NCBI GenBank assembly: GCA_947447955.1 | Contig: CANFLS010000012.1 | Span: forward strand, 2,946 to 66,945 | DNA length: 64,000 nucleotides | Reading direction: 5' to 3' | Source of the DNA: Flavobacteriales bacterium | GTDB lineage: Bacteria > Bacteroidota > Bacteroidia > NS11-12g > UBA955 | Part shown: in pieces, positions 1 to 64,000 of the stretch | Numbering within the stretch: the first letter of the stretch is position 1 | Layout of the letters: each line of letters begins with the position of its first letter | The notes under the pieces: model-generated | The model's input: the letters and a program-made list of their open reading frames with translations, nothing else | Databases searched by the model: none | Told to the model about the DNA's origin: nothing | Translations under genes and position numbers: made by a program

Positions 1-517
1 TATCACCAAAATCCCATTTCACATTGCTATTCACAGATCCATAATAATGTGACGAATCTTTGAAAATAAATTCATTCCCTCTTAAACAATTGGTATATTG
101 ATTAATTGACAATTTTATTCCAAGGACTACAACAGTTTTGGTTATTGAATTTGTACATCCGTTATCATCGATAATTGCGAGGGTAATATTGTACTTTCCC
201 GGTTTACTGAAAGTGGTCTTTGTGTTTTTCTTAACTGAAGTTACAGAATTGTAGGACCATGAATGATAAATATCTCCACCAGCGAAACTCGTGTAACTTT
301 TATTCGTTAGAATAAAGTTATTTCCTCTCAAACATTGTGTATCAGAATTAATTGTAAAATTCGCAATTGTTGAATCACAAGATGAATAATTGGTGTTATT
401 TTTTTTAAAAATATGAGAGGAAAAAACAGGAGATAATGAGCATGTAAATACAAGTAAAAAAGCCAACAATTTGCAGACTTTTGAGAAGTTATTTTTTAAT
501 ACAAAAGTGATTTTCAT
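1..517 (-). CDS. PKD-domain protein, N-terminal part (gene continues beyond window start)
   Basis: Own translation of the minus strand from ATG (complement of 515-517). It starts MKITFVLKNNFSKVCKLLAFLLVFTCS (signal-like). It is followed by repeated PKD-like segments (FTINSDTQCLRGNNFILTNKS..., NCLRGNEFIFKDSS..., WDFGD). It is absent from the ORF track, presumably because it is truncated. Confidence 0.5.
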   Translation of the reverse strand, partial: MKITFVLKNNFSKVCKLLAFLLVFTCSLSPVFSSHIFKKNNTNYSSCDSTIANFTINSDTQCLRGNNFILTNKSYTSFAGGDIYHSWSYNSVTSVKKNTKTTFSKPGKYNITLAIIDDNGCTNSITKTVVVLGIKLSINQYTNCLRGNEFIFKDSSHYYGSVNSNVKWDFGD

Positions 518-602
518 TCCAATTTAGAAATTGAATGACAATTTTACAAAAAAAAACCGAATATATTCGAGTTTTAGGTCAATAACTTGTTAAAAAAATG
601 TA

Positions 603-1658
603 ATGATTTTTACTAAAGATATAATTATGTTTGTAAGCTGCTACTTTATGCGAACTAATAAAAAGAACATTTCAAATTTATTCATTGTCGTTGTTTCGAT
701 TTTATACCCTTCAATTTCCAAAGGTCAAAATCCAATTTTTCGCCAAATGTACACCCAACGGTATCTTACCAATCCTGCATTGGTAGGAAATGGATCTATT
801 GATGGTATTGGAATTGGAAGAATTTCATCAGGAATAAAAGCCCAATGGATGAGTTTGGAAAGCAGATTATACACACAGTCACTTTCATATGATGCCCCTA
901 TAAAGGGAAACAATTCTAGTTGGGGAATTGGCGCATTTATGACCGACTTAAACTCGGGTTCCGTTGAACAATCAAAGTACTCACATTTTTCGGGAACATT
1001 AACTTACGCCTACAATATCCCTCTAAAAAAATTAAATATTAAATTTGGACTTTCTGCTCAATTTTCTTCAATTACTTTCGGAAGGAATAATTTCATGTGG
1101 GAAGACCAAATTAACGAAAGCATGACAGGGTTTTTAAAGCCAACCCAAGAACCATTGAGTCAATTAACCAAAAATGTAGTTCATGCATCAGCTGGTGCTT
1201 TAATTTATGGTAAAAAAGGTTTTTTTGGGCTTGCTGTACACAACGTAAACGAACCTAATATTTCATTTTTCTCCAACCAAAATCAAACCATTGAAAGGAA
1301 ATTTTTAGTTCATGGGGGACTTGTGTTCGATAAAATATTCAATCACGCGGTTATAACTCCCAATTTTGCATATTCAAAGCAAGGAGATGTACAATCTGCA
1401 CTATTTTCTACCAATGTAAAGTTAGACAACTTACAACTGGGATTAGGAACTCAAAATGTGCGTGCTTTTGGCAATTCAGCATGGTCTGTAACAAACTATG
1501 TTGGTTATAGATACGACAAATATTTCATTGGATATAGCACCGATTGGAACCTAAGTTTTAACTTTGGTTCAATACCTGTAATTCACGAATTTTCAGTGCT
1601 TATTTTATTGAATAAAAAAGAAAAGAAAGCGATTCAAAATCCCTTTCCAGAAATGTAA
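603..1658 (+). CDS. T9SS membrane protein PorP/SprF family (probable true start ATG at 648, MRTNKK...)
   Basis: Signal peptide followed by QNPIFRQMYTQRYLTNPALVGN, which matches the PorP/SprF N-terminal signature (Q.P.FSQY...NPA.AG). Length about 335 aa. Confidence 0.7.
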   Translation: MIFTKDIIMFVSCYFMRTNKKNISNLFIVVVSILYPSISKGQNPIFRQMYTQRYLTNPALVGNGSIDGIGIGRISSGIKAQWMSLESRLYTQSLSYDAPIKGNNSSWGIGAFMTDLNSGSVEQSKYSHFSGTLTYAYNIPLKKLNIKFGLSAQFSSITFGRNNFMWEDQINESMTGFLKPTQEPLSQLTKNVVHASAGALIYGKKGFFGLAVHNVNEPNISFFSNQNQTIERKFLVHGGLVFDKIFNHAVITPNFAYSKQGDVQSALFSTNVKLDNLQLGLGTQNVRAFGNSAWSVTNYVGYRYDKYFIGYSTDWNLSFNFGSIPVIHEFSVLILLNKKEKKAIQNPFPEM

Positions 1659-1659
1659 T

Positions 1660-2760
1660 TTACATTTTTCCTAAATTAATCGATAATCCAACTCCCAAGA
1701 CTTCCATGAATTGAATTCTTGGACCTTTTCTACCGCTTCCGTCCTCAATAATGACATCATCGTCATACTTAACGTTAAGTGTAATTGTGGTTGAAATATA
1801 TTCATTCAATGTAAGTGTAATATCATTTTGAATATTTACATCTACTCGGGTTGGATTTCTAAGATAATTATTAAAAAATTCGAATGTTGATCGAATTGCC
1901 ACATTTTTTATCACCCTAGGTTCATTGAACTGAACTTTTACATATCCACCCATCTCCGACATTGTTTTGGCTGCGTCTTTAATTTCACCTGTTACAGGAT
2001 CGGTTTCCGCTGGAGGAATTCCCCCAACACCTAAATTGGCCAATTTTTGATCACGAACAAATATGTTTTTACTTGATAAAGGACCAATGAATGCACTTAA
2101 TTTTGGACTCGGATTAAAGTCAATTCCAATAGAAGAAATGAATGTAGCCGGAGCAAAGAAATTAGAAGCAGGTATGCCTAAAATTTGGTCATCAATTGAG
2201 TTATAACCGGCTTGAAATTGGGTTGAACAAGAGGTAATTATTGTATAAAACCAGCTTTTTCTGGCTTTCAATCCCAATTTGGTTGAAAACGATACCCTAT
2301 CGTCGTTTTTATACCAGTTTGTGGTATTTCCTTGCAATGACAAACCATAGTTCATGTCCAACACACTTTGCCAACTGATGGTTTGGTTTGTAAAACCTAA
2401 ATTCAAATTCAACCCGGTTGTTATTGAAATTGAATTAATACCTCCTTGCTGCCAATTTGAAAATTGACTTTGATTTGTAGCAATTGTAGAAGTACCAAAA
2501 AACGACCACAAACCAGTTGTGTCTCTGTTTCTCACTTTCTTTGGAGTAACCAGTGGTTCGATTATTGACTTACTATCTGCTTGAACAATAGTGCTATCCG
2601 CTTTAACAATAGTGCTATCGGCTTGAGCAATGGTACTATCGGTTTGAGCAATAGCTGACAGAGAAATCATCAATGTGAAACAAACAAGAATAAATTTGGG
2701 TAATTTTTTAAGAATCATAAATAATTGTACAACATTATTGCTAAAATTACACAAATACAA
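1660..2760 (-). CDS. Bacteroidetes outer-membrane protein, DUF3078-like (probable start at 2718, MILKKLPKF...)
   Basis: Signal peptide. An N-terminal (ADSTIVQ)x4 heptad repeat. The remainder is rich in W/G/N beta-barrel-like segments (SQFSNWQQGGINSISITTGLNLN). Confidence 0.4.
   Translation of the reverse strand: MYLCNFSNNVVQLFMILKKLPKFILVCFTLMISLSAIAQTDSTIAQADSTIVKADSTIVQADSKSIIEPLVTPKKVRNRDTTGLWSFFGTSTIATNQSQFSNWQQGGINSISITTGLNLNLGFTNQTISWQSVLDMNYGLSLQGNTTNWYKNDDRVSFSTKLGLKARKSWFYTIITSCSTQFQAGYNSIDDQILGIPASNFFAPATFISSIGIDFNPSPKLSAFIGPLSSKNIFVRDQKLANLGVGGIPPAETDPVTGEIKDAAKTMSEMGGYVKVQFNEPRVIKNVAIRSTFEFFNNYLRNPTRVDVNIQNDITLTLNEYISTTITLNVKYDDDVIIEDGSGRKGPRIQFMEVLGVGLSINLGKM
2578..2661 (-). repeat. 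In-frame 21-bp tandem repeat x4 inside the preceding CDS (encodes DSTIAQA/DSTIVKA/DSTIVQA heptads)
   Basis: ctatctgcttgaacaatagtg / ctatccgctttaacaatagtg / ctatcggcttgagcaatggta / ctatcggtttgagcaatagct seen directly on the plus strand. Confidence 0.8.
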
Positions 2761-2909
2761 ACATTTGTCGAAGCTTTTGAGATTAATTATTCATAACCCA
2801 AAACCAAAGAAATTTCAAACAGCCGCACATTTATGATCCCAAAACTAAAAAGATCAAGAAAATCAAGCGCATCGAAGAACGCGATCCAGTCGATTAATTA
2901 ACTACAAAG

Positions 2910-3254
2910 TTAAAAATTCAATTTCACCGTGTATTGCAAATGCATAATAAATGCAATTAAACTCAGCGATATATTGATGATTGCCAAAATGATATATACC
3001 CAATTGATATCACTTTTTAATGATTCTATACAAATTAAAATGAATCCAAAGAACAAGAACATCGATCCTGCATAAAAATCAAACCATAGGCCGTAAACTG
3101 CCAAAACCCATGTAATTACATAGATAATCCAAATTCTGCTAGATTTTATTTTTCTAAAATGCTCCTTTTTCCATTTTAACTGCTGCCCAATGACAATGAA
3201 TGCAATGGCAAACGACAACAATATCGAAAGGACTATAAACAACCCATAATGCAA
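2910..3254 (-). CDS. small hypothetical membrane protein (4 predicted TM helices)
   Basis: ORF of 114 aa with four long hydrophobic stretches. No recognisable motif. Confidence 0.4.
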   Translation of the reverse strand: MHYGLFIVLSILLSFAIAFIVIGQQLKWKKEHFRKIKSSRIWIIYVITWVLAVYGLWFDFYAGSMFLFFGFILICIESLKSDINWVYIILAIINISLSLIAFIMHLQYTVKLNF

Positions 3255-3445
3255 CAGTTCTTTTTTCTCCCAAATTGTTATTGTAATTGTAAAAAATACA
3301 GAAAGTTGAAAAAAATTAGGTTCGAAAAAAAATCCCTACACCCCTTCTGTTTAACATTTACACACAATTTATTCCATTCACTTAATTTTTTTTGGAAGTT
3401 TCATAACTTTACCTTATTGTTGAAATTACATAAACTTAATTTCAT

Positions 3446-6355
3446 ATGATTCAAACAAATACAAAGACATTTTACACTCTTTTGTTTATGGCTTCTTTGG
3501 TATTTGCTCCCGCCGCTGCTCAAGCACAGGTTGCCGATTCCGATTCAATTGATGCCATCGATGAAGTTGTTGTAGTCGGCTACGGTACACAAAAGAAAAG
3601 CAATGTTACCGGTGCCATTTCACAAGTGAAATCAAAAGATTTACAAGATCTACCCCTCACCCGTGTGGAACAAGCCCTGCAAGGTAGAACCTCCGGTGTG
3701 CAAATTTTGCAAAATTCAGGACAACCTGGATCCAGCTCAGTTGTTCGCATTAGAGGTACTGCCTCAATCAACGGCTCCAACCCACTCTATGTTGTAGATG
3801 GAGTTGTCATTACTGGAGGTATCGATTACCTGAATCCAAACGATATTGAAACCATTGAAGTGCTAAAAGATGCCGCTTCGGCCGCTATCTACGGAGCACG
3901 TGGTGCCAATGGTGTAATTATTGTAACCACCAAATCTGGTAAAAAAGGAGCAATGAAAGTGAATGTTTCTATGTATAGAGGTACTCAAAATCCTTGGAAA
4001 ACACTTCCCGTATTAAACGCTACCGAATACGCTACCTTGCAAAATGAAATGGCTGCCGCCGCTGGTCAAGCTCCCAAATTTGCAGATCCACGCTCTTTAG
4101 GACAAGGAACAGATTGGCAAAGCAAAGTGTTTAATCCAAGTGCGCCAATGAGCAATCTTGAGATCAACCTTTCTGGAAGTACCGACAAAATCCAATACTA
4201 TGCCTCTGTTTCTAAATACGACCAAGAAGGAATAGTTGCGGCTGGAAAATCGAACTATAACAGATTGACCGCACGTTTAAATACAACCATTCAAGCAACC
4301 AACAAACTAAAAATTGGATGGAATGCTGCCTACACAAATGTTCAAAGCATGAGTGTTGCTGAAAATACTGAGTTTGGATCTCCATTGGGACGTGCTCTCA
4401 ACATTGACCCTCTTACCCCACTTTATGAAACCAATCCATTGTTGCTTTCTCAAAACCCATATTCAATTGCAGGTGCGTTGAGGAAAAATTTGATGCGCGA
4501 TGCTGGCGGTATTTATGGAATTTCTTCTATTGTAACCTCTGAAATTGTGAATCCAGTTGCAGCGTTAATGACAGAAAATAACACCGGTTGGAGCGATAAG
4601 ATTGTGAACAATACCTATGCAGAATTCGAAATCTTAAAGGGTTTAAAATTCAAAAGCAGCATCGGTACTGATTTGGCATTTTATGGTGGTTACGGTTTCC
4701 GTCCCTCATATTACTTAAACGCCACAAATTTCTTGGATACGAATTTGGTTTATCAAAACTTTAATCGGGCGTTAACTTGGATTTGGGATAACTCGATCTC
4801 ATATTCTACCAAAATCAAAAAACACAACATCGATATTGTTGCAGGACATTCAGCACAAGAAACTACGGGTACATTTATTGGTGGATCAAAACGCGATGTA
4901 CCATCTCAAAATCCAGACGATGCAACCATCAACTATGCCCGAAATACAAACAGCAGGGATGTTTATGGAGGGAAATGGGAACGTTATGCCATTGAATCAT
5001 ACTTTTCAAGAGTCAATTACAACTTTAACGGCAAATATTTGCTTACCGCCATTTTAAGGGCTGATGCATCTTCGAGATTTGGTTCTAATTACCGTTGGGG
5101 TTATTTTCCTTCAATTTCTGGGGGATGGAATATGCATGAGGAATCTTTTTGGAAGTCAAACAAATACATTCAAACTTTGAAACTAAAAAGCGGTTGGGGA
5201 ATGAGTGGAAATGATGCCGCTGGTTCACTTGAATATGCTGCAACCATTTCTGGAGGAAGAAGTTACACGTTTGGCAGTGGCGAAACACTAACCAACGGAA
5301 CTTCTCCTACCCAAGTTGCCAACCCCGATTTGCATTGGGAAACGGTAACCCAATCGAATTTTGGTTTTGAAAGCCGCATTTTCAAAAATATCAATGTAGG
5401 AATCGATATTTACCAAAAGAACACCACAGGAATGATGAGCAGACCTGTTTTGCCTGATTACATTGGCAACGATGCCCCAACTTCAAATGTGGGCACAATG
5501 GTAAACAAAGGAGTTGATATTGAAGCCAACTACAGCAAAGTGCTTAAAAACGGACTTGCTATCAACGTGGGTGGCAATATTTCATTTGTAAACAATGAAG
5601 TAACTTTAATTGGTAACAAAACTGGATTTTTAAGCGGTGCCAAATGGGGTCCACAGAGTTTAGAAATTTCTAGAATTTCTGAAGGACAAGCAATTGGACA
5701 TTTCTACGGATATAAAACGGATGGAATTTTCCAAACTTTAGATGAAGTTAACAATTACAAAAGTGCCGATGGCAAAGTCATCCAAAAAGATGCGGTTGCC
5801 GGTGATTTGAAATTTGTAGATGTAAACAATGACGGTGTAATTGATGAAAAAGACAGAACTGTAATTGGAAATCCAACACCAAAGTTTGTTTATGGTGTAA
5901 ACATTTCTTTGAAATTCAAAGGTTTCGACTTGATGATTTTTGGTCAAGGCATGGAAGGAAATGACATTTACAATGCAACCAGAAGATATGATTTACCAAA
6001 TGCAAATATGAATGCCGCTGCCATCGACAGATGGACCGGTGCGGGTAGCACAAATCAATATCCAAGATTGACATTGCAAGACAACAACAATAACTTCGCC
6101 AGAAGTTCTGACTTCTACGTAGAAGATGGAAGCTTTTTTAGAATCAAAAATTTCCAAATTGGCTACAGAATTCCAGACAAAATATTAAAGAAACTGAATA
6201 TCGCTGGAATGCGTATCTACTATTCTGGTAGCAATTTATTGACCTTTACCAAATATTCTGGATTTGATCCAGAAATTGGAAATGGTTACGGTATAGACAG
6301 GGGTATTTATCCTCAAGCAAGAATGAATTCACTAGGTTTAAGTTTAAATTTTTAA
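3446..6355 (+). CDS. SusC/RagA-family TonB-dependent outer-membrane transporter
   Basis: Signal peptide, then the TonB-plug region EVVVVGYGTQKKSNVTGAISQV...RTSGVQI...RIRG...PLYVVDG..IETIEVLKDAASAAIYGARGANGVIIVTTK. A 969-aa barrel ending in F. Confidence 0.9.
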   Translation: MIQTNTKTFYTLLFMASLVFAPAAAQAQVADSDSIDAIDEVVVVGYGTQKKSNVTGAISQVKSKDLQDLPLTRVEQALQGRTSGVQILQNSGQPGSSSVVRIRGTASINGSNPLYVVDGVVITGGIDYLNPNDIETIEVLKDAASAAIYGARGANGVIIVTTKSGKKGAMKVNVSMYRGTQNPWKTLPVLNATEYATLQNEMAAAAGQAPKFADPRSLGQGTDWQSKVFNPSAPMSNLEINLSGSTDKIQYYASVSKYDQEGIVAAGKSNYNRLTARLNTTIQATNKLKIGWNAAYTNVQSMSVAENTEFGSPLGRALNIDPLTPLYETNPLLLSQNPYSIAGALRKNLMRDAGGIYGISSIVTSEIVNPVAALMTENNTGWSDKIVNNTYAEFEILKGLKFKSSIGTDLAFYGGYGFRPSYYLNATNFLDTNLVYQNFNRALTWIWDNSISYSTKIKKHNIDIVAGHSAQETTGTFIGGSKRDVPSQNPDDATINYARNTNSRDVYGGKWERYAIESYFSRVNYNFNGKYLLTAILRADASSRFGSNYRWGYFPSISGGWNMHEESFWKSNKYIQTLKLKSGWGMSGNDAAGSLEYAATISGGRSYTFGSGETLTNGTSPTQVANPDLHWETVTQSNFGFESRIFKNINVGIDIYQKNTTGMMSRPVLPDYIGNDAPTSNVGTMVNKGVDIEANYSKVLKNGLAINVGGNISFVNNEVTLIGNKTGFLSGAKWGPQSLEISRISEGQAIGHFYGYKTDGIFQTLDEVNNYKSADGKVIQKDAVAGDLKFVDVNNDGVIDEKDRTVIGNPTPKFVYGVNISLKFKGFDLMIFGQGMEGNDIYNATRRYDLPNANMNAAAIDRWTGAGSTNQYPRLTLQDNNNNFARSSDFYVEDGSFFRIKNFQIGYRIPDKILKKLNIAGMRIYYSGSNLLTFTKYSGFDPEIGNGYGIDRGIYPQARMNSLGLSLNF

Positions 6356-6359
6356 GGTT

Positions 6360-7874
6360 ATGAAAAGTGTTAAAAATATTTTCAAATTCACATTATTAAG
6401 CGTTGTTTTTTGCATTCCCTTTGGATGTAAAAAAGAATTTCTAGACGTTAAGCCAGTGGCTAGAGAACTAGAAATCAATTATTATAGAAATGAGGCTCAA
6501 GCTTTTGAGGCTTTGGTGAGCGTTTACGACGCACTTCAGTGGAACGACCAAGGTGGTTTCACCATGTTTAGATTGTTATTGAACGTTGCATCCGACGAAT
6601 GTTTGGCAGGTGGCAGCGATGCTTCTGACCAACCAAGTTGGGTTGCTTGGGATCAGTTCAAAACAAGTCCTAGCCTTGGCCCACAAGTTGGATTCTGGAG
6701 AAAGAATTACAAAGGCATATACAGAGCCAACTTATTCTTAGAGAAAATCAATCAAATTGCCGATGCTTCTCCTGAATTCAAAGCAAGAACAAGTGCCGAA
6801 GCAAAGTTTTTAAGGGCTAAATTCTATTTGGACTTGGTACAACTATTTGGACGTGTTCCTTTGATTACAAAGACCTTAAATCCCTCAGAATATTACACAA
6901 TCAAACAGGAAACACCAGAAGTAGTTTTCAATCAAATTGAAAAGGACTTATTGGAAGCAATTCCAGATTTGCCATTGGCAAATACGCTGCCTGCTCAAGA
7001 ATTGGGAAGGGTAACCAAAGGTGCTGCACAAGCATTGTTGGCAAGGGGTTATTTATATATGAATATGCAAGACAAAATGGATGATGTTGCTACTTTGTGT
7101 GAAGACATTATCAATTCTAATGCCTACGATTTAGAGAAAAACTATGGCGACATTTTTAAAACCTCAGGGGAGTTTGGAACTGAATCCGTGTTTGAAATTG
7201 CATATAGTGAAAATTCTAGATCTGATTGGGGTTCATTTGGATCTGGTTGGGGCGAAGGAAACGTTTCTGTACAGTTTGTAGGAATGCGCGATTTTAGCGG
7301 TGCTAAATTTGCACCAGGATGGGGTTTCTGCCCAGTAAGTAAAAGTTTGGCTGATGCGTTGCGCGGAGATCCAAGATTTGTTCATACCATTATTGAAGCC
7401 GATACGATGAAAGGGGCAACCTATTCTAAAGGGTATCAAAATACAGGTTTCTTTATTCGCAAATACGCTCCGTTAATTGAAAACAAATCGAAAGATGGTG
7501 AACCTGCTTTAAACTGGGGCAATAACATCCGCGAAATTCGTTTTGCAGATGTTTTGTTGATGGCTGCCGAAGGGTTGGCTAGAAGCAGCGGAAACATGAG
7601 CAATGCGCAAAGCTATGTAAACAGAGTAAGAGCGAGGGTTGGATTAGCTCCAATTAGCAGTTCTGGTAATCTTTTATTGTTGGATATTTACAAAGAAAGA
7701 CAATTGGAATTGGCTACTGAAGGACATAGATTTTTTGATTTGATCAGAACAGATCAGGCTTCAAGTGTGTTGGGCGCATTTGGTTTTATCAAAGGAACCC
7801 ATGAGTACCTTCCTATTCCACAAAATGAAATTGACGCAAGCCAAGGTGCACTAAAACAAAACAATGGTTATTAA
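6360..7874 (+). CDS. SusD/RagB-family nutrient-binding outer-membrane lipoprotein
   Basis: Lies 4 bp downstream of SusC. Lipoprotein signal (…FCIPFGCKK). About 500 aa with SusD-like TPR-rich composition. Confidence 0.85.
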   Translation: MKSVKNIFKFTLLSVVFCIPFGCKKEFLDVKPVARELEINYYRNEAQAFEALVSVYDALQWNDQGGFTMFRLLLNVASDECLAGGSDASDQPSWVAWDQFKTSPSLGPQVGFWRKNYKGIYRANLFLEKINQIADASPEFKARTSAEAKFLRAKFYLDLVQLFGRVPLITKTLNPSEYYTIKQETPEVVFNQIEKDLLEAIPDLPLANTLPAQELGRVTKGAAQALLARGYLYMNMQDKMDDVATLCEDIINSNAYDLEKNYGDIFKTSGEFGTESVFEIAYSENSRSDWGSFGSGWGEGNVSVQFVGMRDFSGAKFAPGWGFCPVSKSLADALRGDPRFVHTIIEADTMKGATYSKGYQNTGFFIRKYAPLIENKSKDGEPALNWGNNIREIRFADVLLMAAEGLARSSGNMSNAQSYVNRVRARVGLAPISSSGNLLLLDIYKERQLELATEGHRFFDLIRTDQASSVLGAFGFIKGTHEYLPIPQNEIDASQGALKQNNGY

Positions 7875-7892
7875 TAATTTAAAATAATTTTT

Positions 7893-8768
7893 ATGAAAAA
7901 TATACAAAAAATAACAATTGGGCTTTTCTGTACAATCATGATTATTTTTTCATGCAAAAACGACAGGCCTTCATTAAATAATTTGCCAAAGGCAGCATTT
8001 GATATTGAATTTATTGATTCAAACAATGTAAAGTTCATAAGTAAGTCAACTGAAAATCCATTTTTATTCAATTGGACCGTTGTGAATCTTGGTACATTTA
8101 AAGGGAATGGCGTAGTTGCCAATATTCCTAACAAAGGAAAATATCAAGTAATTCTTACTGTTTATTCTCAGGGGGGAAGTGATACCCTTTCGAAATTTTT
8201 CGAAATTACAAAAAATGAGAAACCCGCTTGTACCCCAGAAATGGAGTTTTTGACGGATTGCAGTTCAAGAACATGGACATTGGCTAAAAAGCCAGGTGCA
8301 TTGTGGGTTGGACCAGTAAACGCAAGTACAACTTGGTGGGCCATTGATGCTGCTGGCGTTACAACCAGATCATGTGCCTTTAACGATGAATGGACATTCA
8401 ACGCAGATGGTACAGTTGATTACGACTGCAAAGGAGATTTGTGGGGGGAAGCGGCAACAGGATTTAAACCCGACGGTTGTTATCCAGAATCGGACTTAAC
8501 TGCCGATACCAAATTTTGGGGAAGTGGTAAACACCAATTTATGTTAACTGGAGGTACCGGAACTGATCCTTTAATTTTAAAAATGATTGGAAAGGGTGCA
8601 TTCATTGGTTTACAAAAAGTAGCAAATGGAAAAGAAGTAAGCACTCCTCAAATGGGTGTTGATTACAAAGTACTCTCACAGACAAAAACTGCAACCGACC
8701 GTTTTACAGAGGTAGAAGTAAACTTTGGTGCCGGTATTTGGAGATTTACGCTAACTTCGCCTGAATGA
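7893..8768 (+). CDS. PKD-domain surface lipoprotein, putative laminarin/beta-glucan binding protein (SGBP-like)
   Basis: Lipobox (IIFSCKND). An N-terminal PKD-like segment (NWTVVNLGTFKGNGVVANIPNKGKYQVILTVYS). It sits between SusD and GH16, as in laminarin PULs. Confidence 0.55.
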   Translation: MKNIQKITIGLFCTIMIIFSCKNDRPSLNNLPKAAFDIEFIDSNNVKFISKSTENPFLFNWTVVNLGTFKGNGVVANIPNKGKYQVILTVYSQGGSDTLSKFFEITKNEKPACTPEMEFLTDCSSRTWTLAKKPGALWVGPVNASTTWWAIDAAGVTTRSCAFNDEWTFNADGTVDYDCKGDLWGEAATGFKPDGCYPESDLTADTKFWGSGKHQFMLTGGTGTDPLILKMIGKGAFIGLQKVANGKEVSTPQMGVDYKVLSQTKTATDRFTEVEVNFGAGIWRFTLTSPE

Positions 8769-9925
8769 TAAAATTCTTTTCAGGTATTTCGTTTCTATGC
8801 TGTTTTATCCTATTTTCTTGCAAGGACAATGTTGTTACGCCTAGTTTATTGGTGAGGGACATTACAGTTCAAGAAAACAACGATAGCCAAACAATAAACG
8901 TGGTGGTTTCATTGAGCGAAACTTGTGAGCGTGATGTGAAATTCCATTTTTCAACCATGGCCAACTCTGCCACCAAAGGAATAGACTTTCGTGACAAACA
9001 GGGAGATATTACCATTGCTGCGGGAAATAAAACGGCTTCGTTTTCTTTGCAAGTTTTGGGGGACACAATCGTAGAAACTGAGGAGTCATTTTGGATATCT
9101 TATAACCAACCCAATGGATTGAATATTCCAACACCTTATGCCACGGTTAAAATCACCAACGACGATGCCGATGCGATTTCGTTTGTCGATGGATACAATA
9201 CGCCAAAAGTAAGAAAAGGATATAGCCTTGTATGGGCCGATGAATTCGATGGCAATTCCTTAAATTTAAACAACTGGGGTTTCGATATTGGAAATTCGGG
9301 TTGGGGCAACAATGAGTTGGAATACTACCAAGATGGCAATAAAAACGTAACCGTTGCCAATGGAACGTTAACAATTACTGCGAAAAAAGAAAAAGTTCAA
9401 AGTGCCAATTACACTTCGGCAAGGATAAAAACCCAAGGTAAAAAATCTTTCACGTTTGGAAGGATTGATATCCGTGCCAAACTGATGACAGGTCAAGGAT
9501 ATTGGCCAGCACTTTGGATGTTAGGTGAAAGCATTTCATCAATTGGATGGCCCGCTTGCGGTGAAATCGACATTATGGAATTGGTAGGTAGCAAACCCAA
9601 CGTAGTGCTAGGAACAGCGCATTGGGGTTTACCAGGAAATGGGTCTACCTATATTACTCGAAACTATACATTGAATGGCACAGATTTCAGCAAAGAATAC
9701 CATGTGTTTTCAATTGTTTGGGTTAAAGATCAAATCCAATGGTATGTAGATGATCAATTATACCATACCATTACCAAAAACGATGTCAATGTAACCTATC
9801 CGTTCAACTCACCTCATTTCTTCATTTTCAATGTTGCAGTGGGTGGGAATTTGCCGGGTAATCCAGATGTAAATACTGTTTTCCCCAAATCGATGGTGGT
9901 TGATTACGTGAGGGTATTTCAATAA
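8765..9925 (+). CDS. GH16 endo-beta-1,3-glucanase (laminarinase) with N-terminal Calx-beta-like domain
   Basis: ATGA overlap with the upstream gene. Lipobox (LFSCKDN). Calx-beta-like ITNDD segment. GH16 catalytic motif E-I-D-I-M-E (WPACGEIDIMELVG) plus WGNNELEYY. Confidence 0.85.
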   Translation: MIKFFSGISFLCCFILFSCKDNVVTPSLLVRDITVQENNDSQTINVVVSLSETCERDVKFHFSTMANSATKGIDFRDKQGDITIAAGNKTASFSLQVLGDTIVETEESFWISYNQPNGLNIPTPYATVKITNDDADAISFVDGYNTPKVRKGYSLVWADEFDGNSLNLNNWGFDIGNSGWGNNELEYYQDGNKNVTVANGTLTITAKKEKVQSANYTSARIKTQGKKSFTFGRIDIRAKLMTGQGYWPALWMLGESISSIGWPACGEIDIMELVGSKPNVVLGTAHWGLPGNGSTYITRNYTLNGTDFSKEYHVFSIVWVKDQIQWYVDDQLYHTITKNDVNVTYPFNSPHFFIFNVAVGGNLPGNPDVNTVFPKSMVVDYVRVFQ

Positions 9926-9956
9926 TTAAATAAGTATTTAATAAGATCTTCTAAAA

Positions 9957-9978
9957 AGCAGCTGAACTATTCAGCTGC
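9957..9978 (+). terminator. Rho-independent terminator after GH16
   Basis: aaaaagcagctgaactattcagctgcttttttg: a 10-bp perfect stem (agcagctgaa / ttcagctgct) followed by a T-run. Confidence 0.65.
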
Positions 9979-9982
9979 TTTT

Positions 9983-12900
9983 TTGTTAATTCCAAAAACT
10001 TCCTTATTTTTACTTTTTCCTAATCATATGCGCAAAAACCCTACCCTAAGAACCATACAAAATTTAAAATCTTTGATTTTGATATTGTGTGTTTTTATGG
10101 GCAATTCAATAAAAGCGCAGTTAAACGGAAATTATACCATTGGAGGGGCATCGGGAGCCAACAACTATGCAACTTGGTCGGCATTTGCAACGGCTTATAA
10201 CACCAATGGGGTTTCAGGAAAAGTTACGGTTACTGTTTTATCAAACCAAAGAATAACATCGGCGGTTCAATTAACCCAACACGCCTCCTCACCCACCACG
10301 GCTACAAAACCCTTAATCATCAATGGCAACGGTTATAAAATAACAGGTAATTTTCTGTATGAAATGATCTATTTCAACGGCATTGATTATTGCACGTTAA
10401 AAAACCTTACCATTGTTGATTCATCAGCCAATAAGGCAATTGGAATAAGGCTTACAAATAATTCAAACGACAATTTAATAGACAGTTGCACCATCGTTTT
10501 TGCGGGATTGGCATCAACAGGCAGTGCCGATAATTGTGCCTATTTGGCACTTACAGCCTCAAACACCAATTTATCTTCGCTTGCAGCTCAAATAAACTGC
10601 AGCCGCTCAGTTTTTTCAAACAACATTTTCAAAACAAGCAATACCAATTCGCCAGGCCCAATGTTTGGAATATTAGAATTCCAAGCAGCAAGTTATACCA
10701 CTACTGCAATTAACAATAGCTATCAAAACAATGCAATTAGTAATTATTATTCAGTAGGTATTTCAATTAATTACACCAATGGTGTAATCATTCAAGGCAA
10801 CAAAATATCAAGAAATGATGCTACCTCTTTGTCGCCGATGGATACATTAACCAATGCCGCCATTAGGGTATCTCGAACGTATGAAAGTACTAGACTATCA
10901 TTTGTAAGTCAAAACATCATTGAGAATATCCCATTCAAAGGAGCCACTGGATCAAAACCCGGTAATTATTTGTTTAAATTTTTCGGCATCCAACTTAATT
11001 ATGTCAACAATGGATTTTTCAATTCCAAAAGATATAACCTAGAATGCCATGAAAATGTAATACAAAAAATAAATGCCAAAAATGTATTCAACGGTATTTA
11101 TCCCTCATTTTGTGTCAATTTAAAAATAAGGAAAAATATTATTCTGAATAATTACAGTTATCAAAACGCGAGTCCCATCTACTGTGCTTACAATTTAGGA
11201 CTTACCGAGGTAACCGAAAATCACGTAAAAACAAACAACTTTAATTCCCTCAATGGAAATACGGTATTTATTTGTTTCACTGCCAATAGCCAAACATTGA
11301 ATGACTCTTCCTTCGCCGCAAATAATCTGCTAGATTCCAATACAATTGGATCTGCTAGTTGTGGATTCTTATTGTCTAGTGAGAGATCTTCAATCTTACG
11401 TAATTCCATTTTAAACAATACCTTTCAAAATGGCACTAAAGATTACTATGGAATAAAATGCAGCAATTCTAGTATAAAAATCAATAGCAATTTGATTTTA
11501 AACAAAGGAGGATGTGGGAACTTTTATGCCATTCATCAAACCAACCCAAACAATAATTCCACCGAAATTACCCAAAACACCATTTATTTCAACGCAATTG
11601 ATACCACCAATTTTTGGGGGATTTATGTAACCAACGATGCCAATAAAATCCAAGGCAACATTATTCAAGCAAATGGCACAAACTCCGGTTATTTTATCAC
11701 GCTCATCAATCCTGCAAAAGCAACACCCGTAAACAACAACATGTATTTCGGGAAATTCACAAACTCCTATTGGCAGTTGTTTACCAATAAATACAATACG
11801 TTTAAACAATGGCAAAGCACAACGCTAGCTGGAAATAATGAACGCTTTGAAAATCCCAAATTCACCAATCCCAATTCCCTAAACTTCATACCCTTAAATA
11901 GCTATTGTCAAAATATTATGGCTCCCATTAAATATGCCACTTTCGATATTTACAACAATGCCAGAAATAAGAACTTAAGCGACATGGGTGCCATTGAATC
12001 AAGTATTGATTGCAAAGCAATTGGTTATAAATTTAACGTTCCTTCAAATGCTTGTGCAGGTACCCAATATGGACCTCTTACCATTTACGGAAAAAGCAAC
12101 TTCAATGATACAATTAACCAATTAAGCGTGGCTTTCAATGTGAACAACGCCAATGAAATTAATGAAATCATTACCCGTAAAATCAAACCCTACGATACCT
12201 TTTCATATACCTTCAACAACTACCCGAAGTTAATATCTACAGGCAAAAACACAATCAAAGTCTACATTCATCAAAATGACGACACATTATCAAACGACAC
12301 AGTTTCATTGAATGTGGTTACCATAAAATCTCCGGGTGGATCAACAGTTTCATTATTGGATAGCATAGTCAACAAAAACAAAACCATTTTAAAGAACAAT
12401 ACCATCATTACTTATAATGGATTAGAGACATTTTTCACCATTACCCCGCCGAGGAATTTGTCAAATTCAGATTATGGCATAAGCAACAAATGGTTTGCAA
12501 ATGCTGCGGTTTATTCAACATCAAACAAGATTATTTCGTCAACCGTTAATATTAATCCGCCAACCACTTCCAGTAACCTTATCATTGGTGTGAATGTAAA
12601 AGACTCTGCTTTTCAAGACAGCACAATATCCCTCAAAATCAAAATAGCAAATACAATTACAGGGTGCGATACCCTATATCAATTTCAACTAAAATTGCTA
12701 AAATTGCCAGATTTAAAAATCAACCACGGCAATAAAGTTTTCTGTTCTGGCGATACAATTTCATTTGACCATAACGGCATCAATTATCCAGAACAATTGA
12801 ATTATCACTGGAATTTTGGCACCAACAATAGTGCCGATACCTCTGCCGATTTATTTACAAAGTTTATCTATAAAAATGGTGGCGTATTTATTGTTTCGCT

Positions 12901-14497
12901 TACCGCGTATTTACCCAACATCCCATTCCAATTTTCAAGTTTCGACACCATCACTGTCAATACCAAACCTATTGTTAAATTCACTAAAGACAACGTTTGT
13001 CCCTCAGAACCATTGAAAATAAAAAACTTAACTGTGCCTTCCAATTCTAACATGTATTGGGACTTTAACGATGGTAAGGGATATATTCAAAAACAAGATT
13101 CCAGTTTTATGTTAACCATTAAAAATGCAGGCACTTACGTTTTTAGACTTAAAGCAAATAACAACGGTTGCATAGTTACGGCATCGCAAAATGTAAATAT
13201 TTTCGATGCGCCAACGGCTACTTTTTCGAAATTGTCTGGCAATTGCAACAATGAAAGTATCACCTATCAAAACAACTCTACAATTAAGAGCGGCAATCTA
13301 TATTTCAAATGGGAATTAGGAGAAAATAGCACCCTCAGTTTTGCCAAGAATCCGAGCATTAATTATTCATCGTCAGGGTATAAAAATGTAAAACTTACAG
13401 TGCGTTCTGATTTTGGTTGCGCTGATTCTTCTACCAAGTCAATTTACATAAAACCTGCACCTGTTGCGAACTTTACAAGTACCGATTTTTGTTTTATTCG
13501 ACCAACAGAATTTACAAATACAACTCCCAAAATACCTGGTAGTAAACCAACTTTTTTGTGGGATTTCGGAGGTGGCGACTTAAGTTACACCGAAAATGTT
13601 ACGCAAAGCTGGAATTCAGTGGGATTGAAAACTGTGACATTCAAAATCACCTTAGACAATGGCTGCTCCGACACCGTAAAACGTTATTTTTATGTACTCG
13701 AAGAAAGTACACCTAAATTTAACTTTACTTCTAAATGCTCAGGCGATACTACCCTTTTCAACAATAATTCTACCAATTCAAAAGGTACCCCCATGATTTA
13801 TAAATGGTACTTTGGCGATGGTGACTCATCTGAAAAAACAAACCCAATTCACATTTATAAAAATAGGTTTAACACTACCTATAATGTAAAATTAATCAGT
13901 CAAATAATTGATGGCTGCGCCACTTCGATAACAAAACCAGTCATAATAAATGGGCTTCCCAATACCTGCGGTTTTTTAGGTAATGCCGATTATGCCTTTG
14001 CCTTTTACGGAGTAAAATTAAATCCATTAGACGATAACGGTTTGGTTGGCGGAAGCAATGGCATTGATTATACTTGGACCGTCAATCAAAAAGACACCCA
14101 ATACAGCAAAGATGTAAACGCCATGGTAAACTATAATTTCAAAAAAGATACGTTTTATCTGGCATCAATGTTCGCAACCGACAGAAATACCGGTTGCAAA
14201 TGTACGAGAGAGAAACTGGTTATCATGAACAGGGCTACTGTTCAGAATTTGAACCAAGTTCAAATTTCAATTTCCCCAAATCCATCAACAGGTTTATTCA
14301 ATCTCAAATTGAATAAAAGCAATGCAAACTTGAAAGTTTACATCACCAATACAAATGGTCAGAAAATTCCAAGTCGTTTGATCCAAATAAATGATTCAAA
14401 TTACCAACTCGATTTGAAAGAAGAATCGAATGGGGTTTATTTTATGAAAATAACGGATACAAACTTTTCTAAGTTTGAAAAAATCACCAAGTATTAA
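9983..14497 (+). CDS. T9SS-secreted giant protein with right-handed beta-helix region, at least 5 PKD domains and a C-terminal T9SS sorting domain (likely start 10028, MRKNPTL...)
   Basis: Signal peptide. NxxI/GxxI parallel beta-helix repeats (NNAISNYYSVGISINYTNGVIIQGNKISRND). PKD repeats (HWNFGTNNSADTS..., YWDFNDGKGY..., KWELGENSTL..., LWDFGGGDLSY..., KWYFGDGDSSE...). C-terminal ...ISISPNPSTGLFNLKL...VYITNTNGQKI...GVYFMKI, the type-A CTD pattern. Confidence 0.8.
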   Translation: MLIPKTSLFLLFPNHMRKNPTLRTIQNLKSLILILCVFMGNSIKAQLNGNYTIGGASGANNYATWSAFATAYNTNGVSGKVTVTVLSNQRITSAVQLTQHASSPTTATKPLIINGNGYKITGNFLYEMIYFNGIDYCTLKNLTIVDSSANKAIGIRLTNNSNDNLIDSCTIVFAGLASTGSADNCAYLALTASNTNLSSLAAQINCSRSVFSNNIFKTSNTNSPGPMFGILEFQAASYTTTAINNSYQNNAISNYYSVGISINYTNGVIIQGNKISRNDATSLSPMDTLTNAAIRVSRTYESTRLSFVSQNIIENIPFKGATGSKPGNYLFKFFGIQLNYVNNGFFNSKRYNLECHENVIQKINAKNVFNGIYPSFCVNLKIRKNIILNNYSYQNASPIYCAYNLGLTEVTENHVKTNNFNSLNGNTVFICFTANSQTLNDSSFAANNLLDSNTIGSASCGFLLSSERSSILRNSILNNTFQNGTKDYYGIKCSNSSIKINSNLILNKGGCGNFYAIHQTNPNNNSTEITQNTIYFNAIDTTNFWGIYVTNDANKIQGNIIQANGTNSGYFITLINPAKATPVNNNMYFGKFTNSYWQLFTNKYNTFKQWQSTTLAGNNERFENPKFTNPNSLNFIPLNSYCQNIMAPIKYATFDIYNNARNKNLSDMGAIESSIDCKAIGYKFNVPSNACAGTQYGPLTIYGKSNFNDTINQLSVAFNVNNANEINEIITRKIKPYDTFSYTFNNYPKLISTGKNTIKVYIHQNDDTLSNDTVSLNVVTIKSPGGSTVSLLDSIVNKNKTILKNNTIITYNGLETFFTITPPRNLSNSDYGISNKWFANAAVYSTSNKIISSTVNINPPTTSSNLIIGVNVKDSAFQDSTISLKIKIANTITGCDTLYQFQLKLLKLPDLKINHGNKVFCSGDTISFDHNGINYPEQLNYHWNFGTNNSADTSADLFTKFIYKNGGVFIVSLTAYLPNIPFQFSSFDTITVNTKPIVKFTKDNVCPSEPLKIKNLTVPSNSNMYWDFNDGKGYIQKQDSSFMLTIKNAGTYVFRLKANNNGCIVTASQNVNIFDAPTATFSKLSGNCNNESITYQNNSTIKSGNLYFKWELGENSTLSFAKNPSINYSSSGYKNVKLTVRSDFGCADSSTKSIYIKPAPVANFTSTDFCFIRPTEFTNTTPKIPGSKPTFLWDFGGGDLSYTENVTQSWNSVGLKTVTFKITLDNGCSDTVKRYFYVLEESTPKFNFTSKCSGDTTLFNNNSTNSKGTPMIYKWYFGDGDSSEKTNPIHIYKNRFNTTYNVKLISQIIDGCATSITKPVIINGLPNTCGFLGNADYAFAFYGVKLNPLDDNGLVGGSNGIDYTWTVNQKDTQYSKDVNAMVNYNFKKDTFYLASMFATDRNTGCKCTREKLVIMNRATVQNLNQVQISISPNPSTGLFNLKLNKSNANLKVYITNTNGQKIPSRLIQINDSNYQLDLKEESNGVYFMKITDTNFSKFEKITKY

Positions 14498-14555
14498 CTT
14501 GCCATTTTAAATCATTTCTTTTTCTTTTGTGGAAGAAAATCTATAAAAAATATAA

Positions 14556-14592
14556 TTATTGTACTTTTTACAATAATTAATTTTTATATTTG
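14556..14592 (+). promoter_or_regulatory. Candidate Bacteroidetes sigma-A promoter for the 14.6-22.2 kb operon
   Basis: TTG at about 14559 and TATATTTG (the TAnnTTTG -7 motif) at 14585-14592, about 10 nt upstream of the ATG at 14603. Confidence 0.3.
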
Positions 14593-14602
14593 TTTTATCA
14601 CT

Positions 14603-16027
14603 ATGCCCAAAGCTAAGATTCATAAAGATTTTCTTCAAAATATAAAGGAGAAAACCATATCCCATAATCAATCAATTTTGTATTCAACTTTGTTGATTTT
14701 ATTTTCGTTTCTATCTATTTTTTCTCTCAACGCTCAGGCTATTAAAGTTGAAGTTGTAAAGACCGAAAATGGCTACCAATTTTTACGCGGTGGGCAACCT
14801 TATTACGTTATTGGCGCCGGTGGTGAAACCCACCTTGACGTGGTGAAAAAGATTGGTGGCAACTCTATCAGAACTTGGGGCGTTGATAATGCACAAGAAA
14901 TTTTAGACAATGCACAAAAAAACGGCCTTACCGTAATGCTAGGATTTTGGGTACAGCATGAACGCCACGGATTCGACTATAACAACGAAGAAAAAGTAAA
15001 AAAACAACTTGAACATTTCAAACGTGTCATTGACCAATTTAAAAACCATCCAGCTTTGCTTATGTGGGGAATTGGAAACGAAGTAGATTTGTTTTATAGC
15101 AATCCCAAAGTTTGGAATGCCATTCAAGATATTGCCAAATACGCCCATCAGGTAGACCCAAACCACCCTACTTCAACAGTTACCGCAGGTTTGGATTCTT
15201 TGGAAGTAGATCATATCAAACAAAGAGCTCCAGACATTGATGTTTACTGCGTAAACACCTATGGCGACATTGGAAACGTACCAAACAACATTTACAAATA
15301 CGGTTGGACCGGCCCTTACATGATTACAGAATGGGGACCAAATGGACATTGGGAATCACCTACAACCTCTTGGGGTGCGGCAATTGAACAAAGCAGTACT
15401 GAAAAGTCAGATGTTTATTTTACCCGTTACAAAAAATACATCGAAGCATATAAAAACAGATGTTTGGGATCTTATGTTTTTTTGTGGGGACAAAAACAAG
15501 AATACACCCTAACATGGTATGGTTTGTTTACGAAAGACCAAATGCAAACAGAAGCTATTGACGCACTTGAAATAGCATGGACAGGTAAAAATCCAACTTT
15601 TGCAACACCTACCATCACTTCATTCACCATTAACAACAAAAAGGCCATTGAAAGTCCAACGATGATGGCAAATACCACCAATTTTGCAACGGCAATTACC
15701 CCTTTAAACTGTTATCAGCTTACAAATTGCGATAGCAGTGACAAGCAAATTACTTACAAGATATTGCGCGAAAGTTCCGATAAAAAAGCAGGTGGTGATG
15801 TTGAAAACGAAGCGGAAGAAGTCCCTACAAAATTTAAGGTTTCAAAAAACGGAAAGGTTATTTTTGATGCACCCAATGAAACAGGGGCTTATAGATTGTT
15901 TGTAACCATAATATACAAAGAAAAAGTGGCATATGCAAATTGTCCGTTTACAGTAACACCAAATCCGAAAAGAGGAAATGGCAAAAAAGTATGGCTAAAG
16001 AAATGGGAAATGGGATCCTTTGAATAA
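14603..16027 (+). CDS. secreted glycoside hydrolase, clan GH-A TIM-barrel (GH5/GH30-like) with extra C-terminal domain
   Basis: Signal peptide. LMWGIGNEV (acid/base NE) and YMITEWGPNG (nucleophile E), about 120 aa apart as in clan GH-A. Family not resolved. Confidence 0.55.
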   Translation: MPKAKIHKDFLQNIKEKTISHNQSILYSTLLILFSFLSIFSLNAQAIKVEVVKTENGYQFLRGGQPYYVIGAGGETHLDVVKKIGGNSIRTWGVDNAQEILDNAQKNGLTVMLGFWVQHERHGFDYNNEEKVKKQLEHFKRVIDQFKNHPALLMWGIGNEVDLFYSNPKVWNAIQDIAKYAHQVDPNHPTSTVTAGLDSLEVDHIKQRAPDIDVYCVNTYGDIGNVPNNIYKYGWTGPYMITEWGPNGHWESPTTSWGAAIEQSSTEKSDVYFTRYKKYIEAYKNRCLGSYVFLWGQKQEYTLTWYGLFTKDQMQTEAIDALEIAWTGKNPTFATPTITSFTINNKKAIESPTMMANTTNFATAITPLNCYQLTNCDSSDKQITYKILRESSDKKAGGDVENEAEEVPTKFKVSKNGKVIFDAPNETGAYRLFVTIIYKEKVAYANCPFTVTPNPKRGNGKKVWLKKWEMGSFE

Positions 16028-17906
16028 CATGAAAATAAAATTACTCACTGGAATTGTACTTATCCCGAATTTGATTTTTGCTCAACTTGGAAGTTCTGCA
16101 AATACTGACAGCATCTACCCCGCTCATTTACAAAGAAGGGTAAATGTAACTGGGGTGTTTCCAAAAGAACCAATCAAAAAACTCGAAAACTTCAGTATTT
16201 CTGGATACTATCGATTTATTACCAACGTAAGAAAATTGGATGTGGCTTATGCCGAACAGGCCAAAACGCCAGTCAATATTTTTGTTGGTGACGATGGTCA
16301 AATTCCACAACTTTCGCTAAATATGGCGGGAAGCGTTTCAGCAACAACCCGTTTCTCAACAGATTTTTATTTGTGGACACCCATGATGGGTGGCGGAATG
16401 CCAGAAAACGTGAAAGGATTAAACTTAGGGGTTAGTTTGAATGGATCACATTCAACCAGCTATGGCAATTTCGAAATCCAATGTGGTGGTATCAATTGGT
16501 ACGCCCTCTCCCCTTTTACATTTCATACCAACCAAGGTTATAACCGATATAGTTTGTTTGAAAGAAATCCTTGGGATCCAAGAACAAAAAACATCGACGA
16601 CCGTTACAACAGCTTTTACACCCAAGGTGCATTAAACCAAGATTTGCGTTGGGGAAATCAAGCTTTCCAAGGTGTTATTTTTGAGGGAAATGATTTACCG
16701 AATGGATTTTCAACTTCAATCATGTTTGGTAAAACCCAGTTAAACGGAGGAATGATGGCTTTGCCAAATCAATCTTATGGTGGTAAATTGAAAAAGCTAA
16801 TTGGAACTGGTAACGTCACTTTCAATTCGTTTAACAACCAAAGTTACACAGACAGTTTGATACAACATGGAGTTGGTTTTAACATCCATACTCTGACGTT
16901 TGAGCAAACGTTCTTAGGATTGAAAATCTCAGGTGAAACAGGTGCTGGCAGATACTTTAGTCCCTCAACACAACGAGGATGGGGCGAAGCAATAAGTGTG
17001 AAATTAAATACCCCAGCCAAATACACGTTAATACCTTTACAGTTTCATTACTTTCAAATTAGTCCTAAAGTGTTAAACAACAGTTCTGTTTTTTGGAACT
17101 CTTCAATTAGGGAAGGAAACACAAGTTCTAACAATTCTAGCGATCAAATCGTATTGGCGCCGTTTGCGAGTGCATTGACTCAGGTTGGACAAGTTACCAA
17201 TAACAGAAAGGGATTTGAAATCAACAGTGAATTCGAAGTGAAGAAATTCAAATTCAATTTGGGATATTCTAACAGCCGTGAAATTGAAAATATTTCATCT
17301 CAGCTTACCTACGGACATCCAGTAAACGGATTGGCTTTGTCTAGATTTTGGCGTTGGGGATTTCCTGCAAATGTGGGTCCTTACGGAAACTTAACCAAGG
17401 TCTACCGCAGTGTATTTGAAACAGTGAATCTAACCGACGTAACACCCACCAAGCAACCATTAAATACGAAGTATTTCAATGTTTTGGAAGTGAATGCCAA
17501 ATACAGAACTAAAATCTTAAATAAAGATTTATATATAAACTACTTGGGAAGCTATTCTTCGGTACAGAATTTCTATTCAAACGTTACAGTATTTACCGAA
17601 AAAGCATATTTGAGGGCTTATTACCACCAATTAGAAGCTTATTTGAAATTAACAAAGCGCGTTGTTTGGACAAACTATGCCGGCTGGGAGCGCATCATTG
17701 CCAATTACGATACTGAAATCAATGCAGTTACAAGAAGGCCAAGAAACCAAACGGGTTATGGATTTGCAACCGGTTTAGATATTGAAATGAGCAAAGGTGC
17801 TGGATTATACCTCAGACAAAGATGGATGGATTATTACGACAGTAGTTTTCCGAATAACAAATATTCAGGTTGGGAATCAACCGTTGAAGTTAAAATTTTC
17901 TTTTAA
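16020..17906 (+). CDS. hypothetical outer-membrane beta-barrel protein (628 aa)
   Basis: Signal peptide (IFAQ). Alternating amphipathic beta-strand composition, aromatic/Gly rich. The C-terminal residue is F. Overlaps the upstream GH by 8 bp. Confidence 0.45.
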   Translation: MNNMKIKLLTGIVLIPNLIFAQLGSSANTDSIYPAHLQRRVNVTGVFPKEPIKKLENFSISGYYRFITNVRKLDVAYAEQAKTPVNIFVGDDGQIPQLSLNMAGSVSATTRFSTDFYLWTPMMGGGMPENVKGLNLGVSLNGSHSTSYGNFEIQCGGINWYALSPFTFHTNQGYNRYSLFERNPWDPRTKNIDDRYNSFYTQGALNQDLRWGNQAFQGVIFEGNDLPNGFSTSIMFGKTQLNGGMMALPNQSYGGKLKKLIGTGNVTFNSFNNQSYTDSLIQHGVGFNIHTLTFEQTFLGLKISGETGAGRYFSPSTQRGWGEAISVKLNTPAKYTLIPLQFHYFQISPKVLNNSSVFWNSSIREGNTSSNNSSDQIVLAPFASALTQVGQVTNNRKGFEINSEFEVKKFKFNLGYSNSREIENISSQLTYGHPVNGLALSRFWRWGFPANVGPYGNLTKVYRSVFETVNLTDVTPTKQPLNTKYFNVLEVNAKYRTKILNKDLYINYLGSYSSVQNFYSNVTVFTEKAYLRAYYHQLEAYLKLTKRVVWTNYAGWERIIANYDTEINAVTRRPRNQTGYGFATGLDIEMSKGAGLYLRQRWMDYYDSSFPNNKYSGWESTVEVKIFF

Positions 17907-17911
17907 AATAA

Positions 17912-19630
17912 ATGAACATGCTTAAAGCGAAACATATTATCATTTTATTTACTTCATGGGCATTTAATGGCAATGCACAAATTTCTCCAAAGGTGAAAAT
18001 TACCGGCGGCGCAAGAAGTATTATAAACAATCAAAATATTCAAGTGAATGATTCTATTCCCGATAAAACAACGCCAAAAGGCAATGCCGGAGGGTATGCG
18101 TTGATCGATTTGGGATTTAATATCTCTCCAAATAAAAATACCGAAATTTTGGGAATGATTCGTATCAAAAACCAATACGGTGGATTTTTTGGCGGTGGAG
18201 TATCTTTTGATGTACGTCAACTTTGGGTAAAAGGTATTATTGCCGATGCGGTTCGCTACCAACTTGGGGATATAAATTTGAAACAAACACCTTTCACCTT
18301 CTACAACAACAACGAAGATTTGCTAATCAATCAAAATCCTGTTACCAAAATGCAACAGGAAATTGTGAATTACGAAACGTTTTATAAAAACAATACTTGG
18401 CGCCAACAAGGTGCGTCTATTGATTTTGGTTTAAATTTCTCAAAATACCTTCAAGAAATCAATGTAAACGGTTATTTAACCCGTTTGAACATGACAAACT
18501 TTGGAAACGTTCCTGAGCGTTTGTTTGGTGGATCAACGGTTGATTTCATTGTAAACGATCATTTAAGTGCCCAATACAATTTGAGCAGTGTTTTTGATGT
18601 TACTGGAACTGGAACAGATTCTAATTCATTTAGAAACATTGTTCAAACTGGAGCTTTCAAATATGCCAATACGTTTAAAAACTACCCAATTGTGTTGAAA
18701 GGTGAATTTGGAAATTCTTCAATGTATTACACAGTAGATCCTAAGGCACCGAAATTGAACGACTTCTTTTTGAATCCTTCAGCGCAAATAAGCTTTCCTA
18801 AGTTGAATATCGATTTGGAATTGGGTTATTTGAACGTAGGGCCTGATTTCAGAAGTCCTGGAGCACAATCAAAGCGCATCAATTACAATTCAGCGTTAAC
18901 CAGTTTTGGTTTGTACAAACAAACACAAGCCGACCGTCCAGTGAGCCTCGGCGACATTATGGGCGACAACAAACTGTACAACAATGGCATTAGCAATAAA
19001 ATCATGGCCTACCATCCGTTAATCAACAATGTATTGCCTTATGGTTTGGCTACATTTAACAGAAATGGGGCTTATGGAATTGCAAAATGGTCAAACAAAG
19101 AAAAAGGTTTGTCAGCCGATTGGGCACATTACCAATTGAGTGAGATTCGTGGACAAGGAACAAAAAACTTAAAGAAATATACCATGAGCAACCTTCAGTT
19201 GGGTTGGAATCTTTCTAAAGTGTTAAAATTGAAAAAGTCCCTCAAAATATCTACTGCAGTTTCATACCAACAAACAAGCCGTACGGGTGAGTTTTCGTAT
19301 GAAAAAGTTGATTTACAATCTATTCAATCTGCATTTGGATTTGAGTGGGAATTTGCAAAGCAATTGGAATTGGTTGGTGGTTACACCGGATTGCAAGGTA
19401 AAGGGCACGATCAAATGTCGAGCAGAAATTTCTATACCGAAGTTACCGATTTCAAAGATTACAATGTAAATTTGAGTGAATCGATTACCGCAGTGGGTTT
19501 GAGATTCCGTTTTACAGAGAAAGCTTATTTTGGAATTATGTACCAAAGTTTTAATTACGATAACAAAGCCCAGGCTTTTGACAATTATAAAATCAATCAA
19601 ACTTTAATCATTTACAATTTATTATTCTAA
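17912..19630 (+). CDS. hypothetical outer-membrane beta-barrel protein (572 aa), possibly alginate-export/porin-like
   Basis: Signal peptide (NGNAQ). Beta-strand-rich with a C-terminal F. Lies 5 bp after the previous gene. Confidence 0.45.
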   Translation: MNMLKAKHIIILFTSWAFNGNAQISPKVKITGGARSIINNQNIQVNDSIPDKTTPKGNAGGYALIDLGFNISPNKNTEILGMIRIKNQYGGFFGGGVSFDVRQLWVKGIIADAVRYQLGDINLKQTPFTFYNNNEDLLINQNPVTKMQQEIVNYETFYKNNTWRQQGASIDFGLNFSKYLQEINVNGYLTRLNMTNFGNVPERLFGGSTVDFIVNDHLSAQYNLSSVFDVTGTGTDSNSFRNIVQTGAFKYANTFKNYPIVLKGEFGNSSMYYTVDPKAPKLNDFFLNPSAQISFPKLNIDLELGYLNVGPDFRSPGAQSKRINYNSALTSFGLYKQTQADRPVSLGDIMGDNKLYNNGISNKIMAYHPLINNVLPYGLATFNRNGAYGIAKWSNKEKGLSADWAHYQLSEIRGQGTKNLKKYTMSNLQLGWNLSKVLKLKKSLKISTAVSYQQTSRTGEFSYEKVDLQSIQSAFGFEWEFAKQLELVGGYTGLQGKGHDQMSSRNFYTEVTDFKDYNVNLSESITAVGLRFRFTEKAYFGIMYQSFNYDNKAQAFDNYKINQTLIIYNLLF

Positions 19631-19632
19631 CC

Positions 19633-20640
19633 ATGAAACGCCTTATATATATTGTTGTTGCAGTGTTAACTTTAAACAGTTGCAAACGTGAACAAATGCC
19701 TTACGAAGGTCCGAATTTGCAAGATTTAAATGGTACTTTCGGGTTTTTATCGGCTTTTAAGTCAGATAAAACCACTGTTGATTTTTCTAAAACAGAAGTT
19801 GTAAATTTCTCAGCGGAATTCACAAAAATCTGTGCATGGAAAATTGAAATCAAAGGCAAAACCAGTGGAGCTAAAAAAGTGTTAGAAGGAAAATCAAGAA
19901 ATCTTGAAGCACCTTTGTCAACTTGGAATGGAACTACTACATTTTTCCCCATGTTTAAAAATGAGAATTGTGTGGCTACCCTAAAAATTGAAGGTGTTAC
20001 AGATACATTTAATTTGAATATCAATGTTACAGGACTAAAAACACCGTCAGGATTTGTAGTTGCCAATTTCGAAACAGGCATCAGCACAAAATGGACAACG
20101 TTCATTCAAAGCGGTGCAAGTATGGATTTTAAAATCCACAATGACAAATACACCATTGAAGGTTCTAATTATTTGAATATGGGTGGAATTGTAAACTGGG
20201 ATTGGTTAATTGGTTTAATAGATTTTCCAGCTACCGCTTATGGAAATGGAACAGTTAAAACCTTCCCTGTTACCTCAATTGCCGATGATGTTTATTTCAA
20301 CTGCTTAATTTATGGAGTACCTAATTCAAACCCATCGCATGTTTTGTTTCAATTTAAAGAAGATGATAACGGCAACGGCACATTTGAATCGTCAGCAGAC
20401 GATGAATACGACAAAGAAATCATTGTAAATTGGGAAGGTTGGAAATTGGTTAGTTTCAAATACAACAGCATGGTCCGCTTGGTAAATGGAACCCCAGCGG
20501 TAAACAATGGAAACAGCAAATTCAATCCCAATTCAATCAATAAAATATCCATGCTTCATTTGGCAAATCCTGCAAACGGCGCCGGAAGTACAAAAATTGA
20601 TTGCATTATGTTCACTGAAAAAGGTCCTTTAGAATTATAA
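19633..20640 (+). CDS. hypothetical surface lipoprotein, putative glycan-binding
   Basis: Lipobox (LTLNSCKRE). Beta-rich with no catalytic motif. Lies 2 bp after the previous gene. Confidence 0.45.
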   Translation: MKRLIYIVVAVLTLNSCKREQMPYEGPNLQDLNGTFGFLSAFKSDKTTVDFSKTEVVNFSAEFTKICAWKIEIKGKTSGAKKVLEGKSRNLEAPLSTWNGTTTFFPMFKNENCVATLKIEGVTDTFNLNINVTGLKTPSGFVVANFETGISTKWTTFIQSGASMDFKIHNDKYTIEGSNYLNMGGIVNWDWLIGLIDFPATAYGNGTVKTFPVTSIADDVYFNCLIYGVPNSNPSHVLFQFKEDDNGNGTFESSADDEYDKEIIVNWEGWKLVSFKYNSMVRLVNGTPAVNNGNSKFNPNSINKISMLHLANPANGAGSTKIDCIMFTEKGPLEL

Positions 20641-21336
20641 ATGAAAACCATTCTTTCACTTTGTCTTTTTTTATTGAGTGGTTTTGTTTTTTCACAAAAC
20701 GATTCTGCCCAATTTCATAAAATGGATACCATTTCTTTGAATGGAAAACTGTTATCTTTCCAAAACAGAAGCTTGTACGATATTCAGGAAGAAGCAGACA
20801 AAGAGAACATCAATGGATTTTACGCTTTAGAAATTTTCAACGAAAACATAGACAAACAAGTTTGGGCATCCCCAGAAAAGAATTGCGTACAATTTTCACC
20901 TGAAAACACACTTGTTTTTGAGGGAAAAAATGCCTTGCATGTAAATTGGGATAAAATTTCAGGTGGCTGCATTTGGGCTGGAATGGGATTTGGTTGGGAC
21001 AATTGGAGACCCAAAGATATTTCTGCAATTATTGATACAGCAGGTATAGAAATTTATTTCTATTCTCCAGGCACAGACCTAAACAATTTGCCTTTGGCAT
21101 TTGCCATAGAAGATTATTCTGGATCACAAGCCTATGTTGGTTATGCTCCAAAATATCTAACATCCCCAAAAATCAAAGCCAATACTTGGAATAGCTTTAT
21201 TTTGCCGCTGAAGGATTTTCCTTTCACTGCCACCCAAACAGATCCTGGCAATACCAAACAATTCATCATTCAATTCGAAGCAGATGGAAATATCATCTTC
21301 GATAAGATTAAAATAGTATCCCTCAATAAAAAATAA
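20641..21336 (+). CDS. hypothetical secreted protein, CBM-like
   Basis: Signal peptide (VFSQ). Aromatic-rich beta composition (CIWAGMGFGWDNW). Abuts the previous gene. Confidence 0.4.
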   Translation: MKTILSLCLFLLSGFVFSQNDSAQFHKMDTISLNGKLLSFQNRSLYDIQEEADKENINGFYALEIFNENIDKQVWASPEKNCVQFSPENTLVFEGKNALHVNWDKISGGCIWAGMGFGWDNWRPKDISAIIDTAGIEIYFYSPGTDLNNLPLAFAIEDYSGSQAYVGYAPKYLTSPKIKANTWNSFILPLKDFPFTATQTDPGNTKQFIIQFEADGNIIFDKIKIVSLNKK

Positions 21337-21339
21337 AAC

Positions 21340-22179
21340 ATGTTTCGTAAACTCATACTTTTTTGTTCAATTTGTTATCTTTTTGCCAGTTGCGAGCAAT
21401 CTGACCCCAATTCTATTAAGAGAAATCATGTAATTAAAGATTCAGGTGATTTTGTTTTTTCCGGATATGGATGGAGAATCAAATCAAGCACCTTCCCTGT
21501 TGGTCCTGGTCCAAATATTTTTGCAAAAGACAAATCCAATGTATGGGTTGACAGCAACGGCTATTTGCATTTGAAAATCACCAACAACAATGGAAAATGG
21601 CAATCTAGTGAAATTATTTGTACCGAAAATACCGGTTTTGGAACCTATATTTTCACATTGGGCAATGACATCACCAAAATGAATGAAAATATTGTGTTGG
21701 GATTATTTACTTGGGATGACAATACGTTTTCATCTCAGGCAAACAGCGAAGTAGACATTGAATTTGCGCGTTGGTTTAAAGCAAATGATTCTTTGCTATT
21801 AACAACTTCGGTACAACCTGTTTCGTTTGATAATTCAGTGCCATTTGCGGAAAGAACGCATAAGCCAGCCATGATTGTGAGCAAAATGAAACAAGCCACA
21901 ACCCATGCGTTTAAATGGACAGATAAAGAAATTGTTTGGAACAGTTATGTAGGCAAATCATACCCAGGACTTGAACAAATTGCAAACTGGCGTTACGATT
22001 TAAGCAACCAACCTAGGGTAAAAACAGAAGGTGGACGTTCTTCAAATGCAATTGTAATACCCCAACCAGGAAATACAACCAATACAAGAATGAACTTATG
22101 GTTATTGAATGGCTTGGCACCTACAAACGGAAAAACGTTTGAGGTGATTATTGAAAAATACGACTTTATTCCGGCTTAA
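21340..22179 (+). CDS. GH16-like (concanavalin-like glucanase fold) lipoprotein
   Basis: Lipobox (LFASCEQ). SEVDIEFARW matches the GH16 E-x-D-x-E catalytic motif. An upstream WVDSNGYLHLKI...GKWQSSEI segment is typical of GH16. Confidence 0.5.
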   Translation: MFRKLILFCSICYLFASCEQSDPNSIKRNHVIKDSGDFVFSGYGWRIKSSTFPVGPGPNIFAKDKSNVWVDSNGYLHLKITNNNGKWQSSEIICTENTGFGTYIFTLGNDITKMNENIVLGLFTWDDNTFSSQANSEVDIEFARWFKANDSLLLTTSVQPVSFDNSVPFAERTHKPAMIVSKMKQATTHAFKWTDKEIVWNSYVGKSYPGLEQIANWRYDLSNQPRVKTEGGRSSNAIVIPQPGNTTNTRMNLWLLNGLAPTNGKTFEVIIEKYDFIPA

Positions 22180-22180
22180 G

Positions 22181-23038
22181 TTAAAATCTGTAAGTGAAAT
22201 AGATAACAGTTGCAGGAGTTAATTGCGTTGTTACCATAGTGGTCATTGGCTCAGTAGTTTCATTTTTACTTGCTTCAAAATATTTATTCATTCCCACATT
22301 GTATTCAACTTGACGGTCAATTCTGTTAACGGTTGTTTTCATTGAAGTAATTTGAATAGCCGATTCAACACCCGCATAAAACGATTTATATACTTTCAAT
22401 TGCGCGCCAATTCCCAAACCGAAGGAATTAATTTTGCTGCTTGAGGAATATTCATTCTTGTAAAAACTCAAGATGGTTCTTCCTTTGCCAGTTCCAAAAG
22501 TACTCGTGGCATTTGCACTTGATTGTATGTACCCACTTTGTCCGAAAGACAAATCGGCAAATGAATACATAGTTAGGCCTTTCTGATTTACAAAGCGAAA
22601 CTGAAATCCCAAAGATAAATTCACATTCGAACTTGAATATTTCAAAACGTTAAATTCATCGGGAATGGCAACAGCCAAATCACCATTGTTAAACGCATTT
22701 CTATTTTGGTCGTTAATAGTTCCATCTATTTTGGCACGAACTGCATATTTTCCAGACTTAAAATAACGGCGATACATTACAGAGTTACCTCCACCCCATG
22801 AATTTTGAAAAAACATTGGAAATAAATTCTGAATGCAAATTTCATTGCTCAAATTGGTTTGATCCCAAGGCAAAATATCAATTGTTTTTGTAACGGAATC
22901 ACTTTGGGCATGCAAAACAGACAAAACACCACACATTCCAATTAGGAACAAAGATTTCATTTTCATAGTTCTCATAAACTTTTGCAAGTTACAAAATATA
23001 AGGAACACAAAATATCCCTCAATATTTAAAAACTCCAA
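22181..23038 (-). CDS. outer-membrane beta-barrel protein, porin-like (probable start about 22966, MKMKSLF...)
   Basis: Signal peptide. C-terminal YFTYRF. Paralogous to the next gene (shared NAFNNGDLAV.IP.E.N, RTILSF, GIGAQ.K.YK.F). Confidence 0.5.
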   Translation of the reverse strand: MEFLNIEGYFVFLIFCNLQKFMRTMKMKSLFLIGMCGVLSVLHAQSDSVTKTIDILPWDQTNLSNEICIQNLFPMFFQNSWGGGNSVMYRRYFKSGKYAVRAKIDGTINDQNRNAFNNGDLAVAIPDEFNVLKYSSSNVNLSLGFQFRFVNQKGLTMYSFADLSFGQSGYIQSSANATSTFGTGKGRTILSFYKNEYSSSSKINSFGLGIGAQLKVYKSFYAGVESAIQITSMKTTVNRIDRQVEYNVGMNKYFEASKNETTEPMTTMVTTQLTPATVIYFTYRF

Positions 23039-23058
23039 CTAAATGACATCAACTCTGG

Positions 23059-23850
23059 TTAAAACTTGTAAGTAAAATAAATTGCCGACGAGGGAGTAAA
23101 ATACAAATTTGTTGCCGTTGTAGATGGATCGCTGGTTACATTTACGGAAGTAGGAAAATATGAATTTGAACTGATCGTGTATTCAATATTTTTAACCGTG
23201 GTTGCATTTGATGTTACTTTAGCTTGATTCACTTGTACAATGACTGATTCAAATGCAATAAAAAAGTTTTTATAACATTTCATTTGTGCACCAATACCGG
23301 TATTTAACATCATTGTTTGATTAGAACTATGAACATCTGTGAGGTTAAAGCTGAGTATGGTTCTTCCTTTACCCACTCCAGTGGAATTCTGAACCCACAT
23401 CGACGTAGAATTGTAATTCCCAAAACCCAAAGTAAAATCAGCCAAGGCATACATTTGAAAATCCCGTTGATAAACCAAAAAAAGATGCTGAAAGCCAAGT
23501 GTATAATTAAAATTGGAATTCCCGTTGTCAAACCGATTGTATTCTTCCGGTATTGGAACGGCCAAATCATTGTTATTAAATGCATTTCTTTTTTGTTCAG
23601 TGTAATTTCCCGATATTTTAAACCGAATTCCCGATTTCCCGCCATTAAAGTAACGTCGATAAATCAAGGCGTTGGTACCTCCGCCATTGGTAAAAAAAGA
23701 GGGAAAGAAATTCTGAACACACATCTCATTTTTCCAATATGTAACAAAACATCCCACACCATATATTTTATTCTTTATTGAGTCCTTTTGACCAAATAAC
23801 AACGAACTTGTGCATAACGCCACCGTAAAAATGAATACTTTGATTTTCAT
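23059..23850 (-). CDS. outer-membrane beta-barrel protein, tandem paralog of previous
   Basis: Signal peptide (LLFGQ). C-terminal YFTYKF. Motifs shared with 22181-23038. Confidence 0.5.
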   Translation of the reverse strand: MKIKVFIFTVALCTSSLLFGQKDSIKNKIYGVGCFVTYWKNEMCVQNFFPSFFTNGGGTNALIYRRYFNGGKSGIRFKISGNYTEQKRNAFNNNDLAVPIPEEYNRFDNGNSNFNYTLGFQHLFLVYQRDFQMYALADFTLGFGNYNSTSMWVQNSTGVGKGRTILSFNLTDVHSSNQTMMLNTGIGAQMKCYKNFFIAFESVIVQVNQAKVTSNATTVKNIEYTISSNSYFPTSVNVTSDPSTTATNLYFTPSSAIYFTYKF

Positions 23851-23959
23851 AAAGTTTATATAAACGCAATTTAACTAAAAATACAATACTTATCCCCAAA
23901 AATTTAACGTACCGTTAACTTTCAATTTGCTGTCTTAAATTTGAATTTTATAATTTACT

Positions 23960-25099
23960 GTGACCTTTCAAGATTTTATCAATAACCTCAGATTTGAACA
24001 AGTGGACATGATCCTCTGTGTTTTGGCAACTGTTTTATTTTCAGTGGGATGGTTTTACTTTTTCTATTACTTCAACCCCATCAAACTTACTCCAAGTGAA
24101 CCAATTACAGCATTCCCACCTGTGTCAATTATTATTTCTGCAAGAAATTCAGTACTAAAACTTGAAGACAATATCCAACACTGGCTAACACAAGATTATC
24201 CAAATTTTGAGGTTGTCATTATTGACGACCGCAGCAGCGATGAAACTGCTTATTTCCTAGTAAAAACTGCCGAAAAAGAACCCCTTTTAAAATATGTGCT
24301 CCTCGATCCAGATGTAATTAAAAATGGAAGCAAAAAACTTGCGCTTACTCTTGGTATCAAAAAAGCAAAAAACAATTACTTTCTACTCACCGATGCCGAC
24401 TGTATTCCAAGCTCCGACCAATGGTTAAAGCACATGGCAACTGGATTTACACACAAAAAAGACATCGTTTTGGGTGTTTCTCCAGTGAATACCAAAAAAT
24501 CATTTTTAGGCCGTTTAACCCAATATGAAAATCTTCTCACCGCCATGCAATATCTCGGAATGTCTATCAAGGGCAAAACTTATATGGGCGTTGGCCGAAA
24601 CTTGGCATATACCAGAGGTATTTACGACAGTGTAGGTGGATTTTCTAAACACCACCATTTGCCAGCCGGCGACGATGATTTGTTTGTACAAGAAGCATCA
24701 AATGCCAACAACACCATAGTTTGTATTCAACCTGAAAGCTATGTAAATACAGAAGGTCCTAAAAACTGGAAAGAATATTGGAAACAAAAAATGCGTCATT
24801 TGTGGATTGGCAAACAATACCGCAGCGACGTTAAAACCAGCCTCGCTTGGTTACCAATTTCTCAATTGCTGTTTTGGACAATCATCATTATTTGGTTTAT
24901 TACAGGAAGCAGTTGGTTGTGGCCAATCATTCCTATCATTGTGAAAATTGTTCCTGAATGGATCATTTTTGTTAAAAAAGGCAAATTGTTAAACATGCCT
25001 TTGGCTGGCCCTTATTACCTGTTCTATAATATTTTCTATAGCTTCTGGTACGTGGTTATTTCAATGAATGCATTCTTTAAACGCAAAATCGTATGGTAA
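23960..25099 (+). CDS. family-2 glycosyltransferase (membrane-anchored)
   Basis: VSIIISARN...FEVVIIDDRSSDET...LLTDADCIP (DxD) GT2-A fold motifs. C-terminal TM helices. Confidence 0.7.
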   Translation: MTFQDFINNLRFEQVDMILCVLATVLFSVGWFYFFYYFNPIKLTPSEPITAFPPVSIIISARNSVLKLEDNIQHWLTQDYPNFEVVIIDDRSSDETAYFLVKTAEKEPLLKYVLLDPDVIKNGSKKLALTLGIKKAKNNYFLLTDADCIPSSDQWLKHMATGFTHKKDIVLGVSPVNTKKSFLGRLTQYENLLTAMQYLGMSIKGKTYMGVGRNLAYTRGIYDSVGGFSKHHHLPAGDDDLFVQEASNANNTIVCIQPESYVNTEGPKNWKEYWKQKMRHLWIGKQYRSDVKTSLAWLPISQLLFWTIIIIWFITGSSWLWPIIPIIVKIVPEWIIFVKKGKLLNMPLAGPYYLFYNIFYSFWYVVISMNAFFKRKIVW

Positions 25100-25716
25100 C
25101 ATCAGCACTCATTGAACAGTATTTTCCGAACCTCACAGACCTGCAAAAAGAGCAGTTTGCTGCCCTTTACGACCTTTATACCTTCCATAACGAACGTGTA
25201 AATGTGATTTCACGCAAAGACATGGAGAACTTCTATATTCACCATGTGCTTCACTCTTTGGCGTTGGTTAAATTTTGTAATTTCGAGGGAATCAATACCG
25301 TGATCGATATTGGTACAGGTGGTGGATTTCCTGGAATTCCGCTAGGAATCATGTTCCCCGATATCAAATTTCACCTGGTAGATAGCATTGGTAAAAAAAT
25401 CAATGTGGTGAATGAAGTTGCCCAATCTATAGGATTGAAAAACGTATTGGGCGAACAATTGAGAACCGAACAATCCGAATATGCTTATGACTTGGCAGTT
25501 GCCCGAGCCGTAGCTCCTGCAGTTCAATTATTTGATTGGATGAAAGACAATTGGGAAGATAAACCCAAATTTTACCTACTCAAAGGCGGCGACTTAACTG
25601 AAGAACTCAACGAACTGTTGCAATTTTCTCCCCGTTTGAGAATCAAATCAAACAACATATCTAAAATATTTAAAGAAGATTTCTTCGAAACAAAAAAGGT
25701 GATTACCATAGAGTAA
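25093..25716 (+). CDS. rsmG: 16S rRNA (guanine527-N7)-methyltransferase RsmG
   Basis: VIDIGTGGGFPGIPLGI SAM motif. About 207 aa. Typical RsmG/GidB sequence. 7-bp overlap with the upstream GT2. Confidence 0.85.
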   Translation: MVTSALIEQYFPNLTDLQKEQFAALYDLYTFHNERVNVISRKDMENFYIHHVLHSLALVKFCNFEGINTVIDIGTGGGFPGIPLGIMFPDIKFHLVDSIGKKINVVNEVAQSIGLKNVLGEQLRTEQSEYAYDLAVARAVAPAVQLFDWMKDNWEDKPKFYLLKGGDLTEELNELLQFSPRLRIKSNNISKIFKEDFFETKKVITIE

Positions 25717-25745
25717 CCACCTTTTTTTTTATTTTGAGGGACAGT

Positions 25746-28373
25746 TTACAGTCCCAATATTTCTTTTGCTTTTGCAATGGCATTGTCTAAGCCCGCTGCA
25801 TCTTTACCTCCCGCTGTAGCGAAGAACTTTTGTCCTCCCCCTCCCCCTTGGATAAATTTACCGCATTCTCTAACCATAGCTGATGCGTCCCAACCTTTTT
25901 CAGCCACCAAATTCTCTTCAATGTAAATGGCCAAGCCCGGTTTTTCATCTGCGGTATATCCTAAAATACATACCAGGTTAGGCAACTCTTGTTTCAATTG
26001 AAAACAAAGCTGTTTTGCGGCTTCTGCCGAAGGCAATTGCAAATTTGCCTGCACTATATTCAAACCGTTGCTTTGTTGCACAGACGACATTAATTCAGCC
26101 TTAATTTGTGCTATTTGAATGTTTTCAAACGATTCAATTTTCTTACTCAACTGATTGTTATCGGCAAATAACTTTTGAATTGCTTGTAAAATATCTTTGG
26201 GATTATTTAAGCACTCAGAAATTTCAGTCAACAATTGCAATTTTTCAGCAATGTAATTCATCGCTTTTTCATTGGTAATGGCTTCAATTCTTCTAACCCC
26301 AGCGCTCACACTTCCCTCAGAAATAAGTTTAAAGAACCCAATTTGTGAAGTATTGGCAACATGTGTTCCACCACAAAGTTCCATTGAATAAGCCCTATCA
26401 AATTCTATTACCCTAACAAAATCACCATATTTTTCACCGAAAAGCGCAGTAGCGCCCATGTCAATGGCATTTTGAATTGGAATATTTCTGTGTTCTAACA
26501 ATGCAATGCCCTCTTGGATTTTGGCATTTACCATGGTTTCAACTTGGGTAATTTCCTCATCGGTCATTTTGCCAAAATGAGAAAAGTCAAAACGCAAACT
26601 TTCATCGTTCACTAAACTTCCCTTTTGTGCAACGTGTGTTCCCAAAACCCTTTGCAAAGCACTGTGCATCAAATGTGTGGCACTGTGATTGGCAGATATT
26701 TTCAATCGGCGGTGTTCGTTCACTTTTGCAGTAAATGATTGTGAAGGATTTTTAATTGCTTGATTTGAAATCAATATATGCAATTTGTTTTCCTTGGTTG
26801 TATCTACAATTTGAATGGTTTCGCCATCTTCGCCAACCAAAATACCTGTATCACCAACCTGTCCACCACTTTCTGCATAAAACGGACAAACATCCAACAC
26901 AATTTGGGTGATGTTCTTCCCTTTTACCGTAACTGATCTATGTCTAGAAATAAGTGTGTTGCACTCGGTTTTGTCGTATCCAACAAAACTCTCCTCCAAA
27001 GATTCATAAACCACTTGCCAGTCGCCAGTTTCTTTTTGTGCATCGGCTTTACTTCTTTGCTTTTGCTCGTTAAGCAATTTCTCAAAGCCTGCAATATCAA
27101 TATCAATTGACTTTTCACGGGCAATAACCTCGGTCAAATCAATTGGAAAACCATACGTATCATAAAGTTCAAATGCCATTTCACCAGAAATTCCTTTGTT
27201 CGGATTTTCATTAAAATAAGCGGTTAATTTACCCATACCCAAACTCAATGTTCTAAAGAAAGAAATTTCCTCTTCTTTAACAACACGTTGAATGAATGCC
27301 AATTGACTGTTTAATTCTGTAAACGAATTTGCAAAATAAGCTGCCAAATCTGCCAACAATTCATGCATGAACGGCTCATTGAAACCCAAATAGCTATACC
27401 CATAACGAACAGCCCTACGCAAAATTCTACGAACCACATAACCAGCTCCGTTGTTGGCTGGCAATTGTCCATCGGCAATACACATACTCACCGCACGGAT
27501 ATGGTCGGCAATTACCCTAAAGGCAATGTCTTGAGCTTCGTTATCGCCGTAATTTTTGCCACATAAACTGGCAGTTTTTTGAATGATAAATTGGAAAATA
27601 TCTGTATCGTAATTCGACGATTTACCTTGAATTACCCTAACCAAACGCTCAAATCCCATTCCGGTATCAACATGCTGAGCAGGAAGTTTTTCCAAAGAGC
27701 CGTCGGCCTTTCTGTTAAACTCCATGAACACGTTATTCCAAATTTCAATCACTTCAGGATTGTCTTTATTTACCAATGTGGCGCCATCCACTTTTGCGCG
27801 GTCTTCATCAGAACGCATATCAAAATGGATTTCGGTGCAGGGTCCACAAGGACCGGTATCGCCCATTTCCCAAAAATTGTCTTTTTTATTTCCGTTGATT
27901 ATTTTTGATTTATCAATGCGGGCAGCCCAAATATCGTAAGCTTCTTGATCGAAGTGGATATTAGCGGCTTCGTCTCCCTCAAAAACAGATACATACAAAC
28001 GGTCTTTGTCTAGTCCATACACTTCGGTGAGAAGTTCCCACGCCCAAGCAATGGCATCGGCTTTAAAATAATCGCCAAAGCTCCAGTTACCGAGCATTTC
28101 GAACATAGTATGGTGGTAATGGTCGTGCCCTACCTCATCCAAATCGTTATGTTTTCCGCTTACTCTCAAACATTTTTGGCTATTGGCAACACGTTTTTGC
28201 GTGGCCACGGCGTTTCCTAAGAAATAATCTTTAAATTGATTCATACCGGCGTTGGTAAACATCAACGTAGGATCTCCTTTCACCACAATGGGTGCAGAAG
28301 GAACAATGCGGTGATTTTTGCTTTCGAAAAACGCTAAAAACTTTGCCTTAATTTCTTGAGATGTAAGTGACAT
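25746..28373 (-). CDS. alaS: alanine--tRNA ligase
   Basis: 875 aa. N-terminal ...FTNAGMNQFKD class-II motif. HSATHLMH and C-terminal DHHA1-type GGGG region. Confidence 0.95.
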   Translation of the reverse strand: MSLTSQEIKAKFLAFFESKNHRIVPSAPIVVKGDPTLMFTNAGMNQFKDYFLGNAVATQKRVANSQKCLRVSGKHNDLDEVGHDHYHHTMFEMLGNWSFGDYFKADAIAWAWELLTEVYGLDKDRLYVSVFEGDEAANIHFDQEAYDIWAARIDKSKIINGNKKDNFWEMGDTGPCGPCTEIHFDMRSDEDRAKVDGATLVNKDNPEVIEIWNNVFMEFNRKADGSLEKLPAQHVDTGMGFERLVRVIQGKSSNYDTDIFQFIIQKTASLCGKNYGDNEAQDIAFRVIADHIRAVSMCIADGQLPANNGAGYVVRRILRRAVRYGYSYLGFNEPFMHELLADLAAYFANSFTELNSQLAFIQRVVKEEEISFFRTLSLGMGKLTAYFNENPNKGISGEMAFELYDTYGFPIDLTEVIAREKSIDIDIAGFEKLLNEQKQRSKADAQKETGDWQVVYESLEESFVGYDKTECNTLISRHRSVTVKGKNITQIVLDVCPFYAESGGQVGDTGILVGEDGETIQIVDTTKENKLHILISNQAIKNPSQSFTAKVNEHRRLKISANHSATHLMHSALQRVLGTHVAQKGSLVNDESLRFDFSHFGKMTDEEITQVETMVNAKIQEGIALLEHRNIPIQNAIDMGATALFGEKYGDFVRVIEFDRAYSMELCGGTHVANTSQIGFFKLISEGSVSAGVRRIEAITNEKAMNYIAEKLQLLTEISECLNNPKDILQAIQKLFADNNQLSKKIESFENIQIAQIKAELMSSVQQSNGLNIVQANLQLPSAEAAKQLCFQLKQELPNLVCILGYTADEKPGLAIYIEENLVAEKGWDASAMVRECGKFIQGGGGGQKFFATAGGKDAAGLDNAIAKAKEILGL

Positions 28374-28400
28374 AATTAGAGTGCAAAGATAAACAAAAAA

Positions 28401-28449
28401 GGTTAGACGGATTAGACAGATTAGACAGATTAGACGGATTAGACAGATT
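28401..28449 (+). repeat. GATTAGACR 9-bp tandem repeat x5
   Basis: ggttagacg gattagaca gattagaca gattagacg gattagaca seen directly. Confidence 0.9.
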
Positions 28450-28480
28450 TTTGGGTTTTTGAAAATTAAACAGGCGCAGC

Positions 28481-28578
28481 CGTAAACAGCGAAGCGTCAA
28501 CAGCATAGCGTAAACTACCGAAGGTGTAAACCGCGAAGCGTAAACTTGCGAAGCAATCTAAACGCACGAAGTGCCTCA
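28481..28578 (+). repeat. degenerate 14-16-bp GCGAAGCGTAAAC-type module run
   Basis: cgtaaacagcgaagcgtcaacagcatagcgtaaactaccgaaggtgtaaaccgcgaagcgtaaacttgcgaagcaatctaaacgcacgaagtgcctcat. Related modules recur at 31.2, 34.9, 36.2, 38.9, 39.7 and 56.5 kb. Confidence 0.8.
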
Positions 28579-28582
28579 TTAG

Positions 28583-28667
28583 TTTGTTTTTTTATCATTT
28601 TAAGAGTTTGATTGGTTTGTATTTTTATCATTTTAAATGTTTTATTGGTTTGTATTTTTATCATTTT
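28583..28667 (+). repeat. about 30-bp direct repeat x2.5 (ttGattggtttgtatttttatcatttt)
   Basis: Near-identical copies at 28607-28634 and 28641-28667, plus a partial copy at 28583-28601. A related segment occurs at 34943-34968. Confidence 0.75.
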
Positions 28668-28678
28668 CATTATATTTG
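28649..28678 (+). promoter_or_regulatory. Candidate promoter for the AAA ATPase gene (-33 TTTG / -7 TATATTTG)
   Basis: TTTG at 28649-28652. TATATTTG at 28671-28678 is a perfect TAnnTTTG, spaced 18 nt from the TTTG and 22 nt before the ATG at 28700. Confidence 0.4.
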
Positions 28679-28699
28679 TATCATAATTAAATACTTACA

Positions 28700-30040
28700 A
28701 TGTACATTCAAAGAACAATTGATACAGATCTTATACTTTGGAAAAATGCAGAACAGCGTAAACCTCTTTTAATTAGAGGAGCAAGACAAGTTGGCAAATC
28801 AACTGCTGTAAGAAATTTAGCAAAGGATTTTAAGTCCTTCATAGAAATCAATTTTGACGAAGAACCGCTTTTAAGAAACCTTTTTGAGAATATTAAATCG
28901 ATTGAAGAATTATTAGAACAACTCGCAATCATCTATCAAACTCCTATAATTGAGGGAGAAACACTAATTTTTCTTGATGAAATTCAAGCCTGCCTAACAG
29001 CAATTTCATTATTGAGATATTTTTATGAAAAAAAACCATATATCCATATCATTGCCGCTGGGTCACTTTTGGAATTTGCATTAACCGAATTGCCGTCTTT
29101 TGGCGTAGGTAGAATTCGATCTATCTTTATGTATCCATTGTCTTTCAATGAGTTTCTCATAGCAATGAACGAATCTCAATTGCTAAAATTATTAGAAAAA
29201 TCAGATAGCCAAAACCCCGTAAGTCCCATACTACATGAAAAATTGAAGCTCTATTTAAAGAAATTTTTTATTATTGGAGGGATGCCAGAAGCTGTGAACG
29301 CCTATGTGCAAAGGAAAGATTTAATTGAAGTTCAAAGAATTTTAGACGATTTAGTTATTTCAATTCAAGCAGACTTTAGTAAATACAATAAAAGAATCTC
29401 TGTTCATCGAATCCAATCAGTTTTTGAGAATCTGATTCAACAAGTTGGTTCCAAATTCAAATATTCAAGTCACTACAGCGAATTAAATGGAATACAAGTG
29501 AAACAGGTGGTTGATTTATTGGAATTGGCGGGATTGGTACATTCTGTTACTCACTCCTCTTGTAACGGAATTCCATTGGGTGCAGAATCAAATATGAAAA
29601 AACGCAAATTTCTCATTTTCGATACTGGAATTTTCCAAAGAATCTTAGGGTTAGATGTTTCATCTCTCCTATTAAATAATGAATACCAAGTTATTAATAA
29701 GGGAAACATTGCAGAGTTATTCATTGGGCTCGAATTAATAAAAACAAATTCGCCATATGAAAAATCGCCTTTATATTATTGGCATAGAGAGTCAAAAAGT
29801 AGTCAAGCTGAAGTTGATTATGTAATACAAAAGGGCGAACAAATCATTCCCATTGAAGTAAAGTCAGGAACAAAGGGAACAATGCAAAGTTTACATATTT
29901 TCATGGCAGAAAAATCTATAAATGTAGGTGTAAGATGTTCATTAGAGAATTTCGGCACAATTAACAATATAAAAATTCTGCCTTTGTATGCGATTAGTCA
30001 ATTAAGAATGGATTATCCCGAAAGCTTTCGGGAGGATTAG
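28700..30040 (+). CDS. AAA-family ATPase with DUF4143-type C-terminal domain (COG1373-like)
   Basis: Walker A LLIRGARQVGKST. Walker B LIFLDEIQ. About 440-aa architecture typical of this family. The last 10 codons (…MDYPESFRED*) are encoded by the palindromic repeat element. Confidence 0.7.
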   Translation: MYIQRTIDTDLILWKNAEQRKPLLIRGARQVGKSTAVRNLAKDFKSFIEINFDEEPLLRNLFENIKSIEELLEQLAIIYQTPIIEGETLIFLDEIQACLTAISLLRYFYEKKPYIHIIAAGSLLEFALTELPSFGVGRIRSIFMYPLSFNEFLIAMNESQLLKLLEKSDSQNPVSPILHEKLKLYLKKFFIIGGMPEAVNAYVQRKDLIEVQRILDDLVISIQADFSKYNKRISVHRIQSVFENLIQQVGSKFKYSSHYSELNGIQVKQVVDLLELAGLVHSVTHSSCNGIPLGAESNMKKRKFLIFDTGIFQRILGLDVSSLLLNNEYQVINKGNIAELFIGLELIKTNSPYEKSPLYYWHRESKSSQAEVDYVIQKGEQIIPIEVKSGTKGTMQSLHIFMAEKSINVGVRCSLENFGTINNIKILPLYAISQLRMDYPESFRED

Positions 30041-30043
30041 ACG
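30011..30043 (+). repeat. Palindromic dispersed element copy 1 (GGATTA-TCCCGAAAGCTTTCGGGA-GGATTAGAC) inside the ATPase 3' end
   Basis: 18-bp perfect palindrome at 30016-30033. Other copies are at 30146-30163, 38939-38956 and 40388-40405. Confidence 0.85.
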
Positions 30044-30181
30044 GATTAGACGGGTTAGACAGATTGGGTTTAGATGCGTAAACGCGTTTAGATGGCTTCG
30101 CCGTTTAGAAGACCTAAAGGTAGTTTAGACGGATTAGACGGATTATCCCGATAGCTATCGGGAGGGTTAGACAGATTGGGT
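30036..30181 (+). repeat. Mosaic repeat block (GATTAGACR units, tttagatgcgtaaacgcgtttagatgg, palindromic element copy 2 at 30141-30173)
   Basis: gattagacggattagacgggttagacagattgggtttagatgcgtaaacgcgtttagatgg...ggattagacggattatcccgatagctatcgggagggttagacagattgggtttag. Confidence 0.85.
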
Positions 30182-30700
30182 TTAGTTTTTGAAAAAATAC
30201 TCTTTTGTTTCCCAAAATTTGACAGTATTGTAATTCAGTTTGTGGCCCAATTTATTTTGATTGATTGGCTTACACTTTTTCAAAACAAATTTGAGACATT
30301 CATTTTCAAATTCTGAGTACATCCAACCGATTATTATCGTTTGTTTTTTTTTGTTATAATATCCCGTAGGAAGAATGAACGCAGAATCTAATTTACATTT
30401 TTTAGTAATCAACCCAATATCATAAATTGTATCGTTATCGGAATATCCTTTTATTATGGTTAAAACTAAACTATCTTTCTCAAGATAGCTTCCTGTTGAG
30501 CACAATGAACGAAAGTGAACGGATGACTTAATCACTTTTGAATCTATTATTTTGTTCACTATATCACCTTTTAAATCTTGGGGTTCCGATAATTTATCTT
30601 CCCAATTTTGAGCAAAAGAATTTACTGGGAAAAAAAGCACCAGGAAAATGATGGATATTAACTTTGACATAGTATTTAATTGGGGAACATTTTCTGTCAT
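30182..30700 (-). CDS. hypothetical secreted protein (probable start about 30670, MSKLISIIF...)
   Basis: Signal peptide ...FPVNSFAQ. AT-rich. No recognisable domain. Confidence 0.4.
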   Translation of the reverse strand: MTENVPQLNTMSKLISIIFLVLFFPVNSFAQNWEDKLSEPQDLKGDIVNKIIDSKVIKSSVHFRSLCSTGSYLEKDSLVLTIIKGYSDNDTIYDIGLITKKCKLDSAFILPTGYYNKKKQTIIIGWMYSEFENECLKFVLKKCKPINQNKLGHKLNYNTVKFWETKEYFFKN

Positions 30701-30783
30701 CGTTACAAATCTAATTCAACAATGCATTGTTAACGTTGACCCATTCTGCTAAAGCAGTTTACTAATTGTTTTTTCTCGCGGGG

Positions 30784-30978
30784 TTAAGACCCCATACCAT
30801 CTCTAAAAATGATTGCCAAACTACTAAAATAAAGCAATAGGGAAAGTAGAAATGCTAACACTAACCCTATTATTATTCTTTCGGCTTTCTTATAACTGCT
30901 ATACTTGAATACCAAAGGAACAATTAACAACGGTGTTGTGAACATCACGAACCATAATATTTGACCAAGTATATGCAT
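30784..30978 (-). CDS. small hypothetical 2-TM membrane protein (64 aa)
   Basis: Two hydrophobic helices. Clean start and stop. Low confidence that it is expressed. Confidence 0.3.
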   Translation of the reverse strand: MHILGQILWFVMFTTPLLIVPLVFKYSSYKKAERIIIGLVLAFLLSLLLYFSSLAIIFRDGMGS

Positions 30979-31084
30979 AATTTACCACCAATCACCATCT
31001 AAACTATTTCTATTCTTATTGTAGAATTGGAACCCTTTTTAAATTCACTCATAAACTATTAGATTATCACCATAAGGCGCCCCC

Positions 31085-31127
31085 ATTTCTTGATATGTAA
31101 GTGACATAATTAGAGTGTAAAGATAAA
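31085..31127 (+). other. About 43-bp duplicate of the alaS start codon, first 6-7 codons and -7 promoter region (direct repeat of 28351-28393)
   Basis: atttcttgaTatgtaagtgacataattagagtgTaaagataaa versus atttcttgaGatgtaagtgacataattagagtgCaaagataaa at the native alaS start. Confidence 0.85.
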
Positions 31128-31146
31128 TTAAAAGTTAATTAGAAAG

Positions 31147-31316
31147 TTTGTAAGAGTTTATAGAAGTTTATGAGCGTTTATAAAGGTTGGCTGGGCAAAA
31201 AAAATAAACAGCGAAGCGTCAACTACCGGAGGTGTAAACCGCCAAAGGCGTCAACGAGCGAAGCTCTTCTATACGCACGAAATGCCCAAAACCGGCGAAG
31301 CCCTAAACATTTGAAG
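31147..31316 (+). repeat. Composite repeat element: 4 x 10-bp GTTTATAARR-like units, GGCTGGG-A-run, then GCGAAGCGTCAAC-type modules
   Basis: An about 80-bp core (gtttataaaggttggctgggcaaaaaaaataaacagcgaagcgtcaactaccggaggtgtaaaccgccaaaggcgtcaac) is nearly identical to 36196-36280. Confidence 0.85.
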
Positions 31317-31381
31317 TTTATTTTATATAAATTAATTGGCTTGATTATCATAAATTCAGACATCTCTGTTTTTTAGCTTAG

Positions 31382-31915
31382 CTATTTTTGAGGGACAATA
31401 GACTGTTTTTTCTCATTTATAAAATTTACAAACTGATTAAATCTTTCATTATCTATATTAAATGCAAAAATTTGCAAGGAAATTAAAATTTTATTATAAT
31501 TTCCTACAGAATAAAAATCCAAACTGCCATTATAATTTAAATTTTCGAAATTTCCGGTTGAATTAACCATAATTAATTCAAATCCATCAAACTTCAATTT
31601 AACTTGTTCAACTCCAAAAACAACATATTTTTCATCAAAAAAATGACCTTTTTCTATTTGAATATCCTCCTTAAATTCTAATTTTAAGAGCTTACAAAAA
31701 CCTGTGTTTACATAATTTTTGTATGGAATTATCAATAATAGAAAACTAAAAATAGCCGAATTAATTATCGCAATTATTTTGAAAAAAATTGCCAAATCAA
31801 AAGGACTAGAAGAGTAAATTATAAATGATATTATTGTCAAAACTATCGAACATGGACAAATTATTAAAACAGCCCATAGACTAACCTGGATTTTATTAAT
31901 CTTAATAAATCGCAT
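31382..31915 (-). CDS. hypothetical membrane protein (3 N-terminal TM helices plus soluble C-terminal domain)
   Basis: 177-aa ORF. Very AT-rich. No recognisable motif. Confidence 0.35.
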   Translation of the reverse strand: MRFIKINKIQVSLWAVLIICPCSIVLTIISFIIYSSSPFDLAIFFKIIAIINSAIFSFLLLIIPYKNYVNTGFCKLLKLEFKEDIQIEKGHFFDEKYVVFGVEQVKLKFDGFELIMVNSTGNFENLNYNGSLDFYSVGNYNKILISLQIFAFNIDNERFNQFVNFINEKKQSIVPQK

Positions 31916-32027
31916 AATTTAAATTACAAACATTTCTCATACAGCCTTTCAAATGTTGAAAGTCTAATTTTTATGCATTTTATCATCACCGGAAATGAGA
32001 AATAATTGAACACGAAGCAAATACCCG

Positions 32028-32636
32028 TTAAAGACCTTCAGCGAAAATTTCTTGCTTTAACTGAAAACTGGAGCATTGACGAACTTGAGCATAATTTGAA
32101 TCGACAAATACAATATCTAAAAGAATATTATTGAGATAATATCTCTTCGCAGCAAATAACTCAATGTATTTTTTGAAATCCACGTTGAGTACGTTTAAGT
32201 GAGGTATATCTTCGAAAATTTTACTTTCAATCAAACCTTCATAAATCAACGAATCTTTGGTGTTAAGCTTATTTATGATTGATTCTTTAGTATTTTCCAT
32301 TATCGGACTTAATGTAAAACTCATTAGGATTTTCACTTTGGGTTGTGGCTTTTTGTATACCATTGTATCAAAAACCTTACCATACAAGCTTGAAAATCGC
32401 ACACTTAAATTGAACGATGTAGGTGAAATCAACTTATAGTGCCCTACCGTATTATCTTTAAAATTTAGAGTATCAAAATTACTGAACTTCATTAAAATTG
32501 AATCAATTTCAATAGGATAAGCAATAAATTTAGACACGGGAACTTGGGTTTTAGAAATTTGTGCCGTCGCAGTAAATGACAAAAGTCCAATCAATAAAGT
32601 TAAAACAATTATCTTTTTCATTTTTTTAATGTACAA
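32028..32636 (-). CDS. hypothetical secreted protein
   Basis: Signal peptide (LSFTATAQ). 202 aa. No recognisable motif. Confidence 0.4.
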   Translation of the reverse strand: MYIKKMKKIIVLTLLIGLLSFTATAQISKTQVPVSKFIAYPIEIDSILMKFSNFDTLNFKDNTVGHYKLISPTSFNLSVRFSSLYGKVFDTMVYKKPQPKVKILMSFTLSPIMENTKESIINKLNTKDSLIYEGLIESKIFEDIPHLNVLNVDFKKYIELFAAKRYYLNNILLDIVFVDSNYAQVRQCSSFQLKQEIFAEGL

Positions 32637-32738
32637 TGTTGTAAGTGGAAATAATCAGAATTATGTGACTCGACCCAAACAGAGGAGGTATTGATATTGT
32701 TATTATTGTTCATTTTCAAAAGTACAAATTCCGTCACT

Positions 32739-33347
32739 TTACTCAGGCAAATTCTTAATGGTTTCCTTTAACCCTTCGAAAAAATCAACATCAACGCCCT
32801 TCTTTTCCTGCAATAACTCGATTTCTTTTATGACTATTTCGACATTGATATACCTTGCTTTTGTAAAAAACAAATCGGCATTCGCTTCTTTATCAGAAGG
32901 ATGTTCTAAAATATAAGACTCTATTTCCGTCACAACTTCATTAAAACAACTATCCCTTCTATGCGTGTTACCTTCAACTTCAAAAGCCAGTGCTTTGAAA
33001 GTTTTTAAATACAAGTTCTTTTTATACGACTTAGAAAAGTCGTTGATGCTTAATAAATTAACCACCCCATATGCTTTTTTATAATCATGCAATAACATAA
33101 ATGCTGTTAATTTTAATTCGGTAAGTTTGATTTTATATTCTGAACAAATTGACGAATTTTCGTCAGTGAATTTTATTAACTGATTCAAACAACTATCATT
33201 TTTTGTTACATAATATTCATTTATTTTATTATTAGCCTGATTATAAAGAGTTTTACAATCATTGATACTAATCATTTTAGGCTGACCATTGCAAGTAAAA
33301 TTCAATAACACTAAAACGAAAAAACTTAATCTTTGTATAACTTTCAT
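32739..33347 (-). CDS. hypothetical secreted/lipoprotein, candidate polymorphic-toxin immunity protein
   Basis: Signal/lipobox-like N-terminus (VLVLLNFTCNGQ). Its start codon lies 8 bp after the stop of the RHS-core remnant. Confidence 0.35.
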   Translation of the reverse strand: MKVIQRLSFFVLVLLNFTCNGQPKMISINDCKTLYNQANNKINEYYVTKNDSCLNQLIKFTDENSSICSEYKIKLTELKLTAFMLLHDYKKAYGVVNLLSINDFSKSYKKNLYLKTFKALAFEVEGNTHRRDSCFNEVVTEIESYILEHPSDKEANADLFFTKARYINVEIVIKEIELLQEKKGVDVDFFEGLKETIKNLPE

Positions 33348-33355
33348 TGTTTCAC

Positions 33356-33580
33356 CTATTGTAAATGTCCAACTTTGTTTAAATATGGATTATTTCTCAC
33401 TGCATTGTATGGTGTTAAGCTCTTTCTTTCGTCTGTTTTCGGATCCACATTCCACCTTCTTCCTAATCTACCATCATACTCCCAAAATGTGGCGGTATAT
33501 GTTTCGTTGTTGTATACTTCTTTGTCTTTTTCTTGCGTGTTAAATCCAAACCTAAACCCGCTTCCAGCGCTGAAACTTCG
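33356..33580 (-). pseudogene. Remnant of an RHS/YD-repeat core C-terminus (no start codon, in-frame stop upstream)
   Basis: Own translation of the minus strand: SFSAGSGFRFGFNTQEKDKEVYNNETYTATFWEYDGRLGRRWNVDPKTDERKSLTPYNAVRNNPYLNKVGHLQ*. It matches the RHS core end motif (…YDxxxGRxxxxDP…PYxYxxNNP…) but stops before the usual DPxG cleavage site and toxin tip. Confidence 0.55.
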
Positions 33581-33672
33581 GTTTTTTATGAACTACCAAA
33601 AGTAGATGGGTTGTGGAGGTAGTTTAAGGGATAGTTGAACACGATTAGCGCTTTTTACTTTGTAATTTGAGA

Positions 33673-34374
33673 TCAATAAATTATATGCTTAAACTTGCCT
33701 TTGTATAACTCCAAGTATTTGGGCTTAAAACAATAGTGAACTTTACATTTATTCTTGCGCTTTTTATTTTTAAAGTATAATTCAAATTTATAAATGTAGG
33801 TGTAAATTTCATTAGTTTTCTTTGTGAAATTATTATATTGAGTACCGGATTCTTTGAAATTTAAATCACTTGCATCGCAAGGAAAGGTTTTAGAGTTGTA
33901 ATAATAACCAATTCGAATTGACATTGATTTAGAAGATAAGTATAAAGCTTTAGTTTTGAATAAAAAATAGTTTTTAATAAAATTAAAATCCCCAATTACT
34001 AAAGAATCAATATGATCCATCTTATTTGCATAATAAATTTTATCATATTCATTCTTATTCGCAGTTACTTCTTTGATTGTCAATGTATCCGTTTCGGGGC
34101 AGTATCTTACTTCAATTTTAGTTTGATTTTCGGCTGTTTCTAAAACAATTTTATCATTGTAATATTTAATAATATTTGAGTATTCTGCTGCACTTTGAAT
34201 GGATAACTTTTTCTTTTTTTCAGCCGGATCTTCATATCTAATGATTAAACAACTATCGGTTTTTTCCATAAACAAACGTTGAGGGGTCATAGTATCGTAG
34301 GGTTTTACAAAAACTTGACCTACAGATAAATTCAATTTGATGCTGAGAAATATGAATAATGTTATTTTTTTCAT
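33673..34374 (-). CDS. hypothetical secreted protein
   Basis: Signal peptide (…LSVGQ). 233 aa. Lys/Tyr/Asn-rich. No motif. Confidence 0.4.
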   Translation of the reverse strand: MKKITLFIFLSIKLNLSVGQVFVKPYDTMTPQRLFMEKTDSCLIIRYEDPAEKKKKLSIQSAAEYSNIIKYYNDKIVLETAENQTKIEVRYCPETDTLTIKEVTANKNEYDKIYYANKMDHIDSLVIGDFNFIKNYFLFKTKALYLSSKSMSIRIGYYYNSKTFPCDASDLNFKESGTQYNNFTKKTNEIYTYIYKFELYFKNKKRKNKCKVHYCFKPKYLELYKGKFKHIIY

Positions 34375-34580
34375 TATCTTTTTCTTGCAAATGCACGTAT
34401 TGATTGAGTTGTATATTCAATTGCTCTATAATTCAAACAACCACAGGTGCCTTGCTTCCAAAGCTTCGAAACCAATTGCATACTATCATCTTCGGCTTTG
34501 ATGTTCAATTTTGAATTACCGAAATATTCTATGTTATTAATCATTTTAATTACACTCAATGATTGTTTTGTATTTTTCAC
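34374..34580 (-). CDS. small hypothetical ORF (68 aa) overlapping the start of the previous gene, possibly a toxin-tip fragment
   Basis: ATGA stop/start overlap with 33673-34374. No motif. Confidence 0.2.
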   Translation of the reverse strand: MKNTKQSLSVIKMINNIEYFGNSKLNIKAEDDSMQLVSKLWKQGTCGCLNYRAIEYTTQSIRAFARKR

Positions 34581-34713
34581 TACTTACACAATCGTTATAC
34601 ACAGCTTCGCCACTTCAGTTACATTAAAAATATCGCTGATTCGGCGGTCGTAAATCAAAGTTATTATTTTATTTAGAATTCACAAACTAATTTTAATAGC
34701 CGTAAATATTTTG

Positions 34714-34968
34714 AGTTTAGATGCGTAAACACCTAAAGGTTGATTAGACAGATTAGACGGATTAGACGGATTAGACGGATTAGACGGATTAGACGGATTA
34801 GACGGATTAGACGGATTGGGTTTAGAGAAACTAAAGGTAGTTTAGATGTTGTTTTCTAATTCCAATAGAAAATCTAAACGCATGGCAATGCTTCTAAACC
34901 CTAAACGAGCGAAGCTCTTCTCAACGCACGAAGTGCCTCATCGATTTGTATTTTTATCATTTGATATC
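34714..34968 (+). repeat. Mosaic repeat block with a GATTAGACR x8 array (34742-34813)
   Basis: tttagatgcgtaaacacctaaaggtt-gattagaca-(gattagacg)x7-gattgggtttag...ctaaaggtagtttagatg...ctaaacgcatggcaatg...ctaaacgagcgaagctcttctcaacgcacgaagtgcctcat...ttgtatttttatcattt. Confidence 0.9.
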
Positions 34969-34983
34969 TTTTCTATAGGCAAT

Positions 34984-35054
34984 GAGCCGATTAAATTTAA
35001 AAATCGGCTCATTTTTTGCGTATATTTGAGCCGATTAAACCCACAAATCGGCTC
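34984..35054 (+). promoter_or_regulatory. Twin near-identical stem-loops/palindromes (GAGCCGATT-N9-AATCGGCTC) x2 immediately upstream of fic
   Basis: gagccgattaaatttaaaaatcggctc at 34984-35010 and gagccgattaaacccacaaatcggctc at 35028-35054. The second ends 1-2 nt before the fic ATG. Confidence 0.6.
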
Positions 35055-35055
35055 A

Positions 35056-36162
35056 ATGAAATACAATTGGCAACAAATTGACTGGCCCAACTTCAGCTTT
35101 AACACAGCGAAAATAGATCACTTATTACTTGATTTTATTCGCAATTCTGGCAAACTAGAGGGCGCTTTAGAAACACTAACTGAAAATAATCAATCAGAAA
35201 CTATCATTGAACTATTGGTAATTGAAGCAATTAAAACATCCGAAATTGAAGGTGAATATTTAAGTAGAAAAGATGTGGCTTCTTCCATCCGGAAAAATTT
35301 GGGCTTACTTAAAACCACTGAGAATATAAAAGATCAAAAAGCCCGAGGTATTGCTGAATTGTTGATAATGGTCCGGAATAGTTATTACAAACCATTGGCA
35401 AAAAAAGAATTACTCAATTGGCATAAATCGTTAATGAGTCATGACCCGACAATTCAGTCAGGTGAATGGCGCGAACATGAAGAACCGATGCAAATTATTT
35501 CAGGCGCATTAGGAAAAGAAAAAATTCATTTTGAAGCGCCACCGTCAAAAAATGTCCCTCAAGAAATGGAACAATTCTTTCAATGGTTTAATGGTACAGC
35601 GCCGAATCAACCCAATGAAATCATACATGCACCAATTCGGGCTGCAATTGCACATCTTTATTTTGAAAGTATTCATCCGTTTGAAGATGGAAATGGACGT
35701 ATTGGTAGAGCACTTGCAGAAAAAGCTTTGGCACAAACTTTAGGATATAATCCACTAATTAGTTTATCGTCAACAATAGAACTAAATAAAAAGGAATACT
35801 ATTATTATTTGGAAAGAGGTCAACGAAAAAACGAAATTACGGAATGGATAGAATATTTCGTAAACACAATATTGCATGCTCAAGAATTTACACAAAAACT
35901 CATTCATTTCACCATTCAAAAAACACAAATCTTCGATACTTTTTCAACACAACTCAACGAGGCGCAATTGAAGGTGGTAAAGCGTATTTTAGAGCAAGGT
36001 CATGAGGGATTTATTGGTGGTATGAATGCGGAAAAGTATATGCGCATATCAAAGGTTTCAAAAGCAACAGCTACCAGACATTTACACCAACTCGTTGAAA
36101 TTGGTATCTTTCAAATTGAAGGGAAAGGAAGAGCCACGAGGTATCGTATTAATGTTAATTAG
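35056..36162 (+). CDS. Fic/DOC-family protein (DUF4172 N-terminus, class II TxxxEG inhibitory motif, C-terminal wHTH)
   Basis: MKYNWQQIDWPNF start. TSEIEGE. Fic motif HPFEDGNGRIGR. C-terminal HTH (KATATRHLHQLVEIGIF). The ORF-track N-terminal extension back to 34846 is a translation of repeats and is rejected. Confidence 0.8.
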   Translation: MKYNWQQIDWPNFSFNTAKIDHLLLDFIRNSGKLEGALETLTENNQSETIIELLVIEAIKTSEIEGEYLSRKDVASSIRKNLGLLKTTENIKDQKARGIAELLIMVRNSYYKPLAKKELLNWHKSLMSHDPTIQSGEWREHEEPMQIISGALGKEKIHFEAPPSKNVPQEMEQFFQWFNGTAPNQPNEIIHAPIRAAIAHLYFESIHPFEDGNGRIGRALAEKALAQTLGYNPLISLSSTIELNKKEYYYYLERGQRKNEITEWIEYFVNTILHAQEFTQKLIHFTIQKTQIFDTFSTQLNEAQLKVVKRILEQGHEGFIGGMNAEKYMRISKVSKATATRHLHQLVEIGIFQIEGKGRATRYRINVN

Positions 36163-36164
36163 AA

Positions 36165-36322
36165 GGTTTATAAGCATTTATAAAAGTTTATGTGCGTTTA
36201 TAAAGTTTGGCTGGGTAAAAAAACAAACAGCGAAGCGTCAACTACCGGAGGTGTAAACCGCCAAAGGCGTCAACCGCCAAAGGCGTCAACTACCGCAGGT
36301 GTAAACCCACCGTAGGTGTAAA
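36165..36322 (+). repeat. Composite repeat element (4 x 10-bp GTTTATAARR units, GGCTGGG-A-run, 16-bp GYGTMAAC-N-CCRNAG units x about 6)
   Basis: ggtttataagcatttataaaagtttatgtgcgtttataaagtttggctgggtaaaaaaacaaacagcgaagcgtcaactaccggaggtgtaaaccgccaaaggcgtcaaccgccaaaggcgtcaactaccgcaggtgtaaacccaccgtaggtgtaaac. Confidence 0.85.
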
Positions 36323-36354
36323 CAAAAAGGACGCCCTAAAGCGTCCAATTTTGT
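36323..36354 (+). terminator. Hairpin terminator between the convergent fic and pckA genes
   Basis: aaaaaggacgccctaaagcgtccaattttgtt: stem GGACGC/GCGTCC, flanked by an A-run and a T-run. Could act bidirectionally. Confidence 0.5.
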
Positions 36355-36375
36355 TATTGTTGTTATTGTTGTTGT

Positions 36376-37965
36376 TTAAGCTGTAGCCATTCTTGGAGCA
36401 GCGGCCTTGATTTCGTCGCTAGATCCATCGGCAAATTTTTGGAAATTGTCGTTGAACAATTTAGCCAATTTCTGACACTGTGCGTCGTATTCAGCACCGT
36501 CAGCCCAAGTATTTCTTGGATGTAACAATTCTGAAGGAACGTTAGGACAAGCATCAGGCATTGCAAATCCGAACACAGGGTGATTGGTGAAAGAGCCATC
36601 CAATTGTCCCTCCAAAGCCGCAGTAATCATGGCACGTGTGTAAGACAATTTCATTCTGCTACCTACACCGTAAGCACCACCTGACCAACCAGTGTTGATC
36701 AACCAAACGTTGATATTTGGGTGTGCAGATAATTTCTCTCCCAACATTTCTGCATATTTCGCAGGATGCAATGGCAAGAAAACTTGTCCAAAGCAAGCAG
36801 AGAAAGTAGCTTGAGGTTCAGTAACTCCCGCTTCAGTACCCGCAACTTTCGCAGTGTAACCAGAAATAAATTGATACATTGCTTGGCCTGGAGTTAACTT
36901 AGAAATTGGAGGCAAAACACCAAAAGCATCTGCCGTTAAGAAGAAAATATTCTTAGGAGCATCGCCAATAGATGGTTCTGCAATATTGTCGATATAGTCA
37001 ATAGGATATGCAACACGGGTATTTTCGGTTACTGAAATATTGTCGTAATCAGGGGTATTTGTTCCCTCAAAGAAACGAACGTTTTCAACCAAAGCACCAG
37101 GCTTAATTGCATTCCAAATTTGAGGTTCTTTTTCTTCAGTTAAGTTTACGCATTTTGCGTAACAACCACCTTCAAAATTGAAAACAGTAGAATCAGACCA
37201 TCCGTGTTCATCGTCACCGATTAATTTACGGTTAGGATCTGCACTCAAAGTAGTTTTACCGGTACCGCTCAATCCGAAGAATACAGCAGTGTCGTTGTCC
37301 TTACCAATATTTGCTGAACAATGCATGCTCAATACACCTTTTTCTTGTGGAAGGATGTAATTCAACACACTAAAGATACCTTTCTTAATTTCACCAGTGT
37401 AACCACTACCACCAATTAAGATGATTTTCTTAGTTAAATCTACAATGGTAAAGTTATGTTGGCGCGTACCGTCAATTGCAGGATCAGCCATAAATGAAGG
37501 AGCCGCAATAATTACCCATTCAGAAGGTTGGGTAGCGATTTCAGTTGCTGTAGGACGTAAAAACAAGTTCTTAGCGAACAAATTTTGGTACGCACTTTCA
37601 GTAACTACTTGAATATTTAAACGATAAGCTGGATCAGCACAAGCATATGCATGACGAACAAAGATTTCTCTTCCTTCTAAATGCGCTACTACCCTGTTTA
37701 ACAACGCATCGAATTTTTCAGATTCAAAGGGCTGATTTACAGTACCCCACCATGCGGTGTCGGCTGTTTTTGCATCTTTTACCAAGAATTTGTCTTTAGG
37801 ACTTCTTCCAGTAAACTCACCCGTATCGGCAGCCAATGCGCCTTTATCTGTGATTTGACCTTCATTTCTCTCGAGAGCTTTCTCGATAAGCTCATCGGTG
37901 GTTAAGTTTTCAAAAACTTGCTTTGCATGCGATTTTATGTTCGCAATCAATGCCTCATTACTCAT
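36376..37965 (-). CDS. pckA: phosphoenolpyruvate carboxykinase (ATP)
   Basis: About 530 aa. GEFTGRSPKDKF near the N-terminus. The kinase P-loop GLSGTGKTTLS. Start taken at MSNEALIANI (37965) rather than the ORF-track extension to 38004. Confidence 0.95.
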   Translation of the reverse strand: MSNEALIANIKSHAKQVFENLTTDELIEKALERNEGQITDKGALAADTGEFTGRSPKDKFLVKDAKTADTAWWGTVNQPFESEKFDALLNRVVAHLEGREIFVRHAYACADPAYRLNIQVVTESAYQNLFAKNLFLRPTATEIATQPSEWVIIAAPSFMADPAIDGTRQHNFTIVDLTKKIILIGGSGYTGEIKKGIFSVLNYILPQEKGVLSMHCSANIGKDNDTAVFFGLSGTGKTTLSADPNRKLIGDDEHGWSDSTVFNFEGGCYAKCVNLTEEKEPQIWNAIKPGALVENVRFFEGTNTPDYDNISVTENTRVAYPIDYIDNIAEPSIGDAPKNIFFLTADAFGVLPPISKLTPGQAMYQFISGYTAKVAGTEAGVTEPQATFSACFGQVFLPLHPAKYAEMLGEKLSAHPNINVWLINTGWSGGAYGVGSRMKLSYTRAMITAALEGQLDGSFTNHPVFGFAMPDACPNVPSELLHPRNTWADGAEYDAQCQKLAKLFNDNFQKFADGSSDEIKAAAPRMATA

Positions 37966-38093
37966 ACAGTTTATTTTCGTAAATTTGTACTGCAAAGTTA
38001 CCAAAACGTTAATCGCATTGGTTAATTTTTATCTTTTTTTTAGTAAACGGATTTACGCACATTATATTTACACAATTTAATTACTATCGAGCA

Positions 38094-38846
38094 ATGACAA
38101 ACACAACTAAATATATTATAAGCAAACACTTAACCCAATTTCGCATTTGCGGAAGTGTAAAACTGACACTATTACTTTTGTGCATTATTTTTTTGGGGGA
38201 AAATAACCTTAAGTCCCAAAATTACGCTGTAAAACCCACTTACGACAAGATTTTGTATGGCAGTTTAATTACAATAAGTGCTACAGATTTATGGCTTACA
38301 AACAAGTTAAATGCCACACCCCATCATTGGACGGTAAACCCTTTTGACAAACTTGCAGTGAATCAATTGAACACGAATTTGGCACATACAGCAGATGCCA
38401 CTGCCGGAGCCACCATGTTACTCAGTTCTGCACTCACATTGGCTCTCCCTCAAAATGAACGCTGGGGGTATATCAATAACCTCGCTCAAAACATTTGGAT
38501 AACTGGAAACACAGTACAATTGGTAAAAATACTGGTACAAAGAAGCAGACCATACACCAATGCGACAGGATATCAATTTACCGGCAACAAAGACGACAAT
38601 TATTCATTTTTTAGCGGACATAGCGCCATTACCGCAGCAGCGGCAACCACAGCATTGATGTATGCTTTGAGAAACAACCAAACCAATACTGTAAAATATT
38701 TGGCCTATGGCGCCGGCGTTGCATCATTGGCAACCGCAACCTTACGCATATTGGCTGGAAAACATTATCCGTCAGACGTACTCACCGGGTTATTGATAGG
38801 AACTGGCATTTCAATTTTCAACACTCAATGGCACTCCGTGCGTTGA
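38094..38846 (+). CDS. PAP2-family phosphatase (membrane)
   Basis: PAP2 motifs KILVQRSRP, SFFSGHS, GKHYPSDVLTG. Confidence 0.6.
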   Translation: MTNTTKYIISKHLTQFRICGSVKLTLLLLCIIFLGENNLKSQNYAVKPTYDKILYGSLITISATDLWLTNKLNATPHHWTVNPFDKLAVNQLNTNLAHTADATAGATMLLSSALTLALPQNERWGYINNLAQNIWITGNTVQLVKILVQRSRPYTNATGYQFTGNKDDNYSFFSGHSAITAAAATTALMYALRNNQTNTVKYLAYGAGVASLATATLRILAGKHYPSDVLTGLLIGTGISIFNTQWHSVR

Positions 38847-38847
38847 C

Positions 38848-39058
38848 GGCTTCGCCTGTTGACACCTACGGTAGTTTACACCTTCGGTAGTTTAATTTAG
38901 GCACTCAACTCAGATATCTGTCTAATCCGTCTAACCCTCCCGATTGCTATCGGGATAACCTGTCTAATCCCGAAAAGTTTACGCTTCGCTGTTTAATTAA
39001 ACCTAAAATCTATCAACAAAAAATCTGTCTAATCTGTCTAACCCGTCTAATCTGTCTA
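38848..39058 (-). repeat. Mosaic repeat block in reverse orientation (GTCTAATC units, palindromic element copy 3 at 38928-38965)
   Basis: ...ggtagtttacaccttcggtagttt...atatctgtctaatccgtctaaccctcccgattgctatcgggataacctgtctaatccc...tctgtctaatctgtctaacccgtctaatctgtctaatccc. The last unit supplies the msrA stop codon. Confidence 0.85.
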
Positions 39059-39715
39059 ATCCCTTTTATACTTTTTCATATACTCCTCAAACTTCTTCAC
39101 CTTTTCCCCCACCACATAAATGCAGTACGGTTGCTCAGGATTGTTTTCAAAGTAGTTTTGGTGATAGTCTTCGGCGTCGGAATATTTTTCTACGGGTAGA
39201 ATTTCTGTTACAATTTTACCGTCCCACAGTTTGGCATCTTCTGCAGCTTTTAAGCTGTATAAAGCAAGTTCCTTTTGTTCGTTGTTGCGATAATAAATGC
39301 CACTTCGATATTGGGTTCCTTCGTCGTTGCCTTGTTTATTCAAAGTTGTAGGATTATGAATACGCCAGAAAACGGTTAGAATTTCTGCAAATGAGGTTTT
39401 GGTAGTATCGAACATGATTTTCACCACTTCCACACAACCTGTATAGCCTGAGCAGACTTCGCGGTAGGTAGGATTGGCAATTTTACCATTGCTGTATCCA
39501 CTCACCACATTCAATACTCCTGGCAAACGTCTGTAAACGGCATCTAGACACCAAAAGCAACCACCACCCAACACGCAAGTGTCAACTTTGGTTGGATCAA
39601 TTTCATTTGAATTTTCCATGTTTTTTTTGTTTGTGCTTTCTACCAAAGAGGAATTCTTACTCCCACAAGATAAAAAACCGATTGAAATGATAAATATAAA
39701 TATGTTTTTTAACAT
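39056..39715 (-). CDS. msrA: peptide-methionine (S)-S-oxide reductase MsrA (lipoprotein form)
   Basis: Lipobox (IGFLSCGSK). GGGCFWCLDAVY catalytic motif. Confidence 0.9.
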   Translation of the reverse strand: MLKNIFIFIISIGFLSCGSKNSSLVESTNKKNMENSNEIDPTKVDTCVLGGGCFWCLDAVYRRLPGVLNVVSGYSNGKIANPTYREVCSGYTGCVEVVKIMFDTTKTSFAEILTVFWRIHNPTTLNKQGNDEGTQYRSGIYYRNNEQKELALYSLKAAEDAKLWDGKIVTEILPVEKYSDAEDYHQNYFENNPEQPYCIYVVGEKVKKFEEYMKKYKRD

Positions 39716-39726
39716 CCTTTTGTTGG

Positions 39727-39876
39727 TTTAGAGGCACTTCGTGCGTTTAGGGGAGCTTCGCACGTTTAGGGTTTAGAGTGCCATCAATATTCAGAAGCAA
39801 TTGCTAAACGACCGGCAGGTCTTCTAAACGTCGGAGACATCTAAACGCGTTTACGCTACTAAACTCACTTTTCTGT
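39727..39876 (-). repeat. Mosaic repeat block (reverse-orientation copies of ctaaacgcacgaagtgcctc, cgtttagaagacc and gcgtaaacgcgtttagatg modules)
   Basis: gaggcacttcgtgcgtttagg...ggtcttctaaacg...catctaaacgcgtttacgc...ctgtctaaccc. Confidence 0.8.
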
Positions 39877-40203
39877 CTAACCCTTAGTCCGATACCCCTT
39901 AGCAGCCAAAAACGCTTTCACCTTATCCAACGTATCTCCTTGAATAATGATGTCGCCTTCTTTGCTGGTTCCGCCCACACCGCAATGGTTTTTGAGGCTT
40001 TTTTCTAACTGTTTTAAATCGTCAGATTTGCCAATAAATTCTTTAATCACAATACAAGGTTTGCCATTGCGAACTTCTCTTCTCACATATAATTTCTGTT
40101 GCGACGGCTCCAAAGTGTCTTGTTCCTCGCTCTCAGTGTCATACTGATAATCCGGATTTGTACTATAAACAATCCCCGATTTGTTTTTGTTTTTGTTGCT
40201 CAT
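39877..40203 (-). CDS. yciH: SUI1/YciH-family translation initiation factor-like protein
   Basis: 108 aa. An N-terminal Lys/Asn-rich tail, then a SUI1-like core (…YVRREVRNGKPCIVIKEF…GVGGTSKEGDIIIQGD). Confidence 0.55.
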   Translation of the reverse strand: MSNKNKNKSGIVYSTNPDYQYDTESEEQDTLEPSQQKLYVRREVRNGKPCIVIKEFIGKSDDLKQLEKSLKNHCGVGGTSKEGDIIIQGDTLDKVKAFLAAKGYRTKG

Positions 40204-40212
40204 ACTTTTTTT

Positions 40213-40333
40213 GGGTTAGAAGGGTTAGACCGATTAGACGGATTAGACAGATTGATTGTGATTAGACAGATAAATTTGAATAGGCAGATAAATATTTAAA
40301 AAATCTAAATCGATTTTAGATAAACGATAAACA
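40213..40333 (+). repeat. Mosaic repeat block (GGTTAGA/GATTAGACR units and others)
   Basis: gggttagaagggttagaccgattagacggattagacagattgattgtgattagacagataaatttgaataggcagataaat... Confidence 0.8.
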
Positions 40334-40375
40334 TATTTCATGAATTTTAACTTTTACTCTTGCAATTGAAAAAAA

Positions 40376-40432
40376 TCTGTCTAATCTTCCCGATAGCTAT
40401 CGGGATAACCCTTCTAATCTGTCTAATCTCTG
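40376..40432 (-). repeat. Palindromic dispersed element copy 4 flanked by GTCTAATC units; supplies the SDR stop codon
   Basis: atctgtctaatcttcccgatagctatcgggataacccttctaatctgtctaatc. Palindrome at 40388-40405. Confidence 0.85.
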
Positions 40433-41172
40433 TAAATCACTCCTGCCGCAGGTTGTGCCGTTGGCATAATTACTAAGTCGTTAATGTTTACGTGGGCTGG
40501 TCTTGAAACTGCGTAATAAACAGCATCGGCAATATCATCGGCAATGAGGTTTTCAAATCCCTCATAAACCTTTTTAGCCCTGTCTTTGTCGCCATCAAAT
40601 CGTACTTCGCTGAATTCGGTTTCAACAGCACCAGGATGAATCCCTGTTACCTTCACTTTGAACTCAGCCAATTCAATGCGCATGGCTCTGGTTAAAGCGT
40701 CAACGGCATGTTTGGTAGCACAATATACATTGCCATTCATATAAACATCTTTCCCTGCTATAGATCCAATATTCACAATATGACCACTTTTTTTATCCTT
40801 CATCCAATTGGCAACAACCTTTGAAACATAAAGTAATCCTTTGATATTGGTATCAATCATGGTATCCCAATGCGTTGTATTTCCATTGAAGAACTGTCCC
40901 AAGCCCCAAGCCAAACCGGCATTATTTACCAAAACATCAATATTTTTCCATTCTGCTGGCAATGAATTCAATGCGAGATTAACTTCTTCGTCACTTCGTA
41001 CGTCAAAACACAAGGTATACACTTTTTCAGAACCTATCTCTTCTTGAAACTTCAACAAACGCTCTGCCCTTCTTCCCGTTACGATTACTTTGTAATTGTT
41101 TTCCAATAACAACTTTGCAGTTGCCAATCCAATTCCACTGGTACCACCAGTTATTAATGCTATTTTACTCAT
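40423..41172 (-). CDS. SDR-family NAD(P)-dependent oxidoreductase
   Basis: MSKIALITGGTSGIGLA Rossmann motif. NNAG. Catalytic YCATKHAV (YxxxK). The ORF-track upstream extension to 41289 uses a non-ATG start and is rejected. Confidence 0.8.
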   Translation of the reverse strand: MSKIALITGGTSGIGLATAKLLLENNYKVIVTGRRAERLLKFQEEIGSEKVYTLCFDVRSDEEVNLALNSLPAEWKNIDVLVNNAGLAWGLGQFFNGNTTHWDTMIDTNIKGLLYVSKVVANWMKDKKSGHIVNIGSIAGKDVYMNGNVYCATKHAVDALTRAMRIELAEFKVKVTGIHPGAVETEFSEVRFDGDKDRAKKVYEGFENLIADDIADAVYYAVSRPAHVNINDLVIMPTAQPAAGVIYRD

Positions 41173-41177
41173 CACTC

Positions 41178-41918
41178 TTATTTTAAAGCATCTGCAACGA
41201 TGATCATGTTGGGTGTAAAAATCACATTTTGTGTACTTCTCCCCGTTGCAAATAATGTCATTTTTAATTTTTGTTTCAACCCGAACCAAATGAATTTACG
41301 AATCAATTCTTTCAGCGGATTTTGAATTTTCACACTACTTTCCACCACTTGAACTGCATTAAATCCACACGCCATGCAAACCTGCTGCGCCGACGATGCA
41401 TTCATATAGTTTTCGTGGGTAAAATCGCCATTGGCAAAAACAGTTGTCAAAGGAGCATCCAAATTCGGGGTTCTAAAAATCGCTTTCCCTCCAGGATTCA
41501 ATTTATTTTTTATGAGGGACAATAACTCCACCAATTCATTTTTTGTAAAATGCTCAATGATGTCCATTCCGAATATTAAATCGTATTTTTCATATGAATC
41601 TTTTAAATAGTTCAAAGCATCCTGCTCTTTCACACAATCTACACCCAATTGATGTGCCAATTTCACCTGTTCACCACTTAAATCCATTCCAAGCAAATTG
41701 GTAAATCCATTGTCCTTCAAAACCGACAAAAGACTGCCGCTGCCACAACCGAAATCATACACTTTCGATGTTTTCGGAAATGCGTTTACCAATGGCAATA
41801 TTTCAATTGAAAATCGCCATTTTTCGCGGTTAAACAAAGCGATGGCATCAACGCCGCTGGCTCTTCCACTTTGGGTGGTATGGTAATTTGAATATAAAAT
41901 TTCGCGGTATTTCATCAA
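41178..41918 (-). CDS. class I SAM-dependent methyltransferase
   Basis: VYDFGCGSGSLL motif I. Acidic motif II (LGMDLS). Confidence 0.6.
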   Translation of the reverse strand: MMKYREILYSNYHTTQSGRASGVDAIALFNREKWRFSIEILPLVNAFPKTSKVYDFGCGSGSLLSVLKDNGFTNLLGMDLSGEQVKLAHQLGVDCVKEQDALNYLKDSYEKYDLIFGMDIIEHFTKNELVELLSLIKNKLNPGGKAIFRTPNLDAPLTTVFANGDFTHENYMNASSAQQVCMACGFNAVQVVESSVKIQNPLKELIRKFIWFGLKQKLKMTLFATGRSTQNVIFTPNMIIVADALK

Positions 41919-42352
41919 TCAATTTTTACAATGGGAATATCAACAGCACACATAATTGAGCTACAAGTAGCAACCAATTTTCGTGAACCATCTTCAAAAA
42001 TGTCATATACTTCACCTTCGCAAAATACCAAAAAATTGCCCGATTTTTTAACTCTGCCCGTGGCTAAAATATTTTTGGCTGTTGAGGGATTGAGGTAACT
42101 CACTTTTAAATCGGCGGTTACCACATTTTTACCTTTTACCACGGTGGTATAAGCGCCAATTCCGGTAACAACATCTAGAATGGTAGCGGTAACTCCACCA
42201 TGCATAAATCCATTTTGTTGCAAATGGTGCTTTTTAATTTCTAACGTCATTTCGGCATACCCCACTTCAACATGTGTTAACTGAAGTCCAATGTGCTGGA
42301 TAAAATGATTTTCTTCTAATCTTTCGTCTAAATAAGCTTTTAAATCTTCCAT
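41915..42352 (-). CDS. hotdog-fold thioesterase (PaaI-like)
   Basis: 145 aa. NGFMHGGVTATILD hotdog motif. Confidence 0.5.
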   Translation of the reverse strand: MEDLKAYLDERLEENHFIQHIGLQLTHVEVGYAEMTLEIKKHHLQQNGFMHGGVTATILDVVTGIGAYTTVVKGKNVVTADLKVSYLNPSTAKNILATGRVKKSGNFLVFCEGEVYDIFEDGSRKLVATCSSIMCAVDIPIVKID

Positions 42353-43386
42353 TATTTTACTGGGTTATAACCAGACAATCTCAATATTTTTGATGCATCG
42401 TGTTCGTTAAACAATTGTTGGTACGAACAGTCTGTTGCTTTTCTATATGCTTCAACTATTTGAAGTCCCATAAAACTTCCAATCATTGGAGGACAATCGG
42501 CAGGAATTCCAGCCCCAAAAGTATGGGCTCCGTATACAAAATACCTTTTATAGGAGTTAAAATCTGAACTAAACAGCAACTTGTTTTCTAGGAAATGTCG
42601 CCACATTTGTCCTTGATCTAACTTCATTATTTTCCATTCATCTTTGGTGTATCCTAGCAAATCGTACACTTCAGATTTCGGAGAAACTTCCTGCAATAAC
42701 GACCAAATTTTTCCCTCAAAAACCGCTTGTTCTAGCATGGTTTTGATATTGTGTTCGGTTTCGAACTTACTCTTTATGTAATTCCAAATGAGCATGGTAG
42801 GAATTTGAGAAGGACTGTTGTATCTGTTAAAAAAATCAGGAACTTCAAGCATGGCATACACAGGAAAGGTGTCGTTCATGAACATTTCCTTGCTAAAGCC
42901 CAAAATCAATTGACCTTTGGTGGTATCAACGAAAGTATTGTAATTGCTAAATTGCGAAAAGTAGCCATACACAACTGGCGTTGGGGTATTTGGTATTGCT
43001 GTTTGCAAATTTTGCCAAGATTCATTCAAATCGTTTTTCCAATCGTTGTGAATGGCATAATGCGCGTTCATTGCCTTGTACATAGGCTTATTTTGTTGCA
43101 CAAAATAATTGAAATAGGTTGCCACCATACTGTCTGGGAAATTGGCATAGCGGTTATAGTCCATAATCTCTGAAAACCAGACGTTAAAAAAACGTCCGTA
43201 TTGTTTTTTGAGCATATAAATATCTTGCGGCAAAACTCTTTTACTTGATAGACTATCAAGCGTTTGAGTAAAGTCAACTATTTTGATATCTGGCTTTGTT
43301 GCTTTTTGTTTACAACTTATGGATAAACCTAACGCCAGCAAGAGGCTACATAGCACCAATTTGTTGAAAAAGTTGTTTTTTTGCAT
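42352..43386 (-). CDS. lipoprotein, possibly gliding-motility lipoprotein GldB-like
   Basis: Lipobox (LGLSISCKQK). About 340 aa. Sits divergent from a PorT-like OMP and nadE. The family assignment comes from recalled genome context, not from a motif. Confidence 0.3.
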   Translation of the reverse strand: MQKNNFFNKLVLCSLLLALGLSISCKQKATKPDIKIVDFTQTLDSLSSKRVLPQDIYMLKKQYGRFFNVWFSEIMDYNRYANFPDSMVATYFNYFVQQNKPMYKAMNAHYAIHNDWKNDLNESWQNLQTAIPNTPTPVVYGYFSQFSNYNTFVDTTKGQLILGFSKEMFMNDTFPVYAMLEVPDFFNRYNSPSQIPTMLIWNYIKSKFETEHNIKTMLEQAVFEGKIWSLLQEVSPKSEVYDLLGYTKDEWKIMKLDQGQMWRHFLENKLLFSSDFNSYKRYFVYGAHTFGAGIPADCPPMIGSFMGLQIVEAYRKATDCSYQQLFNEHDASKILRLSGYNPVK

Positions 43387-43409
43387 ATAATTAACAATAT
43401 AAGTATAAC

Positions 43410-44174
43410 ATGAAAAAAATCATTTTGTTGTTCACCGGTTTAATTTCTGCTGCGGCGTTTAACATAGCCTCTGCCCAGGAATCAAAAAGCTTTTCTTTCG
43501 GCTTCAAAGTTAGTCCTAATTTTGCATGGGTGAAAGTCCAAGAAGGACCAATGACAAATAATGGCCTTGGATTGGGATTTACATATGGCGTAACTGCTGA
43601 TTTTATGTTACTTAAGAACCAAAATTACTGGTTAAGCACAGAATTAAATGTGACTTCTTTACCAAGCAAAGTGCAACATACGGGTGATTTGAAGGGCTCG
43701 AGCGGTAACAACGCCACTTATAAAAATGTTCAGTTTAATTACAACAATCAATATTTACAAATTCCGGTAAGCATCAAATTCAAAACTGATGATTTGGGGG
43801 GAATGAAATATTACATGCAATTTGGTTTGGGAATGTCGTTTGCCATGCAGAAAAAAGTTGAAACCATTTCTGATCCGAGTATTTACGGCAATTCTGGTTT
43901 AACATCGCATGATCCCAACAACCCATCAAATGATATCTATGATTTTGCGGGAATAGACAATAACAAACCTGACCCGAGTCTAACTTTCAAAGACGACATC
44001 AATACATTTAGAGGCTCAATGATCATTGGTGCTGGTGTTGAATATCATTTATCAGGCAACATGAATTTGTTAGCAGGATTAAAATTCGACAATGGGTTTA
44101 CAGATATATTTGCCGATGCACGCGTGAATGCTAGAAATAATTTCCTTTCTTTGCAGGTAGGTTTAACATTCTAA
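43410..44174 (+). CDS. small outer-membrane beta-barrel protein (OMP_b-brl_2 / PorT-like)
   Basis: Signal peptide (NIASAQ). 254 aa. Alternating beta-strands. C-terminal LTF. Confidence 0.45.
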   Translation: MKKIILLFTGLISAAAFNIASAQESKSFSFGFKVSPNFAWVKVQEGPMTNNGLGLGFTYGVTADFMLLKNQNYWLSTELNVTSLPSKVQHTGDLKGSSGNNATYKNVQFNYNNQYLQIPVSIKFKTDDLGGMKYYMQFGLGMSFAMQKKVETISDPSIYGNSGLTSHDPNNPSNDIYDFAGIDNNKPDPSLTFKDDINTFRGSMIIGAGVEYHLSGNMNLLAGLKFDNGFTDIFADARVNARNNFLSLQVGLTF

Positions 44175-44181
44175 ACAATTC

Positions 44182-45822
44182 ATGTCGGCAATAAAAATAT
44201 GCCTTGCTCAGCTCAATTTTAAAATAGGAGATTTCGAAGGAAACACTGCCAAAATTGCGGATACTATTTTCACTGCCAAACAAAAAGGCGCTGATTTGGT
44301 TGTCTTTTCAGAAATGTCGGTTTGTGGCTACATGCCCGACGATTTACTCGATTACCCATGGTTTGTTGAAAAATGCGAACATAGTCTCGATGCGGTGGCT
44401 CAAAGTTGCCAAGGCATTGCTGCCATTGTTGGCGGTGTAATGCGCAATCCCCACAAAGGAAGAAACCTACAAAATGTTATGTGCTTCATGCAAAATGGCA
44501 GAATTCAAAAAACCATTGCAAAAACATTGTTACCCACTTATGATGTATTTTCCGAAGCGCGTTACTTTGAACCTGCCCAAGAAACAGATATAATTGAATT
44601 CAAAGGACATAAAATAGGCATTGCCATTTGTGAAGATATTTGGGATATCTATAATGATTTTGAATACAATGTTAGCCCTGGATCGATATTAAAGGAATTG
44701 GGTGCCGATATCATCATTAACCCTTCTGCTTCCCCATTTCACTTAGGAAAACAATCTTTGCGTAATCGGGTTTTTGGAGGACAAGCCAGCCGATTCGATC
44801 TTCCGGTAGTTTATGCCAACCAAGTGGGTATCCATACCGAACTGTTGTTTGACGGTGCCAGTCGTGCGGTAAATCGCAATGGCGAAGTGGCCATGCAGCT
44901 TCCAGACTTTGAAGAAGCTGTTGGTTATATTTCATTTGATGAAGGGTCAATATTTGCCAACGCTACCCTACCCATTGAATTGGATGAAATTGCAACCCTA
45001 CACCAAGCATTGATTTTTGGCATTAAAGATTATTTCAAGAAAATGGGCTTTAAAAAAGCTGTTCTTGGATCTTCAGGTGGTATTGACAGCGCTTTGGTTC
45101 AAGCATTGCTTTCTCAAGCATTAGGAAACGACAATGTGTTGGCTATTTTGATGCCAAGTCAGTTTAGCTCTGAAGGATCAATCAACGACGCCAAAAAGAT
45201 TTCAGAAAACTTAGGAAACGAATACCACATCCTTCCCATTGAAAATATTTTTGATCAATTCACCAATTCTTTGACTTCTGTTTTTGAGGGACGAGAATTC
45301 AATGTTGCAGAAGAAAATATCCAAGCGCGCTCAAGGGGCGTTTTATTGATGGCAATCAGCAATAAATTGGGCAATATTCTAATCAATACAAGTAACAAAA
45401 GCGAAATGGCCGTTGGATATTCAACGCTATACGGCGATATGTGTGGCAGTTTATCCATTTTAGGCGACGTATACAAAACCCAAGTATATGCGTTGGCCAA
45501 ATACATCAATAGAAACCACGAAATCATTCCAAACGAAATTATAGAGAAAGCACCAAGTGCTGAACTTAGACCCGGTCAGAAAGATTCCGACTCATTGCCA
45601 GATTATGATATGCTCGATGAAATTTTGAAACTATACATTGAAGGCAAAAAGAGCAAAGATGAAATAACTATGGAAGGTTACGACAGTTCTTTGGTTGAAC
45701 GTATTGTGAACATGGTAAATGCCAATGAATACAAACGTTATCAGGCACCTCCAATTATTCGTGTGAGTTCAAAAGCATTTGGGAAAGGCCGAATCATGCC
45801 TTTGGTTGCAAAATATCAGTAA
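44182..45822 (+). CDS. nadE: glutamine-dependent NAD+ synthetase
   Basis: N-terminal CN-hydrolase domain (…VVFSEMSVCGY…, catalytic C in AICEDIW) plus a C-terminal NAD synthetase domain with the SGGIDSALV PP-loop. Confidence 0.85.
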   Translation: MSAIKICLAQLNFKIGDFEGNTAKIADTIFTAKQKGADLVVFSEMSVCGYMPDDLLDYPWFVEKCEHSLDAVAQSCQGIAAIVGGVMRNPHKGRNLQNVMCFMQNGRIQKTIAKTLLPTYDVFSEARYFEPAQETDIIEFKGHKIGIAICEDIWDIYNDFEYNVSPGSILKELGADIIINPSASPFHLGKQSLRNRVFGGQASRFDLPVVYANQVGIHTELLFDGASRAVNRNGEVAMQLPDFEEAVGYISFDEGSIFANATLPIELDEIATLHQALIFGIKDYFKKMGFKKAVLGSSGGIDSALVQALLSQALGNDNVLAILMPSQFSSEGSINDAKKISENLGNEYHILPIENIFDQFTNSLTSVFEGREFNVAEENIQARSRGVLLMAISNKLGNILINTSNKSEMAVGYSTLYGDMCGSLSILGDVYKTQVYALAKYINRNHEIIPNEIIEKAPSAELRPGQKDSDSLPDYDMLDEILKLYIEGKKSKDEITMEGYDSSLVERIVNMVNANEYKRYQAPPIIRVSSKAFGKGRIMPLVAKYQ

Positions 45823-45824
45823 AA

Positions 45825-47026
45825 TGCACAGACGCTACCCAAAACATTTTTGGATAATGTGTTGTGGGGCACTTTTCTTCTTTTTATCGTTCAATATTGT
45901 TTTACCTGAATTATCCGATTTCCTTAAAAGATTAAATGGAAGTGAATATTTGGGATGGATTATTCCTGCGTTTTCAATAAGTGCACTGGTTGCAAGACCT
46001 TTAAGCGGATGGATCACAGATAATCTAGGCCGAAAATGGGCCATGATTGGTGGGTGCATATTTTGTATTGTTGCCGGATTTTTATATCCCTTCGTAGGAA
46101 CACTTTCTGCTTTTTTCTTGGTACGTATTATTCATGGATTTTCAACCGGATTCACCCCAACAGGGTTTACCGCTTACACCGCAGATACCGTATCGCATGA
46201 ATTTAGAGGAAGAGCCATGGGATGGCAAGGCACTTTCAATAACATTGGAACGAGCTTTGGTTATGCCCTTGGTGCCTTAATTGTAAACTACTTAGGGGTG
46301 AATCAACTTTTCATAGCCAGTTCTATTTTCGCAATTTTAGCCTTGGTCATGTTTTCAATGTTGCCAGAAACAAAACCCGCCGAAGCAAAACGAAAATTTG
46401 AATTCAATATTCAGAGTTTATTTTATATTCCAGCTTGGAAACCCGCTTTACTCATGTTTTTGGTTTGTATATCACTCGGTTCAATTTTAACCGTGATGCC
46501 AGACTATACCATAAGTTTGGGCTATGCAAACAAAGGACTTTATCTCACTATCTATATCACGTTTTCATTGATATTCAGATTGTTTAGTGGCAGAATTTCA
46601 GATACTTTGGGAAGACCCTGGTCAACTGCAATTGGAACCCTAGGTCAAATTATTTCTATGTTGTTGCTCATATTGAATCCTTTCAAATACGCCTTTTTTA
46701 TTAGCGCATTCTTTTATGGAATTGGACAGGGTTTTAATGCTCCGAGTTTATTTGCTTGGGCAGGAGATACCGCCGAAGCAAAAAACAGAGGAAAAGCACT
46801 CGCTTCACTCTTTATGATGCTAGAATTGGGGATTATTTTTGGAGGTATATTTTCAGGGAAAATATTTACCAATTGGAAACTTGGATACAATGCAGTGTTT
46901 GCAATGAATGCATTTTTCTTTTTGATAGCCTTTGTTATGAGCGTTGTGATTATTCTTCAAAATCGTCGAGCAGCCAAAACACATCGCGATACCACTGAGA
47001 ATAAGCATTATAAGACCCATGCATAA
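45825..47026 (+). CDS. MFS transporter
   Basis: 12 predicted TM segments. Loop 2-3 motif RPLSGWITDNLGRKW. Start chosen at MHRRYPKHFW to avoid overlap with nadE. Confidence 0.7.
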
Positions 47027-47528
47027 ATTTGATAATTTCTTTGTCAGAATGCGGTTTTCGTTGATATAATTTCACAAATTTCAACTCCGTATTTTCCATG
47101 TAGTATTTAAAATCAATAATGCAATCATACCAATTATCAAATACACAGTAACTACTATACCCTTTTCTTCTGGCGGTAGTTTCCCTTTGATTGGGATATC
47201 GCATTCCAACCAAATTGTTATATTTCAGGGCATAAACTGAATTTTGATTGTCATACCCACTCTCTTCAATTTTTAATACAATAAATAGTTTGGCCCATTT
47301 ATCGAGCGCCACTTTTGCAACTGTATGTAAATCTTTAATTTTGGGAATTGTACGCAACGGCAATTTTAAGCTATCACAATAAACTGTATCATTTTTAATG
47401 ACAATAAAACCCGTTCTTGGCTCGCAAAAAGGTTTGTTTTGAACTATTCCCGGAACACCAAAAAGCACCAAGTAAAATAAGCAACATACACCTATTAAAA
47501 ACGATACTTTACGGATTACATTTTTCAT
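46950..47528 (-). CDS. glucosaminidase-domain protein (GH73/FlgJ-like)
   Basis: IEESGYDNQNSVYALKYNNLVGMRY resembles the E-S-G…NNLFGIK glucosaminidase signature. N-terminal hydrophobic anchor. Confidence 0.45.
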   Translation of the reverse strand: MKNVIRKVSFLIGVCCLFYLVLFGVPGIVQNKPFCEPRTGFIVIKNDTVYCDSLKLPLRTIPKIKDLHTVAKVALDKWAKLFIVLKIEESGYDNQNSVYALKYNNLVGMRYPNQRETTARRKGYSSYCVFDNWYDCIIDFKYYMENTELKFVKLYQRKPHSDKEIIKFMHGSYNAYSQWYRDVFWLLDDFEE

Positions 47529-49444
47529 TAGAATCGAGATACTACATTGCCTAATTTATTGGCAATGTCAATTTTTACTGTATTTAAGAAATCTAAATAT
47601 TCTAAGATTTCATCATGCTGTTCTTCAGGCTGTTGTAATTTAAACTGTTCAGAAAGGATAATCTCTTCTATTTTAGTTCTGCGAATATTTAGAAAAATGG
47701 AAATCAGTTCATCTCGGTAATTGTCTTCTTCCGTTTTTACATAAATCATATTATCTAAAAAGGCAGGACTTAATTGATGATCGTTTGAAAACACGCCAGC
47801 CACAAATGAAGATATTTCTGTGTCTGTATGGTGAATAAAATATTCAACTCCAGGCCATTCAAACGTACCATCTGGCTTTATCAATTCATTCATGAACTTA
47901 CTTGCAAATGGATCTTTAAATTGAATACTCTCATCGGCCATATATTCTGTTAACGCAAAATCAAAAATCGTTTGATTTTCATCAAAGGACTTTGTTGCGT
48001 TCATGAGCAATGTACGAATCATGGCAATTTCTTGATGGACATCGCTCAGTGCTACAACAACCGGTTCATCAATAAATAAATTAACTACATTTTTAGTATC
48101 GGCAAATAATTGCTTTTTATCTTGAACAAGACTTATTCTCAATAACTTGCCAAGTTCCTGAGCCAAAACCTCTTCTTTTACATCGCAAATGCGCTCAAGT
48201 TCTTTAACAAGGGTTGTTCTTTTTAACGTATCCTTAATATAGGCAACAGATTGTAAAATATCTTTAATTGCCTCCGACTTTTGAATTGGGTCGTTTTGTG
48301 TTAATTGCAATAACAATTCAGCCTTGAAGAAAATAAAGTTCTTTTCAACCGATTGGATATAATCTTTGAATCCATCTGGACCCAATTTTTTACAATATGA
48401 ATCAGGATCTTCCCCTTCTGGCAGGGGCACAACACGCACGTTGATATCGTCGGCAAGCAACAAATCAATTCCCCTAAGCGACGCTTTAATACCAGCAGCA
48501 TCACCATCGTAAATTACGGTTACGTTGTTTGTAAATCGCTTGATAAGTTTAATTTGACCAGGAGTTAAAGCCGTTCCGCTACTTGCAACTGCATTTTCAA
48601 TTCCCGACTGATGCAATGTAATCACATCCGTATATCCCTCAGTCAATAAAACCTTATCAAGTTTCTTGATTGAATTTTTCGCTTGGTAAAGCGCAAATAG
48701 GAAGTCGCTTTTTTTGTATAATTCTGTTTCTGGGGAATTGACATACTTTGGTGCATTGTCTACCTTGCCCATAATACGACCCGCAAACCCTACTACTTTA
48801 CCACTAACCGCAATTAACGGAAAGATAACCCTGTTACGGAATAAATCGTAGGCAGAACCGTCAGAATCGCGCTGCTTAATCAATCCAGCCGATTTAAGCA
48901 TTTCATCCTTATAACCCGCTTTGATAGCTGCTTTGTAAAAGGCATCCCACGATTCAGGACTATACCCTAACTGCCATTTTTTAATTGTTTCTAAAGTAAA
49001 GCCGCGTTCTCGGTAATAAGGTAACGCAATATTCTTACCTTCTTCTTGGGTATGCAGTTGATCGGCAAAAAATTGAATGGCAAAATCATTGATAGATTGA
49101 ACCCCTTCTCTAAGCTTTTGACTTTCTTCGTATTCTTCTTTGTTGCCAACATTGGTTTCTACCAAATCAACGCTATAGCGTTTGGCAAGCATTCGGGCCG
49201 ATTCGGTAAAAGAAAGGTTTTCAATTTCCATCAAAAACTGAATTGAATTTCCACCTTTTTGGCAACCAAAACACTTATAAATGCCTAATGTTGGTGTTAC
49301 TGTAAAGCTTGGTGTTTTTTCATCATGAAAAGGACAATTCCCTTTAAATCTAGAACCAGATCGCTTTAAATTCACGTAATCACCTACTACATCTTCAATG
49401 ATGGCGGCGTTGAGCAATTGGTCTATGGAATTTGGACTTATCAT
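47528..49444 (-). CDS. dnaG: DNA primase
   Basis: Zinc ribbon CPFHDEKTPSFTV…CFGCQKGG. TOPRIM region (LTEGYTDV…DGDAAG). Confidence 0.9.
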   Translation of the reverse strand: MISPNSIDQLLNAAIIEDVVGDYVNLKRSGSRFKGNCPFHDEKTPSFTVTPTLGIYKCFGCQKGGNSIQFLMEIENLSFTESARMLAKRYSVDLVETNVGNKEEYEESQKLREGVQSINDFAIQFFADQLHTQEEGKNIALPYYRERGFTLETIKKWQLGYSPESWDAFYKAAIKAGYKDEMLKSAGLIKQRDSDGSAYDLFRNRVIFPLIAVSGKVVGFAGRIMGKVDNAPKYVNSPETELYKKSDFLFALYQAKNSIKKLDKVLLTEGYTDVITLHQSGIENAVASSGTALTPGQIKLIKRFTNNVTVIYDGDAAGIKASLRGIDLLLADDINVRVVPLPEGEDPDSYCKKLGPDGFKDYIQSVEKNFIFFKAELLLQLTQNDPIQKSEAIKDILQSVAYIKDTLKRTTLVKELERICDVKEEVLAQELGKLLRISLVQDKKQLFADTKNVVNLFIDEPVVVALSDVHQEIAMIRTLLMNATKSFDENQTIFDFALTEYMADESIQFKDPFASKFMNELIKPDGTFEWPGVEYFIHHTDTEISSFVAGVFSNDHQLSPAFLDNMIYVKTEEDNYRDELISIFLNIRRTKIEEIILSEQFKLQQPEEQHDEILEYLDFLNTVKIDIANKLGNVVSRF

Positions 49445-49533
49445 GAAAAGAATTTATTTTGTTTTTGTAGGAGATTGAACAAACAAAATTTAGATTTGCA
49501 ATTTACAATTGCCAATCAGTAAAAACAAAATTT

Positions 49534-50724
49534 ATGAGTTTAAAAGACAAGATACAGCAAAAAGCGAACGAAATTGCACCCGCACTCATTGAAATTAGAC
49601 ACCACATTCATGAAAATCCGGAATTGTCGTTTGAAGAATTTGAAACTCAAAAACTCATAGAAAGTTATTTGCAAAACAAACTTGGATTAACAACGCAACG
49701 CGTTGCAAATACTGGCGTTGTTGCGCTGATTGAAGGCAAAAACCCCTCAAAAAGAGTGGTTGCTTTAAGAGCCGACATGGACGCATTGCCAATTGTTGAA
49801 GTAAATGATGGACGTCCCTACCGCAGTAAAAAAGAAGGTGTTATGCATGCTTGTGGCCATGATGTACATACAACTTCACTGCTAGGTGCTGCTACCATTC
49901 TCAATGAATTAAAAAATGACTTTGAAGGAACCATTAAACTTGTATTTCAACCAGGAGAAGAAAAAATTCCCGGTGGAGCAAGTATGATGATTGCAGAAGG
50001 AGTTTTAAACAATCCAAAAGTAGATGTCATGATAGGCCAACATGTCATGCCATTTATTGAAACTGGCAAAACTGGATTTAGACCAGGCTTATATATGGCC
50101 AGTGCCGATGAGATTTATATTACTGTAAAAGGAAAAGGTGGACATGGTGCCATGCCTCATTTGTGCATTGATCCGGTGAGTATTGCTTCACAAATGATTG
50201 TAAGTTTGCAGCAGGTAGTTTCAAGAAGTGCAAATCCTATTATTCCTAGTGTATTGTCGTTTGGTAAGTTCATAGCAAACGGGGCAACCAATGTAATTCC
50301 AAGTGAAGTTTATATTGAGGGAACTTTCAGAACTTTGGATGAAAAATGGCGCGCTGAAGCCCACGAAAAGATGACAAAAATTGCCACGAGTATTGTTGAA
50401 GGATTTGGTGGGGAAGTGAATTTCGAAATCCGAAAGGGCTATCCTTTTTTGAAAAACAATGAAAGTTTAACAACGAATTGCCAGCATTTAGCCAAAGATT
50501 ATTTGGGTGAAGAAAATGTAATTGATTTGGATATTTGGATGGCTGCTGAAGATTTTTCTTATTACTCACAGCAAGTAGATAGTTGTTTCTATAGACTGGG
50601 AACAAGAAATAATACCAAAGGAACAACTTTTGGGGTTCATCATCCTTCGTTTGACATTGATGAGGATGCCATAGAGCACGGAGCTGGATTAATGGCTTAT
50701 TTGGCCATTAAAAACTTAGATTAA
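49534..50724 (+). CDS. M20-family amidohydrolase (N-acyl-amino-acid amidohydrolase-like)
   Basis: MHACGHDVHT metal-binding motif. About 396 aa. Confidence 0.75.
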   Translation: MSLKDKIQQKANEIAPALIEIRHHIHENPELSFEEFETQKLIESYLQNKLGLTTQRVANTGVVALIEGKNPSKRVVALRADMDALPIVEVNDGRPYRSKKEGVMHACGHDVHTTSLLGAATILNELKNDFEGTIKLVFQPGEEKIPGGASMMIAEGVLNNPKVDVMIGQHVMPFIETGKTGFRPGLYMASADEIYITVKGKGGHGAMPHLCIDPVSIASQMIVSLQQVVSRSANPIIPSVLSFGKFIANGATNVIPSEVYIEGTFRTLDEKWRAEAHEKMTKIATSIVEGFGGEVNFEIRKGYPFLKNNESLTTNCQHLAKDYLGEENVIDLDIWMAAEDFSYYSQQVDSCFYRLGTRNNTKGTTFGVHHPSFDIDEDAIEHGAGLMAYLAIKNLD

Positions 50725-51119
50725 GCGCCGATTATTCCGCAGAGGTTTTCTACAGCAACATCCCAAATGGATGCGGCCATTTCCGCTTCATCTTCGTTTA
50801 CGAATTCAGTAATGAGCAATTCAACATCGCCAGTTATGGCATCTTGTTCAATTCTAAATTCTAAAAATTCGCCTTCGGCAGAGCCTTCAATGGCAAATTT
50901 GATGTATTTATTGGGTACGTTTTTAATGATTTTCGCTTGATATTCTGTTCCGTCGTTCCAAGCGAAACGGTATCTCACACCGCCAAAAATATCAACATGG
51001 TCGGCAAACCAGCTTTGCAAGCCTGAAGGATTGGAAATATATTGGAATAAAATATGTGGAGAAGACCTCAATGAATATTCCAATTCAATTTTCGATCTTT
51101 TGATTCCTTCTGTGGCCAT
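50721..51119 (-). CDS. SRPBCC (START/Bet v1-like) domain protein
   Basis: 132 aa. Composition and length match the AHSA1/START-like family. No catalytic motif. Confidence 0.4.
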   Translation of the reverse strand: MATEGIKRSKIELEYSLRSSPHILFQYISNPSGLQSWFADHVDIFGGVRYRFAWNDGTEYQAKIIKNVPNKYIKFAIEGSAEGEFLEFRIEQDAITGDVELLITEFVNEDEAEMAASIWDVAVENLCGIIGA

Positions 51120-51228
51120 AATGTTTAATATTTTATTATAAAAAGTTTCAATTTAGTGTTTTTTATGTTGCAATGAAATAATTTCAGTTGATAATTCAAA
51201 ATTTTCGTTAAATAACTTGTAATTATAT

Positions 51229-51858
51229 TTGCACAACTTTATGAATTTCAAAAAATACGTTGTTATCAATTTGTGCATTGCTTTGGTCATTGGTATTTGC
51301 GCTGCGCTTATGGGTTTCAACAATTTTACACTTAAAATTCACAATTTTTATTCGTTACAACTCGACAGGTATATCAAAAACTATACCATTTGGGCAGAAT
51401 GGCCTGTAATTGTATTGGGAATTTTCTTAATGATACGAATTAATTGGCGAAAAGGCTTATGGTTCTCTCTCGTTTTCGGAATTGAAGCAATTATTGTCCA
51501 ATTATTTAAATTTCAATTAAATTTACCTAGACCTATTGAGAAATTTGGACCAGCAATTCGACAAATTGACGGTGAAGTTCTCAAACATTTTCAAGCTTTC
51601 CCTAGTGGACATACCTCAGCAGCGTTTTTTGCAACCGGAATGATTATCTTATCGTTACCCAAACATAAACTCCGAAACATAACCCTTTATATATCAATTT
51701 TTTCAGCTTTTCTTATCGGTTACAGTCGCATTTATTTGGGGCAACACAGCATTGAAGATACGATAGCTGGTTGTATAATTGCCAATATTTTCTTTTATCT
51801 TGCGGGAATTACCTATCCGCTAATAGAAGAGAGATTCAATTCTAAGAAACTTAATTAA
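51229..51858 (+). CDS. PAP2-family membrane phosphatase (LpxE/LpxF-like candidate)
   Basis: KFQLNLPRP, PSGHTS and SRIYLGQHSIEDTIAG PAP2 motifs. Multiple TM helices. Confidence 0.6.
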   Translation: MHNFMNFKKYVVINLCIALVIGICAALMGFNNFTLKIHNFYSLQLDRYIKNYTIWAEWPVIVLGIFLMIRINWRKGLWFSLVFGIEAIIVQLFKFQLNLPRPIEKFGPAIRQIDGEVLKHFQAFPSGHTSAAFFATGMIILSLPKHKLRNITLYISIFSAFLIGYSRIYLGQHSIEDTIAGCIIANIFFYLAGITYPLIEERFNSKKLN

Positions 51859-53543
51859 TGCAGAAAACACAAGTACATATCATATTTACCCTTATTTCAG
51901 CATTATTGTTGATGGCAGGATTAAATATGGTTCCATTATTTGATTGGGATGAATTGAATTTCGCAGAAAGTGCGAGAGAAATGGTGCTTACCAAAAACTA
52001 TTTGTATACGCAAGTAGGATTTGAGCCATTTTATGAAAAGCCACCCTTATTTATTTGGTTACAATCAATAGGAATTCATATTGGTGGAATACATGCTTGG
52101 GTTTTCAAATTGCCAAATGTTATTGCCGGAATTATTTCGGTAAACTTGGCATACCACATTGGTTCAAATGCAGGTAAAAAAATGTTAGGCGCATTTTGGG
52201 CAATGACAATCTTATTGTCTCTCGCTCCTTTCATCTACTGGAAATCAGGTATTATTGATCCAGTCTTTAATTTGTTTATCTTCTTGTCGATGTACAAATG
52301 GTATCAAATTTCACAAGCCGGAATTAACCAAGAAAGGGCACATATTTATTATTTAATGTCAGGCATTTTTTTAGGACTGGCAGTGCTCACCAAAGGACCT
52401 GTTGCCATTCTCATTTTGGCACTCGTGGTTTTAGCGACTACTGCATCTAGAAGTAAATGGCATGAAATATTTGACGGTAAGATTTTGCTATTTTTTACGG
52501 GATTTATTGCAGTTTTGGCTTGTTGGATTATTCCACTTATCCAATCAAACGGACAAGCATTTTTCTCTCATTTTATTGATTATCAAGTTATTTTATTTAA
52601 AGGACAGATTCCATATCACAACCAACCATGGTTCTACCATATTGTAGTACTCTTGGTATTGTGTTTTCCCTCCGCAATTTTGGCATTCCCCCATTTGGTA
52701 GGTAATGTTGTAATGGATAGAAACGTAGATATTTTGCATTTATTTATGCGTTCTTTATTCTGGATCGTGTTAATCATATTCAGTATTGCAACCACCAAAA
52801 TCATTCATTACAGCAGCCTTTGTTGGTGGCCACTCACCTATTTTGGTGCTTATCAGGTTTATTTGATTTATACCAACCGAGGCAAATTTCCTTATTGGTT
52901 AAATATTCCATTGTTCTTCGTTGGACTAGCATTAATACTTGGGTTATGGGGAATACCATTGGCGGCAACCATCAGGCCTGTTCCGACCATTTTATTGAAT
53001 AATTTAGACGCTTATTCACAGGATATTTTACTCAATATGCCTAAATGGAATTGGACAACGTTAATTCCTGCTTCATTGTTTACGTTTTGGTTCATTCCAT
53101 GGATTGTTCTTTCGTTTTTTGGAAAAAAACCAAATCCTATTTATTTGTATGTTTTATCAGGCGCAGTAGCAATCACCTCTTATTTCACCTTGCTTCCTGC
53201 CGTTGCAAATAGCAGCCAAGGACCGGTTACCAATGCAATTAAGGTATTTCGTAAAAAAGGAATATTTTTAGAAACTTGGGGCTATAAAACTTATGCGCTT
53301 TATTTTCACTCGAATTTAACGGCTAAAGATTTTGAGGGAATGATTACCGAAAACCCACTTCCCGAGAATGAAATTTATCCAAAACAAGAAAAAAGACGAC
53401 TACATGCCCACAACCCAAATAATCATCAAAAAATGTATGTTATCACAAAAAATACATTCCAACCTGATGAATCATTCAATCAAAAATTCCAAGCATATAA
53501 TCAATTAAAACTGGGTGGATATATTGTTTGGCAAAGAAAGTAA
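51858..53543 (+). CDS. GT39/GT83-family (ArnT/PMT-like) membrane glycosyltransferase
   Basis: N-terminal PLFDWDELNFAESAREM…YEKPPL, which resembles the ArnT/PMT DE-motif loop. About 12 TM helices. ATGA overlap with the upstream PAP2 gene. Confidence 0.6.
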   Translation: MQKTQVHIIFTLISALLLMAGLNMVPLFDWDELNFAESAREMVLTKNYLYTQVGFEPFYEKPPLFIWLQSIGIHIGGIHAWVFKLPNVIAGIISVNLAYHIGSNAGKKMLGAFWAMTILLSLAPFIYWKSGIIDPVFNLFIFLSMYKWYQISQAGINQERAHIYYLMSGIFLGLAVLTKGPVAILILALVVLATTASRSKWHEIFDGKILLFFTGFIAVLACWIIPLIQSNGQAFFSHFIDYQVILFKGQIPYHNQPWFYHIVVLLVLCFPSAILAFPHLVGNVVMDRNVDILHLFMRSLFWIVLIIFSIATTKIIHYSSLCWWPLTYFGAYQVYLIYTNRGKFPYWLNIPLFFVGLALILGLWGIPLAATIRPVPTILLNNLDAYSQDILLNMPKWNWTTLIPASLFTFWFIPWIVLSFFGKKPNPIYLYVLSGAVAITSYFTLLPAVANSSQGPVTNAIKVFRKKGIFLETWGYKTYALYFHSNLTAKDFEGMITENPLPENEIYPKQEKRRLHAHNPNNHQKMYVITKNTFQPDESFNQKFQAYNQLKLGGYIVWQRK

Positions 53544-53614
53544 TACACTTTACCAAACCAAAATAGGATTATTTGTACCAAATTATTATATTGCCTAATT
53601 AGTAAAACTCCGTA

Positions 53615-54559
53615 ATGAAAAACTCCAACAAGTGTATAATAGTATCTGAATGGGAATACGGAGCAGGAAAACCAGGAACATCAAAAGGACCTCAAACTCT
53701 TCTCGATGTTTGCACTAATTCCCCAAATCATATAATGAGCGAAACAAGTGTATTTTCTGTTCCACAAGAAATTGACGACAAAGAGAAAATACCCTTACCT
53801 GAATACTTAAAAAGGGCTCAACCTTTTATCAAACATCAAAAAGGCTATGCCCAGTTGGTAGAAAGTTGTTTGAATGCAAACAAATTGCCAATTATATTGA
53901 GTGGCGACCATAGCAATGCAATTGGAAGTTTGGCCGGATTTTGCCGACATTTTGGTTGCGAAAATACAGGTGTACTATGGATTGATGCCCATTTGGATTT
54001 GCACTCTCCCTATACCACTCCAAGTGGAAATATCCATGGAATGGCATTGAATGCAAGTTTGAATAACGACAATATCGAAAACCAATGTAATGAACTGGAT
54101 GCTGATACCATTTCTTTGTGGGACGAAATAAAATCCCTCAAAAACAACGAAAACACCCAGCAACTAAATCCTAAAAACATCGTTTTTATCGGAATCCGCA
54201 GTTACGAAAAACCTGAAATTGAACTTACCAAATCGCTTGGAATCAATATCATTTTTGCCGAAGATGTTAAGAAAAACGGCATGAAATGGGCAATTGAACA
54301 AGCTGAGGAAATGCTAAGAAACACGGAACAATTGTACGTGAGCTTTGATGTTGATAGCCTTGATCCAAGTATTTCTAAAGGAACTGGAACGCCAGTGAAA
54401 GGCGGGTTGAATATACAACAAGCCGATGAATTACTGAGCTATTTATACAATCAAGAAAAGGTGAAAGCTTTTGAAATTACTGAGATTAATCCATCATTAG
54501 AAGACAACAATCAAATGTCGTTTGCTGTTGCAGGTTTAATTGAACGTAATTTCGTTTAA
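53615..54559 (+). CDS. arginase/ureohydrolase-family protein (formimidoylglutamase/agmatinase-like)
   Basis: Metal-binding motifs LSGDHS, WIDAHLDLHSP and SFDVDSLDP. Confidence 0.6.
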   Translation: MKNSNKCIIVSEWEYGAGKPGTSKGPQTLLDVCTNSPNHIMSETSVFSVPQEIDDKEKIPLPEYLKRAQPFIKHQKGYAQLVESCLNANKLPIILSGDHSNAIGSLAGFCRHFGCENTGVLWIDAHLDLHSPYTTPSGNIHGMALNASLNNDNIENQCNELDADTISLWDEIKSLKNNENTQQLNPKNIVFIGIRSYEKPEIELTKSLGINIIFAEDVKKNGMKWAIEQAEEMLRNTEQLYVSFDVDSLDPSISKGTGTPVKGGLNIQQADELLSYLYNQEKVKAFEITEINPSLEDNNQMSFAVAGLIERNFV

Positions 54560-54561
54560 AA

Positions 54562-55575
54562 TTAAATTGATTCGATAGCCCACTGCATAGTGTCTACACC
54601 ATCTGCATAATCCCAAAGCGTTGGACATTGGGTTTGTCCCAAACGCAAATGGGTTATTTCGGTATTTTCACTTACAATACACTGAATATTTTCAGAAATT
54701 TCTGCAAAAACAGCTTTCAATTCGTTGATGTTTGAATAATATTCATAGTTAATCATTCCAACTGGAGAATACAATTCTTTTCTATCTTTCATTAATACAT
54801 ATCCAGCATCAATATGCGGATCTAGGTTCATCAATAACAATGCTTTGTGGTAATTGTAATTATTTACATATTTATTATGGAAAGCCACATCGGCATGTGA
54901 TTTTTCCCACACGTCAAAAAGCGTTTTGAACTCATAATTTTCTGGTAAATATACTTTGGTTACATTGCGGCAACCTAGCCCAAAAAAATCAAACACATCA
55001 TTCCCAAATGCAATTAATTGATCTTCTGTTTCATTACCAGTAATAACCGCAATGCTATTTCTATTTTTCCTTAGAATATGGGGGATATTTCTAAAATAGT
55101 ATTCAAAATACCGAGATGAATTATTGCTACCTGTTGCAATTGCAGCATCTACATTTTTAAATTGATCTGAAAATTCAATTTGAGTTCCCCAAATAGGATT
55201 AATTTTGGCTGCCTCTGAAGTCCAAAACTTAGGCAAAAACTCATCGTCTGATGAACATTTGGCAATCATTTTGTATCCTGCAAGAACACCAACAATGAGG
55301 TCATGCATTCCCACCAAAGGAATATTGCCAGCCATAATAACACCCATTCTTTTGTTATGAATCTCTAGAGGCAAGGAATATTTAGATAACCATTGATCTA
55401 TATTCTCATCTGACAATGCATCAATCCAACTCTGAATACTCTTTTCAGTTTGTTTTAATTCGAACCACTGATTGTTAATCTGTGCTGTATACAACATTGA
55501 CTGCCAACTTTCATCGGTTTTATAATTTACGATTGACTGTCGCAAAGCCAACAATGCTTCTTTTTGAAAACTCAT
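54562..55575 (-). CDS. LuxC-like acyl-CoA reductase-family protein
   Basis: 337 aa. Flavobacterial 'acyl-CoA reductase'-type sequence (…RMGVIMAGNIPLVG…). Family call is tentative. Confidence 0.35.
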   Translation of the reverse strand: MSFQKEALLALRQSIVNYKTDESWQSMLYTAQINNQWFELKQTEKSIQSWIDALSDENIDQWLSKYSLPLEIHNKRMGVIMAGNIPLVGMHDLIVGVLAGYKMIAKCSSDDEFLPKFWTSEAAKINPIWGTQIEFSDQFKNVDAAIATGSNNSSRYFEYYFRNIPHILRKNRNSIAVITGNETEDQLIAFGNDVFDFFGLGCRNVTKVYLPENYEFKTLFDVWEKSHADVAFHNKYVNNYNYHKALLLMNLDPHIDAGYVLMKDRKELYSPVGMINYEYYSNINELKAVFAEISENIQCIVSENTEITHLRLGQTQCPTLWDYADGVDTMQWAIESI

Positions 55576-55659
55576 TATGGTGCAAAAATACGGCTAAATT
55601 ATGATGCCATTTTTTTTGAATGTAACAAAATGTGCTATTTCGTCGTAATTTTGTATATA

Positions 55660-56379
55660 ATGCGAAACAAATTCATTCTTTTATTTGTAGCAAGTCTTTG
55701 CTTATTTTCAAATTCAAACGCTCAAAGTAAGTGGTATTTGGGATTGAGTGCTGCAACATGTGCTGCCAAAACTGCCACTGCCGATACCTTGGCCAATAAT
55801 TTCACTACCAGAAATCGTTGGGGTGCCGCTTTTAACCTTGGCGGATATTATGAAATGAACAGGGTTTCATCTATTCATTTTGGCGTTGGGATTATCAACA
55901 AAGGTTACAAAATCAATAACGACACTCTTTCACTAAACAACTACGTAAATAGCAGCATCACCGCTTTAAATGCAAATTTAGGCTTGTCTTTCAAGCAAAG
56001 ATTCGGTGGTTCTATGTACATCATGGAAAAAATTGGCGGAGTTATTAATTATAACCAAAGTCCATCGACTGTAAGAGATACCTTTTACAATGCAACTTCA
56101 AAGCCTACCTTTAGAATTATCCAAACTGAAACTAACAAATGGTATCCGATGATTTATTTGGGATTTGTTATGGGGGGAAGTAATGAGCGTGGCGATAGAT
56201 ACGAGTTTAACATTACCTACCAACAATCGTTGAGTACCTCACACGAGTTACAAGTTCAAACTGGTGAATTTTATAGCAAAGCCTTTCCTCTAAATTTTAG
56301 AGGGGGTAATCTTCAAATTGGTATTGCTTATTATTTCAATTTAGGGAATATTAAGAAGAATGAGGAGTATTATTATTAG
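55660..56379 (+). CDS. small outer-membrane beta-barrel protein (start at MRNKFILLF)
   Basis: Signal peptide (SNSNAQ). 240 aa. Beta-strand-rich. Confidence 0.45.
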   Translation: MRNKFILLFVASLCLFSNSNAQSKWYLGLSAATCAAKTATADTLANNFTTRNRWGAAFNLGGYYEMNRVSSIHFGVGIINKGYKINNDTLSLNNYVNSSITALNANLGLSFKQRFGGSMYIMEKIGGVINYNQSPSTVRDTFYNATSKPTFRIIQTETNKWYPMIYLGFVMGGSNERGDRYEFNITYQQSLSTSHELQVQTGEFYSKAFPLNFRGGNLQIGIAYYFNLGNIKKNEEYYY

Positions 56380-56390
56380 GGGAATTCTAA

Positions 56391-56503
56391 GGTTTATAAG
56401 GGTTTATGAAGGTTTATAAAAGTTTATAAGGGTTAAAACTAAACGCATGGCAATTCTATGGTTTATAAGTGTTTATGAAGGTTTATAAAAGTTTATAAGG
56501 GTT
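56391..56503 (+). repeat. 10-bp-phased GTTTATAARR blocks: a 44-bp unit (4 x 10 bp) present twice with a 69-bp period
   Basis: ggtttataagggtttatgaaggtttataaaagtttataagggtt at 56391-56434, and ggtttataagtgtttatgaaggtttataaaagtttataagggtt at 56460-56503. They are separated by aaaactaaacgcatggcaattctat. Confidence 0.9.
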
Positions 56504-56523
56504 AACAAAGTAAGTGAATAAAA

Positions 56524-56677
56524 TAAACAGCGAAGCGTAAACTACGAAGTGTAAACTACGAAGTGTAAACTACGAAGTATAAACTACGAAGTATAAACTA
56601 CGAAGTATAAACAGCGAAGCGTAAACAGCGAAGCGTAAACAACGAAGTGTCAACAACGAAGTGTAAACAGCGAAGCG
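56524..56677 (+). repeat. 14-bp tandem repeat x11 (TAAACWRCGAAGYR)
   Basis: taaacagcgaagcg, then taaactacgaagtg x2, taaactacgaagta x3, taaacagcgaagcg x2, taaacaacgaagtg, tcaacaacgaagtg, taaacagcgaagcg. Perfect 14-bp register. Confidence 0.95.
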
Positions 56678-56694
56678 TCAACAATAAAATAAAT

Positions 56695-57264
56695 ATGAAA
56701 TACATTTTAATCATTATTTCGATTTTAATAGGTGGTGGTAATTTATTTGGTCAAAAGATCAATGCCAAAAGAAAACAGCCAGTCGATCCAATGGTTCGTT
56801 ATTGTGAGGAAATTGACAATGTTTATAATCGAAATCCAACTAACGATTCTATAAAAAAGCTTTGCGCCTATGCACTGTATTCTCGAATTGACAAATTACC
56901 GAGCTTTGGTTTAGGCAACCTCATTAAATATACCGAAGCCATTGATTCAATAGACGTGATGCTGTTTGCAATGCGTTTGATGGAGAAAAAATACCCTCAG
57001 GTATTTCCTGAGTCATTCGATATGTTGCCAGCTATTCGCGTAGAAATGTATAAATACCCGAAGAAATTCTCAAAAGCCTTTCAAATTACAGAGTATAAAC
57101 TCACAAAAGCCTTTGATTTCTTTTATTTCAAATGGTATTGCTTCTTCCTATTCAAAGAAAAGGGTGAAAAAGCACTAGAAGAAGCCATATCGAAATATTT
57201 AGATAAAAATAATATTACTCCGGAAAACGCAGAATTTATTGTTTTCCATGTGGCAAATGAATAA
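56695..57264 (+). CDS. hypothetical secreted protein (start at MKYILIIIS; the ORF-track N-extension is repeat-derived)
   Basis: Signal peptide. 190 aa. No recognisable motif. Confidence 0.4.
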   Translation: MKYILIIISILIGGGNLFGQKINAKRKQPVDPMVRYCEEIDNVYNRNPTNDSIKKLCAYALYSRIDKLPSFGLGNLIKYTEAIDSIDVMLFAMRLMEKKYPQVFPESFDMLPAIRVEMYKYPKKFSKAFQITEYKLTKAFDFFYFKWYCFFLFKEKGEKALEEAISKYLDKNNITPENAEFIVFHVANE

Positions 57265-57268
57265 TTAT

Positions 57269-58096
57269 TTATCCAAGTCCTACATCCAACGCCATCATAA
57301 TAACAAAGCCGAACATGAGTCCTAACGTAGCTCTATCATTATGCCCATTGCTTTGAGATTCAGGAATAACCTCTTCAACCACAACATAAATCATTGCACC
57401 GGCAGCAAAAGCCAAGGCATAAGGCAAAATACTTTGAGCCAACATGACCAAGGCAACTCCGGCAACGGCCGCAATTGGTTCTACAATTCCGCTAAGTTGA
57501 CCCCATAAAAACGACTTGGTTCTAGACATTCCAAATCTTCTTAAAGGCAATGCAACCGCAAGTCCCTCCGGAAAATCTTGAATACCAATTCCAATGGTAA
57601 GCGCAATTGCACCCGCCAAATCAGCGCCAGGAATTCCTTCCGCAACAGCACCAAAGGCCACCCCAACTGCCAATCCCTCAGGAATATTGTGCAACGTAAT
57701 TGCCAAAACCAGCAAAACTGTTTTATTCCAATTGGTTTTAACACCTTCCGACTTTTCAATTGGCTCATTTAAATGTAAATGCGGCAACAATTGATCAAGC
57801 GAAAATAAAAATACAGCTCCACCCAAAAATCCTATAGCCACTGGTACCCACGCCCAATGATGACTCCATGTCAATTGGGCCATTTCAATTGCAGGATTTA
57901 ACAAACTCCAAAAACTTGCAGCCAGCATTACTCCTGCCGTGAACCCCAAAAGGGTATCCATAAATCCTTTGCGAACATCCTTAATGAAAAAAACCACGGC
58001 AGCCCCCAAAGCTGTTACCAACCACGTAAATGTAGATCCGGCAAGACCTTGCATTATGGGAGATAAACCACTAAAAAAAGCTATAATTTTATCCAT
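57269..58096 (-). CDS. ZIP-family metal (zinc/iron) permease
   Basis: 8 TM helices. HNIPEGLAVG and QDFPEGLAV ZIP signature motifs. Confidence 0.8.
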   Translation of the reverse strand: MDKIIAFFSGLSPIMQGLAGSTFTWLVTALGAAVVFFIKDVRKGFMDTLLGFTAGVMLAASFWSLLNPAIEMAQLTWSHHWAWVPVAIGFLGGAVFLFSLDQLLPHLHLNEPIEKSEGVKTNWNKTVLLVLAITLHNIPEGLAVGVAFGAVAEGIPGADLAGAIALTIGIGIQDFPEGLAVALPLRRFGMSRTKSFLWGQLSGIVEPIAAVAGVALVMLAQSILPYALAFAAGAMIYVVVEEVIPESQSNGHNDRATLGLMFGFVIMMALDVGLG

Positions 58097-58131
58097 AGTT
58101 CAAAGATAGTGAAAAATGATTAAGTTGATGA

Positions 58132-58740
58132 TTAATGTACCCTATCGCCGCGAAGTTCAAGATTTTGAAGGATTTCCGCTTCAATATCAAGCCATTCTTG
58201 CCAACGTTTTTTGACTAATTCCTCATCGTAATAGGTTTTAGCCAGATCAATAAACATTCTGTAATGACCGGCTTCTGATATCATAAACTCATGATAAAAC
58301 TTGCGCAATTCTAAATCGGAACAATACAAACTGAGCAATCGAAAGCGTTCGCAACTTCTTGCTTCAATTAATGCGGAAATTAAAAGTTGCTCAAGCATTT
58401 GCATGCCGGCAACACCTTTAATTTGACGGGATTGTAATTGAACAACGTATTGATCTTTGCGGTTTCTACCGAGTTTGAATCCTCTTTTATCAAGTTCCTT
58501 TAAAACCCTTCTAAAATGTCCCCATTCTTCAGCAACGAGTGGCGTAACCTCTTGAACCAATTTTTCTTGATCCGCATATCGCACGATAAGAGAAATACCA
58601 GTAGTGGCAGCTTTTTGCTCGCAAAAAGCATGATCAATTAATATTTCGTGAATAGATTTCTCGGCAATGTTTACCCACCGTGGATCAGTTGGCAACTTTA
58701 AACCAAGCATTTTCACGCTGCTTAGTTCTTCGTCTTCCAT
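58132..58740 (-). CDS. miaE: tRNA-(ms2io6A)-hydroxylase
   Basis: ILIDHAFCEQKAATTGISLIVRY and EEWGHFRRV diiron motifs typical of MiaE. 202 aa. Confidence 0.7.
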   Translation of the reverse strand: MEDEELSSVKMLGLKLPTDPRWVNIAEKSIHEILIDHAFCEQKAATTGISLIVRYADQEKLVQEVTPLVAEEWGHFRRVLKELDKRGFKLGRNRKDQYVVQLQSRQIKGVAGMQMLEQLLISALIEARSCERFRLLSLYCSDLELRKFYHEFMISEAGHYRMFIDLAKTYYDEELVKKRWQEWLDIEAEILQNLELRGDRVH

Positions 58741-58745
58741 CAGAA

Positions 58746-59186
58746 TTATTCTGCTTCTATTTTGTTGACACGGGTTTCGTGACGACCACCTTCGAAAGCG
58801 CTTTCCAAGTATGCATCAGCAATTTCGAATGCTGTTTCTTGAGAAATGAATCTAGCTGGTAAGCAAATCACATTTGCGTTGTTGTGTTGTCGTGCCAAAG
58901 AAGCCAATTCTGGAGCCCAAGCCAAAGCAGCCCTAACACCGTGGTGTTTGTTTGCCGTGATGCAAACACCATTTCCACTTCCGCAAATAAGAATTCCCAA
59001 TTGGGTAATTCCAGTTTCAACACTTGAAGCAACTTTATGTGCAAAATCAGGATAATCTACGCTGTCGGCCGAATTTGGACCTAAATCAACCATAGAATAC
59101 CCTTTGTTAGTTAAATAGTTACACATTTCTTGTTTCAATTCAAATCCAGCGTGATCTGAACCAATAGCTATAGTTACATTATTCAT
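58746..59186 (-). CDS. rpiB: ribose-5-phosphate isomerase B
   Basis: IAIGSDHAGFELK…GILICGSGNGVCITANK RpiB/LacAB signature. 146 aa. Confidence 0.85.
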   Translation of the reverse strand: MNNVTIAIGSDHAGFELKQEMCNYLTNKGYSMVDLGPNSADSVDYPDFAHKVASSVETGITQLGILICGSGNGVCITANKHHGVRAALAWAPELASLARQHNNANVICLPARFISQETAFEIADAYLESAFEGGRHETRVNKIEAE

Positions 59187-60027
59187 TTTCTTCTCTTAGT
59201 TTGCGTTTCTCAACACGTTTTGCAATATAAATACCTACCACATATAAAAACATCAACGGCATTCCAAGTAGCAATTGACTGAATATATCTGGTGAAGGAG
59301 TGGCAATACCTGCAATAATGAAAATAATTACCGCAGCATATCTCCAATATTTTCTTAAAAAAGCGGCATTCACCAAACCAATGGTTGCCAAAATATAAAT
59401 GAGTACAGGCAATTCAAATACCAAACCAGTAGCCAAACTCATAAAGGTTACAAATCCAGTTACACTTGATATGGTTATAATATTTTGGATACTATCATTC
59501 AATTTATATGATAATAAAAAATTCGTAGCTACGGGAACCAAAAAGAAATACGCAAACAAAACACCAGTGAAAAATAAGAATGAAACCACAAATAAGCTTC
59601 TTCTGGTTCTTTTGATTTCTTTTTGACTTAACGCTGGTCTAATAAAAGACCAAAGTTGATAGATGATATAAGGAAAAGCGATAATTACGCCCACTACCAA
59701 TGCAATTTTAAAGGCACTAACAAACTGTCCTTGAATTTGTTGACTTTGCATAGAAAGTGCTGGTGGTTGCCAACACAAACTGTTATTTCCCAATACAAAG
59801 TGACCCGCTTTACAAAAGAATTTATATCCCCAAAAATCTGGTTTAAAAGGACCTAAAATAACCATGTCGAATATTTTTTCTACCCAATAAAAAGTTACGC
59901 AGGTAGAAATTAAAACAGCATAAGCAATTCGTACTAAATGTTTTCTTAATTCATCGATGTGATCGAAGAAACCCATGTTTTTTTCATCAGGGAATACTTC
60001 ATCTACATCTACTTGGTCTAATGCCAT
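59179..60027 (-). CDS. tatC: twin-arginine translocase subunit TatC
   Basis: FDHIDELRKHLVR start. 6 TM helices. Typical TatC length. 8-bp overlap with rpiB. Confidence 0.85.
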   Translation of the reverse strand: MALDQVDVDEVFPDEKNMGFFDHIDELRKHLVRIAYAVLISTCVTFYWVEKIFDMVILGPFKPDFWGYKFFCKAGHFVLGNNSLCWQPPALSMQSQQIQGQFVSAFKIALVVGVIIAFPYIIYQLWSFIRPALSQKEIKRTRRSLFVVSFLFFTGVLFAYFFLVPVATNFLLSYKLNDSIQNIITISSVTGFVTFMSLATGLVFELPVLIYILATIGLVNAAFLRKYWRYAAVIIFIIAGIATPSPDIFSQLLLGMPLMFLYVVGIYIAKRVEKRKLREENE

Positions 60028-60076
60028 GCTTCAAAGTTAGTTTAGAAAAATCAGATATTCGTTGAACCCGATTAAA

Positions 60077-60820
60077 TTACATCAACATTCCGCCACAAAC
60101 AGAAAGAGTTTGTCCGGTAATGTAAGTACTTAAATCAGATGCTAGGAACATACAAAGATTTGCAACATCTTCTGGACTACCGCCGCGTTTCAATGGAATG
60201 GTTTCCATCCACCCTTTTTTCACGTTTTCGTCAAGACCATGTGTCATTTCTGTTTCAATAAATCCAGGAGCAACAGCGTTACAACGGATATTTCTAGATC
60301 CCAATTCTTTGGCAATACTTTTTGTAAAACCAATCAAACCGGCTTTAGATGCCGCATAATTTGCTTGACCTCCATTTCCAGTAACCCCAACTACACTCGT
60401 CATATTGATAATAGAACCTGCCCTATTTCCTAAGAAATGCTTTAAAAATGCTTTTGTTAAATTAAATGCACTTTTCAAGTTGGTATCCATTACTTCATCC
60501 CATTGCTCTTCAGTCATCCTTAGCATTAATGTATCTCTGGTGATACCTGCATTGTTGATTAAAATATCAATTTTGCCAAAATCTGCCAAAACATCAGTTG
60601 CAAGGGTTTCGCTTTGTTTGAAATCAGCGGCATTGCTCTGATATCCTTTCACTTTTACTCCGTATTGAGCGGCCAATTCCGTTTCAAAAGCACGGGCTTT
60701 TTCAATAGAAGAAGCAAAGGTAAAGGCGATGTTGCAGCCATTTTTTGCAAAAACTTCAGCGATGCCTTTCCCGATTCCTCGAGAAGCACCAGTAATCAAT
60801 GCGGTTTTTCCTGAAAGCAT
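60077..60820 (-). CDS. fabG: 3-oxoacyl-[ACP] reductase
   Basis: TALITGASRGIGKGIA, NNAG, YAASKAG. 247 aa. Classical FabG. Confidence 0.85.
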   Translation of the reverse strand: MLSGKTALITGASRGIGKGIAEVFAKNGCNIAFTFASSIEKARAFETELAAQYGVKVKGYQSNAADFKQSETLATDVLADFGKIDILINNAGITRDTLMLRMTEEQWDEVMDTNLKSAFNLTKAFLKHFLGNRAGSIINMTSVVGVTGNGGQANYAASKAGLIGFTKSIAKELGSRNIRCNAVAPGFIETEMTHGLDENVKKGWMETIPLKRGGSPEDVANLCMFLASDLSTYITGQTLSVCGGMLM

Positions 60821-60858
60821 GAGGCAAAATTAACCCCAAGTGTGCTAGAATTCAAATT

Positions 60859-60866
60859 TATTTTTG
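60859..60866 (+). promoter_or_regulatory. Candidate -7 promoter element (TATTTTTG) for recG
   Basis: Perfect TAnnTTTG, 82 nt upstream of the recG ATG. Confidence 0.35.
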
Positions 60867-60947
60867 AGGGACAATTATTTCTTCTATGGATTTCATGACA
60901 TTTTGTACCCCTATATTTTCATGTTATCTTCGTAAACTATTCTTCCC

Positions 60948-63050
60948 ATGTCGCAGTTGTTAGATACCAAAATAGAATTCCTAAAAGGTGTAGGTCCACT
61001 CAAAGCAGAGGCCCTCAAATCTGAATTGGGAATTTTTACCGTTGGTGATTTAATAAGCCACTACCCTTTTCGACATGAAGATAGATCTAAAATTTATACG
61101 GTTTCTGAAATTCAAGGGCAAGAAGACATCTATGTTCAATTGAGAGGAAAGATATTCCCTCAAGGAATTTTGGGTATAGGGCCTGCCAGAAGATTTACCG
61201 CAACTTTTAGAGACCATAGCGGAGAAATTGAATTGGTTTGGTTTAAATCCATCAGTTACATTGAAAAATATCTCACCCCGGGTAGCTTCTTTCTAATTCA
61301 TGGAAAAATAACCAATTATAAGGGGAAAGTAAACATGGCTCACCCAGAGCTAGAAGTACTAACCGACGATTTTAATCCCTCAAGTCTTGGATTAACACCA
61401 GTTTATCCTTTAACCGAAGGATTAAAACGAAAAAAGATTGAAAATAAGTTGCTCACACAACTGACCAAACAAATAGTTACCCTTCCTCAATTTCAAGTTC
61501 CAGAATGTTTGCCCGTGAGCATCATTCAAAAATTTAAATTCGTTTCTAGAACGCAAGCACTGACCGATTTGCATTTCCCTCCCAATTTAACCCGCTTGGA
61601 AGATGCAAAACGCAGATTGAAGTTCGACGAATTATTTTATTTACAACTTAGACATTTGCAATTAAAAGGCAATAGAAACAGGGTTATTCGGGGATTGGTT
61701 TTTGAACAGGTTGGAGAACACTTTAATGATTTTTACAACAATTATCTGCCATTTTCACTTACAAATGCCCAGAAAAGAGTGTTAAAAGAAATTCGTTCAG
61801 ATGTAAAAACCGGAAGGCAAATGAATCGTTTGCTACAAGGCGATGTGGGTAGTGGCAAAACCATGGTTGCAATGTTGGCAATGCTTTTAAGTTTAGACAA
61901 TGGCTACCAAGCTTGTTTAATGGCACCTACTGAGATTTTAGCCATTCAACATTCCATTTCCATTGGAGAATGGATGGAACACATGAATGTGAAGGTTGCA
62001 TTATTAACAGGTTCAACCACGAAGAAAAACAGACGCGAAATTCTTGAAAAACTGACCAATGGCGAAATCGATATCCTCATAGGAACCCATGCCCTTTTAG
62101 AGGAAGATGTGGCATTTCAAAAATTGGGATTCGTTGTAATTGATGAACAACACCGCTTTGGGGTTGCCCAAAGGGCCCGTTTATGGAAAAAAGGACAAGT
62201 TGCGCCGCATATCTTGGTTATGACGGCTACCCCAATTCCAAGAACCTTGGCAATGACCGTTTATGGAGATTTAGATGTCAGCGTTATTGACGAAATGCCA
62301 GCCGGCAGAAAACCCATTGTAACGGTACAACGTCATGAAAGTACAAGACCGCTTTTTATGGATTTTTTGAGGGACGAAGTTGCAAAAGGCCGACAAGTAT
62401 ATTATGTATTTCCTTTGATTGAAGACTCAGAGAAATTGGCATTGAAAAGCTTAATGTCAGGATATGATATGGTTGCCGATTACCTCCCTACTCCCAAATT
62501 CAAGTATAGCTTTTTACATGGCAAAATGAAGCCAGCCGACAAAGAATCGGAAATGAAAAAGTTCAAACTCGGCCAAACCGATATTATGGTGGCAACAACC
62601 GTAATCGAAGTGGGTGTAAATGTTCCGAATGCATCGGTTATGGTAATTGAAAATGCCGAACGTTTTGGACTTGCTCAATTGCACCAATTAAGAGGACGTG
62701 TTGGTAGGGGTGCTGAACAAAGTTTCTGCATTTTGGTAACAGGAGATAAACTCTCCGAATCTGGAAGAAAACGCATCAAAACCATGGTGAGAACCAACGA
62801 TGGATTTGAAATTGCAAAAGTAGATTTGGAATTAAGGGGTCCGGGTGAATTGGATGGCACAAAGCAAAGCGGAGTGCTTGATTTGAAGCTTGCTGACATC
62901 AGATTTGACGAAAGTATACTCATAGCAGCAAGAAATGAGGCCGTTTTATGGTTGGAAAAAGATGAACTCTTAATGCAAGAAGAAAGTGCACCAATACGTT
63001 ATGAACTAGGCAAAACACCAAATCGTACAATTTGGAGTAAAATAAGTTAA
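60948..63050 (+). CDS. recG: ATP-dependent DNA helicase RecG
   Basis: 700 aa. An N-terminal wedge domain, then helicase motifs GDVGSGKT (I), VIDEQHRFG (II) and QLRGRVGRG (VI). Confidence 0.9.
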   Translation: MSQLLDTKIEFLKGVGPLKAEALKSELGIFTVGDLISHYPFRHEDRSKIYTVSEIQGQEDIYVQLRGKIFPQGILGIGPARRFTATFRDHSGEIELVWFKSISYIEKYLTPGSFFLIHGKITNYKGKVNMAHPELEVLTDDFNPSSLGLTPVYPLTEGLKRKKIENKLLTQLTKQIVTLPQFQVPECLPVSIIQKFKFVSRTQALTDLHFPPNLTRLEDAKRRLKFDELFYLQLRHLQLKGNRNRVIRGLVFEQVGEHFNDFYNNYLPFSLTNAQKRVLKEIRSDVKTGRQMNRLLQGDVGSGKTMVAMLAMLLSLDNGYQACLMAPTEILAIQHSISIGEWMEHMNVKVALLTGSTTKKNRREILEKLTNGEIDILIGTHALLEEDVAFQKLGFVVIDEQHRFGVAQRARLWKKGQVAPHILVMTATPIPRTLAMTVYGDLDVSVIDEMPAGRKPIVTVQRHESTRPLFMDFLRDEVAKGRQVYYVFPLIEDSEKLALKSLMSGYDMVADYLPTPKFKYSFLHGKMKPADKESEMKKFKLGQTDIMVATTVIEVGVNVPNASVMVIENAERFGLAQLHQLRGRVGRGAEQSFCILVTGDKLSESGRKRIKTMVRTNDGFEIAKVDLELRGPGELDGTKQSGVLDLKLADIRFDESILIAARNEAVLWLEKDELLMQEESAPIRYELGKTPNRTIWSKIS

Positions 63051-63097
63051 TCTTAATACGTAAAGCCATTTTTTTCATTTAATTTTACAGCATAAAA

Positions 63098-63862
63098 ATG
63101 AATTTAATATCTGAAATTGGTCGATTTGTCATATTCATGAAGTTTGTACTTCATAGACCCGAAAAAGCAAGAGTATTTTGGAAAATTACATTTCGTGAGA
63201 TGTACCTCATTGGTATTGACTCCTTGTTAATTGTTATTTTAATTGCAACATTTACGGGAGCGGTAACAACTATTCAAACTGCAAATCAATTATTGTCACC
63301 AAGCGACCTCTATCCTACTCAGTTAATGCCAAAATTTGTAATTGGTGCAGTTGTAGGAACCAGTTCTCTTTTAGAATTGGCTCCCACGGTAACATGTTTG
63401 GTATTGGCCGGGAAAATTGGCGCCAACATTGCATCAGAAATTGGAAACATGAAGGTTTCAGAACAAATTGATGCGTATGAAGTTATGGGCATTAACTCTG
63501 CTAGTTTTGTAGCCTTACCTAAAATTGTTGCTGGTTTAATCATGATTCCTTGCTTGATTATCATTGCAAACTTCTTGTTATTATACGGTGGAGTTTTGGC
63601 TTGCTCAGCAACCACATCACTCACTGCCGATAATTTAATTGAAGGTGCAAGGCTGGTTTTTAAACCATTGTACTTAAAAGTAATGCTTACCAAATCATTC
63701 ATTTTTGCATTCCTAATTACCAGTTTGAGTGCTTTTCAAGGGTATTACACCACCGGTGGAGCCTTGGAAGTTGGTATTGCAGGTACCAAAGCCGTAACGA
63801 AAATTTGTATTTTCATTCTGTTTTTTGATTTGATCATCGCCCAATTGTTTTTGAAATCATGA
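63098..63862 (+). CDS. mlaE: MlaE-family ABC transporter permease
   Basis: 254 aa. 5 TM helices. The conserved MlaE/Ttg2B region (…REMYLIGIDSL…EIGNMKVSEQIDA…). Confidence 0.75.
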   Translation: MNLISEIGRFVIFMKFVLHRPEKARVFWKITFREMYLIGIDSLLIVILIATFTGAVTTIQTANQLLSPSDLYPTQLMPKFVIGAVVGTSSLLELAPTVTCLVLAGKIGANIASEIGNMKVSEQIDAYEVMGINSASFVALPKIVAGLIMIPCLIIIANFLLLYGGVLACSATTSLTADNLIEGARLVFKPLYLKVMLTKSFIFAFLITSLSAFQGYYTTGGALEVGIAGTKAVTKICIFILFFDLIIAQLFLKS

Positions 63863-64000
63863 TAAAAATTGAACATCTTGATAAATGGTTTGACGACCGT
63901 CAAATTTTGTTCGATATCAATACTGAATTTAAACCAGGAGTTGCTAACCTTGTTATTGGAGCTAGCGGCAGTGGCAAAAGTGTATTAATCAAATGCATGG
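63859..64000 (+). CDS. mlaF: ABC transporter ATP-binding protein (MlaF-like), 5' part only
   Basis: Own translation MIKIEHLDKWFDDRQILFDINTEFKPGVANLVIGASGSGKSVLIKCM. Walker A GASGSGKS. Overlaps the mlaE stop. Truncated at the window end. Confidence 0.7.
   Translation, partial: MIKIEHLDKWFDDRQILFDINTEFKPGVANLVIGASGSGKSVLIKCM

Follow-up and report, generated by a model that had tools for sequence, protein, structure and literature searches.

The stretch of DNA considered here, called the window in what follows, is 64,000 nucleotides (64 kb) long. Its minus strand carries, at 30182..34374, an array of co-oriented small secreted or membrane ORFs of 233, 202, 197, 177, 64 and 172 aa without family assignment. 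The array has a GC content of 29.5% vs 36.3% for the whole window, and searches of all its ORFs against Pfam and NCBIfam gave no informative matches. A toxin link could be established for only two of them, the 202-aa and 197-aa ORFs. The 233-, 177-, 64- and 172-aa ORFs belong to no family and lack relatives beyond this population, except for a weak match (E 4e-4) of the 172-aa ORF to an ORF lying just downstream of an RHS-CT in contig L019; for the 233-aa ORF, no relatives were found among the fetched loci or the JGI metagenome contigs. The neighbours of the array are an AAA_14/DUF4143 ATPase and, on its flank, a DUF4172-Fic gene identified by Pfam (34846..36162, plus strand), with 81.5% nucleotide identity to positions 5747-6921 of the related contig L101. 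No integrase, recombinase or integrative-element families were found among the flanking ORFs in Pfam and NCBIfam searches. A DUF4172-Fic gene lies beside RHS orphan/immunity arrays in three contigs, namely the window (34846-36162, plus strand), L101 (5739-6848) and L095 (2122-3228). It adjoins the array in L095-97, and the flanking housekeeping genes differ among the three contigs; the Fic gene could belong to a mobile or recombining island or have a functional link with the array.

Between the 233-aa and 202-aa ORFs, a minus-strand frame is open from 33592 to 33359 (78 codons) and reads FIKNRSFSAGSGFRFGFNTQEKDKEVYNNETYTATFWEYDGRLGRRWNVDPKTDERKSLTPYNAVRNNPYLNKVGHLQ. It is bounded by an in-frame TAG upstream (33595-33593) and a TAG downstream (33358-33356). 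Reading-frame inspection of 33592-33359 revealed no in-frame ATG or TTG on this strand, and the internal GTG codons at 33448-33446 and 33400-33398 would yield 30 aa at most. Only 8 nt (GTGAAACA, 33355-33348) separate its stop from the ATG of the 202-aa ORF at 33347. The original prediction of a start-less segment with an in-frame stop upstream, followed 8 nt later by the 202-aa ORF, is thus borne out by the coordinates, with 78 codons counted from 33592 instead of the 74 claimed from 33580.

Comparison with L007, L101 and the related tail ORFs P0001-P0003 points to a 1-nt deletion (TCA[A]TAAA, near 33589) just inside this upstream boundary. The DNA alignment with L007 places the deletion site at 33587..33590 (minus strand), where the window reads TCA-TAAAAA vs TCAATAAA in relatives, and the same lesion is found in assemblies L001-L006. 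The bounding TAG at 33595-33593 and the frame switch of the 12-15 tail codons upstream (…NYLHNPSTFGSS) both follow from this loss. The 5′ piece of the remnant (33590..33636, minus strand) precedes the frameshift; translated in the relatives' frame, it gives NYLHNPSTFGSS, and it aligns with P0001-P0003 (…PKSNPFGSS…). Detectable homology to other orphan modules begins with this piece, and blastn homology to L101 begins at 33600. The main piece (33386..33589, minus strand) runs as IKNRSF…FWEYDGRLGRRWNVDP…TPYNAVRNNP and ends just before the DPxG position; the remnant shows homology to the final ~70 residues of the RHS shell, including the first ...R-W-x-V-D-P element. It had been envisaged that frameshift correction might uncover a long upstream ORF and hence an intact gene. 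Such an ORF is absent: the corrected frame gains about 22 codons, back to where the preceding 233-aa ORF stops, and still lacks a start codon. A copy-number polymorphism of an AAC (Asn) codon was also observed around 33500-33510, YNNE in the window and YNNNE in six near-identical assemblies (L001-L006), which looks like trinucleotide slippage within the population.

The RHS nature of the segment is revealed by its relatives more clearly than by profile searches. No Pfam match was obtained for 33592-33359, and the NCBIfam model TIGR03696 (Rhs_assc_core) aligned over positions 15-68 of 76 with E=6.4e-4 and 20.2 bits, below its curated cutoff of 32.5 bits. A protein search with the tail returned only seven short relatives; a scan of one genome per species with an alignment of these seven then yielded 382 relatives, almost all in Bacteroidota. 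According to the tail HMM, giant ORFs of 2600-3700 aa have this element some 200-300 residues before their end, and many tandem ORFs of about 300-400 aa open with it, the classic layout of a main gene followed by an orphan array. DUF6443 and YD/RHS repeats are present in the giant ORFs, whose tails reach 27-29 bits against TIGR03696. An 833-aa protein of L101 with a Pfam RHS_repeat match (24.9 bits, above the cutoff of 22) continues directly into the tail, and this tail is 83.5% identical to that of the window at the nucleotide level. Relatives with a canonical tail score 42-61 bits on TIGR03696. One of them, in L093, is joined to the same toxin as described below and reaches 61.5 bits; a PDB sequence search with it retrieved the shell ends of TccC3, YenC2, RHS2 and mosquito SGS1 (E down to 3e-13). 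Same-toxin relatives align to residues 2046-2153 of TccC3 and 594-703 of YenC2; no match was obtained when the PDB was searched by sequence with the 833-aa RHS fragment of L101. The tail is contiguous with a YD/RHS-repeat shell in close homologues, and the window copy is devoid of a shell. The proposed similarity to the end of an RHS core is therefore supported through relatives, the profile check itself being weak, and the segment can be classified by its sequence as an RHS shell tail of a divergent Bacteroidota subtype (FWEYDGRLGRRWNVDP). No second tail copy, other RHS ORF or full-length RHS gene was found within the 64-kb window.

The 202-aa gene downstream (32739..33347, minus strand) is intact. 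Its N-terminus looks like a lipoprotein signal (…LLNFTC…), and every residue invariant in the family is kept in the window copy, among them the lipobox cysteine (C19) and three further cysteines. Homologues of its product (P0009-P0020) share 51-76% amino acid identity with it and lie behind a DDWV-type toxin domain. In L093, L094, L098/99, L100 and L101, the homologue starts 4-13 nt past the toxin-domain gene. The partner domain is about 220 aa long (…DDWVKN..TGEYEWMDNV…PQTFKHSWTFPTR, then the stop) and is joined to the RHS tail through NNPINRIDP(T/N)G. Outside the window, it is always found together with the family of the 202-aa protein. Since this linkage is conserved in five other lineages, the 202-aa protein appears to be the cognate immunity protein of that toxin domain, and its gene thus the immunity gene of the toxin that was deleted here. 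The tight spacing had suggested a toxin/immunity partnership at the outset, and this proposal is strengthened by homologues lying directly 3′ of one toxin domain in these lineages. The dN/dS ratios of the gene against five homologues range from 0.13 to 0.28 (0.23 vs L101, 0.24 vs the other toxin-less allele in L095-97), values indicative of purifying selection. The cognate toxin is absent from the 64-kb window apart from 8 out-of-frame codons, which makes the 202-aa gene a candidate orphan immunity gene.

Structure prediction gives some further insight into this pair. The AlphaFold model of the 202-aa protein (pLDDT 87) is an all-alpha TPR-like repeat, and a fold search with it returned generic TPR matches only (best E 9e-3, TM at most 0.5), with no specific PDB match. 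The toxin domain, which has no Pfam family, is modelled as an all-beta fold with pLDDT mostly 75-95 over the domain, and the fold search of its model gave no significant PDB match. A faint resemblance to the pore-stem structures of CDTb and iota-Ib (TM 0.17) was not relied on. The models would be compatible with a cassette pairing an all-beta toxin domain, possibly acting on the envelope, with a TPR-like lipoprotein as immunity protein.

Detailed insight into the fate of the toxin was obtained by comparison with an intact counterpart, P0023, encoded at 8852-9805 of L101. Its sequence (MPTPTPKYRPYYYPFGSSLNTRSFSTGSGFRFGFNTQEKDKEIYNNYETYTATFWEYDGRLGRRWNVDPEADERESLTPYNSMSNNPINRIDPNGQLDDWVQ…FKQSWTFTKR, then the stop) has the same FWEYDGRLGRRWNVDP tail, continued by INRIDPNG and the toxin domain, and is followed after 4 nt by a 202-aa gene whose product is 76% identical to that of the window. 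Two collinear blastn blocks were found, one matching window 33600-33386 to L101 8894-9112 (82.6% identity), the other window 33384-32726 to L101 9772-10431 (84.3% identity). The 659 bp in between (L101 9113-9771, that is 219 codons plus 2 nt) are unmatched in the window. The junction of this out-of-frame deletion lies at 33384..33386 (minus strand) from the blastn alignment with L101, the DPxG site and about 219 toxin codons being gone. Beyond the junction, a 3′ remnant of the toxin gene persists at 33348..33383 (minus strand), with FKQSWTFT at 33383-33360 and then a degenerate stop and spacer. The +2 frame of the window reads S-I-FKQSWTFT-IGET-MK, in which FKQSWTFT matches the last codons of the toxin exactly; it is also the top tblastn match of the P0023 toxin domain in the window, with 8/8 residues identical. 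In the tail frame, the same nucleotides read YLNKVGHLQ and then a stop.

The original prediction held that the DPxG autoproteolysis site and the toxin had been replaced by a KVGHLQ tip. The missing part stands: the window reads NNPYLNKVGHLQ and then a stop, vs NNPINRIDPNG or NNPINRIDPTG in intact relatives, so that the terminal DPxG expected after ...NNPI... is lacking, and this motif is located inside the 659-bp deleted stretch. The replacement part does not hold. Because the 3′ end of the toxin gene is retained in the +2 frame across the deletion, KVGHLQ is no new tip; according to the L101 alignment, it is a deletion by-product that results when the 8 final toxin codons (FKQSWTFT) are read in the wrong frame. 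A MAFFT pairing of NKVGHLQ with a toxin-internal NRIGYIA was likewise dropped, in view of this match to the 3′ end of the toxin gene in another frame. The deletion junction adjoins short repeats that are imperfect (CAATTAA and CATTTAA in L101), and a slippage-type deletion would fit them.

A comparable scar is seen at the next gene of the array. The ORF at 32028..32621 (minus strand) encodes 197 aa from the ATG at 32621, its start in the ORF list being the TTG at 32636. Its product shares 68% amino acid identity with the one encoded at L101 4706-5299, a gene located 3 nt downstream of the 833-aa RHS protein. No toxin lies ahead of it in the window. The corresponding blastn block (window 32661-32020, L101 4665-5307) reaches 41 nt into the end of the L101 833-aa RHS ORF, and the stretch at 32622..32661 (minus strand) is the 3′ remnant of a second, different RHS toxin gene, …HLQHCTLKK-stop vs …HLHLQKCTL-stop in L101. 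This second orphan immunity gene thus keeps only about 14 codons of the 3′ end of its own toxin. From these alignments, the locus can be described as an array with at least two orphan immunity genes bearing toxin scars.

The deletion junction and the frameshift are not restricted to one assembly. Both are found in at least 6 independent assemblies (L001-L006), which come from different samples and pipelines (NCBI MAG, ENA, Logan) and are about 99.6% identical to the window, from which their tails depart by one AAC codon only. When JGI metagenome contigs were scanned for exact matches to the junction sequence, 0 were obtained. In L007, an identical deletion junction and the beginning of this immunity gene follow another upstream gene, and the tail frame there has an ATG and 97 unbroken codons (P0001). 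Relative to the window tail, all 16 substitutions and one codon indel of L007 fall in the 5′ half, the 3′ half being identical, and the tail dN/dS between the two is 0.09. This mosaic is read as a gene-conversion tract that would have been imported from functional tails, and not as decay in place. A second toxin-less allele is observed in L095-97, where the tail is truncated after …SDFRF and continues in frame with the immunity ATG. The 5′ boundary of the module (..P.KSNPFGSS..) is common to P0001-P0003 and to the arrays of L008 and L015. These two related contigs (L008 at 112-1436 and 4606-5496, L015 over the whole contig) carry tandem orphan modules with other unannotated toxin tips. One such tip, a hydrophobic CT resembling a glycine zipper, precedes a 140-aa membrane protein. 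A further module has a canonical DPDG tail behind the same ..SNPFGS.IKSRSYSAGSGFRF 5′ boundary, and tail subtypes therefore appear to be shuffled.

As a module, the locus shows short core homology at its start, without any N-terminal or shell region; this homology begins at about 33636-33600, about 40-75 nt past the stop of the preceding ORF. The cognate immunity gene is present, and the variable C-terminal toxin domain is absent but for the 8 out-of-frame codons. The segment appears to be a pseudogene because it has no start codon and a frameshift, and because both lesions, the deletion and the frameshift, are common to at least 6 assemblies. The reading we favor, with a probability of roughly 0.88, is that it represents the toxin-deleted leftover of an orphan RHS module beside its intact immunity gene. 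The original module would have consisted of an RHS shell tail, the DPxG site and a toxin domain of ~220 aa, followed by the immunity gene. The out-of-frame deletion of 659 bp brought the tail, up to ...RNNP, next to the 8 terminal toxin codons, with loss of DPxG and of the whole toxin, and a separate 1-nt deletion broke the tail frame further upstream.

What would maintain such a locus can be pictured as follows. The immunity gene may have been kept to protect the envelope or periplasm against the same toxin delivered by RHS proteins of neighbours, as an orphan-immunity strategy, with the purifying selection on the gene as indirect support. It would be transcribed with the array by read-through from upstream, since no terminator lies between it and the upstream 233-aa ORF. 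Scans for sigma-70 promoters, terminators and the Bacteroidetes TAnnTTTG motif performed no better than chance, and they revealed no terminator-like site between these two genes. The tail stump would be devoid of coding function and might still offer a homology stretch for cassette recombination with other RHS tails, a role in line with the occurrence of the L007 junction behind a different upstream gene and with the confinement of substitutions to the 5′ half of the tail. A bolder extension is that toxin-less cassettes made of an RHS-tail handle and an immunity gene form a maintained, recombination-competent unit for trading immunity genes between RHS loci without toxins. This is rather unlikely in our opinion; it would be in line with the identical deletion allele of L007, with the mosaic that gene conversion would have left in the tail, and with a further toxin-less allele of independent origin.

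The original prediction saw in this segment a recombination scar of C-terminal displacement, in which an incoming CT-immunity cassette would have recombined in the RHS core, KVGHLQ-stop being the junction and the toxin tip being swapped for unrelated sequence. Orphan modules headed by a core tail are indeed abundant in relatives and do arise in this way (PMC10539506; PMC5361080), and the mosaic seen in the tail's 5′ half when L007 and the window are compared goes in the same direction. Displacement is thus retained as the process that probably created the orphan module originally. As an account of the toxin loss, it looks improbable: the sequence past the junction is not foreign, being the 3′ end of the partner toxin of the very same immunity gene, and the two flanks align collinearly with a single intact module of L101. 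The absence of a full-length RHS gene or second tail from the 64-kb window also speaks against it, and leaves nothing there on which the displacement junction could be mapped, as had been proposed. On the blastn alignment with L101, the missing toxin is due to a later internal deletion of 659 bp, not to a displacement junction.

Two further explanations deserve consideration beside that of a toxin-deleted leftover. The tail fragment could encode a functional small protein, such as the 97-aa product of L007 (P0001), acting as a regulator, a decoy or a chaperone-binding peptide. The ATG and uninterrupted 97-codon frame of L007 would suit it, and ATG-started short tail ORFs recur (P0001-P0003). 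The AAC indel polymorphism is in frame, and the low tail dN/dS (0.09) between the two deletion alleles could also mean that the tail peptide is under selection. Yet the window and the six near-identical assemblies are frameshifted and without a start, the last 8 residues of the fragment stem from out-of-frame reading past the deletion, and the short tail ORFs terminate at unrelated positions. The substitutions, moreover, lie in one half only, which fits imported gene-conversion tracts over selection in place, and a functional small protein appears therefore very improbable. Least credible of all is an artefact of assembly or sequencing (a collapsed repeat or a chimeric MAG contig) mimicking the deletion and the frameshift. 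The sequence does come from a metagenome-assembled genome, and RHS tails, as repeats, are prone to misassembly, but an identical junction and frameshift were recovered in independent assemblies from different samples and pipelines. The junction is found again in the other context of L007, and the window has a single tail copy.

Orphan rhs-CT/rhsI modules of Enterobacteria were reportedly linked to C-terminal displacement by Jackson in 2009, and are said to have been treated by Poole in 2011 and Koskiniemi in 2014. Such modules and their displacement are a known precedent (PMC10539506). As in these modules, the one described here opens with a short piece of RHS core, providing homology for recombination, followed by a tightly linked immunity gene, and its relatives are found in tandem arrays downstream of giant RHS genes. 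Unlike them, it has lost its toxin CT, which precludes the re-arming by recombination seen in Salmonella; no full-length rhs gene is nearby in the window, and the tail subtype (FWEYDGRLGRRWNVDP) falls below the TIGR03696 cutoff.

Arrays of orphan immunity genes retaining the 3′ ends of displaced effectors have been described in the T6SS clusters of Vibrio cholerae (Kirchberger 2017, PMC5361080). The two situations share immunity genes kept without their effector, each behind a short 3′ effector remnant (PMC5361080). They differ in that the toxins of the window are borne by RHS proteins and are not VgrG/PAAR-linked T6SS effectors, belong to another phylum and have no adjacent secretion-system genes. 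The window also keeps both the 5′ handle and the 3′ end, which allows a simple internal deletion to be pinpointed. Closer in phylogeny, the AID clusters of gut Bacteroidales contain pseudogenised remnants (Ross 2019, bioRxiv 10.1101/471110). Like them, the present Bacteroidota locus stacks orphan immunity genes and pseudogenised remnants, in an array that is AT-rich vs its surroundings. In contrast to the AID and rAID clusters, no integrative-element or recombinase genes were seen beside it; its immunity genes derive from RHS modules and not from the T6SS pairs of Bacteroides fragilis, and it comes from the MAG of an uncultured member of the Bacteroidota and not from a gut isolate. In structural terms, the remnant is homologous to the C-terminal region of RHS/Tc-toxin shells with their aspartyl autoprotease, as known from the structures of TccC3, YenC2 and RhsA. 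It differs from these in the lack of the second DPxG, which marks the cleavage site, of everything beyond it and of the upstream shell, so that neither folding nor cleavage would be expected.

A decayed orphan RHS CT-immunity module in an orphan-immunity array is hence a type of locus already known, and the toxin and immunity families alone are uncharacterised; the current understanding of RHS systems is unchanged by this case. Its value lies in the resolution at the base-pair level of how an RHS module would give rise to an orphan immunity gene, the two flanks of the deletion being preserved and an intact sister allele available, and in the extension of the orphan-immunity pattern to RHS arrays of uncultured Bacteroidota. 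It also pairs two unannotated families, an RHS toxin domain of ~220 aa predicted to be all-beta and a TPR-like lipoprotein of 202 aa, as a testable couple. For annotation, start-less RHS-tail ORFs beside small secreted genes can be regarded as pseudogene remnants, and their neighbours as candidate immunity genes.

Some other features of the window may be mentioned. A tandem repeat with a 9-bp unit (GATTAGACG / GATTAGACA) in up to about 9 copies occurs in intergenic DNA at 28401-28449, 30035-30144, 34742-34817, 38915-39061 (minus strand) and 40223-40253; its two-unit (22-nt) pattern gives 20 matches, the chance expectation being 0. Copies of the repeat lie on the flanks of the ATPase gene, the array and the Fic gene, and near msrA too. 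A dispersed intergenic repeat of about 100-200 bp, with 87-92% identity between copies, is found at 28351-28540, 31085-31290 and 36151-36312, with a piece at 34904-34962. It brackets the DUF4143 ATPase gene, splits the small-ORF array and trails the Fic gene, and may be a MITE or REP-like element, or mark insertion boundaries. A match of the tail to the ORF at 3446-6355 (weak tblastn and HMM, E 1.6e-4) was rejected as chance or compositional similarity, as it corresponds to the SusC-type TonB receptor motif FGSPLGRALNIDP. This region (3446-7874, plus strand) encodes a pair made of a SusC-like TonB receptor, with its Plug domain, and SusD, the SusC motif FGSPLGRALNIDP being the source of the spurious RHS-tail match. 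Further on, a 1504-aa protein with a T9SS C-terminal sorting domain is encoded at 9983-14497 on the plus strand.
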